DNA from: Pseudobdellovibrionaceae bacterium
GTDB lineage: Bacteria; Bdellovibrionota; Bdellovibrionia; Bdellovibrionales; UBA1609
Reading direction: 5' to 3'
DNA: 64,000 nucleotides
NCBI GenBank assembly: GCA_023954155.1
Contig: JAMLIO010000001.1
Span: 437,322-501,321 of the forward strand
Of the stretch, positions 1 to 64,000 are shown piece after piece. The translations under genes and the position numbers were made by a program. Positions within the stretch are counted from its first letter, which is position 1. Each line of letters opens with the position of its first letter. The notes below the pieces were generated by a model, which worked only from the letters and a program-made list of their open reading frames with translations, had not been told where the DNA came from and did not search any database.

Positions 1-138
1 TTCTTCAAATGACTCTTCAGTCAATTGAGAAATAGGAACGGTAAGGTGCTGCCATATTCCTGGCAGATCAATGAACTTAAGGTCAACCATGCGTACACCT
101 TGTTCTTTACACATCTCCAATATCTCTTTAATTTTCAT
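1..138 (-). CDS. glnA: glutamine synthetase type I, N-terminal fragment (continues off the window)
   Basis: Absent from the ORF track because it runs off the window. The reverse-strand ATG at 138..136 gives MKIKEILEMCKEQGVRMVDLKFIDLPGIWQHLTVPISQLTEESFEE, a typical GlnA N-terminus. It lies immediately downstream of glnB. Confidence 0.8.
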   Translation of the reverse strand, partial: MKIKEILEMCKEQGVRMVDLKFIDLPGIWQHLTVPISQLTEESFEE

Positions 139-209
139 ACACGAATTCCTTTTTTTGTTGGGTTAAAGTAAATAAAAAAATATAATAATAACCAAAGATC
201 AATGAGAAA

Positions 210-548
210 CTACAAAGCTTCTTCATCTTGCTCACCTGTGCGAATACGAACAGCGCGTTCTACGTTGTAGACAAAAATCTTCCCATCACCAAGTTTACCA
301 GTGAAGGCAGACTGCTTGATAGCATCTATTGTGGGCTCAGTAAGGGCATCGTTGATGATCACTTCAATTTTAATTTTTGGTAAAAAATCCACAACGTATT
401 CAGAACCTTGAAAGACTTCAGCATTGGCTTTTTGATTTCCAAACCCGCGGATCTCAGAGACAGAAATACTAGTGATCCCGATTTCTGTCAGAGCATCAAT
501 CACCTCGTCTAATTTAAAGGGTTTGATTATCGCTTCAATCTTTTTCAT
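210..548 (-). CDS. glnB: nitrogen regulatory protein P-II
   Basis: 112 aa, MKKIEAIIKPFKLDEV...GDGKIFV...RIRTGE. This is the full-length canonical PII signature and length. Confidence 0.95.
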   Translation of the reverse strand: MKKIEAIIKPFKLDEVIDALTEIGITSISVSEIRGFGNQKANAEVFQGSEYVVDFLPKIKIEVIINDALTEPTIDAIKQSAFTGKLGDGKIFVYNVERAVRIRTGEQDEEAL

Positions 549-612
549 GAAGTGTTTTGGTATCCTTCAGTTGACCCTCGTTACAGACGGGTGTGGGTTT
601 AGTTATGTTATA

Positions 613-628
613 AGCATATAATGGGCCA
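613..628 (-). promoter_or_regulatory. candidate sigma54 (-24/-12) promoter for glnB-glnA
   Basis: The reverse strand reads TGGCCCATTATATGCT. The GG and GC dinucleotides have exactly the spacing of the consensus TGGCAC-N5-TTGC. It sits about 65 nt upstream of the glnB ATG. Confidence 0.45.
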
Positions 629-684
629 CAGAAAATAATGCAACGCAAAAACAATCAAAAAAAAACAATGGTATCAATGCGCCC

Positions 685-1158
685 ATGATAGAGACCGTCC
701 CGCGACTTCACATAGTGCTTTGGCAGCCAGAGATTCCCAATAATACGGGCAATATTGGCCGAACGTGTTTGGCTCTGGAAGCCCACCTGCACCTGATTAA
801 ACCTTTGGGTTTTGATATATCTGATAAGCAACTTAAAAGAGCGGGTTTGGACTACTGGCCCCATCTCAACAAATCGGTCTATGAATCTTGGGAGCACTTT
901 GCAGAAGGTAAAGACCCTCAGCGGCTGTATTTCCTGACGACAAAAACTAAAAAGTTGTATTTTGAACCTCAATATCAACAGGGGGACTATTTGGTGTTTG
1001 GTCGTGAGACGTGTGGTCTGCCAGACTCGATCATGGATCTCAACCCCGAGCATAAAGTGCGCATCCCGATGTTAGGGATGACTCGGAGTTTGAACCTCGC
1101 TAATAGTGTGGCCATTGCAGGCTATGAGGTCTTCAGACAGCAATTGACGCCAAGATAA
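685..1158 (+). CDS. trmL: tRNA (cytidine/uridine-2'-O)-methyltransferase, SpoU/TrmL family
   Basis: 157 aa. HIVLWQPEIPNNTGNIGRTC and the C-terminal SLNLANSVAI motif are typical of the TrmL/YibK SPOUT knot. Confidence 0.85.
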   Translation: MIETVPRLHIVLWQPEIPNNTGNIGRTCLALEAHLHLIKPLGFDISDKQLKRAGLDYWPHLNKSVYESWEHFAEGKDPQRLYFLTTKTKKLYFEPQYQQGDYLVFGRETCGLPDSIMDLNPEHKVRIPMLGMTRSLNLANSVAIAGYEVFRQQLTPR

Positions 1159-1211
1159 ACTCTTGCTGTAAAATTGATGCCTTGGGGGTCGCTTTTTGTT
1201 AAACTCCCAGA

Positions 1212-3878
1212 ATGGCAAATTTATTAGCAAAAATTTTTGGTACATCCCACGATAGAGAAATGAAAAGGCTTCAGCCCTTTGTTCAAAAAATAAACGCTCT
1301 TGAACCCCAAATGGAAAAACTCACCGATTCTGAACTGCAAAATCAGACACAGATTTTTAAAGACAGATTGGCAAAAGGGGAGACCTTAGATGACATCCTC
1401 ATCGAAGCTTTTGCGACCTTAAGAGAGGCCGCAAAAAGAGTTTTGGGTATGAGACACTACGATGTGCAGCTCATTGGGGGGATGACCTTGCATCGTGGCG
1501 CCGTGGCTGAGATGCGAACAGGGGAAGGCAAAACCTTGGTTGCGACCTTACCTGTATATTTGAATGCTCTTTCTGGTAAAGGCGTGCACGTTGTGACAGT
1601 GAACGACTACTTGGCTACCAGAGACTCAGAGTGGATGGGACAGTTGTACAAATGGATGGGACTTTCGGTAGGCATCATTGTGCATAACCTCAGCGATCAA
1701 CAACGTAAAGAATCCTACAATTGCGATATCGTATACGGAACTAACAACGAATTTGGTTTTGATTATTTGCGCGACAACATGAAGTTCAGTGCCGAGCGTT
1801 TTGTACAGAGGGAACTCAACTACGCCATTGTCGATGAATGTGACTCGATCTTGATTGATGAGGCGAGAACGCCATTGATCATTTCAGGACCCTCAGAGGA
1901 CTCTGTAGATAAGTATTACGAGATCAACAAGATCATCCCGAAGCTCCAGTTAGATGTACACTTCACAATGGAAGAAAAGTCTAAACAAGTGTCATTGACT
2001 GAAGACGGAAACGCCAAAGTCGAAGAGCTTTTGGGCGTGGATAACATTTATGACATTCAAAACATCTGGATGATGCATCACATTTACCAAGGCTTAAAAG
2101 CTCACCATCTTTTTAAAAGAGATGTGGATTATATGATTGTGGATGATGAGATTGTGATCGTGGATGAATTTACAGGTCGATTGATGCCTGGTCGACGTTG
2201 GAGCGATGGCTTACATCAAGCTGTTGAGGCCAAAGAGGGCGTAACGGTAAAAAGTGAAAACCAAACTCTAGCAACGATCACCTTCCAAAACTTTTTTAGA
2301 ATGTACAATAAACTTTCTGGTATGACAGGAACTGCAGAAACTGAAGCCATGGAGTTTAAAAAGATTTATAATTTAGACGTTGTGGTGATTCCCACAAACA
2401 AACCTATTGCAAGAAAAGACTTAAACGATGTGATCTATAAAAACGAAGCGGCGAAATATCGCGCTATCGTTGAAGACATCAAATCACGAGCTGCAAAAGG
2501 CCAACCTATTCTTGTGGGTACAGTGAGCATTGAAAAATCTGAGCGACTCAGTTCGATGCTACAGAAGTACAATGTTAAACATAGTGTCTTAAATGCTAAG
2601 CACCACGAACATGAAGCAGAAATCGTAGCGCAAGCGGGTCGACTGGCTGCCGTGACCATTGCCACCAACATGGCGGGAAGAGGGACGGATATTGTTCTGG
2701 GGGGAAACTCAGAATTTATGGCCAGAAGAATCAATGCAGATGAGACGACCGAAGAGTACAAAGAAGCTCTTAGACGCTTTAAAGCCCAATGCGAAGAAGA
2801 AAAGAAAAAAGTTTTAGAGGCGGGCGGTTTGTACATCATTGGTACTGAACGCCATGAAGCAAGACGTGTGGACAACCAGTTGCGAGGTCGTGCTGGACGT
2901 CAAGGGGACCCAGGGGAGTCCAAATTTTATCTCAGTTTAGATGACGATCTTTTGCGTATCTTTAATGGCGACACGATGAAAAGGATCATGGAAAGATTTA
3001 ATTTCCCTGAAGATGAACCTATTGAAGCACGCATGGTGAACCGTTCTATTGAAGGTGCACAGAAGAAAGTGGAAGGTCACAACTTTGAGATTCGTAAGAG
3101 TCTGATTGAGTTTGATGATGTGATGAACCAACAACGAACAATCATTTATGGTTTACGTCGAGAAGTGCTTCAAGGCGAAAACATTGAACGTTCAGTTTTA
3201 GACGTTATGGGGGATGTGACCTCAGATATTTTAGATAGGTATGCTCCTGAAGATGCAAAATTGTCAGATTGGGATTTAGAAAGCATGGCCTCAGCTTTGA
3301 ACCGTATTGGTGTAAATTACACGGCCGCAGATTTGCAAAATATCCCTGCCCAAGACATCACAAATACAGTCAGTGCCGCAGTTAAAGAGGTATTTGATTC
3401 GCAAAAGACAAGACTTGCGAGCATTTTTGATCAAGTTGTCAGAATGGTTTACCTAGAGGCGATTGATACTTTATGGAAAGATCACTTAAAAAATATTGAT
3501 AAAATTCGTGAAGGGATACATCTGCGCGCTTATGGACAGAAAGACCCTGTGGCGGAATATAAAAAAGAGGCCTTTAAAGCTTTTGAAAGTGTCTTAGCTG
3601 AAATCAAAAATACTACAGTGGAAAGAGTGTTACGAGTACAGGTGCTCACTCCTGAAGAAGTGGAGGCGAGTCGACGCGAGTTTGAAGATGAGAACCTTGA
3701 TTACTCTGGTTCAGAGGATGGGGTTTCTGCTTTTGACAGCACACAAAGCCAACAACTCATGGGAATGACTCAAAATCATCAGAACTTACAAATGAATCGT
3801 GGCCCCAGTGCGCAGGATTTGAATCGCAAACAAAGACGACAGTCTGAAAAGAAAAAAAAGAAAAAATTAAAACTTTAA
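1212..3878 (+). CDS. secA: preprotein translocase ATPase SecA
   Basis: 888 aa. It has MRTGEGKTLVATLP (Walker A), DEARTPLIISG, TNMAGRGTDI and a lysine-rich tail. Confidence 0.98.
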   Translation: MANLLAKIFGTSHDREMKRLQPFVQKINALEPQMEKLTDSELQNQTQIFKDRLAKGETLDDILIEAFATLREAAKRVLGMRHYDVQLIGGMTLHRGAVAEMRTGEGKTLVATLPVYLNALSGKGVHVVTVNDYLATRDSEWMGQLYKWMGLSVGIIVHNLSDQQRKESYNCDIVYGTNNEFGFDYLRDNMKFSAERFVQRELNYAIVDECDSILIDEARTPLIISGPSEDSVDKYYEINKIIPKLQLDVHFTMEEKSKQVSLTEDGNAKVEELLGVDNIYDIQNIWMMHHIYQGLKAHHLFKRDVDYMIVDDEIVIVDEFTGRLMPGRRWSDGLHQAVEAKEGVTVKSENQTLATITFQNFFRMYNKLSGMTGTAETEAMEFKKIYNLDVVVIPTNKPIARKDLNDVIYKNEAAKYRAIVEDIKSRAAKGQPILVGTVSIEKSERLSSMLQKYNVKHSVLNAKHHEHEAEIVAQAGRLAAVTIATNMAGRGTDIVLGGNSEFMARRINADETTEEYKEALRRFKAQCEEEKKKVLEAGGLYIIGTERHEARRVDNQLRGRAGRQGDPGESKFYLSLDDDLLRIFNGDTMKRIMERFNFPEDEPIEARMVNRSIEGAQKKVEGHNFEIRKSLIEFDDVMNQQRTIIYGLRREVLQGENIERSVLDVMGDVTSDILDRYAPEDAKLSDWDLESMASALNRIGVNYTAADLQNIPAQDITNTVSAAVKEVFDSQKTRLASIFDQVVRMVYLEAIDTLWKDHLKNIDKIREGIHLRAYGQKDPVAEYKKEAFKAFESVLAEIKNTTVERVLRVQVLTPEEVEASRREFEDENLDYSGSEDGVSAFDSTQSQQLMGMTQNHQNLQMNRGPSAQDLNRKQRRQSEKKKKKKLKL

Positions 3879-3895
3879 TCATTTAAAGGAGCAAA

Positions 3896-5017
3896 GTGGC
3901 CCACTGTCCTTCATGTCAGACTGAAATTGGAGATGATTTTGGCTTGGTGAATTGCCCAGGCTGTGGGGTAGTGTGCTTTGTGGATTTAGATGGCAATGCC
4001 ATTTTGCAAAATGAAGACTTACAAAACTTTGATACCTCTTCAATTGCAGAAGAAGTGACCGATGGCCTAGGTCTTTCATCGCAATACGATGGGGCCACAG
4101 GAACCATAGAAGATTCATCAATAGAAGAATCTTGGCAAATTGACGAAACCACCACGGAAGAAGAACCTTGGGATGGTGGGATCGCTGCGACAGAAGAGTC
4201 TCTAGAGGGTCTTGTAGAGGAAGCTTACTCAGCAGAGAGTCTTGAAGCCGACGACACCGAAGAGGTAACCGACCCTCAAGGTGTCTCTCTACAGGAAGAC
4301 ACGTATTCTGATGATGAGGCGAACGCTTACGAAAATTACGAAGAGGACTCTCTAGAAGATGAGCTTTTGGCGGATGAGAGTGGAACGGCAGAGACCGACG
4401 AGAGCGCGACTGAAGATTTCGGAGAAGATAACGAAGTGCAAGATCTTGAAGCGATGACATCGTCATCGGGTGGTGGGAGTGAAGACGATGATGCGTTGGA
4501 CACAGGAACACCATCCCCTATGAGCGTGGATGATTTTCTAAATGAGATTGAAGTTTTTGGAGGGATGGATTCTGAACCTTTTCAGGCCTCCGCTTACTTT
4601 TTTGATATTACAATTTCAGGAATTGATTCTAAAGATATAAGAACAGAAATCTTAGAAACATTAAGCAACTCTAAACTTCGATTAGAAGAAGAGAATTTAT
4701 CCAAAAAGATTGTTGCAGGACAATTACAACTCTTTCAAATCCCTGCGGTTAAAGCGGCGATCATCATTCAGAGTTTGGCGCATCTTAATTGCGAACTGGA
4801 TTGGAAACTGAAAGAAGCTCAAGACTTGGGTTACGAAGATACAGGAATGGCGCTTACAGAAGATTCATTAGAAGGTGAGATCGGAGAAGAACCTATTGTC
4901 GAAGACAATGATAGCTTTGATGATTTGATCGAGAGCTACGATGATGAAGAGAGCGTGGATATTGAAGAGGTCCAAGACGGCGAAGAGTATGACTCAGGAT
5001 ATGAGTCTGAATCATAA
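3896..5017 (+). CDS. hypothetical protein: N-terminal CxxC-x15-CxxC zinc ribbon, long D/E-rich low-complexity region, folded C-terminal domain
   Basis: 373 aa beginning MAHCPSCQTEIGDDFGLVNCPGCG. About 200 aa are dominated by D, E, S and T. An AGGAG-type RBS (aaaggagca) lies upstream. The 211-aa antisense ORF is a low-complexity artefact. Confidence 0.6.
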   Translation: MAHCPSCQTEIGDDFGLVNCPGCGVVCFVDLDGNAILQNEDLQNFDTSSIAEEVTDGLGLSSQYDGATGTIEDSSIEESWQIDETTTEEEPWDGGIAATEESLEGLVEEAYSAESLEADDTEEVTDPQGVSLQEDTYSDDEANAYENYEEDSLEDELLADESGTAETDESATEDFGEDNEVQDLEAMTSSSGGGSEDDDALDTGTPSPMSVDDFLNEIEVFGGMDSEPFQASAYFFDITISGIDSKDIRTEILETLSNSKLRLEEENLSKKIVAGQLQLFQIPAVKAAIIIQSLAHLNCELDWKLKEAQDLGYEDTGMALTEDSLEGEIGEEPIVEDNDSFDDLIESYDDEESVDIEEVQDGEEYDSGYESES

Positions 5018-5039
5018 AATAAAAAGTGAAGTAATAGGT

Positions 5040-5153
5040 AGTGTTCGGTAGAGAGTACCTGTGTCTGACGGGAGGAATCCTGATTGAAGTTCCATACTGA
5101 AAGCGCTTCACCAACCATTTACGTGGGTGAGGATGTTGGGTTACCGACAGCAT
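5040..5153 (-). pseudogene. degenerate partial duplicate of the 3' half of the adjacent BamE-like lipoprotein gene
   Basis: caccaaccatttacgtgggtgaggatg (about 5109-5135) parallels caccaaccatttgcgtggggtgcggctgtgaggatg (about 5329-5364). The peptide PHPRKWLVKRFQYGT parallels PHSRTPRKWLVKYSFQHGT. There is no signal peptide or N-terminal half. Confidence 0.35.
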
Positions 5154-5172
5154 GTTTTTGTGGGTAACCCAC

Positions 5173-5556
5173 CTAAAGAGATTTAAAGTTGCCGTCTTTA
5201 TTTTGCTGATTAGGATCAGACTGCTTCAGTCTTTCTTTGGCCTGCTCTTCGATCTGACGGATCTCATCAGGGTGAGGAACCATTTCTGGAGAAATCTCGA
5301 CCAAAGTCCCATGTTGAAAAGAGTATTTCACCAACCATTTGCGTGGGGTGCGGCTGTGAGGATGTTTGGTTTCTGTACGATACACCCAGTGTGTGAAATT
5401 AACATCATCAATGGTTTCATCAGGTGACCCAAATCGTTGCACCACTTCAGAGGTGGACAATCCCAGTGGGGCACTCACGAGACGGTCATGTAGGCTTGCG
5501 CAACTGGTCAACAGTGCAAGGAAGCTCAAACCAAGTATGAAACCTAAGTTCTTCAT
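5173..5556 (-). CDS. small lipoprotein, BamE/SmpA-OmlA-like
   Basis: 127 aa. The signal peptide has a lipobox (LALLTSC). The size and the pattern GLSTSEVVQRFGSPDE...HWVY resemble the SmpA_OmlA fold. This is a family-level guess. Confidence 0.5.
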   Translation of the reverse strand: MKNLGFILGLSFLALLTSCASLHDRLVSAPLGLSTSEVVQRFGSPDETIDDVNFTHWVYRTETKHPHSRTPRKWLVKYSFQHGTLVEISPEMVPHPDEIRQIEEQAKERLKQSDPNQQNKDGNFKSL

Positions 5557-5775
5557 AGTCTTACGTTATCAGGGATTTTAGAGTTCGCCAAATCATTTGC
5601 GGCCTAGATTTTTTCACAGAAATTCGAGTTGTAGTAAGATGAAAATCTCAAAAATTGCACAGATATTAAGCGAACTTAATCCATTTTGAAGGTGAAAATT
5701 AATTGATCATTCAGTTGATTTATTCCATTGTGAGGGGTAATTACAAAACTATACCAAATTTTAAGGAGACTGCGA

Positions 5776-6303
5776 ATGTCCACTCAAGACCCCTACAATC
5801 GTTCAGGGTATTATATGTTTCTCGGCAGTATGGTTGCCTCGTTGTTATTTTTCTTTTATCTGAGTTTCCTTCATCCAGGCGTAAGAGGCGTAGACCACAA
5901 TATTGTTAAAGACTACAACCCAGATGCAGCAAGTACAAAATTTGATTTGGCTACGGCCGAAGAGCCTTGGCTATCTTCAGACAATATGATTGCTGCGGGC
6001 AAAAAATCTTACGATGTAAACTGTGCCGTTTGCCATGCTGCGGATGGGACAGGTATCGCAGCTATGGGTGCTAGAAACCTAGTAGAAGGCAAATGGAAAA
6101 AAGGCGGCACATCCATCCATTTATTTGAGACTATCACCAAAGGTTTAGAAAGAGACCCATCGGTTCCTGGGATTATGGCTCCCTTTGGCCACCTGCCTGC
6201 AAATGAAAGATGGGCCTTGGTGCACTTCATTCGATCTATTACAAACAATAAAGCGGCCGATGATTCAGCAGAGTTAGAAAGCTTTGGTAAGGCAAATATG
6301 TAG
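5776..6303 (+). CDS. membrane-anchored class I cytochrome c
   Basis: 175 aa with an N-terminal TM helix and the heme-binding motif CAVCH. It is the first gene of the oxidase cluster. Confidence 0.8.
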   Translation: MSTQDPYNRSGYYMFLGSMVASLLFFFYLSFLHPGVRGVDHNIVKDYNPDAASTKFDLATAEEPWLSSDNMIAAGKKSYDVNCAVCHAADGTGIAAMGARNLVEGKWKKGGTSIHLFETITKGLERDPSVPGIMAPFGHLPANERWALVHFIRSITNNKAADDSAELESFGKANM

Positions 6304-6338
6304 TCCACCAAAAGGACTTCACATAAAAGAAGAGAAAA

Positions 6339-7241
6339 ATGTTTACACAGAAGACAGTCATTATGGATTTCAAAAAGGACGGACGTCATTTTCAGTTCGG
6401 CCTTTTTGCCATACTTTGGGTTCTGTGTGCATTTCCGTTATTTGCTCAGGCTTATGACACCAAAAATCCTACGGAAGTAGACGTCGCAAGAGAAAGAAAA
6501 AAACTAGAAAATGTAGGCCTAAATCCTGATAAACTAGGCTCACAAATTGATCTTAATCTAGAGTTTGCTGACGAACACGGCAACACGGCCCCGCTTAAAG
6601 ATTACTTTAATGGTGATCTTCCTGTGTTGCTGTCTCTGGTTTATTACAGATGCCCTAATCTTTGTAACTTTCACATGAACGGCGTGGTAGCTGCTTTAGA
6701 CAAAGTGAAACTACAGCCCAACACTGAATATCGTTGGCTGACCGTGAGCATGGACACCGAGGAAACTCCCGAGCAGGCTTTGGATAAGAAAAAACTCTAC
6801 CTTGAGCAAGAATCCAAAGAGGCTTCTACAAAAAGAGAACAGTTGGAAAATGGATGGAAGTTTCTTACGGGTTCCGAAGCCAACGTCAAGGCGCTGACTG
6901 AGCAATTAGGTTTCGCTTACAGATGGGACCCTGAGAGCAAACAATTTGCTCACGAAGCCGCTATTTATACAGTCACTTCTGATGGAACTATTGCGCAGAT
7001 ACTACCAGGAATTGAATTTATCCCTCAAACAATTCAGCTGACATTAGTGGATGCAGCAAAAGGGAAGATCGGCACCTTTGTGGATAAAATGTCATTGATG
7101 TGCTTCCAGTTCGATCCAAAGAGAAACAAGTACACGGTCTATGCTTACAACTTTATGAGAGCAGGAGCGGTGTTTACGGTTTTACTATTACTTATATTTT
7201 TAGGTCCTAATTTGTATCAATCGCTTAAGAGAAAGAGTTAA
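6339..7241 (+). CDS. SCO1/SenC family copper chaperone
   Basis: 300 aa with a thioredoxin-like CPNLC (CxxxC) motif and a downstream His (FAHEAAIY). It lies next to cox genes. The start could instead be the internal Met at 6363. Confidence 0.8.
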   Translation: MFTQKTVIMDFKKDGRHFQFGLFAILWVLCAFPLFAQAYDTKNPTEVDVARERKKLENVGLNPDKLGSQIDLNLEFADEHGNTAPLKDYFNGDLPVLLSLVYYRCPNLCNFHMNGVVAALDKVKLQPNTEYRWLTVSMDTEETPEQALDKKKLYLEQESKEASTKREQLENGWKFLTGSEANVKALTEQLGFAYRWDPESKQFAHEAAIYTVTSDGTIAQILPGIEFIPQTIQLTLVDAAKGKIGTFVDKMSLMCFQFDPKRNKYTVYAYNFMRAGAVFTVLLLLIFLGPNLYQSLKRKS

Positions 7242-7253
7242 GGAGAATCACGC

Positions 7254-8216
7254 ATGTTGAGTTTTTTGATCAATTCAGCTCACGCCAGCAGCTACATGCC
7301 ATTTCAAGGAACTGAAATCGCACAGAAGGTAGATAGTCTCTATGGGTTTCTACTTGTAGCAAGTTTAATATCATTTCTTATGCTTATCGGCGGAATGATG
7401 TATTTTGCTGTAAAGTACAAACGTAGAACAGAAAACGATGCTACACCCAACATCACTCATAACAACATGTTAGAGTTTTCTTGGAGTTTCATTCCGTTTT
7501 TGATTTTTATGTTTGTGTTTGTGTGGGGCTTTTTGATTCACAAAGATATGCGTGAAGCTCCAGAAGGCGCGTTTGAAATTCAAGTTACAGGTTATCAATG
7601 GGGTTGGCAGTTTGATTATAAAAGTGGTGTAAGAACTAACACAGAGTTTGCTGTGCCTGTCGGTCGACCTGTAAAACTAGTTATGACCTCCACAGATGTG
7701 CTGCACAGTTTCTATGTTCCTGCATTTCGTATTAAGCAAGACGTGATCCCAGGGGCTTACACCTCTTTGTGGTTTGATGCAAAAAATCCAGGTGACTATC
7801 GCGTTTTTTGTGCTGAGTTTTGTGGAACAAGTCACTCTGAAATGCTTGCCGTATTAAAAGTTTTACCTGCAGATGAATTTGAACAATGGCTTTTAGAAAA
7901 GAGCAAAGTTAAGGATTTACCTTTGGCAGAAAGAGGACGAATTTTGGTTGAAGAGGGTACTTGTGTAGCCTGTCATAGTATGGACGACCAAAGAAAGATC
8001 GGTCCTGGCTTTGCGGGCCTATGGGGCAGTCAGCGTGAGTTTACTGACGGTACAACAGCCGTTGCGGATGAAAATTATATTCGTGAATCCATGCTGTTCC
8101 CATCTAAAAAAATTGTAAAAGGTTATGCTGATCAAATGAACGTACAAAACTTAGACGACGAACAGATTCAAGCTATCATTGAGTACTTTAAAACTCGTGC
8201 TAGCGAAACAAATTAA
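7254..8216 (+). CDS. ctaC: cytochrome c oxidase subunit II with fused C-terminal cytochrome c (caa3-type)
   Basis: 320 aa with the CuA motif HSFYVP...CAEFCGTSHSEM and the C-terminal heme c motif CVACH. Confidence 0.95.
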   Translation: MLSFLINSAHASSYMPFQGTEIAQKVDSLYGFLLVASLISFLMLIGGMMYFAVKYKRRTENDATPNITHNNMLEFSWSFIPFLIFMFVFVWGFLIHKDMREAPEGAFEIQVTGYQWGWQFDYKSGVRTNTEFAVPVGRPVKLVMTSTDVLHSFYVPAFRIKQDVIPGAYTSLWFDAKNPGDYRVFCAEFCGTSHSEMLAVLKVLPADEFEQWLLEKSKVKDLPLAERGRILVEEGTCVACHSMDDQRKIGPGFAGLWGSQREFTDGTTAVADENYIRESMLFPSKKIVKGYADQMNVQNLDDEQIQAIIEYFKTRASETN

Positions 8217-8228
8217 GGAGAGTAGATA

Positions 8229-9830
8229 ATGGCTAATTCTACATCAGGTTTGAATTATTTAAATCATGAAAAGGGCCTCTGGTCTTGGTTAACATCATTA
8301 GATCATAAGCGTATTTCCATACTGTACTTTGTGGCGGTATTTGCTTTCTTCTTTTTAGGTGGTGTTTTTGCATTACTGTTAAGGTTAGAGTTGATTAACC
8401 CTGGGGCTTTATTTGTGACGGCTGATACGTACAACCAATTTATGACGTATCATGGCTCTATCATGACATTTATGGTGATCATTCCAGGGATTCCCGCTTT
8501 TGTTGGGAACTTCGTTTTGCCTCTACACTTAGGAGCCAAGGACGTAGCCTTTCCCAGAGTCAACTTATTGAGTTGGTACTGTCTGATTGTGGGCGCGGCC
8601 GTAGCCTTCACTTCGTTGCTGGTGGGGGGCGCTGATACAGGTTGGACATTCTATACTCCTTATAGCGTAAGCAAGTCGGCTGCAGGAACTACCTTGTTAG
8701 TTGCTGGTGCGTTCATAATCGGGTTCTCATCCATTCTGACAGGTTTGAATTTCATTGCGACAACCCATCGACTTCGCACGAAGGGTATGACCTTTTTCAA
8801 CATGCCTTTGATGGTATGGGCTTTGTACTCTACAGCGATCATTCAAATCATTGCGACACCTGTATTGGGGATCACACTTTTACTTCTGATTCTAGAAAGA
8901 ACTTTAGGTGTGGGTTTCTTTGACCCTGCACTAGGTGGTGACCCCGTATTGTTCCAACACTTTTTCTGGTTCTATTCACATCCTGCTGTGTACATCATGG
9001 TGATCCCTGCAATGGGTGTGATCAGTGAAGTGATCACATGTTTTGCGCGCAAACAGATCTTTGGTTACAAGGCCATTGCGTTCTCTTCAGTGGGTATTGC
9101 GGCAGTGAGTTTCTTTGTTTGGGGACATCACATGTTTGTCAGTGGTCAGTCTTCATGGGCAAGTTGGTTGTTCTCGTTAATCACTATGCTCGTAGGGGTT
9201 CCTACTGCGATTAAAGTGTTTAACTGGGTGGCCACTTTATACAAAGGCTCTATTGATTTTAAAGCTCCAATGCTATTTGCGTTAGGATTTATTTTCCTAT
9301 TCACCATTGGTGGTGTGACAGGAATCATGTTGGCCACATTGCCTGTCAACGTTCACTTTCATGACACCTACTTCATCGTGGCTCACTTTCACTATGTGAT
9401 GGTAGGAGGAACTTTGATGTCCATGATGGCGGCTTTATATTATTGGATGCCAAAGATGTTTGGTAAGATGTACGATCAGTTTTTAGCTCAAGTGACTTTT
9501 GTGTTTATTTTTATGGGCTTTAACGTGACCTTCTTCCCTCAATTCATCTTAGGCGCAATGGGTATGCCTCGTCGCTACTACACTTACCTGCCTGAGTTCA
9601 CAAGCTTAAACGTGATCTCAACAGTAGGATCGTGGTTGATTGGTATTGGATTTTTGATCTCTCTTTATGTTGTGATTAAATGTATCCGCAGTGGACCTCC
9701 TGCTGGAGATAATCCTTGGGGTGCTAAGACTTTAGAGTGGCAGACTACGTCTCCGCCGCCGCACGAAAATTTCTATGAAACACCAGTTGTAACAGGAGGG
9801 CCGTATGAGTACAGCAGTGAATCGCACTAA
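8229..9830 (+). CDS. ctaD: cytochrome c oxidase subunit I
   Basis: 533 aa with 12 or more TM helices and [20 protein letters not shown] motifs. Confidence 0.98.
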
Positions 9831-10449
9831 GGGCGAATTTGCACATCACTTTGAAAATGCAGATGCTGAGTTTGAAGCCAGCAAATTCGGGATATGGTTA
9901 TTTCTTTGCACTGAAATCTTAATGTTTGGCGGTCTGTTTGTACTGTACGCCATGTTTTCAGCTAGATATCCTGAAATTTTTGAAGAAGGCTCTAAGTTTC
10001 TAAATTGGAAATATGGTGCGGTAAACACGGTGCTTCTATTGTTCAGCTCTTTAACCATTGCGCTGTCGGTTCATTTCTTACAAAAGAACAACACAAAGGC
10101 GGCGGTGCTAAACCTGTGGATAACGCTCTTTTGTGCCGCGGGCTTTATGGGAATTAAATATATTGAGTACACGCATAAGTTTCACGATCACTTATTCCCA
10201 GGCAAGTTTTTTGCGCACGAGACTGTAGTAGATAATTTGGCCTTATATTTTTCTCTTTATTTTTCGATGACGGGCTTGCACGGCATTCACGTATTGATCG
10301 GGATGGGATTGATCACATGGGTTCTAATTAGAGCACGTAGAAATGAATTTAATTCTAACTACTACACACCCGTAGAGTGTGTAGCTTTGTTTTGGCACTT
10401 AGTGGACTTGGTTTGGATTTATTTATTCCCGTTGCTATACTTGGTTTAA
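9805..10449 (+). CDS. ctaE: cytochrome c oxidase subunit III
   Basis: 214 aa containing [21 protein letters not shown]...[19 protein letters not shown] lies inside the ctaD 3' end. Confidence 0.9.
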
Positions 10450-10497
10450 TAGGGCATCGGTACAAACATATTGGATTTTTAAGAAAAGAGGAAAAGT

Positions 10498-10824
10498 ATG
10501 TCAGAGCATAATCAAAATAGTCACCATGGTGCTCATCACGTTCAACCTTTTGAACTTTATTTGAAGGTTTTTGGAGCCCTTATCGTACTTACAATCATCA
10601 CGGTTTGGATTGCTCAATTTCACTTTGGAGTTTTAAACGGGTTCATCGCCATGTTTGTGGCAACGATTAAGGCAACTTTGGTGGGAATGTACTTTATGAA
10701 CTTAAAGCATGACAATAAGCTTTATACGGTCATTCTTATTACTGCTGTAGCCTTCTTGTTGTTATTATTTGGCTTCTCGATATTTGATTTTGACACCAGA
10801 GTGCTGGAGACCAGCCCACTATAA
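10498..10824 (+). CDS. ctaF: cytochrome c oxidase subunit IV (bacterial caa3 small subunit)
   Basis: 108 aa with three TM helices and the motif KATLVGMYFMNLKH. Its position after ctaE fits. Confidence 0.7.
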   Translation: MSEHNQNSHHGAHHVQPFELYLKVFGALIVLTIITVWIAQFHFGVLNGFIAMFVATIKATLVGMYFMNLKHDNKLYTVILITAVAFLLLLFGFSIFDFDTRVLETSPL

Positions 10825-10825
10825 T

Positions 10826-11695
10826 ATGTTCAAAGCTTATTTAGACCTTACAAAGTCAGGCATAACTATTTTCGTACTTGTATGTGGCGTAATAGGTTAT
10901 GCGTTAGGGAGTCCGTACGGGGCTCCCTTTGTCTTTGAAGACATCACCACATTTATCATCGGTCTTTATCTTTTAAGCTCAGGGAGCTTGGCGTTCAATC
11001 AAGCTCAAGAGTGGACCATTGATAAAAAGATGAAAAGAACAGAAACAAGACCCATCCCTTCAGGTCTTATTCAACCTTGGCAAGCTTATGTTTTGGGGAT
11101 TGTCTTCTGTGTGGTTGGAACATTGATTTTATTTATACACGGATGGATGCCTGCGCTGCTTGGGGTGCTCACAGTGGTTTTATATAACGGTCTGTACACC
11201 CTATATTGGAAAAAACGATGGTCCTTTGGTGCAGTCCCTGGTGCGATTCCTGGAGCCATGCCTGTCAGTATTGGGTTTGCCTGTCAGAACACCAATCTTT
11301 TGGATTCTTTGCACATCTATTTATTCCTTATTGTGTTTCTCTGGCAGATGCCCCACTTTTGGATTTTAGCCATCAAATTTAAAAATGATTATCTTGCGGG
11401 AGGCTTTCCTGTTCTGCCATTAAAGATTGGTGTGGAAAGAACAGTTTATCATATTGGTCTATATATGTTTGCGTATCTAGCGGTGGCCATCACAGCACCC
11501 ATCACCATTGGTGCTAGGTGGGTGCACTTTTTAGTGATACTTCCTTTTGTAATTATGGTTCTATATTATTTTGTCCAATTCGTAAGACATGGCGAAAAGA
11601 AATGGTTAGGATTTTTTCTCTCCGTCAACTTCAGCATGCTCGCCTTCATCAGTGCCCCTGTCTTTGACAGAGTCTATAAACTTTTAACGCTTTAG
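10826..11695 (+). CDS. ctaB: protoheme IX farnesyltransferase (heme O synthase)
   Basis: UbiA-family membrane protein starting MFKAYLDLTKSGIT. I prefer the ATG at 10826, immediately after the ctaF stop, over the track start at 10769, which overlaps ctaF by 56 nt. Confidence 0.9.
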   Translation: MFKAYLDLTKSGITIFVLVCGVIGYALGSPYGAPFVFEDITTFIIGLYLLSSGSLAFNQAQEWTIDKKMKRTETRPIPSGLIQPWQAYVLGIVFCVVGTLILFIHGWMPALLGVLTVVLYNGLYTLYWKKRWSFGAVPGAIPGAMPVSIGFACQNTNLLDSLHIYLFLIVFLWQMPHFWILAIKFKNDYLAGGFPVLPLKIGVERTVYHIGLYMFAYLAVAITAPITIGARWVHFLVILPFVIMVLYYFVQFVRHGEKKWLGFFLSVNFSMLAFISAPVFDRVYKLLTL

Positions 11696-11774
11696 GTATT
11701 CAATTCAAAAATTATTCAGTCAGAAAATAAACTTTCGGGTGAACTCCTCAAGATATTGGGTTTTAATTTTATAC

Positions 11775-12431
11775 CTAGCGCAGTTCTGGAGGCGTGTCGG
11801 GCTGTTGTGAGGGTGAACCTTTGATTACGGCTTCGAGTTGGCTGAGGTTTTTATATGCTTCTGCAATTTTGGGGTAGTTTTCAAGAGTCATATTGTATCT
11901 AAAAGCGGTGTAAACCTGAGGAACTAAAAATAAATCTGCGGTTGTAACTTGCTCACCAAAGCTATAAGGGCCCGCATGTTTTGCAATCAGTTGTTCGTAA
12001 GCATAAAATCCCATGTGAATCCAATCTATGATCCATTTCACTTTTTGTTCCTCGGAAATGGCGAAATCGGACTCGAGTTTTTGTAAAGTTCGTAAGTTTT
12101 GTAAAGGCTGGATGCCACTATTGATAATTTCACAAGCGGCTCGAACTTGGCTTTTTAGATAAGGGTCTGAAGGAAAAAGAGGTGGGGTGGGAAACGCTTC
12201 GTCAAGGTACTCGATGATGGCCACAGACTGGGAAATGCTTTTTCCGTCATGTAAAAGTAAAGGCACCTCAGCTTTAGGGTTAAGTTTTTTGTAGTCGGTT
12301 GAATTTTGTTCGCCACCATTATTCAGGAGGTGGATGGGCAAATACTCATAGTTTAGACCTTTAATGTTCAATGCAATGCGAACACGAAAGGCACTAGAAC
12401 TGCGAAAGTAACTGTAGAGCTGTAAGGACAC
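11775..12431 (-). CDS. maiA: maleylacetoacetate isomerase (GST zeta class)
   Basis: 218 aa beginning LYSYFRSSSAFRVRIALNIKGL..., the typical zeta-GST N-terminus. Confidence 0.85.
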   Translation of the reverse strand: MSLQLYSYFRSSSAFRVRIALNIKGLNYEYLPIHLLNNGGEQNSTDYKKLNPKAEVPLLLHDGKSISQSVAIIEYLDEAFPTPPLFPSDPYLKSQVRAACEIINSGIQPLQNLRTLQKLESDFAISEEQKVKWIIDWIHMGFYAYEQLIAKHAGPYSFGEQVTTADLFLVPQVYTAFRYNMTLENYPKIAEAYKNLSQLEAVIKGSPSQQPDTPPELR

Positions 12432-12628
12432 AAATTCCCCCTTTTCCTTTGAAAAATAGCACTTTTTTGGCTATTAAAAAGGCGTGGCGCAAGGTTGATG
12501 AAATAGATGGCGTAGCGCGGGCTCAGATAGCATTGTGTTGATCAAACAACGTGGTGTGAGTTCGTTCAAGCTGTATTGTGTGGAGCCAGTCACGTGGTGT
12601 AGGGTCGATGAAAACGGTGAGGTGAATC

Positions 12629-13603
12629 ATGAAGTTAGGAACACTTAAAAATAACACTCGAGACGGCGAGTTGGTTGTAGTTCGTCGTGACAATGAGGCT
12701 TATGTTAAAGTTCCCCAGATTGCGAAGACCATGCAAGACGCCCTTGATCGTTGGGAGGAGTGTAGTCCCAAGTTGGAGGCTATTTTTGCAGATCTAAATA
12801 GCAAAAAAATTGCGGGGGAAAAATTAAACCAAAGTGATTTTCACTCCCCTCTTCCACGTGCTTACCACTGGGCAGACGGGTCAGCCTTTATTCACCATAT
12901 TAAACTGGTCAGAATGGCCAGAAATGCGCCTATGCCCCCCACTCTAGAAACCGTACCCTTAATGTATCAAGGGGGAAGTGATACGTTTTTAGCTCCTACT
13001 GAAGACATCCCGCAAGTGGACTTTTCCCATGGGACCGACTTTGAAGGGGAGGTGGGTGTGATCACTAAAGATGTGCCCATGGGGATTTCTCCTGAAGATG
13101 CCCTGGATAAAATCGTACTTTTTGTATCTATCAATGATGTCTCGTTGCGTGGGTTAATTCCTGCGGAATTAGAAATGGGTTTTGGCTTTTATCAAAGTAA
13201 ACCCTCGTCGGCTTTTGGACCATTCGCCGTGACCAAAGACGAGTTGGGGGAGGCCTGGAAAGAAGGCCGAATTCACTTGCCTTTAGACGTGGAATATAAC
13301 GGCCAGTTTTTCGGTAAGGCCAACGCCAAAGAGATGTTCTTCCATTTCGGCCAGTTGATTGCTCATGCGGCAAAGACCAGAAATTTAGCGGCGGGAACGA
13401 TTATAGGCAGTGGCACGGTGTCCAATGAAGATGAATCTGCGGGGTCCAGTTGTTTGGCGGAAGTCCGAATGATTGAAAAGATCAAAACAGGCGAGTTTAA
13501 AACCCCATTTATGAAAGACGGGGATACCGTTAAAATCGAGATGAAAACCCCTAATGGCCAAAGCATTTTTGGGACAATTTTTCAAAAAGTAAAAGCCCTT
13601 TGA
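12629..13603 (+). CDS. fumarylacetoacetate hydrolase (FAH) family protein
   Basis: 324 aa beginning MKLGTLKNNTRDGELVVV, with a C-terminal FAH-fold pattern (GTIIGSGTVSN). It is divergent from maiA. Confidence 0.8.
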   Translation: MKLGTLKNNTRDGELVVVRRDNEAYVKVPQIAKTMQDALDRWEECSPKLEAIFADLNSKKIAGEKLNQSDFHSPLPRAYHWADGSAFIHHIKLVRMARNAPMPPTLETVPLMYQGGSDTFLAPTEDIPQVDFSHGTDFEGEVGVITKDVPMGISPEDALDKIVLFVSINDVSLRGLIPAELEMGFGFYQSKPSSAFGPFAVTKDELGEAWKEGRIHLPLDVEYNGQFFGKANAKEMFFHFGQLIAHAAKTRNLAAGTIIGSGTVSNEDESAGSSCLAEVRMIEKIKTGEFKTPFMKDGDTVKIEMKTPNGQSIFGTIFQKVKAL

Positions 13604-13745
13604 CTATTTTTTATACTTATTAGATAAACAGAATTGTAATTTATGAATCTTGATCTTGGCCTTATGTAGTCCTGCTTCAATGTGTCCTAAATTATAGTAA
13701 CTTATAGCTTGCGCAATGGGCGCAATAATTGAAGAGGAAATATAT

Positions 13746-14072
13746 ATGACTAAAATATATGTTGGAAATATCGCTTTCGGTACTCAAGAAGAAGATCTAA
13801 GAGATCTTTTTGGAGCAAAAGGTGAAGTTGTATCTGTAAAGATCATCACTGACCGCGAATCTGGTCGCTCAAAAGGCTTTGGATTCGTAGAAATGTCATC
13901 TAATGATGATGCGCAGAACGCGATCAATGATTTGAATGGCCAAGAGTTTCAAGGCCGTAATTTAAGAGTGAACGAAGCTATGGATCGTCCACCAAGACGT
14001 GATGGCGGTGGGCGCCCAGGTGGCGGCGGTGGCCGTGGCGGTCGTCCTAACGGTGGCGGCTGGGGTCGTTAA
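13746..14072 (+). CDS. RRM-type RNA-binding protein with glycine/arginine-rich tail
   Basis: RNP motifs KIYVGNIAF and KGFGFVEM, followed by an RGG-rich tail. I prefer the ATG at 13746, which follows a gaggaaa RBS. Confidence 0.85.
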   Translation: MTKIYVGNIAFGTQEEDLRDLFGAKGEVVSVKIITDRESGRSKGFGFVEMSSNDDAQNAINDLNGQEFQGRNLRVNEAMDRPPRRDGGGRPGGGGGRGGRPNGGGWGR

Positions 14073-14106
14073 TCGTAACTGATAAACAAATGTGAATTCT
14101 TTAAAA

Positions 14107-14138
14107 ACGGGACCGAAAGGCCCCGTTTTTTTTATTTT
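14107..14138 (+). terminator. rho-independent terminator
   Basis: ACGGGACC-gaaa-GGCCCCGT stem with one mismatch, followed by an 8-T run. Confidence 0.7.
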
Positions 14139-14232
14139 AGCCCTAATTTTGACCCCCTTCGTGATGTTTTTTAAGGCTGTTTGGACTACTTTCATCAGCA
14201 AAATACCAACCAATACTAGGGGAGCAAAACTA

Positions 14233-15741
14233 ATGAAAAATCATACACTTAGGGTTTATCCGTCAAAAGAAAACTTACCACGTGAAGAGCAGTTGGCTTG
14301 GAAGTTTGCCGAGTTAGCATCTGATCCCGTCGCTGTTGATAAAGACGTTGAAGAGATGATCATCAACCGTATCATTGATAATGCTTCTGTAGCGATTGCG
14401 GCGATTAACAGAAGACCTGTAGCCAATGCCAGATCGCAAGCTCTATCTCATCCTCGCAAAGGAGGAGCACAAGTTTTTGGTTTACCTAGTGAACAGACGT
14501 TTTCTCCAGAGTGGGCCGCATGGGCTAACGGAACTGCTGTTCGTGAGTTAGACATGCACGACACATTCTTAGCAGCAGACTACTCCCACCCTGGCGATAA
14601 TATTCCTCCCATTCTGGCTGTGGGACAAACAATGAGTAAGTCGGGCCAAGACCTTATTCGCGGTTTAGCAACAGGTTATGAAATCCAAGTCAACCTAGTA
14701 AAGGGAATTTGCTTACATAAGCACAAAAAAGATCACATTGCTCACTTATGTCCTTCGGCTGCGGCAGGTATCGGTACCATGTTGGGTCTTCAAACAGAAA
14801 GGATCTATCAAGCCGTACAGCAAGCGGTGCACACTTGCTTTTCTACTCGTCAATCTAGAAAGGGTGAGATTTCAAGTTGGAAAGCTTACGCGCCTGCTTT
14901 TGCTGGTAAACTGGCTATCGAAGCCGTAGACCGTGCTATGAGAGGGGAAAATAGCCCATCGCCTATTTATGAGGGTGAGGACAGTGTGGTGGCTTATATG
15001 TTAGACGGCAAAAATGCCAACTACACCATTCCTCTTCCAGAAAAAGGCGAAGCCAAAAAAGCCATTCTTGAAACTTACACTAAAGAGCACTCCGCTGAAT
15101 ATCAATCTCAAGCTTTAATTGATTTGGCTTTTGATATGAGAAAAAAGATCAAAGATCTTTCTGCAATTAAAAGTATTGTTTTACACACTAGCCACCACAC
15201 TCACTATGTGATTGGAACAGGTGCGGGTGACCCACAAAAGATGGACCCTAAAGCTAGTCGAGAAACTTTAGATCACAGTATCATGTACATCTTTGCTGTG
15301 GCTTTAGAAGATGGCACTTGGCACCATGTAGACAGCTACACTCCTGAAAGAGCGGGCAGATCTGAGACCGTAAAACTCTGGCATAAGATCAGCACAGTAG
15401 AAGATCCAAAGTGGACAGAGCTTTATCACAATCCAGATCCCAACAAAAAAGCTTTTGGTGCTAAAGTAGTTATAACATTCGAAGATGGCTCTACCCTTGA
15501 AGATGAAAAGTATGTGGCAGATGCTCATCCTGCAGGAAACCGCCCTTTTAAACGTGATAACTATATTCACAAATTTAAAACCTTAACTTCGGGAATCATT
15601 ACAGATGCTGAGTCAGCGAGGTTCATTGAAGTTGTACAAGACCTTCCGAACCTTAAAGCAGGACAGCTAGGACTTCTGAACATTGAAGTTCCTTTAAAAG
15701 ATCTTTTAAATAATGAACGTGATCAACGAGGAATTTTTTAA
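14233..15741 (+). CDS. prpD: 2-methylcitrate dehydratase (MmgE/PrpD family)
   Basis: PrpD-family sequence throughout. I prefer the ATG at 14233 ([10 protein letters not shown]...) after an aggggagca RBS. The longer track ORF would read through the upstream terminator. Confidence 0.9.
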
Positions 15742-15753
15742 TTTAAAATCGAG

Positions 15754-16653
15754 GTGACTTTGATCGACTTAAATGTAAACGCTGCTGATAAAAGAAAAAG
15801 ACTGCGTGCCGATTTGGCTTCGGGAAAACTTTTACGTTATCCAGGAGCATTTTCCCCGCTGGTTTCCATGTTGATAGAACAGATTGGTTTTGATGGGGTG
15901 TACATTTCTGGGGCTGTGCTTTCGAATGATTTAGGTCTGCCTGATATTGGGCTGACAACTTTATCAGAAGTTGGCGCTCGAGGCAGAGCGATTGGCAGAA
16001 CCACTAATCTTCCCACTATCATTGATATAGACACGGGCTTTGGTGAAACCATGAGTGCCGCTAGAACCATTCGTGAAATGACGGACCTTGGAATCAGTGG
16101 TTGTCACATTGAGGATCAAGTGAACCCTAAAAGATGTGGTCATCTTGACAACAAATCTATCGTTGAAACTCAAGATATGGTGAAAAAAGTAAAAGCCGCG
16201 TCTCTTGCGAAGACAGATCCGAACTTTGTGCTTATGGCTAGAACTGATGCCAGAGCCAGTGAAGGACTAGAGAAGGCCATCGCTAGAGCCAAGGCCTATG
16301 TGGATGCAGGTGCTGACATGATCTTCCCAGAAGCCTTGCAAAATGAAGCCGAGTTTGAAGCGTTTAGAAAAGCTGTAGATGTGCCTTTGCTAGCGAATAT
16401 GACAGAGTTTGGGAAGTCTAAATTGCTGGACACTAAAACTCTAGAAAATCTAGGCTACAATATGGTGATCTATCCTGTAACAACATTGAGATTAGCGATG
16501 AAAGCCGTTGAGGATGGACTTCGCCATATCTATGAAAAGGGCAGCCAAGAACAGATCGTCGATCAAATGCAACATCGCAAACGTTTGTATGAAATTTTAA
16601 GATACGAAGATTACAATAAATTCGATTTAGATATTTTTAACTTTCGTGTGTAA
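15754..16653 (+). CDS. prpB: methylisocitrate lyase
   Basis: 299 aa with a GTG start, in the isocitrate lyase/PEP mutase family (TGFGE..., EDQVNPKRCGHL). Confidence 0.92.
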   Translation: MTLIDLNVNAADKRKRLRADLASGKLLRYPGAFSPLVSMLIEQIGFDGVYISGAVLSNDLGLPDIGLTTLSEVGARGRAIGRTTNLPTIIDIDTGFGETMSAARTIREMTDLGISGCHIEDQVNPKRCGHLDNKSIVETQDMVKKVKAASLAKTDPNFVLMARTDARASEGLEKAIARAKAYVDAGADMIFPEALQNEAEFEAFRKAVDVPLLANMTEFGKSKLLDTKTLENLGYNMVIYPVTTLRLAMKAVEDGLRHIYEKGSQEQIVDQMQHRKRLYEILRYEDYNKFDLDIFNFRV

Positions 16654-16680
16654 AAGCACAAAAACAAAAGGAGACGTGTC

Positions 16681-17799
16681 GTGAGTACAATGAACGTAAA
16701 ACCAGGGTTAGAGGGAGTGGTTGTTGATAAGACATCAATTTCTAAAGTGATGCCAGAGATCAACTCCTTAGTGTATAGAGGCTATAAGGTTCAAGACCTA
16801 GCTGAAAACTGCAACTTTGAAGAAGTAGCTTATTTGTTGTGGAATGATGATCTGCCGAGTGCGGCTCAGTTAAAAGAATTTTCTGATAAAGAAAAAAGCT
16901 ACAGAGAGTTACCTGCAAATGTTGTGGAGTCATTAAGACAGATCAGCACCAAGTGCCACCCTATGGATTTTGTAAGAACGGGTGTCAGTTTACTGGGTTG
17001 TGAAGATGAGAGAGTTTGGGATGACTCTAAAGAGACTAACTATGACAAGGCTCTATCGCTTCTTGCTAAAATCCCTACGATCATTGCTTATGGTTACAGA
17101 TTCAAACAAGGCAAAGAGTTGATTCCACCTGCAAAAGATCTTTCGATTTCTGAAAACTTCTTTAAAATGTGTTTTGGTGAAGTGCCAGCTAAAGAAATTG
17201 TGAAGGCTTTTGATGTGTCTTTGATTCTTTATGCTGAACATAGCTTTAATGCTTCTACGTTTGCAGCTCGTGTGATCACGTCTACAACCTCTGATCTTTA
17301 CAGTGCGGTCACGGGTGCTATTGGTGCTTTAAAAGGACCTTTGCATGGTGGAGCCAATGAACAAGTGATGTATCTTTTAAAAGAAGTGGGCGAGCCCACA
17401 AAAGCTAAAGAGTGGATGCACCAAGCTTTAAAAGAAAAGCGTAAAGTGATGGGCTTTGGCCACAGAGTTTATAAAAACGGTGACTCCAGAGTTCCAACCA
17501 TGAAAAAGTATATGACTTTAATGGCGAAGTTCACAGGTGCAGAAAAGTGGTTAGAAATTTCTAATGAACTGGAAGCTGTGATGGTAGCAGAAAAGAATAT
17601 TCACCCTAACTTGGATTTCCCTGCGGGTCCTGCTTACTACATGATGGGTTTTGAAATTGAAATGTTCACACCTATTTTTGTTATGAGCCGTATCACAGGC
17701 TGGTCGGCCCATATTATGGAACAAGCGGCAAACAACAGAATCATCAGACCGTTGAGTGAGTACACGGGCTATGGAGAAAGAGCTGTTCCTACTAAATAA
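16681..17799 (+). CDS. prpC: 2-methylcitrate synthase / citrate synthase family
   Basis: 372 aa with the citrate synthase motifs GPLHGGANE and GFGHRVYK. It lies in a prp context. Confidence 0.9.
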   Translation: MSTMNVKPGLEGVVVDKTSISKVMPEINSLVYRGYKVQDLAENCNFEEVAYLLWNDDLPSAAQLKEFSDKEKSYRELPANVVESLRQISTKCHPMDFVRTGVSLLGCEDERVWDDSKETNYDKALSLLAKIPTIIAYGYRFKQGKELIPPAKDLSISENFFKMCFGEVPAKEIVKAFDVSLILYAEHSFNASTFAARVITSTTSDLYSAVTGAIGALKGPLHGGANEQVMYLLKEVGEPTKAKEWMHQALKEKRKVMGFGHRVYKNGDSRVPTMKKYMTLMAKFTGAEKWLEISNELEAVMVAEKNIHPNLDFPAGPAYYMMGFEIEMFTPIFVMSRITGWSAHIMEQAANNRIIRPLSEYTGYGERAVPTK

Positions 17800-17847
17800 G
17801 CTTTTTCGTCATTAAACAAATTGGACGATAAAGAATAAACAATATCT

Positions 17848-17873
17848 AAAAGCCTCCTTTGGGGGCTTTTTTT
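17848..17873 (+). terminator. rho-independent terminator of the prp operon
   Basis: AGCCTCC-ttt-GGGGGCT stem with one G-U pair, followed by a 7-T run. Confidence 0.75.
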
Positions 17874-17881
17874 ACGCGGGC

Positions 17882-18047
17882 GGCGTTGTTGTTTGGAAGG
17901 TCTTTAGAAGAAATATCCCTCTAACAAGAGGCACGCCCATCCATGGGCTCTTCCAGTATTTGCCCTGCGGGCAAAACGCGTCACGCTTACTGGAGGCCTA
18001 TTGTTAGGGAGATATCTCTTCTAAAGACCTTCCAAACAACAACTGCC
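17882..18047. repeat. 166-nt long imperfect inverted repeat with nested sub-hairpins (candidate structured RNA or MITE)
   Basis: Arms 17882-17927 and 18001-18047 are complementary, with 3 mismatches and a 1-nt bulge. The interior holds GCCCATccATGGGC (17935-17948), CTTCCAGTA/TACTGGAGG (17950-58 with 17988-96) and TTGCCCtgcGGGCAA (17960-74). Confidence 0.85.
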
Positions 18048-18152
18048 TGTGTGATTGTGTTTAAGCTGGGATATAGCTGTCTGCTCCGTTGTCCTATTCG
18101 GTTATTTATATCATCAACAAAATTAAAAAACTAAGCACGTTCAATATAAGGC

Positions 18153-18368
18153 TTGCGGAAAACTTACAGATTCCCTATTTTTCATTTCAAATTCAGAGGA
18201 CCTCAAGGAACCAGAATATGTGGTATCAGATATAAAAAGACTAAGCATATTGGAAGACTAGACTATGGTGTCTATGAAGGTACACATGGACAAAATAGAC
18301 TGCATTTACATTTGCCTCCAAACATGAAACGCCATATTTCAATTGATCCAAGAAGTTTATTTGATTAG
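18153..18368 (+). pseudogene. ORF with no ATG start (only an upstream TTG); possible C-terminal gene remnant
   Basis: The frame is open from 18153, but the only in-frame ATG is 15 codons before the stop and there is no RBS. It ends 21 nt before the RBS-preceded ATG of the next small ORF. Confidence 0.25.
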
Positions 18369-18389
18369 TTTTTGATATTAGAGGTTAAA

Positions 18390-18647
18390 ATGGATACAGA
18401 ACTAAAGAGAAAAAAAATAGAAGAAATTGTAAATGAGGTATTGAAAAACAACTCGGATCTTTTTGATTTAATGGATATGTGGCCCCTACCAAAAGGTCCT
18501 TTTCTTCCAAATGAAGAAGAGCTAAGACATGTCTTAGATCACTATGTTGCAGATCAGGATATACGCTCTAAAGAGGTTGAATACGAAGAATACCAAAGGG
18601 AAGAAGTGTTAGAAGCATATAGAATTTTTTTAGATTCAAATAAATGA
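18390..18647 (+). CDS. small acidic helical hypothetical protein
   Basis: 85 aa from the ATG at 18390, preceded by a gaggt RBS. I recognise no family. Confidence 0.45.
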   Translation: MDTELKRKKIEEIVNEVLKNNSDLFDLMDMWPLPKGPFLPNEEELRHVLDHYVADQDIRSKEVEYEEYQREEVLEAYRIFLDSNK

Positions 18648-18806
18648 GATACCAAATTGGGAAATTTTTAAAACTTAAAAAACAATTATTAAATGTATGT
18701 TTGAAAATAAAGGCCGAAGATGATTTGCTCGTGGTCTGTTGAGTTGCTGGAAATAGTGAGTATAAATGCTTGAAATTACGGGTTCTTAAAAAAAACAAAC
18801 CCGCAC

Positions 18807-18835
18807 CTTGACACCCTTAAAATAAAACCCATCTT
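18807..18835 (+). promoter_or_regulatory. candidate sigma32 heat-shock promoter for hsp20
   Basis: CTTGACA-N13/14-(A)CCCATCTT against the E. coli sigma32 consensus CTTGAAA-N13-17-CCCCATNT. It lies about 126 nt upstream of the hsp20 ATG. Confidence 0.5.
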
Positions 18836-18961
18836 TATATTGTGCATAGGGAGCTTCTTCTGGTGCACCTTCCTAGTGTTTCTAGAGCGCTGGGGTGTTT
18901 TAGAAGAGCACCAAGCAAACAAACAGAGTTTTTTAACTATGTTTCACAAGGAGGTTATTTT

Positions 18962-19447
18962 ATGAAATGGGTAGTCCCTTATAATTCATCTTTAGGTCAT
19001 AGAGCACTTTTTGATGATTTTGATCGTTTAGTAAATTCATTTTTAACACCACTGGATGCGCAGACTGTAAACTTTAAACCAGCTTGCGATATCGACGAAA
19101 CTGCAGACCACTATTTGGCTAGTTTTGATCTCCCAGGTGTAAAAAAAGAAGATATAAGTATAGAAATTAAAGACGGGTATCTCACAGTTACAGGTGAAAG
19201 ACACCGAGAAACTAAAGACACAAAGGCTCAGCACTATGAGCGAAGCTATGGTAAGTTTCAAAGACGTTTTTCTTTGCCTGAAAAGATTGACCCTAAGCAA
19301 ATTGAAGCTGCTTTTGAAGATGGTGTGCTTCAACTTCTCATCCCCAAAACCAAAGAAGCTGAAGGACATAAAATTGAAATTAAGTCTAAAGCTTCTGGAG
19401 GTCTTCTAGACAAGATTTTAAATGTAAAATCGAGTAAAGAAGAATAA
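18962..19447 (+). CDS. Hsp20/alpha-crystallin family small heat-shock protein
   Basis: An alpha-crystallin domain (DIDETADHYLASFDLPGVKKEDISIEIKDGYLTVTGER...FEDGVLQLLIPK). The ATG at 18962 follows a caaggagg RBS. Confidence 0.92.
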   Translation: MKWVVPYNSSLGHRALFDDFDRLVNSFLTPLDAQTVNFKPACDIDETADHYLASFDLPGVKKEDISIEIKDGYLTVTGERHRETKDTKAQHYERSYGKFQRRFSLPEKIDPKQIEAAFEDGVLQLLIPKTKEAEGHKIEIKSKASGGLLDKILNVKSSKEE

Positions 19448-19481
19448 CAGTTCCCCTTGTAGAAAGAATCTACAACTCTTG

Positions 19482-19518
19482 CTATCCTCAATCTCCTCCG
19501 ATTGGGGATAGTTCTTTT
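19482..19518. terminator. hairpin terminator between convergent hsp20 and hmuV
   Basis: CTATCCTCAATC-tcctcc-GATTGGGGATAG, a 12-bp stem with one wobble, followed by ttctttt. Confidence 0.6.
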
Positions 19519-19520
19519 GG

Positions 19521-20297
19521 TTATGTGAGTATGAGTGGCCGATCTGAATGAGGGTGGGACATTGTCTGGATAGGATAATTGAAGGCCTTAGTTAAAATCT
19601 CAGAAGTTAAGACTGTAGTGGGAGGACCAAAAGCCAGAACTTTGCCTTGATCTAAAATTAAAACTTTATCAGCATACTGGGATGTCAGATTGAGATCGTG
19701 CAAAATGGCAATGCAGGATAAGTTGTGTTGTGTGAGGTTTTTGACGAGTTTCAAACTGTGGTGCTGGTGTGAGATGTCTAAGCTGCTTGTGGGTTCATCC
19801 AAAAGTAAGAGCCTTGAATGTTTGACATGAGTAAGCTGCGCAAGAACGCGGGCAAAATGGACGCGTTGCTGTTCGCCCCCAGACAGAGTCAAATAATTTC
19901 TTCTTTCATAGCCTTTAAGGCCCACGTCCGCCAAGCAACGCTCTGCAATTTCAATGTCCAGTGTGCTTTCGGTTTGCCTTTGTTGGTGAGGGATTCTCCC
20001 TAATAAGACCACTTCTAAAACCTCATAAGCAAAATTCAGAGTTGTACTTTGTGGCAAAACGGCACGTCGCTGAGCCAGTGCTTTGATTTTATATTCGGAA
20101 ATATTTTTACCAAAGATTTCTATGTAAGATTTAGGATTAGAAATTTCCGTTGAGATGTGTTTAAGGAGTGTGCTTTTCCCCGCGCCATTACGACCTACGA
20201 TGACGATCAGTTCATTTGGACTCAGGCTAAAACGCACTTGAGACAGTAGGGTTTTGCCTTGGATTTGATATTCGGGAATATCCACTTTAAGTATCAT
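19521..20297 (-). CDS. hmuV: FecCD-type (heme/siderophore/B12 class) ABC transporter ATP-binding protein
   Basis: 258 aa with Walker A GRNGAGKST, the signature LSGGEQQRV and Walker B LLLLDEP. Confidence 0.85.
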   Translation of the reverse strand: MILKVDIPEYQIQGKTLLSQVRFSLSPNELIVIVGRNGAGKSTLLKHISTEISNPKSYIEIFGKNISEYKIKALAQRRAVLPQSTTLNFAYEVLEVVLLGRIPHQQRQTESTLDIEIAERCLADVGLKGYERRNYLTLSGGEQQRVHFARVLAQLTHVKHSRLLLLDEPTSSLDISHQHHSLKLVKNLTQHNLSCIAILHDLNLTSQYADKVLILDQGKVLAFGPPTTVLTSEILTKAFNYPIQTMSHPHSDRPLILT

Positions 20298-21358
20298 ATT
20301 CCCCCACCAAGCCTTCGATTTTTAAGTAATAGGTATAAAAAGAAAGGAGCTCCTGTAAGTGAAGTGACAATGCCGATGGGCAGTTCAGAAGGTGTAACTA
20401 CAGTGCGTGAAAATAAATCAGCTAGGACAAGGAGTGTGGCTCCTAAAAGTGCGGTGGCAGGGAGTAGCGTTTTGTGATTGGGGCCCAGCCATAGACGTAT
20501 AAGGTGAGGGACTACGAGACCCACAAAACCAATCATACCTGCTACAGCCACACTGGCTCCAACACCCATGCCTACCAGCACCACAAGTATGCACTTGACG
20601 GTTTCAACAGAGACTCCTAAGTGCTTGGCGGCATTCTCTCCAAGTAAAAGTGCATTTAAAGCGTTAGACCAAAAAGGAATAAGGAAAATACTAAGCAAAA
20701 TGAGTGGAGAGACACTGAGAATAGAAGACCAAGTTGCTCCTGCCAAAGAGCCCAATTGCCAGAAAGTAATAGTGCGCAACTGCTCATCTGTGGATAGATA
20801 TGTGAATAAACCTGTGCCCGATGTGCATAAGGCATTGATGGCAATCCCCGCCAGTAACATAGTAGCAATGTTTGTCGTGCCATTGTGCTGAGCCAGCATA
20901 TAAATAAGAGCAATGGTGATCACACTACCAATGAAGGCAGCAATGGGCAGGGTATAGATTCCAAAAATATTGACCCCCATGACCACAACACAAGCTACAG
21001 CTAAAGACGCCCCACTAGAAACACCCAGCAGACTTGGGCTGGCAAGAGGGTTGCGAAATAACCCTTGCATGGCTGCTCCCGATACAGCAAGACTTGCCCC
21101 CACAAGCATACCTAAAATTACACGAGGCAACCTAAGGGCTAAAAGTACGGCCTCTTGCTGAGGAGTAAAGTCAGTAAGAGGTGAAAGACCTAAGCCTTTC
21201 AAAAGTATTGAAATCACTTGCAGCGGTGAAATAGCCACGGCACCTATCCCTACCGACAAGACGACGGTCGTGATAAGTGCAGGGAAAAGAATAAACAAAT
21301 AACTCTTACGTCCTAGACTAGTTATTGTTATAAACCTCGTTGAAAAGTTTTGCAGCAA
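20294..21358 (-). CDS. hmuU: FecCD family ABC transporter permease
   Basis: 354 aa polytopic protein with the typical FecCD C-terminus GAPFFLYLL. It has a TTG start. Its 4-nt overlap with hmuV suggests coupling. Confidence 0.85.
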   Translation of the reverse strand: MLQNFSTRFITITSLGRKSYLFILFPALITTVVLSVGIGAVAISPLQVISILLKGLGLSPLTDFTPQQEAVLLALRLPRVILGMLVGASLAVSGAAMQGLFRNPLASPSLLGVSSGASLAVACVVVMGVNIFGIYTLPIAAFIGSVITIALIYMLAQHNGTTNIATMLLAGIAINALCTSGTGLFTYLSTDEQLRTITFWQLGSLAGATWSSILSVSPLILLSIFLIPFWSNALNALLLGENAAKHLGVSVETVKCILVVLVGMGVGASVAVAGMIGFVGLVVPHLIRLWLGPNHKTLLPATALLGATLLVLADLFSRTVVTPSELPIGIVTSLTGAPFFLYLLLKNRRLGGGI

Positions 21359-22205
21359 ACTCTGGGAAGCGCGGCCCTATCCATCTGACTGTGTTATCAA
21401 CAACAAACACATCTTTATTTTTTCCAGCAGGGGTGAGGCTGACTCCAGGCATTTTCAGTGCGCCTTCAAGTTTGCCTACAGCATCCAGCCCTCTTTGCAT
21501 CATAATGATAGAGTCTGGTGAGGCTTGAACCATGGCTTCGGCAGTAAGGGGTTTAACGCCAGTTGCAAAGTCGGCGGCATTTTGGGCACCGATCTGTTCA
21601 ATTAAAAAATGAGAGCCTGTTTGCTTTCCATAAATGCTGGCATCACTTGGGCTATGGGCATAGAGAAAAAACACTTTCTTTTTCTCTTTGACTGCGGCTG
21701 CTTTTTTGTTCAAGTCCTGGACCTGTTTGTTGATTTTTGCAATCAGGGCCTTGCCTTGTTTTTCTTGCCCTAGAACTTTGGCAATGATGGAGATGCGTCG
21801 CTCTAAACCTTTGTAACCGTCTTCGTACGAAGTTTGGAGGATCAGTGTTGGGACTTTTGCTGAACGCAGTTGTTCAGCACTGGCTTTAGGAAGTGAGTCT
21901 TCGGTGCTGATCACAAGATCAGGCTTAAGGCTGATCATGCCTTCCACACTAGGACGATAGGGATGACCAAGTTTGGTGATAGAATCCGCAGGAGGGAAAA
22001 ACAAGGCGCCATTATCAACACCAACCACAAGATCAGCCTTTCCAAGTTCATAAATGATTTCAAAGGTTGTGGAATTCAGAGCTATGATGCGTTTAGGATG
22101 AGTGATCTCCACTTTGACTCCATCAAAGCCTTTAATGGTTTTGGCATGGGCTATAGATGACAGCATTAAGAAAACACTCATAAAAATTAAAGAACATTTA
22201 CTCAC
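21318..22205 (-). CDS. hmuT: periplasmic substrate-binding protein of the FecCD-type transporter (hemin-binding-like)
   Basis: Signal peptide plus a class III PBP pattern. I prefer the GTG at 22205, 6 nt after AAGGAG, over the TTG at 22211 used by the track. Confidence 0.75.
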   Translation of the reverse strand: MSKCSLIFMSVFLMLSSIAHAKTIKGFDGVKVEITHPKRIIALNSTTFEIIYELGKADLVVGVDNGALFFPPADSITKLGHPYRPSVEGMISLKPDLVISTEDSLPKASAEQLRSAKVPTLILQTSYEDGYKGLERRISIIAKVLGQEKQGKALIAKINKQVQDLNKKAAAVKEKKKVFFLYAHSPSDASIYGKQTGSHFLIEQIGAQNAADFATGVKPLTAEAMVQASPDSIIMMQRGLDAVGKLEGALKMPGVSLTPAGKNKDVFVVDNTVRWIGPRFPEFAAKLFNEVYNNN

Positions 22206-22419
22206 GATCAACTCCTTGTGTGGGGTTTTCGGGGTACCCTAACATCAAGAAGCTTGGATCACTACAGTTGGGCCCATTTCTTTTGAAATCTGGTTTCATT
22301 TGAAAGCGTGATGATTGATGCGCTACGACTATGGTTCTAAGATTTCAGCACTCCAAGCGACCGTCCCGATAGAGACAGCCGCTTGACATTGAAGCATTAC
22401 GGCAGGAGTTTGTTCTTTC

Positions 22420-23238
22420 ATGTACGAATTATTGCTATTTGCCTTTTCGATATTTGCGGGGTTCATTGGTGCCATTCTTGGATTGGGTGGTGGGATTATT
22501 ATTGTTCCTACGCTGACGTTGTTGCTGCATGTGGATATTCGTTACGCCGTAGCAGCAAGTTTGATTTCTGTGATCGCTACGTCCTCAGGGGCGGCCTCTA
22601 ATTTTTTAAAAAGTAATTTGACCAATCTTCGTGTGGCCTCGTTTCTGGAAATGGGGACAGTGTTTGGGGCTATAACGGGCTTTCTGATTACAAGTTATGT
22701 GAACGCCTCTTTTTTATATTTTTTGTTTGCAGGATTTTTAATTTTTTCATCCTTAATGATGCTACGTCAAAGGCATGATCGCGTGGCCACCCACAATCAC
22801 CCTTGGTCTGACAAATTGGGTTTTGCAAGTCAGTACCCTGATAAAGCAGGCCGACTGATTGATTATAAAGTGGAGAAAGTCTTTTGGGGTCTGTTTTTAA
22901 TGTATTTTGCGGGGATACTTTCGGCTTTGTTAGGAATTGGCAGTGGTGTTCTTAAGGTGCTAGCTATGGACAATGCTATGAAGCTTCCTATTAAAGTGTC
23001 TTCAGCCACTTCCAACTTTATGATTGGGGTGACGGCAGTAGCAAGTGCTAGTGCGTACTTTGTTAAGGGTGATGTTCACCCCCCACTTGTGATTCCAGTG
23101 GCCTTGGGCATTATTATAGGTTCATGGTGTGGAGCAAGGACCATGAAGAAGATGGAATCTTCGACAATCAGAATTATTTTTATAGTGATTATGTTTATTG
23201 TTTCGATCCAGATGATTTATAAAGGGTTACAGTCATGA
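22420..23238 (+). CDS. TauE/SafE (DUF81, TSUP) family anion exporter
   Basis: 272 aa with GFIGAILGLGGGIIIVP and a repeated 4-TM architecture. Confidence 0.85.
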   Translation: MYELLLFAFSIFAGFIGAILGLGGGIIIVPTLTLLLHVDIRYAVAASLISVIATSSGAASNFLKSNLTNLRVASFLEMGTVFGAITGFLITSYVNASFLYFLFAGFLIFSSLMMLRQRHDRVATHNHPWSDKLGFASQYPDKAGRLIDYKVEKVFWGLFLMYFAGILSALLGIGSGVLKVLAMDNAMKLPIKVSSATSNFMIGVTAVASASAYFVKGDVHPPLVIPVALGIIIGSWCGARTMKKMESSTIRIIFIVIMFIVSIQMIYKGLQS

Positions 23239-23594
23239 ATGATAAGAGCTTTAACCTTATAATTTCAAATTTATTTCGCTATGGGATCAGGATGGTGGGA
23301 GTTCTGCTTATTATAGGTTGGGTGAGCAGTATCAATTTTACAGAAAATGTTTTTCTTCAGTATCAGACCTACCAACAAAGCAACCTCATTCATGATTTAA
23401 GTAAAGCGTGGATGGCTGAAAAGTGGGGTATGATACTCGCCTATTTGGGCCTAGCTATTTTAATATGTTTGCCTGCCTTAAGAGTGGTGTTTACAACGGT
23501 GCTCTTTGCGCGAAGAAAAGAATATAAGATGGTGGGCGTTACATTATTGGTCCTATTTGGGTTGATTCTGAGTGTGCTTACAGGAATACTATAG
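23235..23594 (+). CDS. small membrane protein, DUF1634-like
   Basis: 119 aa with 3-4 TM helices and a 4-nt overlap with the TauE gene. DUF1634 commonly follows DUF81 genes. This is a family-level guess. Confidence 0.6.
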   Translation: MNDKSFNLIISNLFRYGIRMVGVLLIIGWVSSINFTENVFLQYQTYQQSNLIHDLSKAWMAEKWGMILAYLGLAILICLPALRVVFTTVLFARRKEYKMVGVTLLVLFGLILSVLTGIL

Positions 23595-23597
23595 GAT

Positions 23598-25316
23598 ATG
23601 TTAATTTCATTCTTGATTGTGATGGCGATACGGATTGCAATCCCTTGGCTAAACCTGGGGGGGTGGACCTCGCTAGTATTAGACATTGCAGTCCTTAGAG
23701 CTGTGTGGTCTGTTTTTGAAGCCCGACACTTCATAAGGGTTTTAAGAGAATGGAGCTTTCTAAGAGTTCGTGATCATAGACAGGTCCAAAAACGCTTCAC
23801 TTTGGATATTATTGTATCAGGTTTAAAAATCACATCTCTATTTTTTGTTGCACTATGGTTCTCAAGATGGATCATTGGTTATAAAAATGTTTTATATTTC
23901 CCAATTGATCCTCAAGATCTGACCCATTTAGACGTATTTATTTTTTGTCAAACTACAGCATTGATCCTAGAAGCGGGTTATATTAGAAGGCTGTTACTGC
24001 GTTCAAATATGACTATAGGGAGACAAATTTTATTACAGTATGGTGTGGCGATACTCATTGCCACGCCTCTTCTATTGATGCCATTTTCTTTAAACCCAGG
24101 AGAGGAACTGTCTCTTATTGATGCTGCCTTTGTGGCAGTTTCAGCAATATCTGTAACAGGATTAAGTCCCATTGATATCGGCTCAGTTTTTTCACAAACT
24201 GGCCTTATGATCATTTTGGCTTTGATTCAACTTGGGGGTCTTGGGATCATTTTGGTTATTGCGGGATTTTCTATTGCGCGCTTTGGTCGAATGTCTATGA
24301 ATACAATTTTAATGGGACAAGAAATGTACGGGTCAAGAGTAGGGGATGTGCCCAGATTTCTTGGACGTGTCGTTATGTTGACATTCGTTGTTGAGGCTAT
24401 AGGATTTTTGTTGCTCTATTTATGTTTGCCTAGTGACGCTTCAAATAGATTTTTTACTGCGTTATTTCATTCCGTTTCAGCGTTTTGTAATGCGGGGATA
24501 TCTACTTTTCCTTCAGGATTACAAGACAGCCCATTTCATTTCTCAGCCTTAGCTGTGGTGTGTTTGTTGATTATTATTGGCGGGATGGGCTTCCCCATTC
24601 TTTTAGACATCTTGTCAATTATGCGTTCCCCTAAGAAAGGGATTGGGCATTTAAGTGCGTACACAAAGCTTACGCTCACAGTAATGGGAATTTTATTGGT
24701 GATGGGCTCAGTGCTCTTTTTTGCTTTTGAAACGGCAAGACCTGATGAGCAAATAGGTTTTTTCTCTCGATTAGGTTATTCGATTTTTTATAGTGTTAGT
24801 AGTAGAACGGCGGGCTTTGGTGTGGCACCAACAGATGCGTTGCATGCTTCATCCCTGTTCTTTTTATCATTTTTAATGTTATTAGGCGCTAATCCTTCTT
24901 CAACAGGGTCGGGAATCAAAACTACCACGGTGGGGGTTTTGTTTTTGGCAATTTACAATAGTATCCTTGGGAAAAATCAAGTCGTATTTGCGGGACGAGC
25001 CATTCCTGCCACGGTGGTTTCCAGAGCCTTGACTGTGGTGGCTCTTCATATTTTTGTGGCGTGTACAGCACTAGTGGTCTTGGTTTTAGTCGAACCTCTG
25101 CCCATAGGACCACTGGCTTTTGAGGTGATATCGGCACTTTCTACGGTTGGGTTTTCTATGGGAATTACGCCAGAACTTTCAGTATTTGGAAAAATTGTTG
25201 TTATAACGTTAATGTTGGCGGGACGATTTGGGATTTTGGCGGTTCTGCTTATGAGTATTGGAAGTCCTGCGAATGTTAAGGTTCGCTATCCTGAAGACGA
25301 ATTTTTTGTGGGTTAA
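23598..25316 (+). CDS. trkH: TrkH/KtrB family potassium uptake membrane subunit (with about 130-aa N-terminal extension)
   Basis: 572 aa with repeated pore-loop motifs (SAISVTGLS, FCNAGIS, SSRTAGFG, LSTVGFSMG). The start is uncertain. Confidence 0.85.
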   Translation: MLISFLIVMAIRIAIPWLNLGGWTSLVLDIAVLRAVWSVFEARHFIRVLREWSFLRVRDHRQVQKRFTLDIIVSGLKITSLFFVALWFSRWIIGYKNVLYFPIDPQDLTHLDVFIFCQTTALILEAGYIRRLLLRSNMTIGRQILLQYGVAILIATPLLLMPFSLNPGEELSLIDAAFVAVSAISVTGLSPIDIGSVFSQTGLMIILALIQLGGLGIILVIAGFSIARFGRMSMNTILMGQEMYGSRVGDVPRFLGRVVMLTFVVEAIGFLLLYLCLPSDASNRFFTALFHSVSAFCNAGISTFPSGLQDSPFHFSALAVVCLLIIIGGMGFPILLDILSIMRSPKKGIGHLSAYTKLTLTVMGILLVMGSVLFFAFETARPDEQIGFFSRLGYSIFYSVSSRTAGFGVAPTDALHASSLFFLSFLMLLGANPSSTGSGIKTTTVGVLFLAIYNSILGKNQVVFAGRAIPATVVSRALTVVALHIFVACTALVVLVLVEPLPIGPLAFEVISALSTVGFSMGITPELSVFGKIVVITLMLAGRFGILAVLLMSIGSPANVKVRYPEDEFFVG

Positions 25317-25357
25317 AAGTATATTGGTCAACGAATATGCCAAGTGTGAGGTATAAA

Positions 25358-26014
25358 ATGAAAGAAAGAGTTTTGGTTATTGGTATTGGACGTTTGGGCT
25401 CGTCACTCGTGAGGAACCTGTATGATACGGGAGCGGAAGTGATCGCACTAGATACAGATCTAGAAAATATTAACTCTGTAAAAAGTAAATCTCACTTAGC
25501 TATACAGGGAGACGGAACCGATATTGAAGTGCTCAGAGAAATTGGAGCAAGCACAGTGGATATGGCGATCGTAAGTATTGGTGAAGACTTTGAGGCTTCC
25601 GCTATGACCCTTACAAATTTAATTGAACTGAATGTGAAAAGAGTGGCTGTGCGTGCTCCGACCACAAGGCTTGCGCGCATCTATCAAAGCATAGGGGCCC
25701 ATGAGGTGTTTTATGTTGAAGAAGATATGGGTAAGATTTTGTCTCTGCGTTTTATGCGTCCTTCCATTAAACATGAAATGGATTTGGGATTTGGATTAAA
25801 AATGGTGGAATGGAGCCCAGGCAAGTGGACGCATGGTAAGACTCTGGCTGAACTCAAGCTTCCTACAAAATTCAAAATTCAAGTAGTGGGCTTTAGAGAC
25901 CCTGTAAACCCAAAAGAAATCCTAATGCCTACGCCTGACTACGTTATTAAAGGCGAAATACTTGCGTTGATTCTTGGACATGATAGAGATATTCAGAAGC
26001 TTTTAGAGCAATAA
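25358..26014 (+). CDS. trkA: TrkA/KtrA potassium uptake NAD-binding subunit
   Basis: Rossmann motif VIGIGRLGSSL plus a C-terminal TrkA_C region. The ATG at 25358 follows a gaggt RBS. Confidence 0.85.
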   Translation: MKERVLVIGIGRLGSSLVRNLYDTGAEVIALDTDLENINSVKSKSHLAIQGDGTDIEVLREIGASTVDMAIVSIGEDFEASAMTLTNLIELNVKRVAVRAPTTRLARIYQSIGAHEVFYVEEDMGKILSLRFMRPSIKHEMDLGFGLKMVEWSPGKWTHGKTLAELKLPTKFKIQVVGFRDPVNPKEILMPTPDYVIKGEILALILGHDRDIQKLLEQ

Positions 26015-26035
26015 TCTAATAAGCGGGGGGTATTT

Positions 26036-26368
26036 ATGAAGGTGATGAGTCGCTTGTTCCCAATGGTCGTGTTGAACGTTTTGATGTGTATCGGTTTTGC
26101 TCATGCTGGTGTGTTTTCTGAGATTGATATTTTAGTCAGAGAGGCCGCTATTGCTGAGGTTCAGAGTCAGTACACTGAGCTACAATTAGATCGCGCCTTT
26201 TATGACATCACCTATGAGGTGGCGCAAGATTCTTTGCCAGGCTGTCATTTTACATTGCTAGGTGAAATGTCTTTAGCAACAGATATGTATGAGTTCACGG
26301 CCTGCGTGGTGGCTCATAGTAAATCAGATATTGTGGTGACAATTATAAACTTGCAACAAAGGAACTAA
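26036..26368 (+). CDS. hypothetical secreted protein
   Basis: 110 aa with an N-terminal signal peptide (...CIGFAHA). I recognise no family. Confidence 0.5.
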   Translation: MKVMSRLFPMVVLNVLMCIGFAHAGVFSEIDILVREAAIAEVQSQYTELQLDRAFYDITYEVAQDSLPGCHFTLLGEMSLATDMYEFTACVVAHSKSDIVVTIINLQQRN

Positions 26369-26370
26369 AA

Positions 26371-27117
26371 ATGAGTCGCATTCATTTTTTTATCGCATCA
26401 AATATAGTTATGATTATTCTTGCTGTAACCATGGTGTCTCACCAGAGCCATGCGGCCCAAGAGAGGTCTGTCTCTGTTCAAGGAACTTGTCTGCGTTCGG
26501 CTCAACCCAATCGTGCTAGCATTACATTTTATGCAGAATCTTTAAATAAAGATGCGCAGGCGGCTCTCAAAGATGCGGTCAAAAATTTTCAAGCCGCAAG
26601 AGCTGAGATTCAAAAGTTACAACTTAAAAACCTAGAACTCGAAACTGTAGAAAACACGGTTTATGAAGAAAAAGTTTGGGAGAACAACAAGCACGTATTT
26701 AAAGGTTATAAGGCCAGAGTCGGTTTAAAAGTTGTAACCCAAGACATTAGTAAAATTGGTGAAGTGATCGCTGTTGTAGCAAAAAAAGGGATCAGTAACA
26801 TTGGACAACTGGTGACAGATATGTCGCCTGCAAAAAAGAAAGCCGAGCAAGAAGCTTGTCTTGAGCAAGCCATTGCAAATGCTAAGTCTAAGGCCGCTCG
26901 AATGGCCAAAGCAGCAGGCGCAAAAGTAGGAAAAGTGATTAGTATCGTAGAAGGTTATGAACAGCGCGGATTTGAACCACGTCCTATTGCCTATGCAGAT
27001 AGCTCAAGAAGTGCTATGGTCAGCTCTATGGCAGCACCAGAGTCTTCGATACCGTCGATTGATGTTCGAGCTCAAGACATTTCTATGAGTGTCAGTGTTA
27101 TGTTTGCCTTGGAGTAA
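26371..27117 (+). CDS. SIMPL (DUF541) domain periplasmic protein
   Basis: 248 aa with a signal peptide and a pattern typical of SIMPL/26-kDa periplasmic immunogenic proteins. Confidence 0.7.
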   Translation: MSRIHFFIASNIVMIILAVTMVSHQSHAAQERSVSVQGTCLRSAQPNRASITFYAESLNKDAQAALKDAVKNFQAARAEIQKLQLKNLELETVENTVYEEKVWENNKHVFKGYKARVGLKVVTQDISKIGEVIAVVAKKGISNIGQLVTDMSPAKKKAEQEACLEQAIANAKSKAARMAKAAGAKVGKVISIVEGYEQRGFEPRPIAYADSSRSAMVSSMAAPESSIPSIDVRAQDISMSVSVMFALE

Positions 27118-27119
27118 AA

Positions 27120-28076
27120 ATGCCACATCTTTATCCTAAAATCGAACCGTTTAAAACAGAACGAATCCAAGTCTCTGATTTGCATGAAATTTATATGGAG
27201 CAGGTAGGTAACCCTAAGGGACAACCAGTTATCTTTTTGCATGGTGGACCTGGAGGAGGCTTACATCCTGATTATCGCCGCTATTTTGATCCCGACTATT
27301 ACCGAGTGATCTTGTTTGATCAAAGGGGCTCGGGGCAAAGCACGCCCCATGCTGAATTGAAAGAAAATACAACATGGGATTTGGTTGCCGATATTGAAGT
27401 GATCAGAAAGCATCTTGATATTGATAAATGGATTGTATTTGGTGGAAGTTGGGGATCGACGTTGTCCCTTTCCTATGCGGTAGAGCATCCAGACCGTGTT
27501 GAAAACTTGGTATTACGTGGAATTTTCATGTGTCGCCCTAAAGAGATTCAGTGGTTCTATCAAAAAGGAACAAGTTTTATGTTCCCAGATTTATGGCAGA
27601 AGTACGAAGAGATCATTGAACCCGCAAAGCGCACCAATATGGTCAAAGCTTATTATGAACTATTAACCCATCAAAGCTCCGAGGTTCGTTTAGAAGCGGC
27701 CAAAAGATGGAGTCAGTGGGAAGCGGGAACATCGCACTTGTATTATGACCAAGATGCGGTGGATGACTATGGTGATCCACATAAGGCTCTCGCTTTTGCG
27801 CGCATTGAATGCCATTACTTTATGAACGATGCCTTTTTTCCTTACGATAATTTTTTACTGGCACAAGCTGAAAAGTTTAAGCATATCAAAGGCTGGATTG
27901 TGCAAGGACGTTATGATGTAGTTTGTCCTCCTACCAGTGCATGGGAACTGCACCAGGTTTGGCCGAACTCAGAACTTGTGATGATTCCAGATGCAGGGCA
28001 CTCTATGTCTGAACCAGGTATCCAAAAAAAATTAGTTGAAATCATGGATGGACTAAGAAAGTCAGAAGCTCTTTAA
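27120..28076 (+). CDS. pip: proline iminopeptidase
   Basis: 318 aa with LHGGPGGG, the nucleophile elbow GGSWGSTL, and a C-terminal GHS motif. Confidence 0.92.
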   Translation: MPHLYPKIEPFKTERIQVSDLHEIYMEQVGNPKGQPVIFLHGGPGGGLHPDYRRYFDPDYYRVILFDQRGSGQSTPHAELKENTTWDLVADIEVIRKHLDIDKWIVFGGSWGSTLSLSYAVEHPDRVENLVLRGIFMCRPKEIQWFYQKGTSFMFPDLWQKYEEIIEPAKRTNMVKAYYELLTHQSSEVRLEAAKRWSQWEAGTSHLYYDQDAVDDYGDPHKALAFARIECHYFMNDAFFPYDNFLLAQAEKFKHIKGWIVQGRYDVVCPPTSAWELHQVWPNSELVMIPDAGHSMSEPGIQKKLVEIMDGLRKSEAL

Positions 28077-29044
28077 AAGAAAAGGTTCAGACCAATTTGT
28101 CCATAAAAGCTGTCTTCTAGACTTGTAGGATTTTTAGGTTTCCAAGAATAGCTTTCGGCGATAAAAAATTGTCGATGAAACGCATAGCCAAACTCTGCAT
28201 CTAGCATAAGATTTTTAAGTAAGGGAGCCTTGAGTCCCACAAAAGCTTTGTGCTCTTCGTGAAAGAGTCGTTCTTTATTATTAGTCCTTCCGTATTGAAA
28301 GTAAGACTGCTGGGATAAATCCACGCCTGCGTACACTCTAAACGGTCCCATAATATGATAAAAGATTTGGCCTTTAAAAATCCATGGGACCACAGCAAAA
28401 ATACTAGTGCTCCACTTCGGAGCAAACTTCCAATAGATAGAAGCAAAAGGAGCTCCAAATGTTCCGATAAAATCTTGGCTATAAATGTAAGTATAAGCAA
28501 AGAAGGGAAGAGGAATATTATTCAGAATAGGTCGGTTATTAGAATAGTTGAGCAAAAGCGTCCACCGTCCTTTGGGACCGTAAGCAAAACTATAAATGGC
28601 ATTAAGATTAAGTGTGTTTACGGAAGAGTCTTTGAAAGGCTTGTCAGATTTTGTTCCATAGCCACCGTAAAAGCTCAGTTGACGGGTTTCAGAAACTTTC
28701 TGTGAATACGTGAAGCCAAACTCAGAATCATACAGGTCAGTGATCCCTGTAGTATTTGGAGTCACATTTAAGTGAGAGTATTTGGTGGTAAATTTAAGAT
28801 TAGAGCCTTCATTTTTATAGAGAGTAAATAACCCAAATGCGGTTCCATATTCGCTGCGATCTTGGTTGTAACGTTCACCACTAAGTTTGATCTGGTGTCT
28901 TCCAGGAGTAGGGGCTCCTAGGTTGCCTAGATCTGAGAGGCTAAACCCATAAGCTGAGTGGGGAATCAGAGATATTCCTAGAGCCAGACAAAATATAAGT
29001 GCAGCCATCGGGTTTGAAAAATGAATGAAGCAAAGACGTGTCAT
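28073..29044 (-). CDS. hypothetical outer-membrane beta-barrel-like protein
   Basis: 323 aa with a signal peptide, alternating aromatic/hydrophilic strands and a C-terminal ...GLNLFF. Confidence 0.5.
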   Translation of the reverse strand: MTRLCFIHFSNPMAALIFCLALGISLIPHSAYGFSLSDLGNLGAPTPGRHQIKLSGERYNQDRSEYGTAFGLFTLYKNEGSNLKFTTKYSHLNVTPNTTGITDLYDSEFGFTYSQKVSETRQLSFYGGYGTKSDKPFKDSSVNTLNLNAIYSFAYGPKGRWTLLLNYSNNRPILNNIPLPFFAYTYIYSQDFIGTFGAPFASIYWKFAPKWSTSIFAVVPWIFKGQIFYHIMGPFRVYAGVDLSQQSYFQYGRTNNKERLFHEEHKAFVGLKAPLLKNLMLDAEFGYAFHRQFFIAESYSWKPKNPTSLEDSFYGQIGLNLFF

Positions 29045-29172
29045 TCAATTAGATTAGCAATGATTTGAATAAAAAGAAGTATAAAATGTGAAGGTCAAGT
29101 TTTTGGGATAAAGCATGTAATCACATTCAAAGAGCGATATTCATTTATTGTGAATTGAGTTAAGGTGAACTT

Positions 29173-29991
29173 ATGGAAGTATTAAAAAGTCATAAGTGTT
29201 TTAATGGGGAGGTTTTCTTTTGGAAGCACACCTCTCAAGTGACGCAGACACAGATGAAGTTCTCGGGTTTTATTCCGTCTAAGCCTCAGGCTGCGATCAT
29301 TTGGCTTTCAGGACTTACTTGCAATGAAGAAAATTTTATCACTAAGGCAGGTTCGCAAAAATACTTATCTCAACAACAGCTGGCTATTTTCTGCCCAGAC
29401 ACCTCTCCACGAGGTTTAAATTTACCCGAAGAGCATTCCTCTATTGAGTTTGGGAGTGGCGCGGGGTTTTATGTGGACGCACTGGTGGACCAGTATCGTG
29501 ACCATTACAAGATGTATTCTTATATTTCAGAAGAGTTTTATTCTTTGGTGCAAAATGAATTTGGATTTAATCAAAACATATCATTGATGGGACATTCTAT
29601 GGGAGGGCATGGGGCCTTAGTGATTGGTCTTCGAAATCCAGAAAAGTTCAACTCCATTTCTGTATTTGCTCCTATAGCCAACCCATCACAGACCCATGGT
29701 AAAATTTTAGAAAGATATCTTGGAGGAGATGAGGCTTTATGGAGAGGGTATGATGCGTGCGAGCTATTGACCGCAGGTTTTGGCCACCGTAACCCGATTC
29801 TGGTGGATCAGGGTTTGGCTGACGAGCTTTTGCCTGAACGACTTTTAACCTCAAGATTAGAAAAGGCCTTACAGGATGCGGGACAAGCTTATGACATGCG
29901 CTATCGGCCAGATTATGATCACTCTTACTACTATATCTCCACGTTCATTCATGAACATATAGAGTTCCATAAGAAGTATTTGAATAGATAA
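29173..29991 (+). CDS. frmB: S-formylglutathione hydrolase (esterase D family)
   Basis: 272 aa with a KCFNGEV...W.H N-terminus and the GHSMGGHGAL nucleophile motif. Confidence 0.9.
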   Translation: MEVLKSHKCFNGEVFFWKHTSQVTQTQMKFSGFIPSKPQAAIIWLSGLTCNEENFITKAGSQKYLSQQQLAIFCPDTSPRGLNLPEEHSSIEFGSGAGFYVDALVDQYRDHYKMYSYISEEFYSLVQNEFGFNQNISLMGHSMGGHGALVIGLRNPEKFNSISVFAPIANPSQTHGKILERYLGGDEALWRGYDACELLTAGFGHRNPILVDQGLADELLPERLLTSRLEKALQDAGQAYDMRYRPDYDHSYYYISTFIHEHIEFHKKYLNR

Positions 29992-30138
29992 ATGAAAACT
30001 TGTTTTAAACCCCGTTCAGTGGCCTTCAGACACACCTGCGGGGGGGTCTGAAGTAGAGGGTTTCATCTTCTTTGGTTACTTATATTAGGGTTGGCGTCTT
30101 CTTTTGAGCGGGCATCTAAGTAAAATAGATGATCTAGT

Positions 30139-30447
30139 TTATTTCAGACCTTTAAGTGTGGCTGCAAGCTTGGGGTTAGCGTTTTCGTAGTTTTGAATTA
30201 GCATTCTCTTTTCGTGAGCCTCAAGGCTAGAAAGGGTCTTTCTCATATTGTTTTTATAGTCTTTAAGTTTGCTGTTGAACTGTTCTCGGGGGACGAATTT
30301 AGAGAGTTCTTGAAGTTCTTCAATAAGACCTTGTGTGTAATCAATTTCGGACTTGGCTTTTTTGACGTTGAATTCAGACCATAAGTCATTGGCCATGGCA
30401 TTGGCTGAAAACAAAGAAAAGATAATAAACAAAATCGATAGTTTCAT
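30139..30447 (-). CDS. small secreted helical hypothetical protein
   Basis: I prefer the ATG at 30447, which follows a gtggaggg RBS. The product begins MKLSILFIIFSLFSANAMA (signal peptide). Confidence 0.5.
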   Translation of the reverse strand: MKLSILFIIFSLFSANAMANDLWSEFNVKKAKSEIDYTQGLIEELQELSKFVPREQFNSKLKDYKNNMRKTLSSLEAHEKRMLIQNYENANPKLAATLKGLK

Positions 30448-30852
30448 ACGTCCCTCCACTATACGACACACATATACATAATAAGCAATTGCTATGCCAT
30501 ATATCCTGCAACTCAATGCAGAAGCGGCGTACATGGCGTTTACGATGGAAAATAGATTTTCAATTTTTTTTGAATTTGTGTCTTAATTTTGTCTTCTATA
30601 GATACAGATTTATGAAGTTTACTTCACAAATACAAAGTATTTTACCAAAAAGTGTCAAAAAGTAAGATTAAATTGGTCAAAAATGTATATCTAATGTCTT
30701 CTTTTGTGCCAAAATGTTTTGAAAATCACACTCCGTGAGACACCGTAAATAAAGGGTTTTGTAGTGGTTTTGGGTGTCCCAAATACGAGCCGATAGATGC
30801 CCTTTGTGATATGAAGAGAGGATCATAGCAGGCGTGGAAACCACGCCAGAGC

Positions 30853-31302
30853 TTATTTTTTACATGTATTGTAAAAGTATATAGTTTTTAAAATCTCGGC
30901 CAAAACAATGGCTATAGAGCGTATGAGGCTGGGTAATTTATAAAAGAAAAGTGGAGTGAGGATAAAATTGAAGGTCCCTATAACTAGATAGGCCGCTAAA
31001 AATACTTGTAAAAGAGAAAGCACCCATGCGGTCTTTTTCTTGTTCACAAAAGCATAGATTTGCGCTGCAAACAAAGGGATAGCTAGCAAACGACCCAGAT
31101 AGTTCATCAAGATGGAAAATGTCATAAAACCCGAGGAGTTGCTAAAGGCATCCAATGGTAATGAAGTGCTAAAAATCGAGACAATGGCTGCGCCTAAGGA
31201 CACCCACAGTGACAATAGGATAAAGTAGTTTGGGTTTTCAAATATGGGAAACAAGTATTTTTTTAAAATGTCATCGTTGTTGTTCATAAATACATTGGAC
31301 AC
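30853..31302 (-). CDS. hypothetical integral membrane protein
   Basis: 149 aa with 4 predicted TM helices. I recognise no family. Confidence 0.5.
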   Translation of the reverse strand: MSNVFMNNNDDILKKYLFPIFENPNYFILLSLWVSLGAAIVSIFSTSLPLDAFSNSSGFMTFSILMNYLGRLLAIPLFAAQIYAFVNKKKTAWVLSLLQVFLAAYLVIGTFNFILTPLFFYKLPSLIRSIAIVLAEILKTIYFYNTCKK

Positions 31303-31467
31303 ATGTTTTACAAGGAAGTCAATGTAAACACAGCAGGTAGAAAAATAGACCGCGCTTTTCCATCGGAGTCTGAACCCTGAAAATTAGTATAAGTTATCTG
31401 CTATTGATAAGTCTTTGCTGTAAAAAAAGTTAAAGCATTTATATATTTTTAATATAAACAATACGGA

Positions 31468-32355
31468 TCATTTTTGTAAATACACAACATCAATCTTATA
31501 TTTTTTATTTGTAGGAAAATTATCAGGATGTATGACAAGATTTAATCCGTCCAAAATAAAATTTGTAATTGTGACACCATCAATTTTTACTATGATTTCG
31601 CCTTTTGGTAGTACAGGAAGGGTAAATTCAGTTTTGGTGATTTGACCCACATCTTTGATTAAAGATTCAAAGTGGGGAGTCCAATCTGACTCGCAGATGT
31701 TAAAAATATTTCCGTTAGTGGCTTGAGCCAACTTGATATATTGTGATCCAGGGTTATCAATACAAGGGCTTATTTTTTTATCAATACCGATAAATCCAAA
31801 GATTTTAATATGTGCAAGATCTAAAAGTTTAGAAAGACCTAGTAAAAACACATTAGAACTGATCTCAGAATTGTCATCAGAGACAATGACAATGACTTTT
31901 TTAGAATCGAAACGAAGACTTTTCCCGATCATCTGTGGGAGTAGTTTTAAAAACTGAACCAATCCGTCGCGACTATTGATATACTGTACAATCTGTCTGT
32001 AGCCTCGTGACAGGGCCCACTCGCTTAAGGCCATCCCGTGCGAACCTTTGTTGTTTGTAATTAAAGTAAAGTTCAGTTTTGAACGGTCTTCAACGCTTAA
32101 TAAAAATTTTCCAATATTCTCACGGATGATTTGAATCTCTTCTACCATCGAGACAGAGTTGTCTACTACCCAAATCATATCTACGTTAGATGTAGTGTTG
32201 ATGTCTCTATCAAAGGAATAGACGACGGTTTCTGGAAGATCAATGCTATTGTCTTGGTCTTCTACGGATGTGCCGCTAAATTCAGTTTTACTGCATCCTG
32301 CAAAAATAAATAAAACGCTCATCATAATGATCAATGATTTTGATAGCACTTTCAT
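31468..32355 (-). CDS. lipoprotein with von Willebrand factor A-like domain
   Basis: Lipobox FAGC, a MIDAS-like DNSVSM (DxSxS), and VIVIVSDDNSE. Confidence 0.65.
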   Translation of the reverse strand: MKVLSKSLIIMMSVLFIFAGCSKTEFSGTSVEDQDNSIDLPETVVYSFDRDINTTSNVDMIWVVDNSVSMVEEIQIIRENIGKFLLSVEDRSKLNFTLITNNKGSHGMALSEWALSRGYRQIVQYINSRDGLVQFLKLLPQMIGKSLRFDSKKVIVIVSDDNSEISSNVFLLGLSKLLDLAHIKIFGFIGIDKKISPCIDNPGSQYIKLAQATNGNIFNICESDWTPHFESLIKDVGQITKTEFTLPVLPKGEIIVKIDGVTITNFILDGLNLVIHPDNFPTNKKYKIDVVYLQK

Positions 32356-32596
32356 GTTTACCTCGTGGCCTTTCTGGCTCCTACAAAGCTTTTAACGGAT
32401 TGCTATAGTCTTTGGTTGAGTCTAGTTTGGACAAAAGGAGAGGATGAGAATGTGCCATAGAGCTGGAACAAGCCCTAGGTCTAGGGAGCTATATGGAGTG
32501 GGTCTTAAGTTTGAATAAAAGTGTAAAACTATAACACAAATCTAAGCCTAAAAATCAGGCCTTGTTGAGGATAGGTAGTGTTACTAAAATGTTTTT

Positions 32597-34198
32597 ATGA
32601 AAGCTTTCCTCTTTTTTTTATTTACCTTTTTATTTGTGATTTCTAATTTACAAGCTGAAGAGCTGGGTCGTGGTGACACAGGCGACTCAGGTAGAAGTAC
32701 CCCAGCTCACAGAAGCAGTAATTCGCCCAGCCAAGATTTGCAGGATTTGGTCAGTCGAATCAATAGCTTTAAAGGCTGTTCAGATAAAGTGTGGCCAGGC
32801 ATGCAAATGCCAACGAGTGACATGGCGATTGTGGATGTGGATGGTTCCCGTTGGCGTATCCAAAATGGAAATTTAGTTCCCGCAACGGATTTGCCAGCAA
32901 AGATCAGCTTTAACGGAGGGTATGCAGTAAATAGCAATAAAACTCCACGAGAAGTTATACTAGGTTTACAAAATCTACAGCGCGAAAAAGAAATACGTGA
33001 ACAGATGGAGGCTGAGGCTCAAGAAGCCAAGACCACAGGACAAGAAATGCAAGATCCCTACGCTTCACCTCATGATTCTGCTTTATGTAAGCAACTCAGA
33101 GAAAAGTTTCGGAAACAAAACAAGAGCTTTGCCTCGAGTGGCTCAAGTCCTGAGCCCTCTTTGACAGATTCTGCATTCATGTTGGGTGTCCATGAGGGCT
33201 TTCATATTTGTGACCAAGAAGACAAATGGCACTATCAATCAAAAAAAGATAGTGGACCACGAAGGTCTGCCTACCCTGCGGTCACAGAGCCAAGGCAACT
33301 TCGGTATAAAACGAAACGCGCTTTGATGGAGGCCTTAAAAACTACAGACACCAGCCAACGTCAGAAGTATCTACAAGAAGCAGCGTACTGGCATAAACTC
33401 TATAAGTCTAAATACGGCGAGGGAAGTGCAAATCCAGAACCTCACGAAGCGACAGATATTATAGAGGGTTCAGCAAGGTATGTGGAGATTTTAGCTAATG
33501 CCGTAGATTGCAAAAAAGATATAAGCTCTACGGAGCTAGCCAAAATCAGTCGTAAGGCGATTTTGGATAATGTGGGTGTTTCACCTGAGGCCACTTACGA
33601 TATGGAGTCCTACAGTTTGGGAGCCTTAGCGGGCGCTTTATTAGATCAAAATCAAAAACAAAGTCCTGCATGGAAGATCAAATTAGAAAAGGACAAAGTG
33701 TCTGCCTTGGATCAGTTGTTAGGTCAGGTCAAACCACAGAGAGGAGCCTTGTCGGCAAAAGAGACTAAGGCCCTAGACGAAATTTCAGAGACACCATCAA
33801 AGGTGGCAGAAGAGTGTTATGCTAAACCCAACATGAGACAACTTGCAAATTATAAGAACGATGAATATGTATGGGTGTCTATCCCTACACAGGCATTTCG
33901 TGGCAAAGGATTTTATGATGGTTCGTCTGTGATTCCAGGAACGAGTTATGTAAACATTGATTCCTATGCCAGTGCGGGTGGTGTGGATGTCGAAAATCAA
34001 CCTTTGGTGCAACATCCAAGTAATCCTTGTGGAGCCACAGGAACCTTGATGGTTTTGGTCAAGAAGAGTTCCATTAAAGGCAATCAAGTGAATTATGATA
34101 ACTCTTCGGGACATCCTGCTGGCAAAGTATCGGGAACGATTAACCCGACGCCAAGATCTTCATCCTCATTGGGAACCGTTTACTGTGCCTCGAATTGA
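32597..34198 (+). CDS. secreted hypothetical protein with HEXXH motif (possible zinc metallopeptidase)
   Basis: 533 aa with a signal peptide (...SNLQA), HEGFH within MLGVHEGFHICD, and a possible downstream Glu ligand (IIEGSARYVE). Confidence 0.5.
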   Translation: MKAFLFFLFTFLFVISNLQAEELGRGDTGDSGRSTPAHRSSNSPSQDLQDLVSRINSFKGCSDKVWPGMQMPTSDMAIVDVDGSRWRIQNGNLVPATDLPAKISFNGGYAVNSNKTPREVILGLQNLQREKEIREQMEAEAQEAKTTGQEMQDPYASPHDSALCKQLREKFRKQNKSFASSGSSPEPSLTDSAFMLGVHEGFHICDQEDKWHYQSKKDSGPRRSAYPAVTEPRQLRYKTKRALMEALKTTDTSQRQKYLQEAAYWHKLYKSKYGEGSANPEPHEATDIIEGSARYVEILANAVDCKKDISSTELAKISRKAILDNVGVSPEATYDMESYSLGALAGALLDQNQKQSPAWKIKLEKDKVSALDQLLGQVKPQRGALSAKETKALDEISETPSKVAEECYAKPNMRQLANYKNDEYVWVSIPTQAFRGKGFYDGSSVIPGTSYVNIDSYASAGGVDVENQPLVQHPSNPCGATGTLMVLVKKSSIKGNQVNYDNSSGHPAGKVSGTINPTPRSSSSLGTVYCASN

Positions 34199-34328
34199 TA
34201 GCGAGTGATTAAGTAAGCTGACTTTGAGGGTGAGACATGAAGTCTGTGGTCATTTTCAGCTTGCTATTCCGCGTCCATGTGAAAGTCATGTTTTCAGCTC
34301 AGAGAAGCTAGTGTAAGCCCTTCCTTGT

Positions 34329-34949
34329 ATGTGGTTATTCAGGCTTGTGGCTATTGAACTTTTAATGTTGGGAGTAACGTCTTCGGCGTATGCCGTTGAA
34401 GTGGCGTTCTTTCGTCAGTATACGCCCTCAGGTCAACTTGTGGTTTATGAGGCTGGGGGAGAGTTTGCGCATGTGGCTCTCTCTTATCAGGGAAAGTGGC
34501 TGCATGCCCATCCTTATGGTGGTGTTCAGCTGTCTCATCATATTTATGAGATAGGTTTTTTAGATTATGTGATCCTCGAAAATAAAAATACACCTGAACC
34601 TACAGACATGTTTGTTCATACGCAGTTACAAAAGGGATTTGATATTTTTGCGCAGTGGACGGATGCAGGAAAAACATATTGCTCTAAATTGATTGCAGAA
34701 TTTTTTGGAATTCAGCCGCGTACAATGTACTTCATCTCTAAGGACTGGGTGGGTCACAATCCTCCGCGTGGTCAGTTAGGAATTTCACCTGATGATCTGT
34801 TTAAAGAGCTAATTGGTAAAAAAGGGTTTCAGATGAAGCCAGAGACAGGAGCACAAGGCGCAGTCAAAACTCACGATCGGTTGCTGACCAAGGCAGCGCC
34901 CCGCTCGCCACAAAAAAGAAAATGTGTAGGATACCTTACTAGTCAATAA
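34329..34949 (+). CDS. secreted hypothetical protein, possibly a permuted NlpC/P60 (YaeF/YiiX-like) hydrolase
   Basis: 206 aa with a signal peptide. A His (FAHVALSY) precedes a Cys (KTYCSKLIAEFF), as in permuted papain-like amidases. This is a weak call. Confidence 0.4.
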   Translation: MWLFRLVAIELLMLGVTSSAYAVEVAFFRQYTPSGQLVVYEAGGEFAHVALSYQGKWLHAHPYGGVQLSHHIYEIGFLDYVILENKNTPEPTDMFVHTQLQKGFDIFAQWTDAGKTYCSKLIAEFFGIQPRTMYFISKDWVGHNPPRGQLGISPDDLFKELIGKKGFQMKPETGAQGAVKTHDRLLTKAAPRSPQKRKCVGYLTSQ

Positions 34950-35463
34950 ATTTAATATGGTTCAGTGCTGTGGCTGTGACTTTATAATCGTTTTTATAAT
35001 TATTGGGCCGAGAGGTTTGCGATAAAAGAATCAAATCTTTTTTAACCTGATAAGCATAAACAAGAGTCACAAAAACTTGTCCCTTTTCTTTGGTGGTAAA
35101 AATATAGGTTTGTGTTCTGTACCCGTTGCTGCTTGTAAGTGGAGTTTTTTGTTTAAGAGAGGCTTTGTTTTTAAAGTATTTTTTATTTAAAAACATCTCA
35201 AGGTGATCGACCGTTTTGTTGTTGGGCATGGGTTGCTTAAGTACAAACATAGAAGGGACAAAGTCTTTTCCATTCTTGTTTAATAAACCTCTAAATTCAA
35301 AAACATCAAGGTTTTCCAATGTAGATGCGGTTTGTTTGGGTTGATAAGACCATCCAGGCATAACAGTTGAAAAGGTGGCATCTTGATTGGCGTGACCAGT
35401 AAGTGGGAGAGAAATCACAAGTGTAAATAATATCTTTGAAAGTAATCCTTGAAGTTTGTTCAT
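34939..35463 (-). CDS. secreted hypothetical protein
   Basis: 174 aa with a signal peptide (...PLTGHA). I recognise no family. Confidence 0.5.
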   Translation of the reverse strand: MNKLQGLLSKILFTLVISLPLTGHANQDATFSTVMPGWSYQPKQTASTLENLDVFEFRGLLNKNGKDFVPSMFVLKQPMPNNKTVDHLEMFLNKKYFKNKASLKQKTPLTSSNGYRTQTYIFTTKEKGQVFVTLVYAYQVKKDLILLSQTSRPNNYKNDYKVTATALNHIKFID

Positions 35464-35472
35464 ATTTTTTTC

Positions 35473-36036
35473 CTATTCAACAGTTGCTGAAGTGCTAAAG
35501 ACAGGAGATTTGATGTTATAAGTTTTTCCACTTTGGTGTTGGATGTCGATATCCATTTTCCCGCCAAATACTGAAGCGGTGGCTACAAGTTTTCCGTTTG
35601 GCTGTTTACATATTTGTGTGATGTTATGTTGACCCATGTCTGGAGTGGATAGGGCCAGCCCACCGCCTGCATCGACTAACTTATACTGTTTGCCACTATC
35701 AGTCGCACTGAAGGTGGCCTGTTTTCTCTCAACAATATCCTTGATACTCATTCCAGGAAGCGGAGCTAGCAAAGACAAATCGTTCCAACGAGAAATACAA
35801 ACGGGTCCTGTAGGTTTCTCTGGTTCTGGTTTAGATTCTGCAGCGGGAGCGCGCTCCTCCGTTTTTGTACTTGCGGGTGCGGTTTCCTCTTTGGGAGTCA
35901 CATCGGCAGACTTAGTGCTCAAATTTGGGATCTGAGTGTTGGGTTTCACTTGCGAAGACGAGCATCCTATCCATGCCAGTACGATAGCTGTTAAAATGCT
36001 AATACAAACGAGCTGTAATTTTGTTTTAGTTTTCAT
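35473..36036 (-). CDS. hypothetical lipoprotein
   Basis: 187 aa with lipobox WIGCSS and a Pro/Glu/Lys-rich linker. Confidence 0.55.
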   Translation of the reverse strand: MKTKTKLQLVCISILTAIVLAWIGCSSSQVKPNTQIPNLSTKSADVTPKEETAPASTKTEERAPAAESKPEPEKPTGPVCISRWNDLSLLAPLPGMSIKDIVERKQATFSATDSGKQYKLVDAGGGLALSTPDMGQHNITQICKQPNGKLVATASVFGGKMDIDIQHQSGKTYNIKSPVFSTSATVE

Positions 36037-36350
36037 CCCCGTTTTCCTCGGACCTTCTTCTCAAAGATTAAATTTATGCATTCGTTGGTCTTATCGGCTA
36101 TTTATGAGACGTCTAAAAGAGATTTTATTTATTTTTCTTACTTCAAGTAAATTTTTTTATGGATTTAAAATACAGATGTGGTGTCCTCTCAAAGCGTCTA
36201 TTTTTGATACATTTAGATGTCACTGTGTCCCAAGACGAGGCGTGATTTTATGCCTCTAGCCCACCCTAAATTTATTACCAAGTATGAGAGGATATTTGAC
36301 CAAAATAGGGCAAATGTTTAGGGTTGGTCCATCTTAAGAGGGGGAATTCC

Positions 36351-38642
36351 GTGCGGCAATTTTTGGGGGTATGGCTCTTATTCATGATGACCTGTTTTCA
36401 GGTTTCAGCTATGGATACGAAAGGACTTGAGGCGTGGTCTCAGGAGCTGATCGAGCAGCTGTATTCTAAGCATAAAGCTAAAGAGGTTTATATTGGCGGG
36501 GGAAGCTCCAGAGCCTTTTTAGACCATATTTTAAAAGGTAAGCCCTTGGTGTTTAGGGACCTCGATTTAGTTATAAACATGGATCGTGAGGTCACAAGAC
36601 AGATGGCCTTAGAAATGGGCCGAAGTCTACAATCAGAAACCGTTGGAGAGTTTTTAGAGCATGAACTGCGTCCTAGGCCTCGTACCAATCCCCAAAATCC
36701 AAAGGACTTTGGTTACAACGCAGGATATGGGTTTTTCTTTTTGCCAGCAGTGGCTCATCATCCCACTTTAGATTTAACGTTGATGCACTCTTATGAAGAT
36801 GTGAAGTTGAATGGGATTTTAGATGTGGACCGCGTGCGCATCTATATCCCGCAAGGGATGCGTATTACTGAGGTGGCTAGAAAGATTGTCAAACTGGGTT
36901 ACGAAGGGGCTTTTAGGGAAGGGCTTATTGATGATCCCTTTCGAGGTTACTTGTCTTGGGAGGCCTCTCGGATTCATATTGTTGAAAAGAATCAGTTGAG
37001 GCTTGATCCGCTCAACATCACTTTGAGAATTGTTCGTGGAGCTGCAAAAATGGAAGCCTTGCCTTTACCTGTGGCTGCTCGTGAAGCGATACAGTGGGCC
37101 TTTGCAGAGACTCCTAATGAGCTGAATCAGTTTCAGGGATTACGAAATTTTATGAAGCTTTTAGAAGACCCAGCCGTGACTCAGCAAATTCAAGAGCTGC
37201 ATAAGTTGGGCTTGCTAGAGCGTCTGTTGCCTCAGGCCTATGAACCTCTTTTGAAAATGAGTGAATCAGAGATCGCAGCTGCCCGTCGTAATTCGTATTC
37301 AAAAAATTTAGGATTTAATGTTTTGGCGACAGCTCTCAATGACACTCCTCCGCGTCAGCTTAAGGGTCTATTAAGTGACATGTATTTGATAGAGCCTAAG
37401 GGAACTTTAAATTTGATCGCTCAACTTAATGATTGGTTTGTGTCTGAGCCTCTGCGGATCGGATATTTTACAGGTGAATTTGCGCCCTTTCATCGGGGTC
37501 ATCGAAGTGTTGTTGAGGCCGCTCTTAAAAGTGATAAGTTGGATTTTGTGTTTGTCATTCCTACGCCACATGCCTCGAACAATCCGAAAACTCAAGTCTT
37601 CTCGGCACTGGAGTGGGAAGAGAGGTTGCGGTTTGTGGAATTGGGTTTAGAGGGTTTAAAGCAAGCCGCTGTTTTTCCTACAAAACGTGTTTTAGATACG
37701 GAGCGAAGTCATACCTTAAGCTCTGTTTTAAATTCTTTACAGCAATATTTAAAATCTCGTGATCCACTGACACATGTATTGGGTATGGACTCTTTGTACA
37801 GAGTGATTGACCGAGGGCTTTTAGATTCTGACCCTAGGCCTCGCCTTGTGGTAGCGCGAGCAGGTGTGCCACGTCCTCATCTGCCCTTTGATAGATACGA
37901 TATAAGTTTTGTTTCTGGTTTGGGTCATCCTGTTTCGGCGACGCAGATTTTACATAGTATGGCGATGGGACTTACGGTGAAAGACGCAGCTCCTAGTGTT
38001 GTCGCTCAAATTAAAAGCACCAAGAGGTATCAAGAAATTATAGAGAGTTATAAATCTTGGCGTGTAAAGTATGAAGAACTACTTATGCCTGCCAAGTCAC
38101 GTGCTAAAAAAACTTTGTTTGTCCATAATAGCATCAACTATGCGGGCAGTTATCAAGAAGGCCTAGAGAAACCGCCTCAATATCTGTTTGAGGCTACTGT
38201 GCGAACTTTGCAGACCTATAAGAATATTTCTGAAGTGGTGATTGTCATGTATGACCTACGGAGTTTGCGTGAAGAGTGGTTTTCTTTCAAAGCAGATTTA
38301 GATAAACTCTTTCCTAAGGTAGAGACTAAATTTGTGCGAGATGAGGCCAAGCATTATACCCCAGTAAATAAAAGAATAGAGGTTTTTCATGCAGGCGTGG
38401 CAAATGGGCTGATCTCTCACTTTCCCGATCACATGTATGGCAAATTAAGTAGTGGTGCTAGGTACGTGCTTTATGAATCTGGTAAAATCTATGCAAGCCC
38501 ACTGTTACAAGGGTTAGTGCAAGTAGACGTTTATACTGAGGATATGCTGAAACCAAAAAACTCTACAGAATCACATCCCTTAGACATCGTTCCACAAGCC
38601 GCGACCTCTCGTGGTAAAAGGTGTGTGGCGTTTTTACGCTGA
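36351..38642 (+). CDS. signal-peptide-bearing multidomain protein: PolB-type nucleotidyltransferase-like N-domain, NadD-like (HxGH) adenylyltransferase domain, unknown C-domain
   Basis: The GTG at 36351 lies 4 nt after the RBS aagaggggg(aa) and gives MRQFLGVWLLFMMTCFQVSA|MD. YIGGGSSRAFLDHIL...FRDLDLV resembles the CCA/polyA-polymerase head. GYFTGEFAPFHRGHRSVV plus VSATQIL resemble the NadD HxGH and ISSTxIR motifs. Confidence 0.7.
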   Translation: MRQFLGVWLLFMMTCFQVSAMDTKGLEAWSQELIEQLYSKHKAKEVYIGGGSSRAFLDHILKGKPLVFRDLDLVINMDREVTRQMALEMGRSLQSETVGEFLEHELRPRPRTNPQNPKDFGYNAGYGFFFLPAVAHHPTLDLTLMHSYEDVKLNGILDVDRVRIYIPQGMRITEVARKIVKLGYEGAFREGLIDDPFRGYLSWEASRIHIVEKNQLRLDPLNITLRIVRGAAKMEALPLPVAAREAIQWAFAETPNELNQFQGLRNFMKLLEDPAVTQQIQELHKLGLLERLLPQAYEPLLKMSESEIAAARRNSYSKNLGFNVLATALNDTPPRQLKGLLSDMYLIEPKGTLNLIAQLNDWFVSEPLRIGYFTGEFAPFHRGHRSVVEAALKSDKLDFVFVIPTPHASNNPKTQVFSALEWEERLRFVELGLEGLKQAAVFPTKRVLDTERSHTLSSVLNSLQQYLKSRDPLTHVLGMDSLYRVIDRGLLDSDPRPRLVVARAGVPRPHLPFDRYDISFVSGLGHPVSATQILHSMAMGLTVKDAAPSVVAQIKSTKRYQEIIESYKSWRVKYEELLMPAKSRAKKTLFVHNSINYAGSYQEGLEKPPQYLFEATVRTLQTYKNISEVVIVMYDLRSLREEWFSFKADLDKLFPKVETKFVRDEAKHYTPVNKRIEVFHAGVANGLISHFPDHMYGKLSSGARYVLYESGKIYASPLLQGLVQVDVYTEDMLKPKNSTESHPLDIVPQAATSRGKRCVAFLR

Positions 38643-38813
38643 TTTTTTGTCTTTAATAGGTTTACTTTCCTTTTCTGGAAAAAGCTGTACTACATTACTA
38701 AGATCGGAAGTCGATTTTTGTTCATCGTGAATTTTTTTGATCAGACGATCATTTTCTTTTAAAAAATAAAGTTCTTCATACTCTGATTTATGGAAAAAAG
38801 ATTTGTTCTTCAT
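38634..38813 (-). CDS. small hypothetical protein (59 aa)
   Basis: The ATG at 38813 follows an aaaggag RBS. The longer track ORF has no RBS and would span the divergent promoter region. Confidence 0.35.
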   Translation of the reverse strand: MKNKSFFHKSEYEELYFLKENDRLIKKIHDEQKSTSDLSNVVQLFPEKESKPIKDKKSA

Positions 38814-39026
38814 ACGTCCCGCACTCCTTTTAACTCTATAATTGTAAACCTGCGTGTTAGAAAACAAAATGAAAACCCCATGAAGAGATAAAAATGAGAC
38901 ACAGTGCATGTCATTGTGAAACAGACAAGATGACAGCCCAAGGCGCAAGATGTTTTGTTGTTGGCTTCTTTGTGTTAAAACTTGAAGTTGCACTCAATGC
39001 AAGGGCTATATAAAGGGAGACCAAAT

Positions 39027-40142
39027 ATGAGTTTGAACAAGGCCAGTTATATTTTAGTTTCTCTAATGACAATGTGGGGTTTGTCAGTTCATGGCAAGGA
39101 GTCGGTTAAACCAAAAGAACAAATAAATTATAAAGTCACTCCTGTAACACAAGTCAAAGGCATACCTTGGGGAATAGAGTTTAAAAATGAAAATGAACTG
39201 TTCATCAGTATGAAAGACGGGCAGCTATTTTTATACAATATCAAAAGTAAGGTTTTGCAAGATATTAAAGGCGTTCCTAAGTCTAAAGTTCATGGACAGG
39301 GTGGACTTTTAGATATCATGTTGCATCCTGAATTTGATAAGAACTCAAGAATATATTTTTCTTATACAAAAGAGATAGAAGGAAACTTTACTACAGCTCT
39401 GGCCTTTGGAACTTTAGAAAACAATGAAGTGAAAAATCTTAAAGAATTTTTTGTGGCTAACAACGCCAGCAAACATTCGATTCACTTTGGTTCAAGGATA
39501 GTGCACGACGGCAGTAAGTACATTTATTTTAGTGTAGGGGATAGAGGCGAGAGGGATCGTGCTCAGAGTCTTGCGGCAGACCAAGGCAAGATTCATCGTA
39601 TGACCCTTGAGGGGCAAACGCCTGAAGACAATCCCTTTGTTAAAAATAAACAAGCCAGAAAGACCATTTGGAGTTTTGGGCACAGAAATCCACAGGGTTT
39701 GGTCTATGATCTTAAAAATAAAATTCTTTATGAACACGAACATGGTCCTCGCGGTGGAGATGAAGTCAATATCATTGAAAAGGGTAAGAACTACGGATGG
39801 CCTGTGGTGACTTTTGGTCGAGAGTACTATGGACCAAAAATCAGTAAACATACTTCATTAAAAGGCTACGTAGACCCTATTTACCAGTACACACCAAGTA
39901 TTGCTCCCTCTGGGCTTGAGCTTTATACAGGTACAAAATTTCCAGAATGGACAGGGAAACTGATTTTGGGTGCGTTGGCTTACACCCATCTCAATGTGCT
40001 CGACATTAAAGATCGTGCAAATATCAAAGAACAGCGGATATTTCAAGACCGCAAAGAACGTATCCGCGACATCAAGCAGTCTCCAAGTGGCGACCTCTAC
40101 TACTCCACAGACAACGGCCAGATATATAAACTTGCGAGGTAA
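39027..40142 (+). CDS. PQQ-dependent soluble sugar (aldose/sorbosone) dehydrogenase, YliI-like
   Basis: Signal peptide plus the motifs GLLDIMLHPEF, HFGSRIV, FGHRNPQGL and EHGPRGGDE...GKNYGWP. Confidence 0.88.
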   Translation: MSLNKASYILVSLMTMWGLSVHGKESVKPKEQINYKVTPVTQVKGIPWGIEFKNENELFISMKDGQLFLYNIKSKVLQDIKGVPKSKVHGQGGLLDIMLHPEFDKNSRIYFSYTKEIEGNFTTALAFGTLENNEVKNLKEFFVANNASKHSIHFGSRIVHDGSKYIYFSVGDRGERDRAQSLAADQGKIHRMTLEGQTPEDNPFVKNKQARKTIWSFGHRNPQGLVYDLKNKILYEHEHGPRGGDEVNIIEKGKNYGWPVVTFGREYYGPKISKHTSLKGYVDPIYQYTPSIAPSGLELYTGTKFPEWTGKLILGALAYTHLNVLDIKDRANIKEQRIFQDRKERIRDIKQSPSGDLYYSTDNGQIYKLAR

Positions 40143-40252
40143 TAGGGTAGCTTATGAACGTTCATAGTGTTATCTATAAAGTCTGGAAGGCGACAAAGGG
40201 TGCGTCACCAAACTTTAATCTCACAAGCGTTAGCTATTCTTTAAGGTAAAAC

Positions 40253-40978
40253 ATGTTGATTTATGCCCTGCTCTTTTTACTGGCCCTTTCTACATCGGTG
40301 GTGTCGGCTGTAGTGGGAATGGCGGGTGGGATCATCTTGCTTTCTGTCTTAAGCGTATTTTTTCCTTTCTCTTTTGTAATCCCCGTGCATGGTCTTGTTC
40401 AGCTCGTTAGCAATTTAAGCCGAGCCGTTCTATTGCGGGCTCACATTCATAAGAAGATTTTTATATACTTTCTTATAGGTGTACCTATGGGAACACTTTT
40501 GGCTGTTTTCGCACTGAAAAGCTTTGCCGTTGGAAAGTTGCCCCTCTATTTGATTGTGCTTCTGGTGCTTTACACAGTTTTTAAGCCTAAATCCCTACCA
40601 TCTATTCGGCTTCAGTATTGGCAGTATGCACCCTTAGGTTTTGTGGCAGGTTTTTTAGGAATGTTTATTGGGGCCACGGGCCCCTTACTTGGGGTCTTCT
40701 TTTTGCGTGAGGATTTAAACAAGAAAGAGATCATTGCGACTCAAGCCTCAGCCCAAATTGTGAATCATTTTTTAAAAATCCCAGCCTTTCTTTTTTTGGG
40801 TTTCGACTTCATTAAAAACATCGACCTGATCTCGGTGATGGTCATAGGGGCTATTGTGGGAACAGAATTAGGGGTTAAAATTTTGGACCGTTTAAGTGAG
40901 CGCTACTTTGTGGTTTTATATAAAGTAGTGTTGTTATGTGTGGCGATTTATTTGGTGATAAAAAACGGACTTTTGTGA
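40253..40978 (+). CDS. TauE/SafE (DUF81) family membrane transporter, second paralog
   Basis: 241 aa with VVGMAGGIILLSVL and GATGPLLGVFF repeats. Confidence 0.8.
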   Translation: MLIYALLFLLALSTSVVSAVVGMAGGIILLSVLSVFFPFSFVIPVHGLVQLVSNLSRAVLLRAHIHKKIFIYFLIGVPMGTLLAVFALKSFAVGKLPLYLIVLLVLYTVFKPKSLPSIRLQYWQYAPLGFVAGFLGMFIGATGPLLGVFFLREDLNKKEIIATQASAQIVNHFLKIPAFLFLGFDFIKNIDLISVMVIGAIVGTELGVKILDRLSERYFVVLYKVVLLCVAIYLVIKNGLL

Positions 40979-41376
40979 GTGATGTACGTTGTGGTGCACA
41001 TCCTATTTCAAAAGCAATAGCCAACCTCTTCTTATTCAGGGGGCCCCAAGCGAAGCTGTGGGAGGGCTCTTGCCAGGAGACGCCTTTTTGCCTTTCTATC
41101 GGGCGACCCCTATTTTCGGACTGCCTAATCCTTACTCTGACAAGTCTTAAACCGTTGCATCAATAAAGGTTTTGGCCCCTTTGGCCCAAGGATTCTTTTT
41201 CAATGGGATGTCATTTGAGATAAAGTCCTTGTTCTTCAACTTGGCTTTACTATTATAATGGGTAAGACCTTCGCATGTGCGGCCTTACCATTTAATACAA
41301 ATATTGAGCGTAGATATTTAAGTGAGACGTTTAAGTATAGGGGCAAAGCCAGCGTAGGGACACAATACGTAGATGA

Positions 41377-44013
41377 ATGAGTGATAGCAGGTATATTTTT
41401 AGAGAGAGGGAAAAATTGGAAATAGAGGCAGTAAACCGCAACGCAAGAACTGAAAAGGCCACCACAAAACCAGTGGCTAAAAACGCAAAAACAATTCAAA
41501 AGAGAAACACTCAGTTTACGGATAGCTTTTCGGAAGAGATCTTCAATCTGACTTATAGATTTGGAAACGAAAATGATGTGAACGAACGTCATTTAAACGT
41601 GGCCAAAGACTTAGCCTCTGTGGAACGTCCTGAGCTGCAAGAGTATTGGACTGAGAAATTTTTAGACCTTTTAGAAGACTTTAAATTCGTCCCAGGGGGA
41701 AGAATCACGTCTAACGCAGGAACAGGCTTAAAGGGTACAACCTATATCAACTGCTTTGTCAGTGGCTTTAGAGGCGAAGACCAAGACTCTATGGTGAGCA
41801 TCATGGATGAGTTACGTCGTCAGGCTCTTATCTTAAAATCTGAAGGCGGATATGGGTTTTGTGCGGATGTGATGCGCCCTCGTGGAGCTTACGTAGAAGG
41901 CATTGGAGGGGACTCTCCAGGTGCTGTGAAATTATTAGAGATGTGGGACACGCAAAGTGCCGTGATCACTGCTGGCAGTGGTTTAAAGAAAAAGAATAAT
42001 AAGGGTAAGAAAAAAATCAGAAAAGGGGCCCAAATGGTCACCATGTCTGTTTACCACCCTGATATTGAAGAGTACATCACGGCAAAACAAACTCCAGGAC
42101 GCTTAACTAAATTCAATATGTCTCTCCTTGTTTCAGATGATTTTATGAAGGCCGTTGAAAACAATGAGCCATGGAATTTGGAATTTCCAAATTATGAGAC
42201 TGCGGCTGAAGAGTATAAAAAATATTGGAATGGCAATTTAAAAGAGTGGAAGTCTAAAGGCTTTCCTACTGTAGTTTATAAGACTTTTGCCAATGCGAAC
42301 GAATTGTGGGAGCTCATTATGAAGTCCACATACAATCGCAATGAACCAGGTATTTTATTTATTGATACCATCAACCGTTTGAATAACCTTTATTACACCG
42401 AGTACATCAACGCCACTAACCCTTGTGGAGAGCAAGTTTTACCTGTGGGTGGATGTTGCTTATTGGGTTCGATCAACTTAACTCAATTTGTAGATGTGAA
42501 AAAACAGAACTGGGACTATGACAAACTTAAAGAGATCATTCCTATTGCGGTTCGTTTTATGGACAACGTGAACGATAAAACTCAAGTTCCACTTCCAGAA
42601 CAGGAAGACAATCTACAACAAAAGCGTCGTATTGGTTTAGGGGTTTTGGGTTACGGCTCAGCGTTGATGATGCTTAAAGTGCGTTATGGTTCAGATAAAG
42701 CCATTGAACTTACAGAAGCTCTTGGTGAATTTATGATGAACGAGGCTTATAAATCTTCGGCCTTGATTGCCCAAGAAAAAGGAGCCTTTCCATTATTTGA
42801 TAAAGAAAAATATCTTGGTGGTGAATTTGTAAAGAAACTTAAACCCGAAACCAAAAAGCTTATTGAAAAGCACGGGACAAGAAATAGTCATCTTTTATCT
42901 ATTCAACCTACGGGCAACAGTTCAGTCTTTGCCAATAACGTGTCTGGCGGATTGGAGCCGTTATTCCTAGCGTCTTATACGCGCACATCCATGCAACCTT
43001 TTACACCAGAAGGAATGGGCGTTCCTAAAAACATCAACTGGGAAGCCAAAACCTACGATGTTGCTGGTCCTAAAACTGAATGGAAATGGGCTAAAGAAGG
43101 GGATGAAAGTATCCTAGTGACTGAGTTTAATGGTGAAGTGTGGAAGTACGATAACTCTCGCGGGCTTTTAAAAGAGTCTCGTATTCGAGATTACGCGGTA
43201 CGCTTTCACGAAGAGAACTCCACTTGGGAAGACAATGCGGACTGGGCCGCGACGTCTTTTAATTTAAATATTGATGACCATATCAAAACTATGGGTGTCT
43301 TTTCTAAATACATAGATTCGGCTATGTCAAAAACAGTAAATATTCCTGCTGACTACCCTTACGAAGACTTTAAACGTCTTTACTATGAGGTGTATAAGAC
43401 AGGAACTATTAAGGGCTGTACATCTTATCGTGAAGGCACAATGACTGCGGTCTTATCCTCTACAAGTACAGCTGCAGGAGCTAACGAGATCGTTAAAGGT
43501 GTGCCAAGAACTAAGGCCACTCCAAGACCAGACATTTTAGACTGCGATATTCACCAGATCACCAGCGCAGGCGAAAAGTGGGTGGTGATTGTAGGGCTAT
43601 TGGACAATGACCCGTATGAGGTTTTTGCCATGAAACAAAGTCGCTTGCATTTGCCTAAGCATTTGACTCATGGAAAATTGATCAAAGAAAAATCGGGTCT
43701 TTATGTTTTGGAAACCAAAGATGGTTGGGTTCTTCGTGATATCAGAAACTTTTTTGAATCTGATGAGCAAGAAGCACTCACGCGTATGATTTCCACAGCA
43801 CTTAGACATGGGGCTGATATTGAATTTATCGTATCGCAACTGATCAAGAGTGAAGGGAACATCACTTCTTTCTCTAAAGCGATTGCGCGTACGTTAAAGA
43901 AATACATCACTGAAATCACAACTATGAAGTGTACGGCTTGTGAAAGCCAAAACATCAAGCTGCAAGAAGGGTGTTTTGTGTGCATGGATTGTGGCAGCAG
44001 CAAGTGCGAATAG
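41377..44013 (+). CDS. nrdJ: class II (adenosylcobalamin-dependent) ribonucleotide reductase
   Basis: 878 aa with TNPCGEQVLP..GGCCLLGSINL and a C-terminal zinc ribbon CTACES...CFVCMDCGSSKC. The start is uncertain: a TTG at about 41414 follows a gagaggga RBS. Confidence 0.93.
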   Translation: MSDSRYIFREREKLEIEAVNRNARTEKATTKPVAKNAKTIQKRNTQFTDSFSEEIFNLTYRFGNENDVNERHLNVAKDLASVERPELQEYWTEKFLDLLEDFKFVPGGRITSNAGTGLKGTTYINCFVSGFRGEDQDSMVSIMDELRRQALILKSEGGYGFCADVMRPRGAYVEGIGGDSPGAVKLLEMWDTQSAVITAGSGLKKKNNKGKKKIRKGAQMVTMSVYHPDIEEYITAKQTPGRLTKFNMSLLVSDDFMKAVENNEPWNLEFPNYETAAEEYKKYWNGNLKEWKSKGFPTVVYKTFANANELWELIMKSTYNRNEPGILFIDTINRLNNLYYTEYINATNPCGEQVLPVGGCCLLGSINLTQFVDVKKQNWDYDKLKEIIPIAVRFMDNVNDKTQVPLPEQEDNLQQKRRIGLGVLGYGSALMMLKVRYGSDKAIELTEALGEFMMNEAYKSSALIAQEKGAFPLFDKEKYLGGEFVKKLKPETKKLIEKHGTRNSHLLSIQPTGNSSVFANNVSGGLEPLFLASYTRTSMQPFTPEGMGVPKNINWEAKTYDVAGPKTEWKWAKEGDESILVTEFNGEVWKYDNSRGLLKESRIRDYAVRFHEENSTWEDNADWAATSFNLNIDDHIKTMGVFSKYIDSAMSKTVNIPADYPYEDFKRLYYEVYKTGTIKGCTSYREGTMTAVLSSTSTAAGANEIVKGVPRTKATPRPDILDCDIHQITSAGEKWVVIVGLLDNDPYEVFAMKQSRLHLPKHLTHGKLIKEKSGLYVLETKDGWVLRDIRNFFESDEQEALTRMISTALRHGADIEFIVSQLIKSEGNITSFSKAIARTLKKYITEITTMKCTACESQNIKLQEGCFVCMDCGSSKCE

Positions 44014-44057
44014 AATAAGTTTGTTCTTTCCGCAGAGAGCATGAAAAGATAATGTTC

Positions 44058-44090
44058 AAGCCTCCTCATCGAAATTGAGGAGGCTTTTTA
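44058..44090 (+). terminator. rho-independent terminator of nrdJ
   Basis: AAGCCTCCTCA-tcgaaat-TGAGGAGGCTT, a perfect 11-bp stem, followed by a T run. Confidence 0.85.
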
Positions 44091-44217
44091 ATGTCGGCTA
44101 TCTTGGAACTTTAAAATTTGAACTTCTAAAAATATAAGGATTGTAATGCTTGTGTACGTTAAAGTACACGTTTTCATCTCTATCAGTCGATCAAGAGGGG
44201 TGCAGGATCAGTTTAAA

Positions 44218-44889
44218 TCAAAGATCATGGCAGCCGATGGGTTCAGAATCATCAAGCACTGTCGCTTCCGAAGCGAGACTCACTTCCTGATATTGAAGGA
44301 GATCGGCTTGGGTAGGGCGAGCGAGGTGTCCAATTAACTCTTTTACATAAAATTCTTTTAAACTTTCTGGTGTTACTGAAATCCCGTTTTTACCCATCAC
44401 AGTAGCGGGCCAAAAAGTTTTGCTAGAGTAAAAACACTGATAGTCGTTTTGAACCTTAAGTTTATTTTTAAATTGAAACACATGCCCTTGGGTCGCTGGA
44501 ATATACTTGTCTTCGTGTTCGCGGTAAAAGTAACAGTGCCCAATCTCGTGTAAGATCACGGACCACAATCTTGAAATTTGATGGAGTTTAGGATCAAGGT
44601 CCTCGTGGGAAAATAAAGATTTGTTAATAAGGATGGCGTTGTTCTCTGCCGAAAGAACACATCGGCCATCTCCCGTTAGTGTATCTGTAACAAGTATGGG
44701 GATGGATTTTAAATTTCTAGGAGACCCAAAATGTCTTAAAAGTTGTTCGATTTCAAAAACCACAGATTCAATCTCGTGTTGATCAGAGATGCTGGCGATA
44801 TTCACAGGAACATCGGTAGTGGGTAGGTCGTCCATGCAGCCCATAAAGGCCAGAGATAAGATAAAAATGATGAGAGTACGATTTCTCAT
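44218..44889 (-). CDS. lipoprotein with HEXXH zinc-metalloprotease motif
   Basis: 223 aa with lipobox LAFMGC and the motif VILHEIGHCYF. Confidence 0.6.
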   Translation of the reverse strand: MRNRTLIIFILSLAFMGCMDDLPTTDVPVNIASISDQHEIESVVFEIEQLLRHFGSPRNLKSIPILVTDTLTGDGRCVLSAENNAILINKSLFSHEDLDPKLHQISRLWSVILHEIGHCYFYREHEDKYIPATQGHVFQFKNKLKVQNDYQCFYSSKTFWPATVMGKNGISVTPESLKEFYVKELIGHLARPTQADLLQYQEVSLASEATVLDDSEPIGCHDL

Positions 44890-44895
44890 GCCCCA

Positions 44896-45228
44896 TCATA
44901 GGATTGCATTGGTCATAATAACAGAGGCCCAACCCTTAAACTGGCCTTTGGGTAAGGGTTTTAGGGGATATGTCTTAAGAATGGTAGGTTTGTAATAAGA
45001 AGCAACAAAGATATTTTTTAAAGCGACAAAAGCACTTTCACCCTTGAACTCGCTAGAAATCGCATATCCAAAATCTTTTTCAAAGCGAGTCATCACCTGT
45101 TGTAGGTTATGGAAAAATACTTGTCTTTCTTTGTTAGACATAGTTTTAATTTTTTCAGTACTGGGAAGAGTGAAAGAAGTATTCGGTTGTCTCTTACTTG
45201 ATTTAGCAAGAGATGCATTGGGGCACAA
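44896..45228 (-). CDS. hypothetical protein
   Basis: 110 aa, 6 nt upstream of the metalloprotease gene and probably co-transcribed. The start may be the internal Met at 45141. Confidence 0.4.
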   Translation of the reverse strand: MCPNASLAKSSKRQPNTSFTLPSTEKIKTMSNKERQVFFHNLQQVMTRFEKDFGYAISSEFKGESAFVALKNIFVASYYKPTILKTYPLKPLPKGQFKGWASVIMTNAIL

Positions 45229-45420
45229 AACTAAACATAAACCAATTATAAATAATATTTTTCCATAGATCTATTCTAGAATATACAGATCAGGTCTTAA
45301 ATACTTAAAATAAAAACTAGGCCTTGGTATTTGGTCTAAAGTTCATAAGATCAAAAAAATAAAATCTCTACTGAAATTTAAGCATATATGGTCCGAGTGT
45401 ATAGAGCGACTAAAGCCAGT

Positions 45421-45723
45421 TTAGCTGACTTTAAGCTTGATATTGGGACTAATTTTTTCTAAAAGGCTGATCAAGCGGTCTGTAGAAAAACCATTTAAAT
45501 GATTATGTAAAATTTTGCTAACCTTTCCTTCATCGACGCCAAGTAGTAGGGCCATGTCCTTTTGAGAGATTTTAGTTTTAAGTTTGTATCTTACAAACTC
45601 TTGTTGTAGGTCGTAACGAAACCTTTCTAAGGGAGTTGGGTGCTCTGGGGGCCCTTGTGTTCCCTCTATTTTTTTGATCTTTTTGAGAGCATTTTTAATT
45701 TGTTTTTTATCTGGAAAACCCAT
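45421..45723 (-). CDS. XRE-family helix-turn-helix protein, putative antitoxin
   Basis: 100 aa with a C-terminal HTH (ISQKDMALLLGVDEGKVSKILHN...STDRLISLL). It starts 2 nt after the stop of the upstream small ORF. Confidence 0.7.
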   Translation of the reverse strand: MGFPDKKQIKNALKKIKKIEGTQGPPEHPTPLERFRYDLQQEFVRYKLKTKISQKDMALLLGVDEGKVSKILHNHLNGFSTDRLISLLEKISPNIKLKVS

Positions 45724-45725
45724 GG

Positions 45726-46016
45726 TTACCTCCTGTGTACGTTCACAACGCCGATATAAATTTGATCGTCTTCAAGTAACCAAATAAGCCGATACTTCTT
45801 ACCTTCACATTCGTGCGGATCCGTTTTAAAATAAGAGAATGGTGGAGTTACATCTACGGGTTCAAAGGTTCTGTCATTTAGTGTGTAAATCAGCTTGAGA
45901 ATCAATTCATCGCTGATGCTCTCCGTGTGCTTATCTTCATAGTGAGGGTCGATAACTACGTGTTTAATTTTAATATCGTTGATGGTTACATTTATATCGT
46001 ATTTGCGTCGCCTCAT
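45726..46016 (-). CDS. small basic protein, putative toxin partner of the HTH protein
   Basis: 96 aa from the ATG at 46016. It ends ...IYIGVVNVHRR. The toxin-upstream order matches HigB/HigA-type modules. I do not recognise the family. Confidence 0.45.
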   Translation of the reverse strand: MRRRKYDINVTINDIKIKHVVIDPHYEDKHTESISDELILKLIYTLNDRTFEPVDVTPPFSYFKTDPHECEGKKYRLIWLLEDDQIYIGVVNVHRR

Positions 46017-46413
46017 TTTTACCCTATCAAAAATTGCCATATATAGCAACTTTATTTTCTAAAATTGATTTCAAAATACCCACAGAGAACTATTGATGGT
46101 TTTATAAGCCTTGATGATTGGAGCGGAATGCAATCTGCTGTACTGAGGCATTGAGAGATATAGGGTTATTCTATGTCCGATCGTCCTAGAGTCGTGAATG
46201 GGATATCGAAGTGGGGGCAAAACAAAACTCTTAAAGTTCTTCTTTTGCAAAGAGTAATTTATATTTGATTTGAGAGATGATGTTACTTAAGAGACGCTAA
46301 ATAGAATAGGTGAACGAACATATCACGCCGTGTAAAACCCATAAATTATAATAAAAAAATCAAACCTGCTGTATACGAGCGGAAGGAAAATAATGGGTTG
46401 AGGGGTGTTTTGT

Positions 46414-46914
46414 ATGAAAAGAGATAATTTAATTATGACAGTGCTATTGTGTGTATTTTTGTTGTTTGTAACTCAAAATCAGGCGACAGCTAACGAAGAC
46501 TTCACCGCGCGAGTGATACAATTATTAACCTTAAATGGAGCCCAAGGAGAAGCGAGATTAAACCCTAAAGTGGTTACTGATGATGGGTCAGGTACATGTC
46601 AGCTTTCGTTTACCTTTCTGAGTTCAGACCGAGTTGTCATCGACTACGACTTTCAACTTTCAGGGTTCTTTAATGATTTATATGGCAGTGATGAGTTTCA
46701 GATCACACAGGTGGACACAGATCCTGCGTATGGTGATTTTAGCATGAGAGCGACCAGTGCCAGTGGAGTGGTTTTTTCTTTAACCTACATGAAACCAAGA
46801 ACAACGTTTAATAATCCAGCTTTTGTAAATGGACATTTTCATTTTAGTATCAAAACCTCACCTGACAAAGTTTATGATTGTCATGATGATGACCCAACAA
46901 AAAGTAGCATATAA
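46414..46914 (+). CDS. secreted hypothetical protein
   Basis: The ATG at 46414 follows a gagggg RBS. Signal peptide ...VTQNQATA. Confidence 0.5.
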   Translation: MKRDNLIMTVLLCVFLLFVTQNQATANEDFTARVIQLLTLNGAQGEARLNPKVVTDDGSGTCQLSFTFLSSDRVVIDYDFQLSGFFNDLYGSDEFQITQVDTDPAYGDFSMRATSASGVVFSLTYMKPRTTFNNPAFVNGHFHFSIKTSPDKVYDCHDDDPTKSSI

Positions 46915-47058
46915 AACTGCTACCAAAAGGGGCATTAGCTGTGGTTTTTTTGTTGAGTGCAAAAGGTTTGAACTTTTCTTGACAGTGGCCCAATATGCTA
47001 GTTATTCCATAGGTTATCCTAAAGTTTAATTGAAACATTTTACAGTTAAGGGCTTTGC

Positions 47059-48306
47059 ATGGATGTTGCCTACATTATATTTCCAATCCTATTGATTGCC
47101 GTAGTTTTAGCGTCCGTTTGGTTGGAGAGATGGAGTGTGCCCATTATTTTAGTGGCACTGGGCGCAGGGATCCTGTTTGGCAGCGATTTTCTTAATCTTA
47201 TGGCCTTTGACAACTTTGTTCTGGCAAATCAAATCGCCAACCTTGCTCTAGTCTTTATCCTCTTTAATGGTGGGCTTTTAACCAAAAGGGTGGATTTTCG
47301 TGCCGTAGCACTGCCCGCAGGGGGCTTGGCCACTTGGGGCGTAATTCTGACAGCCCTTGTGTTGTTTTTATGCCTCCATATCGGGTTGGGGTGGTCTTTA
47401 GAGCTCTCTATCCTTCTTTCTGTCATCATTTCGTCAACAGATGCGGCCGCTATTTTTTCTATCCTACGTCGTCAGTCCTTACCTACAAAACTTTCTTCTA
47501 CTGTAGAAATTGAAAGCGCGGCTAACGACCCTATGGCGGTGTTATTGACCACAGTGGCAGTAGCAAGTCTAAGTGGTGGTGAGAGTTTTGGTCTTACAAC
47601 GGTTCTGTCTTTTTTCTGGAAGTTTGGGGTAGGACCTATCATTGGTTTTCTTATTGCTCGTTGTGCTGTGTGGACCTTCAACCGCTTAACCACACAAGAC
47701 AGAGGCTACTATTACATTTTATTTATCGCCTTTGTTCTTCTTATGTTTGGCGTATCCGAGATGGCTCAAGCCAGTGGTATGCTTGCGGTGTTTACGGGTG
47801 GTTATGTTCTGGGAAATTCTACTTATGTGCATCGACGAGGTGTTTTGAATTTTTCAGATGCCGTTTCTACCACAGCAAACATCGGGATGTTTGTGTTAAT
47901 GGGAGTCTTAGTATTCCCCAAACAATTAGCAAACGTTTGGCTTGAAGGGACTCTTTTGTTCTTAGCCCTTTCTTTTGTTGCGCGTCCTGTAGCAGTTTTT
48001 GTGGGAACTTTGGGCATGGGCATTAAAATTCGGCATAAAATATTTGCGAGTTGGGCAGGTCTGCGTGGAGCCGTACCTATTGTTCTTGCCACTTATCCCG
48101 CAGCGGCAGGGATGGATATCGCCAACGATGTGTTTAATCTTGTTTTCTTTGCTGTTCTTCTTTCAATCATGATTCAAGGTTCTACACTGGGCATGGTAGC
48201 CAAGTGGTTAAAGCTTTCGCTTCCTGCGCGCCCCAAGCCACTTGACCTCCTCCCCAAAAAGAAGGCCATGGGTATCTTTAGAAGCGTCGTGACAAGTGGT
48301 CCTTAA
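47059..48306 (+). CDS. CPA1-family cation:proton antiporter (NhaP2/CvrA-like), 3' end replaced by IS sequence
   Basis: About 394 native codons of polytopic antiporter (SSTDAAAIFSILR, ESAANDPMAV). From 48243 onward the last 21 codons and the stop are read from the IS3 left end. Confidence 0.8.
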   Translation: MDVAYIIFPILLIAVVLASVWLERWSVPIILVALGAGILFGSDFLNLMAFDNFVLANQIANLALVFILFNGGLLTKRVDFRAVALPAGGLATWGVILTALVLFLCLHIGLGWSLELSILLSVIISSTDAAAIFSILRRQSLPTKLSSTVEIESAANDPMAVLLTTVAVASLSGGESFGLTTVLSFFWKFGVGPIIGFLIARCAVWTFNRLTTQDRGYYYILFIAFVLLMFGVSEMAQASGMLAVFTGGYVLGNSTYVHRRGVLNFSDAVSTTANIGMFVLMGVLVFPKQLANVWLEGTLLFLALSFVARPVAVFVGTLGMGIKIRHKIFASWAGLRGAVPIVLATYPAAAGMDIANDVFNLVFFAVLLSIMIQGSTLGMVAKWLKLSLPARPKPLDLLPKKKAMGIFRSVVTSGP

Positions 48307-48323
48307 AGCCCTAAGGAGGATAA

Positions 48324-48590
48324 ATGAAAAAAACAAGATACACAGAAGAACAGATCGTGCACGCCCTTCGCAGAGCCGAGTCTGGCGAACGAGCCAAGGA
48401 AGTTTGTCGTAGCCTAGGAATAACCGAGCAAACTTTTTATACATGGAAGAAGAAGTATGCAGGGTTAGGGATAAGTGAGCTACGCAAGCTAAAACAGCAA
48501 GAAGACGAGATTCGTCGTTTAAAGAACCTAGTAGCAGACCTCATGCTGGATAAACAAATGCTCCAAGAGGTGGTTCAAAAAAAGCTCTAA
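48324..48590 (+). CDS. IS3-family transposase OrfA (HTH)
   Basis: 88 aa beginning [45 protein letters not shown], followed by a leucine zipper. This is the typical IS3/IS407 OrfA. Confidence 0.9.
48578..48584 (+). promoter_or_regulatory. programmed -1 ribosomal frameshift site A AAA AAG
   Basis: The slippery heptamer lies in the orfA zero frame (codons AAA AAG at 48579-84). The -1 frame is open from 48578 straight into orfB. Confidence 0.75.
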
Positions 48591-48622
48591 AACCTGCTAA
48601 GAGACGCGATCTTGGTCAGTGG

Positions 48623-49429
48623 TTGGTCAAGAATTTTCGCGTGAGCCATCGTAGAGTTTGCAGGTTATTGCGTCTGGCTCGGTCAACATATGACTATAAG
48701 AACCACCCTAGAGATGATCGTGCAGTTCGGGAAAAGATCATCAGCATAGCGCAATCAAGGCCACGTTATGGCTGTCCACGCATACATGTCTTACTTAGGC
48801 GTGAAGGCTGGAAGGTTAATCACAAAAGGGTTCATAGGATTTATAAGGAAGAGCAGTTATGGGTACGCACCAAGAAAGTTCGTCGCAGAAAATTTACAAC
48901 TGAGCTAAGAGTTACACCTCCTACCCCGACCAATCTTAATCAAGTTTGGACAATGGATTTTGTGCATGACCAGTTGATTGATGGCCGTAAGATACGGATG
49001 TTAACCATAGTTGATAAGTTGAGTCGAGAAAGCCTAGCAATTGATTCTGGGTATGGCCTTAAATCAGAACAGGTTATAGAAACACTAGAGCGTTTAAAAA
49101 TTTTCAGAGGAATTCCAGAGGTTATATGTGTAGACAATGGGAGTGAATTTACATCAAAAAAACTTGATCAGTGGGCTTATATAAATGAAGTAAAGTTACA
49201 TTTTATTAGACCTGGAAAGCCTACAGAAAATGGGCACATAGAATCGTTTAACGGTAGACTTAGGGATGAGTTTTTAAATGCAAATCTCTTTTCAAGCCTT
49301 GAGGACTTCCAAAGAAAGGCGGAAAGATGGCGTATAGAATATAACAATTGGAGACCTCATTCATCAATAGGCAACTTGACACCAAGAGAATTTGCTAGGA
49401 GAAGAATGAATAAACAGACCGCTTGTTAA
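48623..49429 (+). CDS. IS3-family transposase OrfB (DDE integrase domain), expressed as an OrfAB fusion
   Basis: WTMDFV (D), DNGSEFTS (D) and [20 protein letters not shown] (E), the canonical rve domain. Confidence 0.9.
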
Positions 49430-49528
49430 TGCGTTGTCACTCAGAAAGATACTGGCTTTGTCGATGGGGATAGATCAAATGCGTTGTCACTCAGAAAGAT
49501 ACTGGCTTTGTCGATGGGGATAGATCAA
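49429..49528 (+). repeat. perfect 2 x 50-bp tandem duplication inside the IS3 3' region
   Basis: atgcgttgtcactcagaaagatactggctttgtcgatggggatagatcaa occurs at 49429-49478 and again at 49479-49528. The first copy starts at the last base of the orfB stop codon. Confidence 0.95.
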
Positions 49529-49669
49529 TCCTCCACTTCAGTCCGATTATACATGGACTGGTTTTTGGGGGTAGGGTCACCTACTTAGTTTTTATATTTC
49601 ATGTCCGGTTTCATGCGAAATTTTGGGCAGTGATGTACACTCAAACTCATTTTAAAATGGCTCACGATC

Positions 49670-51160
49670 TTGTCTTTGTGTTTGCATATAGACCATGTTG
49701 TGACCAATGCTTTCCCTCTTTATGTTAGAAGACAACCTGAAGCCTCTCTCCTTCATCAAATATTTAAAAATCATTGGCTGGATTTTTTAAGTTCTATACA
49801 AAACCATGAAGATGAGAAAATTCTTCCAAGTTTTGTCATTAAAGAAATAGAGGATTATTTTAAATGCGGAGTTTTAGCTAATGGTTTTGTTAGACTTTAC
49901 TGCAAAGACTGTCAAAAAAGCCAACTTGTCGCATTTTCTTGTAAGAGAAGGGGGTTTTGCCCAAGTTGTTGTGCCAAAAGGATGAACTTTACTGCTAGTC
50001 ATTTGATTGATCATGTTCTTCCAAACGTGGGAGTCAGGCAATGGGTATTGTCTTTTCCATTTCAGCTTAGGTTTTTAATGGCATACAACCCAAAGCTTAT
50101 CAGTCAAATTCTTAAAATATTTATTAACGCCATTCAGTTTAGGTATCGAAGAAAGGCCAAAAAGTTGGGTTTTAAAAATACTCAAACAGGAGCTGTCACA
50201 GTTATCCAAAGAGCAGGTGGGGCACTGAATTCTAACGTGCATTTTCATACACTTTTTTTAGATGGCATCTATCATCAAGTGAACGGTAAATTTTGTTTTT
50301 ACTCTGTTCTTGGGCCTAATAATGAGGAACTAAAATCGTTAGCGCAAAAGGTAAGAAAAAAAGTAATTAGGTTACTGGAACGACAGGGCTATTTTGATAC
50401 AGGCCAAGATCAAAATGGATGGGTTCAAGACAGATTAACTCAAGCCTCTATTATGCAGATTTCAATGGCGGGTGATCGATCGGGTAAAATTCTTCGAAGA
50501 CTTAAAAATGAACTTTTTAGAACCTATGTAAAGCATTCTCCTGATGGCGGGGTTAATATCAGTGGCTTTAGCTTACATGCCAATGTGAGGGTCCCAGCAA
50601 ACAAAAGAAAAAAATTAGAAAAACTCTGTCGGTATATCAGCAGAGGACCTGTCGCCACGGGCAGAATGTTTAAACTACCAAGCGGTGATATTGGCTACAG
50701 ACTAAAGCGTCCATGGAATGATGGAACAACACATATTATATTTTCTCCGCAAGAGTTAATAGAAAAACTAGCGGCAATCATTCCACCCCCAAGGGCGAAT
50801 CTTATTCGATATCATGGAATTCTGGCTCCAAATGCTAAGAGTAGGAGTCAGATTGTGCCAAAACTAAAAAGATCAGTTGAAAAAGAAAAATCTGCATCCA
50901 AGAGAAAAACTAACAACATGACTTGGTCTGAAATGCTAAAACGGGTGTTTTTAATTGACGTCACAAAATGTCAGTTCTGTGGTGGTTCATTAAAATTAAT
51001 CGCTACAATTAAAGAAAAGCAAGCCATCCAAACTATTCTTGAAAGTATGGGGTATTTAGCCGTTGCTCCGAAATTCAAACCCAGTTTGGGACGAGCGCCG
51101 CCCAAACCCAGAACATTCATTCATGATTCTGATGAAAGTCAGCTTCCTGCTAATTGGTAA
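49670..51160 (+). CDS. tnpA: IS91-family Y2 HUH transposase
   Basis: 496 aa with an N-terminal zinc-binding domain (YCKDCQKS...FSCKRRGFCPSCCAKR), an HUH motif (NVHFHTLFLDG) and Tyr motifs (CRYISRGP, LIRYHGILAP). It has a non-ATG start, TTG at 49670 or GTG at 49700. Confidence 0.88.
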   Translation: MSLCLHIDHVVTNAFPLYVRRQPEASLLHQIFKNHWLDFLSSIQNHEDEKILPSFVIKEIEDYFKCGVLANGFVRLYCKDCQKSQLVAFSCKRRGFCPSCCAKRMNFTASHLIDHVLPNVGVRQWVLSFPFQLRFLMAYNPKLISQILKIFINAIQFRYRRKAKKLGFKNTQTGAVTVIQRAGGALNSNVHFHTLFLDGIYHQVNGKFCFYSVLGPNNEELKSLAQKVRKKVIRLLERQGYFDTGQDQNGWVQDRLTQASIMQISMAGDRSGKILRRLKNELFRTYVKHSPDGGVNISGFSLHANVRVPANKRKKLEKLCRYISRGPVATGRMFKLPSGDIGYRLKRPWNDGTTHIIFSPQELIEKLAAIIPPPRANLIRYHGILAPNAKSRSQIVPKLKRSVEKEKSASKRKTNNMTWSEMLKRVFLIDVTKCQFCGGSLKLIATIKEKQAIQTILESMGYLAVAPKFKPSLGRAPPKPRTFIHDSDESQLPANW

Positions 51161-51239
51161 TCTGGAGGTTAGGGCCAAAGTGTGTCTAAATCTATGATTG
51201 CTTTGAAATAACTCTCAAAGAATCTTTAATTTTCCTTTG

Positions 51240-51361
51240 TTAACAGCCCTCTTCTGGCAAAAAAGCCGAAAAACTAGCCAAAGGACCTAGGAAAACCTTC
51301 TGATAATTAACGCTTATGTTTTGACCTGGACTTAAAAAGGGCGTTTGTTTTTCCTATACTC
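51240..51361 (+). repeat. 122-bp IS91 terminal module, copy a (attached to tnpA)
   Basis: ttaacagccctcttctggc...gggcgtttgtttttcctatactc. It is identical to the copies at 57243, 59389 and 63308. Confidence 0.95.
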
Positions 51362-51486
51362 TTATCAAAAAAGGCAAGTATACACAATCCAATGCACACA
51401 ATGTAATATTAAATCCAGATTCTAAAAGCTTAAATGTTTTATACAATGATGTGATTTTAAACTAAGACAAAAAGTAAGAGTTTAAT

Positions 51487-51999
51487 CTAAATCATGTCAT
51501 CTAAGAAATAAGAACTCAGCTGACTGCGTCCATTGAGCTTAGATTTTTTATATATAGATCCACACTGTGCCCTTACCGTTCTTTCATTTGAGCTTCGTAA
51601 ATCAGCAATCTCCTTCAAGGATAAACCTTTAAGAAGAAAACCCGCCACATCAGATTCTGACTTTGTCAGCCCCCATGAGCGAAAGGTGCGTTCGACCTCC
51701 CCTCGAAACTCTTCTTTATAGGTTTTAACCTGTCCCTGTAAAGAGTGAATTTCCGTTTCTCTTTCTTGAAGCTTTTGATGTAAACTTTGAAAAGTAAGGT
51801 TTTTCTTTTGCTCTTGGCGATACCAAATGGCCACAAAATAGTTAAAGCCTAAAATTGACACAAAAAGAACAAAAATCTCGAAGAATAAATGCTTAGCTGG
51901 AATCCCATGTTTGAAATCGAACCAAAGGTCAAAGGCGGCTAAAAGCATTAAACAGGCAAAAAAGATCACTTTTTGTCTGTCCGAATGTAGTAAGGGCAT
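51487..51999 (-). CDS. membrane-anchored LuxR-family HTH regulator
   Basis: 170 aa with two N-terminal TM helices, a coiled-coil and a C-terminal GerE/LuxR HTH (GLSLKEIADLRSSNERTVRAQCGSIYKK). Confidence 0.7.
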   Translation of the reverse strand: MPLLHSDRQKVIFFACLMLLAAFDLWFDFKHGIPAKHLFFEIFVLFVSILGFNYFVAIWYRQEQKKNLTFQSLHQKLQERETEIHSLQGQVKTYKEEFRGEVERTFRSWGLTKSESDVAGFLLKGLSLKEIADLRSSNERTVRAQCGSIYKKSKLNGRSQLSSYFLDDMI

Positions 52000-52109
52000 A
52001 AAATCATCCTAGTATAAAAGTACTAAACAAATATAGTAAGTCTTTAATATAACTACGATTAGTCATAGGCACAATTTACCATTTCATTTTTTAATGCGTT
52101 AATAAGGGT

Positions 52110-53855
52110 ATGAAACGATTAATTTTGGCTTTCTTCCCCCTTATTCTTTTTCTATCAACCCCTAGCTGGTCTCAAACAGAGACAGTCCCTGATACTGACG
52201 ATGTTCCAGAAAATATTGTCAGTATCAGGGAAAACTCAGCACGGATCGAAGACCTTAACGGAGAAATTCAACTTAAATTTGATTTGGATGTTAAAGACGG
52301 TTTCTTTGCGTATGAAGACAAATTTGTTCTCGAAATAGAGTCTTTTCAAACACTTCAACTTAAACTAGATCCCATTGTTTCTTTTTTCGATAAAACATTT
52401 CAAAAGACCAAACGCGGAATTAAAAATAAGGCTCAAGCCGTAGCTTGGCTTTCAGCAAACAACAGCAGCATTTTCCAAACGGACTCTGTTATTTTGAATT
52501 TAGAGTATCAGGCTTGCACCCCAGAGTACTGTTTATTTCCAACCACCACCAAATACAAAATGTCTTTATCCAAAGCCGAGCAAAACCTACTTAAAAATCA
52601 CAACCAACCCTCATGGCTTCAAAAAGGTTTACTGTATGGACTGCTTTTTGCTTTTTTTGCAGGCTTTCTGACTAGCCTCACCCCTTGTGTGTATCCTATG
52701 TTACCCATCACCTTGGCAGCCCTTGGAGCCCAAAAACCAAAAACCCATAAAGAAGGTTTTCTTAAAGGTCTGACCTATGCCCTAGGAATGGCACTAACTT
52801 ACTCCTTACTTGGGGTCTTTGCCGCCACCACAGGATTTATGTTTGGCTCTATTCTATCTAACGTTTATTTCTTAGGGTTTTTAACTTTAATTTTATTTAT
52901 TGCCGCCTTAAGCATGTATGACGTGTTTGAAATTCAAACACCGAGGTTTTTGCAAAATCGATTTTACAAACATCAAAACTCAACATCTTTAGCTGGTCTT
53001 TTTATGACTGGTGTTTTTTCAGGTTTAATCGTTGGTCCATGTGTGGGCCCGGTCCTGATTGGCATTTTAGGATATGTCTCTCAATCCCAAAGTTTTATTC
53101 TAGGATTTGGACTTTTGTTTTCTTTTGCCATGGGTCTAGGAACCTTAATTATTGTTCTAGCCACTTTCTCTAACCTTATCGATAAGATTCCTCGTTCAGG
53201 CACATGGATGATTACGGTTAAAAAAGTGATGGGGATTTTATTTTTAGGTCTTATCTTATATTTCTTAAAACCACTAATGAACATCAGAGAACTCACCGTG
53301 GCTGCATCATTGATCTTTGCCTTGTTTGGTTTGATATTATCTTTCAAATCTTTCTCCTCTTTAGATTATACACTTCTAGAAAAGTCCTTATATCGATCCG
53401 TTTTTATCTTTTTCACTTTATTAGCCATTGCCGTCTCAAGCATTGGCAACGAACGCTTTGAAAGAGTCTTTGGATACAATATGTCCACTTTTGCTGAAAC
53501 CCATTGGGAAACCTACAGTGATGAAATTTTTGAACAGGCAAAACAACAAAACAAATATATCATTTTAGATTTTTATGCGGACTGGTGTGCCGCTTGCCGA
53601 GAACTCAAACACAACACATTTTCTGAGCCAGGAGTCATACACTACTCCGACTCGATCATGTGGGTTTATTTTGACTCAACTCGATCAACAGCCAAACTTG
53701 AATCCCTAAAAAAACAATATGGAATTATTGGACTTCCCACGATATTATTTTTTAATTCCTCAGGACAAATTCAAAAAGATTTAACTTTAACAGGATTTGA
53801 AAATGCAGAAAACTTTATTCAACGCCTTAATAAACTGACTCAAAAACCAAACTAG
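52110..53855 (+). CDS. dsbD: thiol:disulfide interchange protein DsbD family
   Basis: 581 aa with a signal peptide, an N-terminal domain, a DsbD transmembrane core (LTPCVYPMLP, VGPCVGP) and a C-terminal thioredoxin domain (WCAACRE). Confidence 0.85.
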   Translation: MKRLILAFFPLILFLSTPSWSQTETVPDTDDVPENIVSIRENSARIEDLNGEIQLKFDLDVKDGFFAYEDKFVLEIESFQTLQLKLDPIVSFFDKTFQKTKRGIKNKAQAVAWLSANNSSIFQTDSVILNLEYQACTPEYCLFPTTTKYKMSLSKAEQNLLKNHNQPSWLQKGLLYGLLFAFFAGFLTSLTPCVYPMLPITLAALGAQKPKTHKEGFLKGLTYALGMALTYSLLGVFAATTGFMFGSILSNVYFLGFLTLILFIAALSMYDVFEIQTPRFLQNRFYKHQNSTSLAGLFMTGVFSGLIVGPCVGPVLIGILGYVSQSQSFILGFGLLFSFAMGLGTLIIVLATFSNLIDKIPRSGTWMITVKKVMGILFLGLILYFLKPLMNIRELTVAASLIFALFGLILSFKSFSSLDYTLLEKSLYRSVFIFFTLLAIAVSSIGNERFERVFGYNMSTFAETHWETYSDEIFEQAKQQNKYIILDFYADWCAACRELKHNTFSEPGVIHYSDSIMWVYFDSTRSTAKLESLKKQYGIIGLPTILFFNSSGQIQKDLTLTGFENAENFIQRLNKLTQKPN

Positions 53856-53863
53856 GAACACAT

Positions 53864-54310
53864 ATGAAAAACTTAATAGCTTTATTTATCACTCTTAGTG
53901 CCCTTTTACTTTCATCTTCTTCATGGGCTCAAGACACTCAGCTTGATCTTTCCCAATACAAAGGAAAAGTTGTTTATTTAGACTTTTGGGCCTCGTGGTG
54001 CGGCCCATGCAAAGAGTCCTTTCCTTGGTTAAATGAATTAAAGAAAAAATATCCAGATTTAAAAATCATTGGTGTCAACTTAGATAAAGACAGTAAAACA
54101 GCGGATGAGTTTCTAAAAAAATATCCTGCTGATTTTGATATTATCTACAATCCGAAAGGAGATATGGCCGAAAAGTTTAAAGTTAAAGGCATGCCATACA
54201 GTGTGATTTATAACAAAAAAGGGGAAAATAAATTTTCTCACATCGGGTTTTCAAAAGCCAAATCACAAAAATATATTGAAGAGATTGAAAATCTTTTAGG
54301 GGAAAAATAA
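53864..54310 (+). CDS. TlpA-like periplasmic thioredoxin-family oxidoreductase
   Basis: 148 aa with a signal peptide and FWASWCGPCKESFP. Confidence 0.85.
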   Translation: MKNLIALFITLSALLLSSSSWAQDTQLDLSQYKGKVVYLDFWASWCGPCKESFPWLNELKKKYPDLKIIGVNLDKDSKTADEFLKKYPADFDIIYNPKGDMAEKFKVKGMPYSVIYNKKGENKFSHIGFSKAKSQKYIEEIENLLGEK

Positions 54311-54531
54311 TGAAAAACACCACAGGATTATTGATATTTATTGCTCTAATTTTTTTAAATGGATGCACTCATTTAGGTGTTAAACCTTGGGAAAGAGATC
54401 GTCTCTCTAAGCCTGAAATGCAATTCGGTGTGAACTCCAATGAAGATGGTTTTGATGATCACACCTATTTTAGCAAAGAAGGCTCAAGTGGTGGTCGTAG
54501 CTTTAGCGCAGGGGGATGCGGATGCAACTAA
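54310..54531 (+). CDS. DUF4266-like small lipoprotein
   Basis: 73 aa with lipobox LNGC and a C-terminal GGCGCN, as I recall for DUF4266. It overlaps its neighbours and is probably translationally coupled. Confidence 0.65.
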   Translation: MKNTTGLLIFIALIFLNGCTHLGVKPWERDRLSKPEMQFGVNSNEDGFDDHTYFSKEGSSGGRSFSAGGCGCN

Positions 54532-55886
54532 GACCCGAGAAAAAAAGACGTATTGGTAAATTGGTCGCAAATGCCTCTTTGTCATTACTGTGCATGACAA
54601 CATCCGTGAATACAAAAGCCGAAGAGACTAAAAATTCTCTGAATACTCCTAAACAAGAGCAAAGTGGTTTTTTTGTCAAAAATTATAATTCTTTAAAAAA
54701 CTGGGCCAAGTGGAAAGGACAAGCCGGTTTCCTGAATTACTCTGAAAGTGATGGACGAATTCAGGTCTCTGAAGCAGCCTTGCAACTGAGCGCTGAATTC
54801 GAAAATGAAAGAGTGTGGACCAACAAATTGGTTTTTGACAGCTTAACTGGTGCTTCTCCGAATGGAGCCATCAATAGCAATCAACCCCAAACCTTCACAA
54901 CACCCTCTGGAAAATCAAACTACACTGTGAACCCCGGAGAAATTCCTCTTTTCCAAGGATTTAAAGACACACGAGTCAATATCTCTTCTACATGGTCTCA
55001 ACCTATTTCAAGATTATGGAAAATTGCTGCCGGCTTTAACGGTTCCAATGAATATGACTATCTGTCATTAGGCTTAAACACCATGTTAACAAAAGAGTCC
55101 GAAGATAAAAACTCTACCTATTCTTTAGGGTTTTCTTTCACTCAAGACACCATAGACCCTGTCGGCGGTGTACCAACTGCTTTGGCAAGTATTGTTCCTG
55201 CAGGTTCACCTCAACCACGCTCTGGAGTGTCTGAAAATAAAACCACTCTTGATTTTCTATTAGGCTACACACAGGTCATGAGTCGATCATGGCTTATACA
55301 AACCAATGTCTCTTTAGGATTGTCTTCGGGATATATGAACGATCCTTATAAGGTGGTCACTGTATTTGATAATACTCCTGGCCCATCTTTAGGAAATCCT
55401 CTGGATTATATTTATGAGAATAGACCCGATACAAGATTTAAGCGTAGCTTTTATATCGCGTCTAAAAATGATTTAAACTATGGCATACTGACGACCTCAT
55501 ATCGTTTTTTAAATGATGACTGGGGACTTAGTTCTCACACCTTTGAAGGAACATTTAATTTTGGAATTTTACCAAAATGGAGACTCGAACCTGGCTTTAG
55601 ACTTTATTTACAAAGTGCTGTGGATTTTTATAAGTATGCCTTAGCCAACAACGCGACAGCACCACTTTATATCACTGCAGATAATCGTTTAGGAGACATG
55701 ACCACTATTGCACCTGCTCTTAAAATCATTCGTAAGCTCGAAGACGAAAAAGAACTGAGTTTGATCTTAAGATACTATTTGCAAACTGGTGATTCGTCTC
55801 CAAGCTCTGCGGTTGGAAGTCAAATTGGTCAAGATTTGTTTCCAAATGTGAGTGCATTTATAATTCAACTCCATTATTCTTTTTAA
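54516..55886 (+). CDS. DUF3570-like predicted outer-membrane beta-barrel protein
   Basis: 456 aa with a signal peptide, a beta-strand-rich sequence and the C-terminal ...QLHYSF. It has the conserved neighbourhood of DUF4266, ApbE and thioredoxins. Confidence 0.6.
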   Translation: MRMQLRPEKKRRIGKLVANASLSLLCMTTSVNTKAEETKNSLNTPKQEQSGFFVKNYNSLKNWAKWKGQAGFLNYSESDGRIQVSEAALQLSAEFENERVWTNKLVFDSLTGASPNGAINSNQPQTFTTPSGKSNYTVNPGEIPLFQGFKDTRVNISSTWSQPISRLWKIAAGFNGSNEYDYLSLGLNTMLTKESEDKNSTYSLGFSFTQDTIDPVGGVPTALASIVPAGSPQPRSGVSENKTTLDFLLGYTQVMSRSWLIQTNVSLGLSSGYMNDPYKVVTVFDNTPGPSLGNPLDYIYENRPDTRFKRSFYIASKNDLNYGILTTSYRFLNDDWGLSSHTFEGTFNFGILPKWRLEPGFRLYLQSAVDFYKYALANNATAPLYITADNRLGDMTTIAPALKIIRKLEDEKELSLILRYYLQTGDSSPSSAVGSQIGQDLFPNVSAFIIQLHYSF

Positions 55887-56765
55887 ATGATATTGGATCA
55901 AAGTTATAAATTTATCGACTATCAAGATTATAAGGCCCACTCATTTTATTGCATGGGGGGCCTTTGCGAAGTTTTGGTAGAAACACAAGATAAAAATCAG
56001 TCTCTACAGGTCTTCCAAAAAGTTTATCAAGAGGTCAAACGTTTAGAAAAAAAATATAGCCGATATGAAAAAGGCAATATTATTGATCAGGTCAATACAG
56101 CAAATGGAAAAAAAATTAAAATTGATGAAGAGACTTTTCGTCTTTTAAAATTTGCTGACACTTTATTTCACGCCAGTCATGGGATGTTTGATATCACGTC
56201 TGGAGTTTTACGCCGCGCTTGGATTTTTGATCAGAGCAATAACATTCCACCTAATGAACAGATTCTTCCACTTCTAAATTTAATAGGCTGGCAAAAAGTG
56301 GAATTTAATAAAAACTTTGTTCGTCTACCTGATGGCTGGCAATTGGATTTTGGAGGAATCGGCAAAGAGTATGCCGCGGACCGTGGAGCTCAACTTGCGC
56401 ACGAATTAAATTTAGCTCCCACACTTGTTAATCTGGGTGGAGACATTGCTATTACTGGTCCAAAAAGAAATGGATCTGGCTGGAAAATAGAACTTGATGA
56501 AGAACAAGATGCATTAATTCTTCTGTCAGGTGGTGTGGCCACAAGTGGGGATAAAAACAAATACTTGCTACAAAATGGAAAAAAGCTCTCGCATATTTTA
56601 AATGCAAAAACAGCTTATCCCGTAGAAGATGCGCCTCGATCCACCACCGTCGTCGCCTCCACTTGCACCGAAGCTGGAGCCTTATCCACATTAAGTATGT
56701 TATACGGCAAAGATGCCGAAAAGTTTTTAAAAGAAGAAGCTCAAGATTTTCGTGTTTTTAGATAA
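55887..56765 (+). CDS. apbE: FAD:protein FMN transferase
   Basis: 292 aa in the ApbE family (FDITSG, DFGGIGKEYAADR, LGGDIA, GVATSGD). Confidence 0.88.
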   Translation: MILDQSYKFIDYQDYKAHSFYCMGGLCEVLVETQDKNQSLQVFQKVYQEVKRLEKKYSRYEKGNIIDQVNTANGKKIKIDEETFRLLKFADTLFHASHGMFDITSGVLRRAWIFDQSNNIPPNEQILPLLNLIGWQKVEFNKNFVRLPDGWQLDFGGIGKEYAADRGAQLAHELNLAPTLVNLGGDIAITGPKRNGSGWKIELDEEQDALILLSGGVATSGDKNKYLLQNGKKLSHILNAKTAYPVEDAPRSTTVVASTCTEAGALSTLSMLYGKDAEKFLKEEAQDFRVFR

Positions 56766-56790
56766 TTATTTTAACCAAAAAAAGGGCTAC

Positions 56791-57246
56791 ATGTTTAAAA
56801 AAGTTCTATTTAGTTTGCTGTCCATTTTAATATTTAAATTCAACGCACACGCCTATTCTTTTGATACTTTTAAAAAAGAAGTGACCTCTCCTTTCACGAC
56901 AAATGCAAAATATTATCTTTTGTCTGGATCCATTTTGACTACGATTTTAGTCTTTGATGGCGTTGAAGATTCTTTAGGTCATCGAATTCAAGACGACACC
57001 GTCGAAGACAAACCACTTGGCAGCTATTCGACCTATGGAGATTTGGCAGGTCAAATGGTTCCTAACGCTTTATACACTCTCGGGTTTTATACAGCGTATT
57101 GGATTTCAGATAATCCTGAATTCAGAAAAAAATCCATTTTGATGTTAAAAGCTACTGCGTACTCTGGACTTGTGACTTCAGTGCTTAAAGTGACAATCCG
57201 TGAGCCTCGCCCAAACGGAAATAATCGCCATTCTTTTCCATCTTAA
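56791..57246 (+). pseudogene. PAP2-family phosphatase, 3'-truncated by 122-bp repeat copy b
   Basis: Signal/TM region then the C1 motif KVTIREPRP. The sequence ends ...SFPS where the PSGH (C2) motif should continue. The TAA stop (57244-46) lies inside the repeat, and the C3 motif SRx5Hx3D is absent. Confidence 0.75.
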
Positions 57247-57364
57247 CAGCCCTCTTCTGGCAAAAAAGCCGAAAAACTAGCCAAAGGACCTAGGAAAACC
57301 TTCTGATAATTAACGCTTATGTTTTGACCTGGACTTAAAAAGGGCGTTTGTTTTTCCTATACTC
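57243..57364 (+). repeat. 122-bp IS91 terminal module, solo copy b
   Basis: Identical to 51240-51361 and in the same orientation. No transposase gene is adjacent. Confidence 0.95.
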
Positions 57365-57511
57365 GATTGTAATAAAAACCCAATTATAGGTCGTCACAAT
57401 TAATATAAAGTATATCATTTAAAGATGTGTAGCTTTCATTTTTATGGAGCCAATTGTAATCTAAGAAAATAATATTTTGGTAGAAAGTTTAATTCTATTG
57501 GGGGTTGAATA

Positions 57512-58393
57512 GTGGTAGAAAATATTTTTAGAATATTTGAAGAAAATAATGTGGAGGCAACTCGCTTTTCTAGCTTCCCTTCCATTAAATCAAATTACAT
57601 AAGTAATTATGCTGATGCAATAGCTTTGTCTGAGAGATTAAATAATGAGGCATCAAAAAACATCAAAGAAGATAAATATATTTTTCATGCAAATATATTA
57701 ACCCACTTTGAGTATTTTTTTGATAAAAAAAATAAAGAAAAATTAGACAAAGATTTGTTATTGAATATACTCCCCTTAATTCTTGGTGGGTACGATGCCT
57801 ATCTTAGCGTTGTCAGTGGTTTTTATAATAGATCGAATTTAACTATGTCAGTTGTTGGAAGGTCTCTTTTTGAAGGTTTGATAATATTGCTAACAATTAA
57901 TAATGATAAAAATCTAGCGAAACAATATTACCGATATAAAGAAATTGAGAAATTAAAATTTCAAATGCGAGAAGAAGAAATAACAAACGAAGAGTTTCTT
58001 AGGATATTAAAAAATGATTTTCCCGAATGGTATTCTGAAATTGGTCGTATTAGAAGAAAAAAAATAGGCAATTGGTTAGGAGTTGAGCAGTACTCGTTAA
58101 GAGACTTGGCGGTTACTTTAGATAAAGAAAAGCAATATAAATCATTTTACAAAGTTTATAGTTTGTATTCACATATGCAGCCATCAATAATTAATCACTA
58201 CAATCTTTCAGGGGGAGTATTGAATACAAATCTAAGTAATCTGAATCAACAATATTGTATAATGTTGGATATTGCTTTTGACTATATAATTACTATCTAT
58301 AAGTTGTTTGGTCTGGATGACCTAGCTGTGGATTTAGAAGCTCAGAAAAATATTACTCTGTTTAGTTTGCAAAAATATCAAGAATCATTGTGA
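57512..58393 (+). CDS. hypothetical protein (293 aa), orphan
   Basis: GTG start, AT-rich codon usage and an all-helical composition. It may be DUF5677-like (GRSLFEGLI..., YSLYSHMQPS), but that is only an impression. Confidence 0.5.
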   Translation: MVENIFRIFEENNVEATRFSSFPSIKSNYISNYADAIALSERLNNEASKNIKEDKYIFHANILTHFEYFFDKKNKEKLDKDLLLNILPLILGGYDAYLSVVSGFYNRSNLTMSVVGRSLFEGLIILLTINNDKNLAKQYYRYKEIEKLKFQMREEEITNEEFLRILKNDFPEWYSEIGRIRRKKIGNWLGVEQYSLRDLAVTLDKEKQYKSFYKVYSLYSHMQPSIINHYNLSGGVLNTNLSNLNQQYCIMLDIAFDYIITIYKLFGLDDLAVDLEAQKNITLFSLQKYQESL

Positions 58394-58451
58394 TGATAAA
58401 ATAGTCTTAAAATAATTAAACTGATATAGATATAAGGTTTATAAAGAGGTG

Positions 58452-59117
58452 CTATTTAAACCAATTTTGTCGATTATTCCAAAATTGTATATCTTTATGT
58501 TTCTTATGAATTTTATAATATTCTAGGTAATCAATGATTTTTTTTACTTGCTCATCTGATTTACCATATTTTTCAAATATATTTCTTAGCTCATCGGTTG
58601 TAATGGATTGTATATTTTTATGTATTGTTTCCCTATCGTTTTGCCATTCATCCATGCGTTCAGCTGGAACGGCTCTATGAGTGATTGTATGTGTTATTAA
58701 ATAACCAACATAGTCATGTTCGACCCATGTATGCCAGTTTTCTTGAATGGATTTAATTTCATTTTTTGGAATTTTTAAGTCTGTTAATAAGCTTTGGATA
58801 TCACTATATACTTTTTCTTGTTGTTGATCGTTAAAGCCGCCCCAGCGATTACTTGTTTGAACTAGTTCAAGTATCATGTAAGAGACGGTTTTTGCTAAAG
58901 ACCTAAGTTCGTCTAATGCTGACTCAACTCTTTGAAGTTCTATTTTAGATCCCATAAAGCTTATAGATTGTATAACAGATGGGTTTGCCAAAAGTATGAA
59001 AAAAACAGTAAAAAAAGTCCAAACAAGCAGCTTTGAAATTGAAGGATCTGGTATATAACTTAAATAAATCACTCCGATAAAACATATAAAAGCCACGATA
59101 TTAAATAATATTTTCAT
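58452..59117 (-). CDS. hypothetical membrane-anchored protein (221 aa)
   Basis: Two N-terminal TM helices plus a helical cytoplasmic domain. It lies downstream of the truncated XRE gene on the same strand. Confidence 0.5.
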   Translation of the reverse strand: MKILFNIVAFICFIGVIYLSYIPDPSISKLLVWTFFTVFFILLANPSVIQSISFMGSKIELQRVESALDELRSLAKTVSYMILELVQTSNRWGGFNDQQQEKVYSDIQSLLTDLKIPKNEIKSIQENWHTWVEHDYVGYLITHTITHRAVPAERMDEWQNDRETIHKNIQSITTDELRNIFEKYGKSDEQVKKIIDYLEYYKIHKKHKDIQFWNNRQNWFK

Positions 59118-59193
59118 TTACACTGAGCCTTCAAAAATATATTGGATAGTAGCGAAGAATACTAAATATTTATGAATTTTTATATAGTAATGA

Positions 59194-59388
59194 CTATTCA
59201 AAATCAATCAGTTTTTTGATTGGGACATATAGGGTGTTGGCTATTCTGGCTAAAGTAAACACCTCAGGACTAGTTAAGCCGTTTTCAATTTTACTTATTG
59301 TGCCCCTAGAAAATCCAGCTTCCAAGCAAAGCCTGTCCTGACTATAGCCCTTTTGTTTGCGAACCTTCGAAATATGTGCGCCTAATTT
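59194..59388 (-). pseudogene. XRE-family HTH gene lacking its start codon (5' end removed at repeat copy c)
   Basis: Not in the track. The reverse frame reads KLGAHISKVRKQKGYSQDRLCLEAGFSRGTISKIENGLTSPEVFTLARIANTLYVPIKKLIDFE*. The codon before the first K is a TAA formed by the repeat edge, and no in-frame start precedes the HTH. Confidence 0.7.
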
Positions 59389-59510
59389 TTAACAGCCCTC
59401 TTCTGGCAAAAAAGCCGAAAAACTAGCCAAAGGACCTAGGAAAACCTTCTGATAATTAACGCTTATGTTTTGACCTGGACTTAAAAAGGGCGTTTGTTTT
59501 TCCTATACTC
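59389..59510 (+). repeat. 122-bp IS91 terminal module, solo copy c
   Basis: Identical to the other three copies and in the same orientation. Confidence 0.95.
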
Positions 59511-59632
59511 AAGGTAGAACTCGAAAGCCCAAAGCCAACACAACCATGAGGTGTGATCCTTTTAAAAGGTAGAATAAAAAATTTGACAGCGACTTTTAAA
59601 AAATTTTGGTTAAAAAAGGGAGAAAATTTAAT

Positions 59633-60061
59633 ATGTTAAATTTGAGGCAACACATATTCGTTAGTAATTATTTGGTTTCATTCAATGCAACAGATTCCTA
59701 TAGAAAGGCTTACTCAACTGCGAATTTACGAACTGCTGAAGTGAATGGGGCCCGATTGCTGAGAAATGCTGAGGTTAAAGCGGAAATTAACAAAGAAAAG
59801 GCCCTTTGTATTAAAAGAAATCGTTTGGAAGTGGATTGGGTCATTAGTAGACTTATGATGATTGCAGATACCCCGATGTTCTTCGGAATCAATTTATCAG
59901 AAGATAATCTGTTGGACTATTTTTGGAAAAACCTATCTGGCGTGAAAAAGTTCAGGTACAGAAAAAAGGGCAATTTCTTACACTTTAAAGTTGAAATGCA
60001 GGATAAAATTGAAGCACTAAGTTTGCTTGGTCGATATTTGGTGCTAAGGGATTTGAGGTAA
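59633..60061 (+). CDS. phage terminase small subunit-like protein (Terminase_2/P27 type)
   Basis: LRQHIFVSNYLVSFNATDSYRKAYSTANLRTAEVNGARLLRNAEVKAEI matches the conserved N-terminal HTH of the P27-family TerS. The ATG at 59633 follows a gggaga RBS. No large terminase gene lies nearby. Confidence 0.7.
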   Translation: MLNLRQHIFVSNYLVSFNATDSYRKAYSTANLRTAEVNGARLLRNAEVKAEINKEKALCIKRNRLEVDWVISRLMMIADTPMFFGINLSEDNLLDYFWKNLSGVKKFRYRKKGNFLHFKVEMQDKIEALSLLGRYLVLRDLR

Positions 60062-60189
60062 TCCGCAATGATAATATTTTATATTTTAACCATCGGTTCA
60101 AATATAAAATATTGCCATATAATAAATTAAGAGCTCATCTGTTTAGCAATTAGAGTCTCTACATTTTTCAAACCATGATTTTTATCTTT

Positions 60190-60438
60190 TTAATAACTTG
60201 ATTGATACACATTGCTCTGCTCTGTCCTACAATCGTAACCAGAACACACTTGCCTTGGCGTATGGTCTTCGTGCTGGTCTTTGGGCAAATGAGAATTGTA
60301 TTCGTCGTTGATATTACCCCCATATTCCTGACCACAGCCCCATTCGCTACATACTTCGATTATGATGTCCCCGTCTTGGAACGCATTTGCATTCGCTTGT
60401 ACTATTAAAAATGTAAATAAAACTAATATTTGTTTCAT
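60190..60438 (-). CDS. small secreted cysteine-motif protein (82 aa)
   Basis: Signal peptide (...VQANANA), then two similar motifs, CSEWGC and CSGYDC. Confidence 0.45.
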   Translation of the reverse strand: MKQILVLFTFLIVQANANAFQDGDIIIEVCSEWGCGQEYGGNINDEYNSHLPKDQHEDHTPRQVCSGYDCRTEQSNVYQSSY

Positions 60439-60494
60439 ACTTTATCCTTTGAAATTCTTAAATAATTCGAATTGGTTCATTAAAGTTTACGTTA

Positions 60495-60971
60495 CTATGC
60501 AATATCACTTAATTTTTCATGAGATCTAGCTGTATTGAGGAAGTATTCTTGAAGTTGAACAAGTTTGTTGCCTATATGATCGCAAGCTACTGATCGTTCA
60601 AAGTCATTTTGCAATTTAAAGGTTAATGAACGGGATTCCATTCTTTTGATTAAGTTAGCTAAATTATAGGCATTATAAACATTTCCAACATTTTGAATAG
60701 TTAGGATTGTACCTACACCAAAGATAAAACAACCTAAGCCGCTTGCAAGTCCTTCAAAATAGAATATTGATCCTGTTGAAGCCAAATAAACTAGTGTGGC
60801 TACTATAAAAACATGGGCATCTTTTGGATCTGATATAGCGTCTTGAAGGCCATTAGGTTTAACTTTAAGAACGTCGTTACTGACTATTGCTTGTCCAAAT
60901 AATAGATCGGTTTTCGAGCGTCTAAAAATTATTCCAATGGCAATAACAGAAGCAAAAAATAAAACATACAT
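60495..60971 (-). CDS. hypothetical membrane protein (158 aa)
   Basis: Three or four TM helices plus a C-terminal soluble tail. It lies immediately upstream of the Cys-motif peptide on the same strand. Confidence 0.45.
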   Translation of the reverse strand: MYVLFFASVIAIGIIFRRSKTDLLFGQAIVSNDVLKVKPNGLQDAISDPKDAHVFIVATLVYLASTGSIFYFEGLASGLGCFIFGVGTILTIQNVGNVYNAYNLANLIKRMESRSLTFKLQNDFERSVACDHIGNKLVQLQEYFLNTARSHEKLSDIA

Positions 60972-61245
60972 AAAGTCCCCCGCGTGAGTTATACAATTGC
61001 AACAAGTTCGCCAAACCAGATCCTATATAACCTCTTTGACTGTCCAAAAATTTAATAAATGACCTAACAATATGCAGATTTCTACATAGCCACTGGTTTT
61101 TAGCCGGCATAGAAACTCGACCATAAACATCTGAAATAGCTAAACTTTTTAATTTAAAACGTCATTCGTATTGTTGTGATACGAAATTTAGTTGACAAAA
61201 GATTACAAAAGTTGCTAATAGCCAGTCTGGATGGTACAATAAAGT

Positions 61246-62370
61246 ATGGATAAAAGATTAAATACTACGCTTATCGAAGACCGAATGCTCGAGGAAGGGT
61301 TATCGCAAACTGACCTTGCAAGCAAAATTGGTGTGACTAGGACGTGCATATCGTCTTGGCTTAAACCGGAAAAGATGCCACGTCCAAGGCATATCCTAAA
61401 ATTAAGTGAGATATTGAATCTGACATTCAAAGAGATTTTAATTACTAATCAAGCTAGGCCCCAAGTTGCATTTCGGAAAAGTGGTAATTATAAGATTACG
61501 GACAGTCATAGGCAGAAGTTTGAGTATACGACAACACTGCTATCAAAATTAACTAAATATTTGCCATTTGAACCACTATTTTCGGCACCCTCTTTTATAG
61601 ATCCAAAAGTAGATTATATCTATATCCAAAAGGTGGCTCAGAGTATCCGTAATAAATTCCATATATCTAACAGTATTATTGAAAATGAAAAATTGGTTGA
61701 AATCTTCAGGAATATCCAGGCAGTACTGGTGCCGGTTATGTGGGGAAGAAAACACTATAAAATGGCAACCCATATTTATTTGCCGGATAGCCAAACCACA
61801 TGGGTTTTCGCTAATATCAATGCTAATATTTATGATTTCAAGTTTTGGTTATCCCATGAATTGGGTCATGCTTGTGCTCCGAATTTATTAGACCAGGAAG
61901 GCGAGGACTTCGCTGATTCTTTTGCTGGTGAATTACTTTTCCCTTCAACTGAAGCAAAGATTGCTTATGAAAAAATTATTTCTAATTCAGATAAGGATGA
62001 AAAAGTAAGGGTTATTCAAACAATAGCCAAGGACTTTAAGATCTCACCGATTACAATTTATAAACAGATAGAAAAGTATATTAAACATAACGATTTTGAA
62101 ACTTTAGGCCTTGAAAAAATTATTTACAGATACAGTCAGGCTTTCAATAGTGCGAGTTCTGTAAGTGAGTTGCTTTTCCAGTCTGAACAGCCTGATGTAA
62201 AGGTGTATATTAAGGAATCACAGGATTATTTTAAAACAGATTTTTTTAAGATTTTGAGAAATTATATTACAGAGAATGATGCTGACCCTAAATTCGTAGC
62301 TAATCTCATGGACATCCCATTAAGCGATGCATATGCAATATTTGAAGAAATTAGCGTTGCTAAGGCTTAG
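61246..62370 (+). CDS. XRE HTH fused to an ImmA/IrrE (COG2856) zinc metallopeptidase domain
   Basis: 374 aa with an N-terminal HTH (GLSQTDLASKIGVTRTCISSWLK), the motif SHELGHAC (HEXXH) and DFADSFAGELLFP, typical of ImmA/IrrE. Confidence 0.8.
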   Translation: MDKRLNTTLIEDRMLEEGLSQTDLASKIGVTRTCISSWLKPEKMPRPRHILKLSEILNLTFKEILITNQARPQVAFRKSGNYKITDSHRQKFEYTTTLLSKLTKYLPFEPLFSAPSFIDPKVDYIYIQKVAQSIRNKFHISNSIIENEKLVEIFRNIQAVLVPVMWGRKHYKMATHIYLPDSQTTWVFANINANIYDFKFWLSHELGHACAPNLLDQEGEDFADSFAGELLFPSTEAKIAYEKIISNSDKDEKVRVIQTIAKDFKISPITIYKQIEKYIKHNDFETLGLEKIIYRYSQAFNSASSVSELLFQSEQPDVKVYIKESQDYFKTDFFKILRNYITENDADPKFVANLMDIPLSDAYAIFEEISVAKA

Positions 62371-62372
62371 TG

Positions 62373-62936
62373 ATGAAGCAGCAGAAGTTTTTAGTTGATT
62401 CAAATGTTTATTTCCGACTAGCTCAATCAATTCATCCACTGCTTTGTAACCCAATGGGCCCAAATAGGATTACTCTTTATATTATATCTGAGTTTGAATT
62501 AGAGTATTTTCGAGGCGCAGAGCTTCAGAATAAATTTGGATGGGTTGAATCCGAAGATTATGCCTTAAATCGTAGAAAATTTATCCCTCTCAGTAAAAAA
62601 CAAAAATTTCGTAGGGAGAATGCAATCGATGCTATGGCGGATACATCTTCAGAAATGCGGCTTACAACTGGACTCGCTGATATCAAGGCTTTAGCTCACG
62701 CTTATGCTGCTGAAATTACCATTCTTACTGATGATTCAGATCTCATAAAACTCGCACTTGAGTTTGAGGTTAAATTTTTGAAATTAGCCCAATTCCTCAA
62801 ACTGTTAGTCGATGAAGGTATTCTGCAAATTGGCAGAGTGAGAGAGATATATAATTATTTAGAAGAAATGAAAGATTTCCCGAAAAATTTCGAATCTGAT
62901 TGTAAAGCAATTTTTGGAGTAGGTTGGAATAGCTAA
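62373..62936 (+). CDS. PIN-like nuclease candidate (DUF4411-like)
   Basis: The start overlaps the ImmA stop (TAGTGATG). FLVDSNVYF at the N-terminus and ILTDDSDL near the C-terminus sit where PIN-fold acidic residues are expected. This family partners with COG2856, as I recall from comparative TA surveys. Confidence 0.55.
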   Translation: MKQQKFLVDSNVYFRLAQSIHPLLCNPMGPNRITLYIISEFELEYFRGAELQNKFGWVESEDYALNRRKFIPLSKKQKFRRENAIDAMADTSSEMRLTTGLADIKALAHAYAAEITILTDDSDLIKLALEFEVKFLKLAQFLKLLVDEGILQIGRVREIYNYLEEMKDFPKNFESDCKAIFGVGWNS

Positions 62937-62942
62937 ATATTT

Positions 62943-63272
62943 CTAATTGTTGAATTCCATAAGTGGAAACGCAATGTTGTCCGGATCTTGTCGCTTCGGC
63001 GGTTCTTTCTTCCATACGATTTCAGATAGCCAATATTCTACTGTGGAATAGCCGAGTTCAATATCTTTGCCAAAACCAACAATATGATATCCGCCGTCTG
63101 CGGAAACGCCATTGAAACCGTCAAAAGATTTGGCCCTATCCCAAAGGTAGTCTTTCTCGAATATTTTCTTTCCATGGCGGTTTTTTACTAAAAAGTTGAT
63201 ACGATATTTTTGGACTTTTTCAGTGACACAAGTTTTGTCGTTAAACATACAGGGCTGCTTGGACATTCTCAC
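62943..63272 (-). CDS. hypothetical protein (109 aa)
   Basis: Open frame with plausible coding composition. I recognise no family. Confidence 0.4.
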   Translation of the reverse strand: MRMSKQPCMFNDKTCVTEKVQKYRINFLVKNRHGKKIFEKDYLWDRAKSFDGFNGVSADGGYHIVGFGKDIELGYSTVEYWLSEIVWKKEPPKRQDPDNIAFPLMEFNN

Positions 63273-63307
63273 TTTGGCTAAAGTTCCCCAGCCTACTGAA
63301 CATATGC

Positions 63308-63429
63308 TTAACAGCCCTCTTCTGGCAAAAAAGCCGAAAAACTAGCCAAAGGACCTAGGAAAACCTTCTGATAATTAACGCTTATGTTTTGACCTGGACT
63401 TAAAAAGGGCGTTTGTTTTTCCTATACTC
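63308..63429 (+). repeat. 122-bp IS91 terminal module, solo copy d
   Basis: Identical to the other three copies. It marks the return to higher-GC sequence carrying the lipocalin gene. Confidence 0.95.
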
Positions 63430-63497
63430 CAGTCCTGTAAGCTCAACAACTTGCCTTAGCGAATACGACATAAACCGAGGCTATATTAAGCCACCAT

Positions 63498-63523
63498 ATT
63501 TGTATAGAAAAATCTATACAAAA
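63498..63523. promoter_or_regulatory. perfect 10-bp inverted repeat (candidate operator) upstream of blc
   Basis: ATTTGTATAG-aaaaat-CTATACAAAT, about 50 nt upstream of the blc ATG. Confidence 0.3.
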
Positions 63524-63571
63524 TAAAAGGCAAAGAGTAGTCTCGGTGAGATGAATGAATAAGGAGGATTT

Positions 63572-64000
63572 ATGAGAAAAATTGCTTTGTTTATTGTTTC
63601 CTTATTGAGCTTTTCTTTTCCCGCACTTGCTTCGCCTTCAGATCCCGAGGTTGTCCCTAGCGTTGATTTCCAGCGTTATCAGGGCCTTTGGTTTGAGGTC
63701 GCCCACAGCCCCAACTTCTTTCAACGAAAATGCGAGCGATCCACTGCCGAATATGGCTTACAAAAAGATGGGACCATTTCTGTTCTCAACACCTGCTACA
63801 AAGACGATAAAGCCATCAGTACCATTCGAGGTTCCGCTTGGGCTCCAAACCCAAAAGAGCCAGGTAAGCTTGTTGTGGACTTCGGCTTTTTTCGTAAGGG
63901 AGATTACTGGATTGTAAAACTCGACACCGATTACCAGTGGGTGGTTGTCAGCGGTCCCGCCAAAGCCTCTATTTTCATTTTGTCCCGTGAGGCACCCATG
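63572..64000 (+). CDS. blc: bacterial lipocalin (Blc-like), 3' end beyond the window
   Basis: Not in the track because the window contains no stop. The ATG at 63572 follows an aaggagg RBS. The product reads MRKIALFIVSLLSFSFPALA...VDFQRYQGLWFEVAHSPNFFQRKC...GKLVVDF...DYWIV, matching lipocalin motifs. Confidence 0.85.
   Translation, partial: MRKIALFIVSLLSFSFPALASPSDPEVVPSVDFQRYQGLWFEVAHSPNFFQRKCERSTAEYGLQKDGTISVLNTCYKDDKAISTIRGSAWAPNPKEPGKLVVDFGFFRKGDYWIVKLDTDYQWVVVSGPAKASIFILSREAPM

Follow-up and report, generated by a model that had tools for sequence, protein, structure and literature searches.

A predicted Sec-exported fusion of CCA-adding-enzyme-like and NadD-like nucleotidyltransferase domains in a Pseudobdellovibrionaceae MAG

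A gene of a Pseudobdellovibrionaceae MAG, at positions 36351-38642 of the forward strand, encodes from a GTG start a protein of 763 aa in which a predicted signal peptide precedes two nucleotidyltransferase-like domains of different type, an orphan domain and a tail with a single cysteine. As a tentative first choice, I regard this protein as an exported two-site nucleotidyltransferase of a Bdellovibrio-like bacterium, using the nucleotides of its prey; the predatory lifestyle of the source MAG is assumed from taxonomy only. Nucleotidyltransferases are regarded as cytoplasmic because they need NTPs; two of them, fused in one conserved protein that a predatory lineage exports by Sec, would imply chemistry in the prey compartment. 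The protein is thereby a testable candidate for the manipulation or harvest of prey nucleotide and NAD pools by Bdellovibrio-like bacteria.

Results

The ORF listing gives an open frame on the forward strand from 36324 (TTG) to 38642. Upstream of the GTG at 36351 stands AGAGGGGG, with the Shine-Dalgarno-like GAGGGGG (36338-36344, forward strand) separated from the start codon by a spacer of 6 nt, and the RBS-supported GTG start of the preliminary description is upheld, with its product of 763 aa. The gene calls of NCBI and ENA begin at M12 (752 aa) and M21 (743 aa), and no RBS of comparable kind can be read upstream of these two ATGs. In the public annotations the start is placed too far downstream, and this hides the signal peptide. 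To judge from the 17 homologues in a word-index search and the roughly 25 full-length representatives described below, a chance origin of the ORF can be dismissed. A comparison of seven loci from different homologues found no neighbouring genes in common; the gene stands alone, without conserved neighbours, which speaks against operon partners, and no linked transporter gene was seen at the loci inspected. Neither Rfam families nor tRNAs were found within the window, the whole stretch of 64,000 nucleotides that was analysed.

A Sec-type signal peptide is predicted at aa 1-20 (MRQFLGVWLLFMMTCFQVSA, followed by MD; 36351-36410, forward strand) from its n/h/c layout, its VSA site and its homologues. 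The n-region has one basic residue, R2, the h-region, FLGVWLLFMMTCF, comprises 13 uncharged residues, and the c-region carries V-S-A before the predicted cleavage site, after which M21 follows. This is the make-up of a type I signal peptide (positive n-region, h-region of 7-15 residues, small-x-small c-region, no lipobox). Cys15 can be ruled out as a lipoprotein cysteine, as MMTC is no lipobox and the residue is not conserved. About 28 homologues share the n/h/c layout, with equivalent signal peptides in P0002, P0003, P0005, P0006, P0008, P0010 and P0012-P0026; homologues at 28-52% identity have equivalent N-termini with AxA-like sites, and signal-like N-termini are kept across the homologues though the N-terminal sequences themselves are unrelated. 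The signal peptide is thus conserved among the Bdellovibrionota homologues, and signal peptides also occur on more distant proteins with the same catalytic head, one of which (P0029) carries a lipobox instead. In the mature chain no further hydrophobic or transmembrane segment was found (maximum mean Kyte-Doolittle value in 19-residue windows, 1.0).

The classical signal peptide noted earlier is therefore confirmed by comparison as well as by layout, and the membrane anchor that had been offered as an alternative is disfavoured by the short hydrophobic core (median of about 13 residues), the conserved AxA-type sites and the positive n-region. Because the n-region is positive, the C-terminal part is predicted to be periplasmic whether or not the peptide is cleaved. 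One could still suppose a cytoplasmic enzyme, an unusual housekeeping fusion of NadD and a CCA-like enzyme that starts at a downstream ATG or keeps an uncleaved anchor, given the public gene calls at M12 and M21 and the ordinary requirement of nucleotidyltransferases for cytoplasmic NTPs. However, the RBS stands at the GTG and not at the ATGs, signal-like N-termini are conserved across the homologues, and a positive n-region with a short h-region predicts that the C-terminal part lies outside, which makes this explanation highly improbable. Export of the 763-aa protein is well supported by these predictions, and the protein probably acts outside the cytoplasm of its producer.

The AF2 model of the whole protein (pLDDT 85, pTM 0.75) accompanies the domain assignments. 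Residues 22-361 (36414-37433, forward strand) are assigned by Foldseek, a PDB profile search and motifs to a divergent class II CCA-adding/poly(A)-polymerase-like nucleotidyltransferase, with catalytic head, neck and helical body (body aa 166-361), bearing out the CCA-adding/poly(A)-polymerase-like head of the preliminary description. Foldseek aligns this part, referred to below as the head, with 4wc2, 3wfs and 3h37 (E about 1e-6) over 340-380 columns, neck and body included, and its profile matches 3h37 (E 8.6e-7), 3wfo (6.8e-5) and 1miv (0.0087) in the PDB. The motifs are GGGSS (49-53), RDLDLV (69-74), LRPRPR (106-111), D141, LNG (153-155) and DPLNITLRIVR (219-229). The Pol-beta signature of G[SG], DxD and third carboxylate is present: G50/G51, D70, D72 and D141 are invariant in the family alignment, and the G and DxD are so in 23 of 23 diverse heads. 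In motif D (EDxxR), by which class II enzymes select the incoming ATP or CTP, D219 and P220 are conserved, and the Arg column of the alignment with 3h37 holds Leu, Asn or a gap; because this Arg is missing, the motif gives no guide to the NTP and the acceptor of the head. By my reading, the RR of the RRD motif is likewise missing. No Pfam family was reached by the head, PolyA_pol being absent, and PolyA_pol_RNAbd appears below threshold (E 0.04-0.11) in 3 of the 23 heads. A tRNA-binding tail is not recognisable in the head. The LRPRPR basic hairpin is conserved in the family, and NCBIfam gives a weak GlnD match at aa 204-295.

These observations bear on an alternative that makes the protein an exported, macromolecule-modifying toxin, the head extending 3' ends of prey tRNA or other RNA (MenT-type) or nucleotidylylating prey proteins (GlnE/DrrA-type), and the NadD-like and C-terminal domains binding or positioning nucleotides with no NAD synthesis. 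The alignment with tRNA nucleotidyltransferases through neck and body, the basic character of the protein (pI about 9; neck/body about 8-9), the conserved hairpin and the weak GlnD match would agree with such a toxin. I nevertheless rate it as distinctly unlikely, since no tRNA-binding tail can be recognised, the residues that select the nucleotide in class II enzymes are changed, and the PADLOC models of defence and toxin systems give no match to the 763-aa protein. Membership of an anti-phage defence or toxin family was rejected on this last result.

The second domain, aa 362-571 (37434-38063, forward strand), is a NadD/NMNAT-like adenylyltransferase domain on which Pfam, NCBIfam, Foldseek and the PDB profile agree, so that the NadD-like domain with FHRGH and VSATQIL described from the sequence stands. 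It matches Pfam PF01467 (CTP_transf_like) at E 1.4e-4, and Foldseek finds the NadD fold in 1kaq, 3e27 and 5deo (target-normalised TM-score 0.73-0.78, E about 1e-6); a PDB search with the domain profile matched, among nucleotidyltransferases, only NadD/NMNAT chains and, weakly, PPAT chains, and every meaningful match was to NadD/NMNAT. The NadD models of NCBIfam are hit with E 4.6e-8, yet with 32-33 bits, far below the curated equivalog cut-offs of 112 bits (TIGR00482) and 187 bits (NF000839). The low score also speaks against a cytoplasmic housekeeping NadD. Models of the NadR and NadM-Nudix type in NCBIfam give weak matches.

Its motifs are FHRGH (380-384), GMDS (478-481), RPRLVV (496-501) and VSATQIL (528-534). 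In the (H/T)xGH motif G383 and H384 are invariant, and two members have T in place of H381; G478, D480 and S529 do not vary within the family. At the place of ISSTxIR stands VSATQIL, in which S529, A530 and T531 are conserved and Leu occupies the Arg position, and the SYTxDT region is lost. With that Arg and the SYTxDT region both missing, NMN/NaMN may not be the substrate of this domain. More distant NadD-like domains linked to the same head retain SSTxIR. For the macromolecule-modifying toxin, the strict conservation of H/TxGH is a further difficulty, as it argues for catalysis in the NadD-like domain too.

The protein could also be a pseudoenzyme or scaffold, an exported nucleotide binder that serves as a sensor or sequestering factor without transfer chemistry. 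The substrate-contact motifs EDxxR, ISSTxIR and SYTxDT are indeed degenerate, and no catalytic signature can be seen in the Rossmann-like domain near the C-terminus. However, DxD with the third Asp and H/TxGH are invariant at about 30% identity, which is hard to explain without catalysis, and I consider such a binder very unlikely. With G, DxD, third Asp and H/TxGH intact, both sites are predicted to be catalytically competent.

The C-terminal 220 aa, earlier left as an unassigned domain, are still unassigned, but in the AF2 model they consist of a folded domain of about 165 aa and a disordered tail of 27 aa. The former (aa 572-736; 38064-38558, forward strand; pLDDT 83) is an orphan Rossmann-like alpha/beta domain with a conserved G599 and an H680-x-G682-x-x-N685 motif. 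It has no Pfam match, and Foldseek aligns it only weakly, at best with NadD 5deo (E 6.6e-4, TM 0.47) and PPAT. The idea that it is a degenerate NadD-like copy is unsupported, as the TM-score is only 0.47 and an hhalign comparison of the two domains yields a probability below 1%. In an exhaustive HMM search, the orphan domain was found only in this full-length family.

The tail (aa 737-763; 38559-38639, forward strand; pLDDT about 30) ends in GKRCVAFLR, and its Cys758 (38622-38624) is the sole cysteine of the mature protein. This feature is new relative to the preliminary description. A cysteine lies within the last 25 aa of 27 of 27 family members, whichever domain comes last, and these last 25 aa hold 27 of the 32 mature-chain cysteines of the family; cysteine is depleted, to 0.17%. 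I read the low cysteine content and the single tail cysteine as a pattern of exported proteins, not of cytoplasmic ones. The tail follows roughly the pattern [basic/S]-C-x-x-hydrophobic-[F/L], then 0-14 residues; it is found on other signal-peptide proteins and is absent from signal-less relatives, which again argues against a cytoplasmic enzyme. One of those others is P0146, a separate predicted-exported protein in which an N-terminal region, SelO-like by eye, precedes a NadD-like domain and which ends in the same Cys tail. In cultivated bacteria, Bdt_1528 of Bdellovibrio bacteriovorus Tiberius ends in NRCEKLFVP. Known C-terminal sorting domains were rejected as an explanation, as NCBIfam gave no match to ten tails with E up to 10, and no description of the tail was found in the literature searched on Bdellovibrio C-terminal cysteine or sorting signals.

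A similar tail, KRKCVGYLTSQ, is carried by the product of a neighbouring, unrelated gene (34329-34949, forward strand), which is predicted to be secreted and whose distant homologues match Pfam PF05708 (YiiX-like permuted papain fold). Homologues of this neighbour end in RRCVRFLNL, PRCLAYLRS and PRCVLHLR.

The full-length family is rare, with about 25 of 1.8 billion cluster representatives in the exhaustive HMM search, and among GTDB species representatives the only match is from Pseudobdellovibrionaceae. Signal-less relatives with the same core of head and NadD-like domain occur in at least one Chlamydiota MAG. The head forms an uncurated domain family in its own right, with about 100 cluster representatives; a word-index search with its profile yielded only four proteins and pointed to no cultivated strain with a gene of this family. 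Its partners elsewhere are mostly nucleotide-handling, namely a canonical NadD-like domain, Ham1/ITPase and HIT; it also recurs with kinase and hydrolase partners.

Discussion

If the protein is an exported two-site nucleotidyltransferase, Sec would translocate it, with cleavage after VSA, and its place of action would be the periplasm of the predator and, with greater probability, the compartment of the invaded prey, where prey ATP/NTPs and mononucleotides would be supplied. The NadD-like site might adenylylate an NMN/NaMN-type phosphorylated mononucleotide, or run the reverse reaction, and the CCA-like site might attach an NMP to the 3'-OH of an RNA end or of a nucleotide; I infer these substrates for the two sites. 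The net outcome would be a prey nucleotide and NAD pool that is remodelled or harvested. The lone tail cysteine would serve covalent tethering, disulfide pairing or sorting after export. An exported enzyme of this kind had seemed odd in the preliminary description unless it acted inside another cell, and this predator or effector idea is made more plausible by the presence of the gene in a Pseudobdellovibrionaceae MAG, by the GTDB match in the same family and by the signal-less relatives in at least one MAG of Chlamydiota, another lineage living inside other cells.

Alternatively, the enzyme could be a resident of the predator's own periplasm or envelope, possibly tethered there by its cysteine, that converts nucleotides leaked by the prey into importable forms, for instance NMN/NaMN and ATP to NAD, or in reverse NAD and PPi to NMN and ATP, and is no effector that harms the prey. 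It rests on the same export evidence as an enzyme acting on prey, and a Sec signal by itself predicts a periplasmic location only; moreover, the NMNAT reaction is reversible, and Chlamydiota, among which relatives occur, take up host nucleotides and NAD. However, such a salvage function leaves the CCA-like head without a role, no linked transporter gene was seen, and the prey would still have to supply ATP and PPi. I think it unlikely. A literature search on exported NadD and on NAD/NMN in Bdellovibrio returned nothing relevant.

A more far-reaching form of the prey-directed reading is doubtful as a whole. In it, the lone-Cys tail would be an undescribed post-Sec signal of Bdellovibrionota for sorting, tethering or redox release that marks prey-directed proteins, the 763-aa enzyme would be delivered to the prey and would spend prey ATP to rewrite NAD-type dinucleotides and/or RNA 3' ends, and the head would represent a new effector nucleotidyltransferase family common to bacteria living inside other cells, Bdellovibrionota and Chlamydiota. 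The tail on its own, present as it is on unrelated secreted proteins, including one of cultivated B. bacteriovorus, may represent a new signal for sorting or tethering.

Like the present protein, class II tRNA nucleotidyltransferases and poly(A) polymerase combine a helical body with a Pol-beta-type head in which GG[ST], DxD and a third Asp occur, and the neck motif DP..LRAxRF of 3h37, a CCA-adding-related enzyme of T. maritima, aligns with the family consensus D-P-x(5)-R-x-x-R. In contrast to these enzymes, the present head lacks a Pfam match, the EDxxR Arg and a recognisable tRNA-binding tail, has an inserted beta-hairpin with LRPRPR, and belongs to a protein that is predicted to be exported and is fused to other enzymes. 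With NadD/NMNAT the second domain has in common the Rossmann-type fold of the HIGH family and the elements GxFxPxHxGH, G(M/A)D, RxG, [IV]S[AS]TxI and a C-terminal P..V..I....Y helix; it differs in its score below the cut-offs, Leu for the ISSTxIR Arg, the loss of SYTxDT and its place inside a predicted-exported protein of 763 aa. Bifunctional fusions such as NadR (NMNAT with ribosylnicotinamide kinase) and NadM-Nudix also join an NMNAT-type domain to a nucleotide-processing partner, but their partner domains are others, and they are cytoplasmic, with neither signal peptide nor Cys tail.

The Cys tail resembles PEP-CTERM, GlyGly-CTERM, MYXO-CTERM, LPXTG and the T9SS CTD in being a short C-terminal tag that is independent of the preceding domain and common to unrelated signal-peptide proteins of one lineage. 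As in MYXO-CTERM, the Cys is placed at or close to a putative site of processing, whereas the 4-18 residues after the Cys here leave no transmembrane helix and no basic cluster. Finally, the proposed function can be compared with that of nucleotidyl-transferring effectors and toxins which reach other cells, such as the AMPylator DrrA/SidM of Legionella (GlnE-like NTase fold), the MenT/AbiEii tRNA nucleotidyltransferase toxins and the SelO AMPylators. These systems have no sequence or profile similarity to the present protein, which would be exported by Sec instead of a T4SS or a toxin-antitoxin arrangement, but the concept would be the same, a nucleotidyltransferase that uses the NTPs of its target cell.

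Results

The open reading frame runs on the + strand of the window from a TTG at 36324 to 38642. The preliminary description had placed the start at the GTG at 36351, and this codon is preceded by AGAGGGGG with a spacer of 6 nt, which gives a product of 763 aa. Two public calls of the identical protein start later, P0001 (NCBI/ENA) at M21 (743 aa) and MCO5112973.1 at M12 (752 aa), the latter annotated as 'adenylyltransferase/cytidyltransferase family protein' on a 589,898-bp contig of a Pseudobdellovibrionaceae/Bdellovibrionaceae MAG. Both drop the hydrophobic N-terminus, that is, the predicted signal peptide (window 36351-36413). The protein could then be a cytoplasmic enzyme whose start is mis-set, and here the ribosome binding site and the homologues support the GTG as the likely start.

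The N-terminus (MRQFLGVWLLFMMTCFQVSA↓MD, the arrow marking the predicted cleavage point) has a basic residue in the n-region, an uncharged core of 13 residues and V-S-A before the cleavage point, and the mature chain has no second hydrophobic segment (maximal mean Kyte-Doolittle value 1.0 in any 19-residue window). Nearly all homologues, which are 28-52% identical and have N-termini unrelated in sequence, share this layout, in which 1-3 basic residues precede 8-19 uncharged ones (median ~13) and an AxA-like site follows (ASA↓ME, ARA↓D, ALA↓N, AFA↓QD, AYA↓QT), and I regard this comparative evidence as decisive for the predicted signal peptide proposed earlier. The alternative raised with it, a membrane anchor, loses ground, as the positive n-region and short core predict the C-terminal part outside the cytoplasm, cleaved or not. 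Cys15 in the signal peptide was rejected as a lipoprotein cysteine, being outside any lipobox and not conserved; in P0029, a distant relative, a lipobox (LIASC) replaces the AxA-like site.

A family alignment of 13 sequences yielded a confident AlphaFold2 model (pLDDT 85.2, pTM 0.75). Over 340-380 columns its N-terminal part (head, aa 22-361) aligns in Foldseek against the PDB with class II tRNA nucleotidyltransferases (E ~1e-6), namely the Aquifex A-adding (4wc2, 1vfg) and CC-adding (3wfo to 3wfs) enzymes and the Thermotoga CCA-adding enzyme (3h37), bearing out the CCA-adding/polyA-polymerase-like head of the preliminary description. A PDB profile search with 23 diverse heads recovers the same group by sequence (3h37, E 8.6e-7; 3wfo, E 6.8e-5; 1miv, E 0.0087; E. 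coli poly(A) polymerase 3aqm, E 0.17) via the neck region, where 'DPxxxxxRxxRxxxK' aligns with 'DDPTRILRAIRF'. The Arg of the nucleotide-selecting motif EDxxR is not conserved in the profile alignment, Pfam catalytic-domain models do not match, and the DxD strand is separated from the third-Asp strand by an inserted beta-hairpin bearing an invariant LRxRPR; judged by sequence, the head therefore belongs to the class II superfamily as a divergent branch that is not curated. Could the protein be a pseudoenzyme? The whole family retains G50/G51, D70, D72 and D141 without exception, and all 23 diverse heads retain G and DxD, so the metal-binding site of the head is intact. The nucleotide and the acceptor cannot be read from sequence alone.

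The second domain (aa 362-571) matches Pfam CTP_transf_like (E 1.4e-4), PDB NadD 1yul (E 7.7e-5) and the NCBIfam NadD equivalogs (E 4.6e-8, yet with 33 bits only against cut-offs of 112-187), and NadD structures superimpose in Foldseek with target-normalised TM-scores of 0.74-0.78. A PDB profile search returns only NadD/NMNAT chains, plus phosphopantetheine adenylyltransferase (PPAT) at E ~0.9. The motifs GYFTGEFAPF(H/T)xGH, IPTP..N.PK, G(M/A)DS, RPR(I/L)VV.R.G and [IV]S(A/S)T.(I/L)L and the NadD-type C-terminal helix are kept; the Arg of ISSTxIR and the SYTxDT region are both absent in the motif comparison. The NadD-like assignment made earlier thus holds: the domain probably works like a NadD-type HxGH adenylyltransferase. 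As an orthologous NadD it fails the tests.

The third domain, residues 572-736, has a Rossmann-like alpha/beta fold in a separate model (pLDDT 83), with conserved G599 and the motif H680-x-G682-x-x-N685. Its PDB matches are weak, the best being NadD 5deo (E 6.6e-4, Foldseek TM 0.47), followed by Rossmann domains of PPAT, lactate dehydrogenase and 6-phospho-alpha-glucosidase (GlvA-type). Pfam gives no match, profile-profile comparison shows no significant similarity to the NadD-like domain of the same protein, and an exhaustive HMM search of 1.84 billion cluster representatives confines this orphan domain to the family.

The remaining stretch, residues 737-763 (window 38559-38639), is a predicted disordered tail (pLDDT ~30); its GKRCVAFLR holds the only cysteine besides Cys15, namely Cys758, five residues from the end. 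All 27 family members with complete C-termini have a Cys within the last 25 residues, and in 22 of them the mature chain has no other; the tails hold 27 of the 32 cysteines in 19,337 mature residues (binomial P ~1e-34, indicative only, as the sequences are related). The tail mostly follows the orphan domain, and elsewhere an alpha/beta hydrolase (P0016), a NadD-like domain (P0017, P0029, P0031, P0036, P0053) or, in order-swapped proteins, the head (P0007, P0011, P0046, P0175). P0007 and P0011 run from a helical linker through NadD-like and orphan domains to the head, P0046 and P0175 from NadD-like domain to head. All four keep both signal peptide and tail; the modules have therefore been shuffled, with the two terminal signals fixed. 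The signal-less P0067, P0076, P0085 and P0094 have 13-17 cysteines each and lack the tail.

Unrelated signal-peptide proteins of Bdellovibrionota also carry a short C-terminal tail with a Cys 4-18 residues from the end. The product of the neighbouring gene 34329-34949 (+), whose distant homologues match Pfam PF05708 (YiiX-like), ends in KRKCVGYLTSQ, its homologues in RRCVRFLNL, RRCDRFLSATLL, PRCLAYLRS or PRCVLHLR, and Bdt_1528 of B. bacteriovorus Tiberius in NRCEKLFVP; a 533-aa secreted neighbour (32597-34198, +) ends in VYCASN. Such tails also occur in the unrelated exported proteins P0135, P0146, P0150 and P0155, the last three multidomain, with a canonical NadD-like domain and varied partners (by eye, SelO-like in P0146, metallophosphatase-like in P0150). 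No NCBIfam model matches the tails, and no description was found in the literature searched; this is possibly a new C-terminal Cys tag.

A word-index search of 5.8 billion proteins gave 17 homologues, and the exhaustive HMM search ~25 full-length family members and ~100 head-bearing proteins (101 matches, E <= 1e-30). Among 185,579 GTDB species representatives, patterns specific to the subfamily matched one locus only, in a Pseudobdellovibrionaceae MAG. Heads also stand alone (~330-400 aa) or are fused to a canonical NadD-like domain (SSTxIR), with or without Ham1/ITPase, or to HIT-like, alpha/beta hydrolase, pyruvate-kinase barrel, APH/choline-kinase or alcohol-dehydrogenase (ADH) domains. 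In P0094, from a Chlamydiota MAG, local HMMs see head and NadD-like domain only. P0146, P0150 and P0155 suggest that export of NadD-like domains recurs in the sequence space searched.

Neighbours differ at every family locus examined, and the gene therefore stands alone. In the window it is surrounded by further signal-peptide proteins of unassigned function. The five consecutive genes upstream, 31468-32355 (-), 32597-34198 (+), 34329-34949 (+), 34939-35463 (-) and 35473-36036 (-), encode signal-peptide or lipoprotein-like products without Pfam matches, and 31468-36036 resembles a small island coding for exported proteins of unassigned function. The identical protein and its neighbours recur on three metagenome contigs (L001-L003), one of which carries the name 'Nepal...Hadza-Nepal' and seems to come from the human gut; this Pseudobdellovibrionaceae genome, or one nearly identical to it, thus occurs in samples of this kind. 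A ribonucleotide reductase gene at 41377-44013 (+), a single ORF of 878 aa with Pfam Ribonuc_red_lgC and TSCPD domains, is split on L001 (9458-12093) into two overlapping calls of 452 and 426 aa, perhaps through a frameshift or a difference between the assemblies.

Discussion

These predictions give good support to a protein that is exported, carries two intact nucleotidyl-transfer sites whose fold types are known, and belongs to a lineage of predatory bacteria; the earlier interpretation is supported to the limit of computation. Such a protein would act where prey nucleotides are on hand: the head would pass NMP to a 3'-OH acceptor, the NadD-like site would handle an NMN/NaMN-like acceptor or run the reverse reaction, and the tail Cys would serve tethering, disulfide pairing or sorting. 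A salvage enzyme resident in the periplasm is a rival reading and would share the predicted export. A toxin modifying RNA or protein could likewise be envisaged; PADLOC finds no relation to known defence or toxin families, and the basic pI (~9) fits binding of nucleotides or nucleic acids and settles nothing. For the exported nucleotidyltransferase preferred here, the folds are known ones, and what is new in comparison is an uncurated family of CCA-like heads, the unusual context of export and possibly a new Cys tag.

Follow-up and report, generated by a model that had tools for sequence, protein, structure and literature searches.

Rolling-circle transposition by HUH/Y2 enzymes from one defined end is well known from Helitrons, which capture flanking DNA when the terminator is missed, whose non-autonomous copies are numerous and whose ends also occur in tandem arrays. 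In the IS91 family, 82 bp of the right end are enough for the origin of IS91 (PMC13181058), and IS801 yields miniature right-end fragments of 229, 360 and 679 nt in 26% of transposition events (Bardaji et al. 2011, PMC3189936). For ISCR28, a 'sandwich' is cited, with a gene captured by two oriIS in sequence (PMC12772301). Here, we describe a locus in which the origin end of an ISCR-like element occurs four times in a window of 64,000 nucleotides (the whole stretch of DNA analysed, with positions counted from its first letter). The first-pass annotation of this locus had expected an IS91-type origin to stay attached to its transposase and had regarded the order origin-cargo-origin as matching nothing described. 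The former expectation is contradicted by the IS801 fragments, and for the latter the ISCR28 'sandwich' is a precedent; in addition, extra co-oriented origin ends are common in the relatives of the element.

Master element and its repeated origin end

The tnpA ORF of the master copy (Table 1) encodes 496 aa with the Pfam domains Y2_Tnp (E 8e-28) and Zn_Tnp_IS91 (E 2e-16), and its true start is probably the GTG near 49700. Using tblastn, the transposase showed about 41-42% identity to those of ISCR2 (ISVsa3) and ISCR1 over ~90% of the length, and its closest relatives are 72% and 92% identical. For the left end of the element we relied on an alignment with the 72%-identical relative L001/L002, the contig of which opens with the homologous GAGCATTTT. 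In the IS91 family, the end upstream of tnpA carries a terIS with a subterminal palindrome; hairpins at this end are clear in L001/L002 and only weak in the window, which contains a single full copy of the element. The IS3-family element directly upstream carries its last 50 bp in tandem duplicate (2 x 50 bp at 49428-49527).

Table 1 Features of the locus (positions in the window).
Feature	Position	Strand	Evidence and remarks
IS3-family element adjoining the master copy upstream (orfA 48324-48590, orfB 48623-49429)	48310..49527	+	Pfam HTH_Tnp_1, rve/rve_3
ISCR-like IS91-family insertion sequence, master copy	49556..51361	+	Right end firm (oriIS alignment); left end approximate
tnpA, Y2 HUH transposase with N-terminal zinc-binding domain	49670..51160	+	Pfam
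Conserved box TCTTTAATTTTCCTTTG, immediately left of the 122-mer inner edge; proposed secondary termination site	51222..51239	+	Conservation in relatives
Copy a, oriIS module, terminal 122 bp of the master copy	51240..51361	+	Exact match; oriIS alignment; ori HMM
Segment 1: LuxR-type regulator (-), DsbD, redoxin, DUF4266, DUF3570, ApbE, 5' two-thirds of PAP2 (56791-57242)	51362..57242	.	Pfam
Copy b, solo oriIS module, inner edge fused to PAP2 codon 151	57243..57364	+	Exact match; intact-allele comparison
Segment 2, GC about 0.31: DUF5677 protein, 221-aa protein (-), XRE HTH gene (-; 59194-59388) without first codons	57365..59388	.	Pfam, GC
Copy c, solo oriIS module, inner edge fused to 5'-truncated XRE gene	59389..59510	+	Exact match; flank reading
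Segment 3, GC about 0.35: terminase small subunit, 158-aa protein (-), HTH+M78 protein (RmrA-like) and downstream partner, 109-aa ORF (-)	59511..63307	.	Pfam
Copy d, solo oriIS module where chromosomal-type DNA resumes	63308..63429	+	Exact match; GC profile

The master copy ends in 122 bp that begin 79 bp past the tnpA stop codon. When the window was searched with these 122 bp, allowing up to 3 mismatches, exactly four copies were found, each of them a perfect match (0 mismatches) on the + strand, and the same search in 100 shuffles gave 0 matches. The three solo copies are thus 100% identical to the end of the master copy. Alignment with the flanks showed that each copy opens with TTAACAG and closes with CCTATACTC and that the flanks are unrelated, and the segments between the copies measure 5881, 2024 and 3797 bp. 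The first-pass annotation had reported four identical and co-oriented copies with sharp edges, unrelated flanks and segments of these sizes, and in all of this our results agree with it.

The terminal AAAAGGGCGTTTGTTTTTCCTATAC of the 122-mer aligns with the oriIS of ISCR2 (AAAAGGGCGTTTATTCTTCCTATAC) and of ISCR1 (AAAAGGTGGTTTATACTTCCTATAC) over the last 25 nt, and this origin box lies about 200-230 bp past the tnpA stop codon in the window element, ISCR1 and ISCR2 alike. A family-wide alignment and an HMM of the origin recovered all four copies. Because of the transposase domains, the similarity to ISCR1 and ISCR2 and the alignment of the origin box at a like distance from the stop codon, the 122-mer is, judged from its sequence, the oriIS (replication-origin) end of an ISCR-like IS91-family element in a Bdellovibrionaceae genome, and the earlier reading as an IS91-type origin end thus stands. 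No consensus appears in the tetranucleotides of the right flanks (TTAT, GATT, AAGG and CAGT, with TGGC in the intact PAP2 allele), and those of the left side (CATG, TTTG, CATC, ATGC and ATTT) resemble CTTG only loosely; the constant terminal (A)CTC of the module could itself be the oriIS-adjacent tetranucleotide, which in the IS91 family is of the GTTC/CTTG type and matches the cleavage site of the left end. No tnpA remnant was found adjoining the solo copies. Inverted repeats were not found in 48-64 kb of the window, and flank alignment revealed no direct repeats beside any of the four copies, although at copy b only the left half of the target is there for comparison. The 122-mer was rejected as a MITE, as it has neither terminal inverted repeats nor target-site duplications.

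Breakpoints and the inner edge of the module

Using Pfam, GerE/LuxR, DsbD, redoxin (TlpA-like), DUF4266, DUF3570, ApbE, DUF5677, Terminase_2 and HTH_3 with Peptidase_M78 were confirmed in the segments. The first-pass gene labels for the first segment (LuxR/DsbD/TlpA/DUF4266/DUF3570/ApbE) are therefore retained, while the 'PIN' of the ImmA-PIN pair labelled in segment 3 found only a faint match (E 0.07). A Bdellovibrionaceae MAG encodes a protein 100% identical to the 221-aa protein of segment 2.

All three solo copies lie on the breakpoints that had been assigned to them. The ApbE-PAP2 junction and the 5' part of PAP2 share 95% DNA identity with L092, in which PAP2 is intact, and the match ends exactly at 57242/57243, where copy b begins with its inner edge; the intact homologue (243 aa, 96% identical) continues ...SFPS/GHTASAF..., and its DNA continuation TGGCCATACAGC... 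was found nowhere in the window. Copy c adjoins a minus-strand XRE gene whose first few codons are missing at the junction, and past copy d the GC content is back to 0.43 and a lipocalin-type gene begins. The start of the XRE gene is at no right flank of the copies, and no clear one was seen at the left end of segment 2. At all three solo copies the flanks are not contiguous, as they would be around a simple insertion, and the PAP2 gene of L092 matches the left flank of copy b only. Both cut genes (the 5' part of PAP2 and the 3' part of XRE) adjoin the inner edges of solo copies only, and their missing halves occur at no right flank in the window.

The inner edge is a recurrent and sequence-determined end, as it is the same in 3/3 solo copies and homologous to the edges in L007, L046 and apparently L009. 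The box immediately to its left is fully conserved (100%) in the relatives of 72% and 92% identity, while the DNA to the right of the box, the module itself, diverges. In L007, L009, L046 and L017, too, solo modules have a homologous box just before their inner edge, and in the parent elements of the L007, L046 and L009 modules a box of the form GYKTTTRTTTKMCYRG stands immediately before T..(C/A)AG. L007, from another genome and with 46% aa identity, has a 122-bp solo copy that begins at the position homologous to this edge, the solo modules of L046, 82 and 88 bp long, share that start, and in L009 a 134-bp copy opens the contig and begins at the same column, its left flank being out of view. 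Since solo modules in distant relatives start at the homologous position just past a conserved box, the inner edge is site-specific and the site of the stop is not random. The inner box bears a weak resemblance to the origin box (p ~0.04 in the window and 0.07 in L009), which is not significant in L007, L046 and L039.

The same architecture is found in the relatives. Across the window and the relatives' loci the HMM detected 71 origin-like ends; all 71 have the orientation of tnpA, and at least 12 of them have no tnpA upstream. Three of the relatives' loci show insertion at a resident origin junction: in L039 a 79-bp origin module is in perfect tandem with the element's own end, in L059 a 5'-truncated copy abuts the origin end, and L077 has a 394-bp tandem array of origin plus flank.

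Formation of the array

We consider it probable that the solo copies are miniature ori-end derivatives of rolling-circle transposition which stopped early, and that these ter-less origins captured the DNA on their left and were then inserted at resident origin junctions. The Y2 HUH transposase would start rolling-circle transposition at the right edge (...TTCCTATAC(TC)) and proceed leftward, and in this lineage transposition would often halt 122 bp in, right past the conserved box, releasing a transposase-less 'mini-ori' module that could be mobilised in trans. A solo module would possess a complete origin and no proper terminator, and therefore later events started there would run into the DNA on the left and carry part of it along by one-ended transposition. 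The resulting units of cargo plus origin may insert at the nick site of a resident origin or next to it, or may be joined by recombination via the 122-bp homology, and a ladder of co-oriented units would arise on the right-hand side of the master copy. Breakpoints at inner edges only are expected under this reading, because the DNA left of a ter-less origin would be co-mobilised. The nature of the module, its fixed inner edge, the precise break in PAP2 and the matching layout in the relatives are observations, from which we infer for this locus the order of events, the capture by read-through and the insertion at the origin junction. A miniature rolling-circle unit with an origin and a premature stop, mobilised in trans, had been the first alternative of the first-pass annotation, and it is the best-supported reading. 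The inner edge coincides with that of the relatives' solo modules; direct transposition of the 122-mer was not seen at any of the three solo copies in the window.

Homologous recombination between dispersed copies would reach a similar array by another route, with simple mini-insertions first (in PAP2, in the XRE gene of a prophage-like element and near the lipocalin gene) and then RecA-dependent exchange or integration of one-copy circles, which would give deletions and juxtapositions. The 100% identity and common orientation of the copies and the position of each junction exactly at a repeat edge are consistent with it, and most genomic IS801 fragments were attributed to reorganisation and not transposition, with the element mainly supplying homology (Bardaji et al., PMC3189936). 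However, 122 bp is a short substrate, and integration of a one-copy circle predicts the halves of a cut gene at opposite ends of a segment, whereas the 3' part of PAP2 is absent from the left end of segment 1, and segment 2 likewise lacks a clear XRE start on its left. Since recombination also leaves unexplained both the tandem or abutting origin modules in relatives and the restriction of cut genes to inner edges, we regard it as unlikely. An assembly artefact, in which the assembler threaded unrelated segments of the same or other genomes through the shared 122-bp repeat, would account for joins that all fall at the repeat edge and for the GC of segments 2 and 3 (0.30-0.36, compared with about 0.42 in the rest of the window); moreover, the source of the window is a metagenome-assembled genome, and the short-read contigs of relatives break near this region. 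Against this, the left and right junctions must each exist in reads, so the fusions of solo copies to PAP2 and XRE are real however the junctions are paired; 150-nt reads span a repeat of 122 bp, which is also below the largest k-mer that common assemblers use, the contig has a length of 590 kb, and comparable arrays occur in chromosome-level assemblies of the relatives L077, L083 and L025. Such an artefact is highly improbable.

Termination at a second origin is known for Y2 enzymes, the phiX174 gene A protein among them. The array may be imagined as an origin-to-origin cassette platform, in which the transposase nicks one origin, terminates at the next and excises circles of cargo plus origin that re-integrate at any resident origin nick site, as an integron-type store. 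Units bounded exactly by the right edges of origins, the tandem units of origin plus flank and the origin modules precisely at the origin junction in L077, L039 and L059 would all suit this idea, as would the reported ISCR28 'sandwich' (PMC12772301). Nevertheless, IS91 uses a distinct terIS, termination at an origin is not known in the IS91 family, and the array can be produced without such a mechanism, and we therefore find it very unlikely. The wider proposal that a programmed second cleavage ~80-130 bp inside the origin end spawns origin modules in ISCR-like elements of Bdellovibrionota and other environmental bacteria, and that together with a master transposase these form a cassette platform on which the DNA between co-oriented origins is excised as a circle and re-inserted at any origin junction, is speculative and in our view quite unlikely. 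If it were true, the platform would be a rolling-circle analogue of the integron, assembling defence and accessory genes beside the element.

Comparison with known systems

Compared with integron cassette arrays, the locus likewise has co-oriented, short recombination-type sites between unrelated segments beside the gene of the acting enzyme. However, it has no tyrosine-recombinase integrase and no attI/attC, and its segments are multi-gene, with truncated genes and both orientations. An integron was rejected as the identity of the locus because the Pfam scan found no integrase domain in the ORFs between 47 and 64 kb, and the repeats are origin ends and not attC. With Helitrons the likeness is in logic only, namely one-end rolling-circle transposition, end-bypass capture and non-autonomous copies, whereas Helitrons are eukaryotic and have a helicase-fused transposase and other end signals.

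The IS801 miniatures are closer. They too lack a transposase and are unbroken pieces of the right (origin) end of an IS91-family element; they form when origin-started transposition halts internally, the full element mobilises them, and discrete sizes recur among them. In contrast to the module described here, the IS801 fragments were trapped as simple insertions that start with a tetranucleotide like the left end of the IS. At 122 bp the present module is shorter, elements whose proteins are only 42-46% identical share its start site, and all three solo copies lie at junctions of unrelated DNA.

The ISCR elements (ISCR1, ISCR2/ISVsa3 and ISCR28) share with the master copy the transposase domains (41-42% identity), the oriIS box at a like distance downstream of tnpA, the lack of terminal inverted repeats and the capture of unrelated DNA, with extra origin-bearing remnants flanking the cargo in the ISCR28 'sandwich'. 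Unlike in the ISCR elements, the host here is a Bdellovibrionaceae chromosome, the cargo is not antibiotic resistance, no GTTC/CTTG-type tetranucleotide was recognised beside the origin, and the extra copies are not irregular remnants but one discrete 122-bp module, present three times with a conserved inner edge. Both behaviours thus have a precedent, in the miniature right-end fragments of IS801 and in the ISCR28 'sandwich', and what the locus offers is a neat instance of gene capture by a known mechanism, interesting and not categorically new.

Four copies of an ISCR-like origin end

The element is closed by a 122-bp sequence (122-mer), for which the window was searched with up to three mismatches. 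Exactly four matches were obtained, all perfect and all on the + strand, and none was found in 100 shuffles. Alignment with flanks showed that every copy runs from TTAACAG to CCTATACTC and that the DNA on either side is unrelated, which bears out the four identical, co-oriented copies reported in the first-pass annotation. Copy a ends the IS91/ISCR-type element, and copies b, c and d are solo copies without a transposase. Repeat finding over the whole 64 kb detected neither a second family of this kind nor an inverted partner of the 122-mer.

Copies of the 122-bp repeat in the window
Feature	Position	Strand	Basis
Copy a	51240-51361	+	122-mer search
Copy b	57243-57364	+	122-mer search
Copy c	59389-59510	+	122-mer search
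Copy d	63308-63429	+	122-mer search

The element contains a 496-aa ORF with the Pfam domains Y2_Tnp and Zn_Tnp_IS91, and its stop codon lies 79 bp before copy a. The encoded transposase is 41-42% identical to the transposases of ISCR2 (ISVsa3) and ISCR1, and its best plasmid match is from a Bdellovibrio plasmid. The right edge of the 122-mer, AAAAGGGCGTTTGTTTTTCCTATAC(TC), can be aligned with the ends of ISCR2 (AAAAGGGCGTTTATTCTTCCTATAC) and ISCR1 (AAAAGGTGGTTTATACTTCCTATAC), and the origin box ends 200-230 bp past the transposase stop codon in all three elements. In addition, the last 50 nt align across twelve family members, and an HMM made from the twelve-member alignment finds all four window copies. 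On the basis of the transposase similarity, the origin-box alignment and the HMM, the 122-mer is identified by sequence comparison as the oriIS end of an ISCR-like IS91-family element, in agreement with the IS91-type end first assigned to it. Since 82 bp of the origin end is enough for a functional origin in IS91 (PMC13181058), the 122-bp module should be complete as an origin.

Only one full copy of the element is present, and its left end was placed at approximately 49556 by alignment to the relative with 72% transposase identity. An IS3-family element lies directly upstream; its last 50 bp (ending ...GATAGATCA and overlapping the orfB stop) forms a perfect tandem duplicate (49428-49527) just upstream of where the ISCR-like element starts. 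A Na+/H+ exchanger gene (47059-48306 region) ends 17 bp before IS3 orfA, and two small minus-strand genes (45421-46049; 107 and 100 aa, the latter HTH-like) resemble a toxin-antitoxin pair. Everything from the ribonucleotide reductase gene to the lipocalin gene (44 to 63.4 kb) has the look of a variable island.

Single-strand folding of the 122-bp module gave energies no different from those of shuffles (z -0.23 and 0.06), and neither an Rfam match nor a tRNA was found in 49.4-64 kb. An outward-facing sigma-70-like site (TTAAAA, 17 nt, TATACT) is located at 51332-51360 and at the equivalent positions of the three solo copies, where it ends each module and recalls the outward POUT promoters of ISCR1; such matches are not above chance (2 found vs 1.2 expected). 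Genes on the + strand start ~95-150 bp past each of the three solo copies. Exact searches with the 122-mer or with window proteins gave no match in the genome contigs, metagenome contigs and gene-position index covered, the source genome not being among them.

Cargo segments and cut genes

The copies bracket segments 1 (a to b), 2 (b to c) and 3 (c to d), with a GC content of ~0.37 in segment 1, 0.30-0.36 in segments 2 and 3 and 0.43 past copy d, after which a lipocalin-type gene begins. Pfam confirmed LuxR/GerE, DsbD, redoxin, DUF4266, DUF3570, ApbE, DUF5677, Terminase_2 and HTH_3 + Peptidase_M78 among the cargo genes, and the labels first given to the segment genes stood, except that 'PIN' has a faint match only. 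A 374-aa HTH + M78 peptidase protein in segment 3 is recognised by PADLOC models of RmrA (best E 1e-11), which serves as antitoxin in the RosmerTA defence system. The 188-aa ORF with the faint PIN match overlaps the downstream end of the RmrA-like gene, the two lying at 61246-62936, and segment 3 may carry a RosmerTA-type defence pair beside an orphan terminase small subunit. Relatives of the RmrA-like and DUF5677 proteins were not found in viral-contig scans.

For the 164-aa ORF that ends at copy b, a 243-aa homologue with 96% identity and full PAP2 motifs was found. The contig of this homologue (L092) shares 95% DNA identity with window 56719-57243, the end of ApbE included, and then continues TGGCCATACAGC..., coding ...PS|GHTASAF...SRINDNAHRLHD. 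Because this continuation is absent from the whole window, the join of PAP2 to the 122-mer is, by comparison with the intact allele, precise to the nucleotide, and the gene has lost its 3' third. The allele thus shows the break at the inner (tnpA-side) edge of the 122-mer, and copy b does cut a PAP2 gene as was first claimed. Another contig, with a 79% PAP2 homologue, has a different neighbourhood and hence holds no synteny information. At copy c, the start of a minus-strand XRE gene was said to be removed, and indeed its first codons alone are missing, with the HTH_3 domain complete; these codons are supplied by no right flank of the copies in the window. Both cut genes adjoin the inner edge of a solo copy, and the right (origin) flanks are intergenic. 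Similarly, in a Myxococcales MAG (L046), a relaxase ORF continues without a stop as far as a solo copy's inner edge. Such asymmetry would be expected of one-ended transposition from an origin that lacks a terminator.

Solo modules and origin junctions in relatives

In the relatives with 72% and 92% transposase identity (Logan contigs L001-L003), conservation of the non-coding DNA past the stop codon extends through ...CTTTAATTTTCCTTTGTTAAYAG, beyond which the sequences diverge. For more distant relatives, 80 loci with 10-kb flanks were each searched for extra copies of the downstream region of the element. A Bacteriovoracaceae MAG (L007, 46% aa identity) has a transposase-less 122-bp copy 0.86 kb downstream of the element, and L046 has two copies, of 82 and 88 bp, at 3.2 and 5.7 kb downstream. 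Extra copies were also found in L009 (134 bp, at the contig start) and L083 (228 bp), and in L039 the element's own end is joined in perfect tandem by a 79-bp module. In the parent elements of the window, L007, L009, L046 and L017, GYKTTTRTTTKMCYRG directly precedes the start of the extra copy (T....AG). In these elements the extra copies begin at one alignment column though the element proteins are only 42-46% identical, which argues for an inner edge that is a sequence-determined cleavage or termination site and not a random deletion.

When the inner box was aligned locally with the origin box as its possible second copy, p against controls was ~0.04 in the window and ~0.07 in L009, and the resemblance was not significant in L007, L046 and L039. 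Searching metagenome contigs with the conserved box (51222-51239) gave five chance matches, none with a transposase. In a Bdellovibrionales long-read MAG (L053), two ISCR-like transposase genes (2215-3210 and 14104-15243) are both split at nearly the same codon by a gene for an IS4-like DDE transposase, suggestive of duplication of the interrupted element itself; these 'truncated' copies were considered as rolling-circle truncations and rejected, being tnpA genes interrupted by the IS4-like element. Three MAGs binned as Bdellovibrionales, Nitrosomonas and Chlamydiae (L009, L010 and L013) are 93-100% identical over 510 bp that comprise the first 60 bp of the transposase gene and the 450 bp before it. 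In L009 the transposase gene is preceded by resolvase, ParA and Replic_Relax genes, and L009 and L013 have one solo origin module each, ~6 kb upstream. The likeness of the three may reflect a plasmid-borne composite spreading between hosts, or a binning error.

Three relatives show incoming pieces with an origin inserted precisely at the junction of an origin already in place. L039 has two origins in tandem at the element end. In L059, a full copy is followed by a 5'-truncated copy starting at an internal AGCA directly after ...CCTATC, and AGCA equals the tetranucleotides found after other copies of the L059 element. In L077 (Nitrospirales chromosome OZ245007), a 394-bp unit, consisting of the final 99 bp (origin end) of an ISCR-like element and 295 bp of downstream flank, is repeated ~3.3 times in tandem at 11583-12865. 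L077 also has two more solo origin ends, 3.5 and 4.6 kb beyond these repeats. In an HMM census of the window and the relatives' loci, with some assemblies at chromosome level, 71 of 71 origin-like ends were co-oriented with the transposase gene and 0 were inverted, and at least 12 had no tnpA upstream.

From these landings and the co-oriented census, we propose that segments 1-3 would be units of captured DNA plus origin, added one by one, each at the junction formed by the origin of the master copy or of a previously added unit. Replication from a terminator-less solo origin would enter the DNA left of the module and carry part of it away, and the other half of an interrupted gene would be left behind at the donor site. 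The perfect identity of the four copies suggests that the events were recent. If read-through or origin-to-origin mobilisation is true, circles of cargo and origin would join CCTATACTC to GATTGTAATA, AAGGTAGAAC or TTATCAAAAA, and a free 122-nt module would join CCTATACTC to TTAACAG.

Alternative explanations and known systems

Recombination among dispersed simple insertions of the 122-mer would make every junction fall at a repeat edge equally well, and it was favoured by Bardaji et al. for most IS801 fragments (PMC3189936); however, the reciprocal gene halves were not found in the window, and the repeat, at 122 bp, is short. Integration of circles by recombination was not supported by a circular-permutation test, in which the right end of each segment was joined to its own left end and every left to every right flank: none of the joined flanks restored PAP2, and the XRE join reads ...ITI|KLG... 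with no start codon. Independent identical deletions of three full copies are excluded by the three identical edges and the homologous edges in other genomes. The window is of MAG origin, as indicated by a 221-aa segment 2 protein identical to that of an NCBI 'MAG: Bdellovibrionaceae bacterium', but the probability of an assembly chimera threaded through the 122-bp repeat is low, because the solo junctions themselves remain and similar arrays occur in chromosome-level assemblies. The cassette-like, origin-to-origin mechanism put forward in the first-pass annotation, with its putative steps of excision and integration, agrees with everything seen and is the most novel of the readings, but its probability is low.

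That mechanism had been presented as having no described precedent. Among trapped transposition products of IS801 (IS91 family), 26% are right-end fragments of 229, 360 or 679 nt that end at internal tetranucleotides, and rare products carried upstream DNA along (PMC3189936). In the ISCR28 'sandwich', as far as it is described where cited in PMC12772301, a remnant with an additional oriIS lies on the far side of a resistance gene and is interpreted as capture via two sequential oriIS. Therefore, transposase-less origin ends and origin-cargo-origin arrangements are known IS91-family behaviours, and the claim of an unprecedented arrangement is contradicted by the IS801 fragments and by the 'sandwich' as cited. 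The other initial reading, a miniature unit with the origin at one edge and a premature stop at the other, was essentially right.

The element is a new member of the ISCR-like type, from a host group new to it, and its novel feature seems to be a discrete origin-only module that recurs as co-oriented ladders and has an inner edge conserved across distant relatives. The conserved edge suggests that the origin region holds a defined secondary site of termination. The box and the 122-bp module offer a concrete and testable way into two questions: how IS91-type elements give rise to non-autonomous derivatives, and how adjacent DNA comes to be captured and stacked by them. Should the modules prove to be recombination sites, rolling-circle transposases would shuffle genes in a more organised way than is now supposed. 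The assembly of complex multi-gene regions by ISCR elements is still argued from static maps, and to the best of our knowledge nearly all those described come from antibiotic-resistance regions in clinical Proteobacteria. The window locus and its relatives have the ISCR architecture in environmental predatory bacteria and other phyla, and they add to it the origin-only module, with an inner edge that is shared by elements of only 42-46% identity.

Follow-up and report, generated by a model that had tools for sequence, protein, structure and literature searches.

The transposons closest to the element described here belong to the IS91 family and to its ISCR relatives. IS91 uses the bottom strand as its active intermediate; the ori end together with its flanking tetranucleotide suffices for transposition, and the ori region carries imperfect subterminal palindrome(s) (PMC13181058). 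The corresponding oriIS sequence reads GTGGTTTATACTTCCTATACCC in ISCR1 (PMC13023784) and GCGGTTGAACTTCCTATACC in ISCR27 (PMC8894482). [quoted passage not shown] Such miniatures arise by premature rolling-circle termination from a full-length copy in the same genome (PMC3189936). A more distant comparison is offered by Helraiser, a HUH rolling-circle transposon which uses a hairpin near one end as terminator and transduces flanking DNA when this hairpin is bypassed (PMC4778049).

The 122-bp repeat as an IS91/ISCR origin end

In the window, i.e. the whole 64,000-nt stretch of DNA that was analysed, a 122-nt repeat unit (51240-51361, running from TTAACAGCCC to CCTATACTC) occurs as four identical direct copies in one orientation, starting at 51240, 57243, 59389 and 63308. 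The first of these lies downstream of a transposase gene, and the features concerned are as follows.

49568-49699, plus strand: putative left (terIS) end region, assigned with low confidence from length homology with the relative L020 and a short palindrome
49700-51160, plus strand: IS91/ISCR-family HUH transposase gene (tnpA), 486 aa from the GTG at 49700, with the reading frame open from the TTG at 49670
51240-51361, plus strand: module copy 1, native right (oriIS) end of the full element, 80 nt past the tnpA stop
51340-51361, plus strand: oriIS core and terminus, GGCGTTTGTTTTTCCTATAC followed by TC, taking in the 16-nt tail (51346-51361)
57243-57364, plus strand: solo module copy 2, which gives the stop codon to a truncated PAP2-like reading frame (56752-57246)
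59389-59510, plus strand: solo module copy 3, identical 122-nt repeat
63308-63429, plus strand: solo module copy 4, identical 122-nt repeat

The adjoining gene encodes an intact HUH/Y2-type transposase. Its translation matches Y2_Tnp (PF04986, 8e-28) and Zn_Tnp_IS91 (PF14319, 2e-16), contains the HUH motif as HFH, and agrees at 485 of 486 residues with MCO5112985.1 at NCBI, from a Bdellovibrionaceae MAG, the sole difference being the GTG start read as M. Identity amounts to 41-44% with ISCR1, ISVsa3/ISCR2 and a Bdellovibrio plasmid copy, and to 41-42% if only ISCR1 and ISCR2 are considered. The 122-bp repeat represents the replication-origin end of a rolling-circle transposon of the IS91/ISCR type: it adjoins a Y2_Tnp-type HUH transposase with an N-terminal zinc-binding domain, a terminal ori motif (...TTCCTATAC..) ends 201 nt 3' of the tnpA stop, inside the range of about 150-250 nt expected for the family, and terminal inverted repeats and target-site duplication are both absent. 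The element thus shares with ISCR2, ISCR1 and ISCR27 the Pfam architecture of the transposase, the position of the ori about 200 nt 3' of tnpA and the lack of inverted terminal repeats and of target duplications. Unlike the ISCR elements, this lineage possesses an extra invariant block 122 nt inside its end as well as solo 122-bp ori copies, and it resides in an AT-rich Bdellovibrionota genome, whereas its ISCR relatives are found on resistance plasmids.

The likeness to ISCR elements is closest at the terminus itself. The last 22 nt of the module are GGCGTTTGTTTTTCCTATACTC and end 201 nt past the tnpA stop, while an ISCR2 copy read directly in L142 has AAAAGGGCGTTTATTCTTCCTATAC (...GAAAAGGGCGTTTATTCTTCCTATAC), with its ori end 227 nt past the stop, so that the terminal cores AAAAGGGCGTTTATTCTTCCTATAC of ISCR2 and AAAAAGGGCGTTTGTTTTTCCTATAC of this element are nearly alike. 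The two differ just 5' of the core, where ISCR2 has a local 6-bp hairpin, GTCCAA-N5-TTGGAC, of which only the 3' half is recognisable here. The window contains the 20-mer core GGCGTTTGTTTTTCCTATAC four times, where 0.02 occurrences would be expected, and exact matches were found at 18 genome loci of unrelated taxa, including Nitrosomonas, marine gammaproteobacteria, Legionellaceae, Bacteriovoracaceae, Luteimonas and Terriglobia, several of these loci having an IS91-type transposase immediately 5'. Judged by these matches, the final 22-25 nt of the module correspond to the conserved ori core of the family, which covers both the 16-nt tail and the 3' arm of a stem that had been proposed to close the module.

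It had been suggested in the earlier note that the module has the structure recognised by single-strand-acting HUH enzymes, a hairpin or closing stem next to a short conserved cleavage tail, and that a structure-defined termination site would explain the precise inner boundary. An IS91-type transposase with Y2_Tnp and Zn_Tnp_IS91 domains does adjoin the module and the tail is a conserved cleavage-proximal motif, but its role is a different one: since tail and 3' arm belong to the ori core, at which IS91 initiates, the tail is the initiation site, and termination would therefore fall at the opposite, inner end of the module.

With regard to the outer junction, which reads …TTTTTCCTATACTC and then N, the sequence CCTATA is followed by CTC+N in four of four copies and by CTY+N in most related loci, resembling the CTTG/CTCG of IS91. 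A canonical GTTC or CTTG tetranucleotide is not evident beside the ori, CTC+N alone being constant. Indications of the exact nick position conflict, as solo modules in the marine gammaproteobacterium HTCC2143 point to a nick after CCTATACTY and a duplication in L143 stops 8 nt inside the terminus. A local dyad AGGAAAAA/TTTTTCCT around GGGCGTTTG reaches 8 bp (p=0.004) in some related families (L004, L010), and in the window only A5/T5 of it is present (p=0.2). A consistent stable hairpin was not found in the last 70 nt across loci, for which z-scores were mostly near zero or positive (-0.9 to +1.4), with the exception of L010, the only clearly stable case (-1.8/-2.9). A search of the ori tail for an ISCR1-like outward promoter returned a single 9/12 match, which is within chance.

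The left end of the element is less well defined. Candidate palindromes are present 5' of tnpA in the window and in L019/L020, and the putative terIS region includes the palindrome GTAGG-GTCA-CCTAC after TTTG|, in each case judged from a single insertion context. Directly 5' of the element, a perfect 50-bp tandem duplication (49428-49527, 2 x AATGCGTTGTCACTCAGAAAGATACTGGCTTTGTCGATGGGGATAGATCA) begins at the stop of an IS3-family orfB (48623-49429; orfA at 48324-48590), the final 50 nt of the IS3-family IS thus appearing twice. A relative whose transposase is 72% identical lies in a mobilisable island with relaxase, NikA/MobC, serine recombinase and integrase genes (L019 9810-10000, L143 7734-7912), and just left of its inferred left end stands TTAGGGCGTTGCCCTAAGACCCTTG, a perfect palindrome with AGGGCGTT inside and ending CTTG. 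Elsewhere in the window (17885-18043) there is an inverted repeat, its 48-nt arms being 92% complementary and separated by 63 nt, which appears unrelated to the module.

The flanks of the four module copies are unrelated, neither a target duplication nor a common direct repeat being found in them, and the window holds no inverted copy of either module end. A MITE composed of left end plus right end was considered and rejected, because the first 19 nt of the module recur in the window only within the four copies, even with three mismatches allowed, and nothing similar to the module start occurs 5' of tnpA. A metagenome scan with the block TTTAATTTTCCTTTGTTAA returned 117 loci, all of which were chance AT-rich matches with the transposase never nearby, and neither a transposase search nor an ori-core pattern search of viral contigs gave a match.

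It could also be argued that the module is a pre-existing short repeat or preferred target beside which the transposon inserted, its true right end being at 51239, given that the conserved TTTTCCTTTG just left of the module looks terminus-like and that solo copies outnumber full copies in the window. This appears very improbable, as it is the module terminus that carries the canonical ISCR ori core, and as the module keeps its position and length in relatives of 60-92% transposase identity while diverging in step with the transposase. The module, moreover, gave no blastn match among plasmid records and matches no Rfam family.

The inner boundary of the solo copies

Each solo copy matches the final 122 nt of the full element at every base and is hence collinear with it, which turns attention to the sequence at which the copies part from it. 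The spacer between the tnpA stop and the module was aligned for the window, L021, L019, L023 and L022, with transposase identities of 52-92%. In these five lineages the sole strongly conserved stretch of the spacer is one invariant 18-nt block, TTAATTTTC-NNN-TG|TTAA, then YAG, which is found once in the window.

51226-51243, plus strand: invariant block TTAATTTTC-CTT-TG|TTAA, straddling the inner boundary; a putative ori-like cleavage/termination site

The block reads …TTAATTTTCCTTTG|TTAACAG at this locus, and the bar in TG|TTAA marks the exact inner boundary of the solo copies, likewise in L143, L145 and L144. A boundary inside an invariant block provides a simple sequence-based explanation for its precision. 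The block also resembles the ori core in the same polarity (CTTTAATTTTCCTTTG against GTTTGTTTTTCCTATA), with about 11 of 16 positions alike in what is AT-rich sequence, and at the inner end, TTG|TTAAC, the TAAC is one mismatch from GAAC. Among the flanks of the solo copies, the left flank of copy 2, CTTTTCCATC|, echoes the native TTTTCCTTTG|, and those of copies 3 and 4 show no convincing ori likeness.

Metagenomic contigs point independently to the use of this boundary in other samples. The Logan assembly uses k=31, and Logan contigs of three samples end exactly 30 nt past TTG|TTAA, two of them (L019, L020) carrying the 72% relative and the third (L144) the lineage of the window itself. Such ends would be accounted for by a repeat starting at that base, since unique sequence running into it would break in a k=31 assembly after k-1 = 30 nt; two more Logan contigs end at 28 and 27 nt. 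Taken as a whole, the inner boundary is probably sequence-defined, a second, ori-like cleavage or termination site being the reading that the alignments favour.

Plasmids of the pC194/pT181 type have an initiation nick and a similar termination nick in the same orientation, which together release the intervening segment as a single-stranded circle. A comparable logic may hold here for the outer ori and the inner ori-like block, with the differences that the plasmid sites are replication origins rather than a transposon end and that the inner block is only partly ori-like and a putative site. Closer still are the IS801 miniatures, which like the solo copies keep an intact right (ori) end and have a fixed internal stop. 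The solo copies would thus fit the known class of IS801 miniature right-end fragments by analogy, although the IS801 fragments are bounded by GAAC-like tetranucleotides with no conserved block, whereas the 122-nt unit described here has its boundary inside an invariant 18-nt block; furthermore, the solo copies, unlike the IS801 fragments, are genomically fixed, all share one orientation and are separated by cargo.

The best explanation, to which we assign a probability of roughly 0.65, is that the module is an ori end with a sequence-defined inner site, which yields solo copies by premature termination. The transposase would nick the bottom strand at the outer ori junction and displace this strand leftwards, and cleavage or termination would then take place at the ori-like inner block instead of the true left end, such that the 122-nt unit would be released and reinserted elsewhere as a premature-termination product of the kind seen with IS801. 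In such a scheme the boundary would be set mainly by sequence recognition, and a long-range stem would be at most an accessory that joins the two cleavage sites.

The proposed closing stem

The competing explanation, put forward in the earlier note, is that an HUH transposase recognises a closing stem together with the 16-nt tail, and that this structure fixes the inner boundary. The two arms of the stem are as follows.

51242-51250, plus strand: 5' arm of the proposed closing stem, AACAGCCCT
51338-51345, plus strand: 3' arm of the proposed closing stem, AGGGCGTT, inside the conserved ori core

The pairing itself is exactly as had been described, with bases 3-11 of the module forming eight pairs with bases 99-106 and A6 bulged, and the final 16 nt, TGTTTTTCCTATACTC, are indeed left over past the stem. 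Both arms overlap conserved sequence: the first five bases of the 5' arm (AAYAG) lie within the invariant block, the remainder varying in relatives, and the GGGCGTTT of the 3' arm recurs in ISCR2 and at the 18 genome loci of unrelated taxa.

When the module was folded as ssDNA, the stem was present in the minimum free energy (MFE) structure of both strands, but absent from both centroid structures. The MFE of the whole module was -9.3 and -10.0 kcal/mol for the two strands, which is no better than dinucleotide shuffles (z of +0.28 and +0.26). The stem pairs had probabilities of 0.17-0.35 (top strand) and 0.15-0.25 (bottom strand), and the stem by itself, with an 87-nt loop to close, contributes about -2 kcal/mol; these values speak against a structure that would dictate the boundary. 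Somewhat more favourable is the duplex that the module's first 15 nt form with its last 52 nt (-8.6 kcal/mol), which is equalled by 2-4% of shuffles, and by 7% under another null in which the conserved arm alone serves as bait. The pairing is therefore real, yet only marginally above chance before allowing for the free choice of partner.

Complete homologous modules could be recovered only three times, namely in the window, in L145/L143 and in L023, with lengths of 122, 122 and 121 nt and transposase identities of 100, 72 and 60%, respectively; the L023 module is a decayed copy. In these three modules the length and both ends are conserved and the interior is about 45-55% identical, and the maintenance of 121-122 nt while the interior diverges counts in favour of the stem. 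Other observations in its favour come from the individual relatives. On a MAFFT alignment, L023 could form seven of the eight pairs, two of them as G-T wobbles and one through a double change from C-G to T-A; such retention is equalled by 234 of 500 shuffles. In L145/L143 the arm change from GGGCGTT to GGGCTTT faces AGAGCCC on the 5' side. With two or three sequences, neither observation is significant. L143 also differs from the otherwise identical L145 in a 63-nt ori-proximal tandem duplication (L143 9462-9646 versus the single copy at L145 11256-11377), the junctions of which show no microhomology.

RNAalifold applied to the three modules does yield an end-to-end helix, but only in a shifted register, at -3.36 kcal/mol and with a covariation term of +0.23. 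In each of the three homologues the 5' end can still pair to some extent with the 3' third, but its best partner lies 25, 42 and 30 nt from the element end, respectively, and the MFE structure of L023 itself lacks the stem. The homologues as a group fold no better than expected (MFE z of -0.3, -0.3 and +0.66). Across the wider family, a fixed 5' partner for the arm GGGCGTT was not found, candidate partners being scattered 46-154 nt from the end and mostly non-significant, and the 3' arm, being ori core, is kept in families that have no consistent partner for it. Compensatory conservation of the two arms is not supported by the homologues: the register is shifted, the covariation bonus is absent and the partner differs from one sequence to the next. 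In our reading, the 5' end tends to find some partner in the 3' third, and a specific conserved closing stem is not demonstrated, even though a stem could still help to bring the two cleavage sites together.

Relatives further afield bear on the same question. Solo modules of HTCC2143, whose transposase is 43% identical, have at least four inner boundaries, at about 58, 88, 100 and 121 nt, and this variety speaks against one stop fixed by structure across the wider family. In addition, the IS801 miniature fragments carry no palindrome at their inner ends (PMC3189936). Helraiser, in which a hairpin acts as terminator, provides a precedent for structure-dependent termination in a HUH transposon (PMC4778049). 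The comparison with Helitron hairpins that the earlier note had suggested does not carry over to this locus, however. The Helitron hairpin is short and local, sits 10-20 nt from the 3' (termination) end and is served by a RepHel protein, whereas the stem considered here closes an 87-nt loop, has its 3' arm at the initiation end and is accompanied by an IS91-type transposase with no helicase domain match. Integron attC sites were likewise considered, in view of the TTAAC...GTT ends and the cassette-like array, and rejected, since the boundary is G|TTAACAG and not GTTRRRY, the repeat runs 16 nt past the 3' arm into the ISCR ori core, and the adjoining enzyme is an IS91 transposase.

In view of the weak energetics, of the lack of support from the few homologues, and of an invariant block that accounts for the boundary, structure-defined termination is an unlikely cause of the precise inner boundary. 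Taken alone, the folding claim is ordinary and weakly supported, and the sequence-defined inner site is retained as the preferred reading.

Cargo between the copies and arrays of solo origins

The DNA lying between the module copies differs in content and composition from one segment to the next. Segment A (37% GC) comprises genes for DsbD, redoxin, DUF3570 and ApbE and the truncated PAP2-like reading frame, segment B (28-30% GC) a DUF5677 protein and one unknown reading frame, and segment C a small terminase subunit and a HTH/ImmA-like gene. The cargo at 57365-63307 looks accessory or mobile, with a lone small terminase subunit, a HTH and ImmA/IrrE-like protein and several reading frames belonging to no family. 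The PAP2-like frame (56752-57246), recognised by a KxxxxxxRP...PS motif and a weak Pfam match restricted to profile positions 5-29 of 130, is broken by copy 2 within the PSGH motif, and the remaining 3' part of the gene is absent beyond copy 2 and throughout the window. Given these differences in content and GC between the inter-module segments, the copies do not represent three simple insertions into a single native stretch of DNA. The arrangement could reflect mobilisation of DNA to the left of solo oris, deletion between the direct-repeat modules or mis-joining in the MAG. As the solo copies keep a complete ori, a transposase acting in trans could mobilise the DNA on their left, giving rise to a mosaic of cargo between copies.

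The last of these possibilities deserves particular attention, because the copies might be real and their arrangement partly an artefact, if metagenome assembly chained scattered 122-bp insertions through their identical repeats. In favour of this, the window derives from a MAG and its repeats match one another perfectly over 122 bp, a length near the largest k-mers that assemblers use; also, the PAP2-like gene has no continuation on the far side of copy 2, which breaks it, and the GC content of segment B (28-30%) departs from that of segment A (37%). If the arrangement were such an artefact, the cargo units and the truncated-gene junction would be uninformative on mechanism. We regard it as rather improbable, given that the draft genome of HTCC2143, a cultured isolate, contains same-orientation solo ori modules every 0.7-3 kb. 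In addition, the PAP2 frame runs on in none of the window's four right flanks, and re-pairing of flanks within the window therefore cannot rescue the picture of simple insertions.

HTCC2143 has at least 15 solo ori modules, in same-orientation arrays with a spacing of 0.7-3 kb (L002, L005, L007, L009, L013). An identical cargo of about 650 nt, containing a DUF1330 gene, is located behind two different modules in two of these arrays, and several cargo reading frames begin 17-19 nt past a module end, three of them encoding paralogous secreted proteins of about 205 aa with 46-59% identity and no Pfam family. At L002 4626-4743 a 58-nt ori-proximal unit is duplicated after a full module. A second family of solo oris is also present in this genome (L009 about 3430-3518 and 5760-5844, plus strand, ...GACGCTTTATACTTCCTATACTC) and is closer to the ISCR1 consensus, one genome thus holding solo ends of at least two IS91-family lineages.

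These observations have raised a more speculative view, according to which an ISCR-like clade builds integron-like arrays, each ori module serving as both start and stop of rolling-circle excision. A cargo-plus-module unit between two ori junctions would leave as a single-stranded circle and insert precisely at a further ori junction. We consider this a tentative and fairly unlikely scenario. If true, it would account for the three 2-6 kb cargo segments seen here with their unrelated content and differing GC, and for the arrays of HTCC2143, the DUF1330 cargo behind two modules and the 58-nt and 63-nt tandem duplications. It is the array architecture, found at this locus as well as in HTCC2143, that may merit a study of its own.

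In IS91 and ISCR elements, the choice of stop decides how much neighbouring DNA is carried along, resistance genes included. The lineage described here is a natural minimal substrate for this process, a 122-nt unit with a canonical ori and a conserved inner block that is represented by three homologous versions of the same length, and each solo ori copy could serve as a starting point from which the genes to its left are mobilised.
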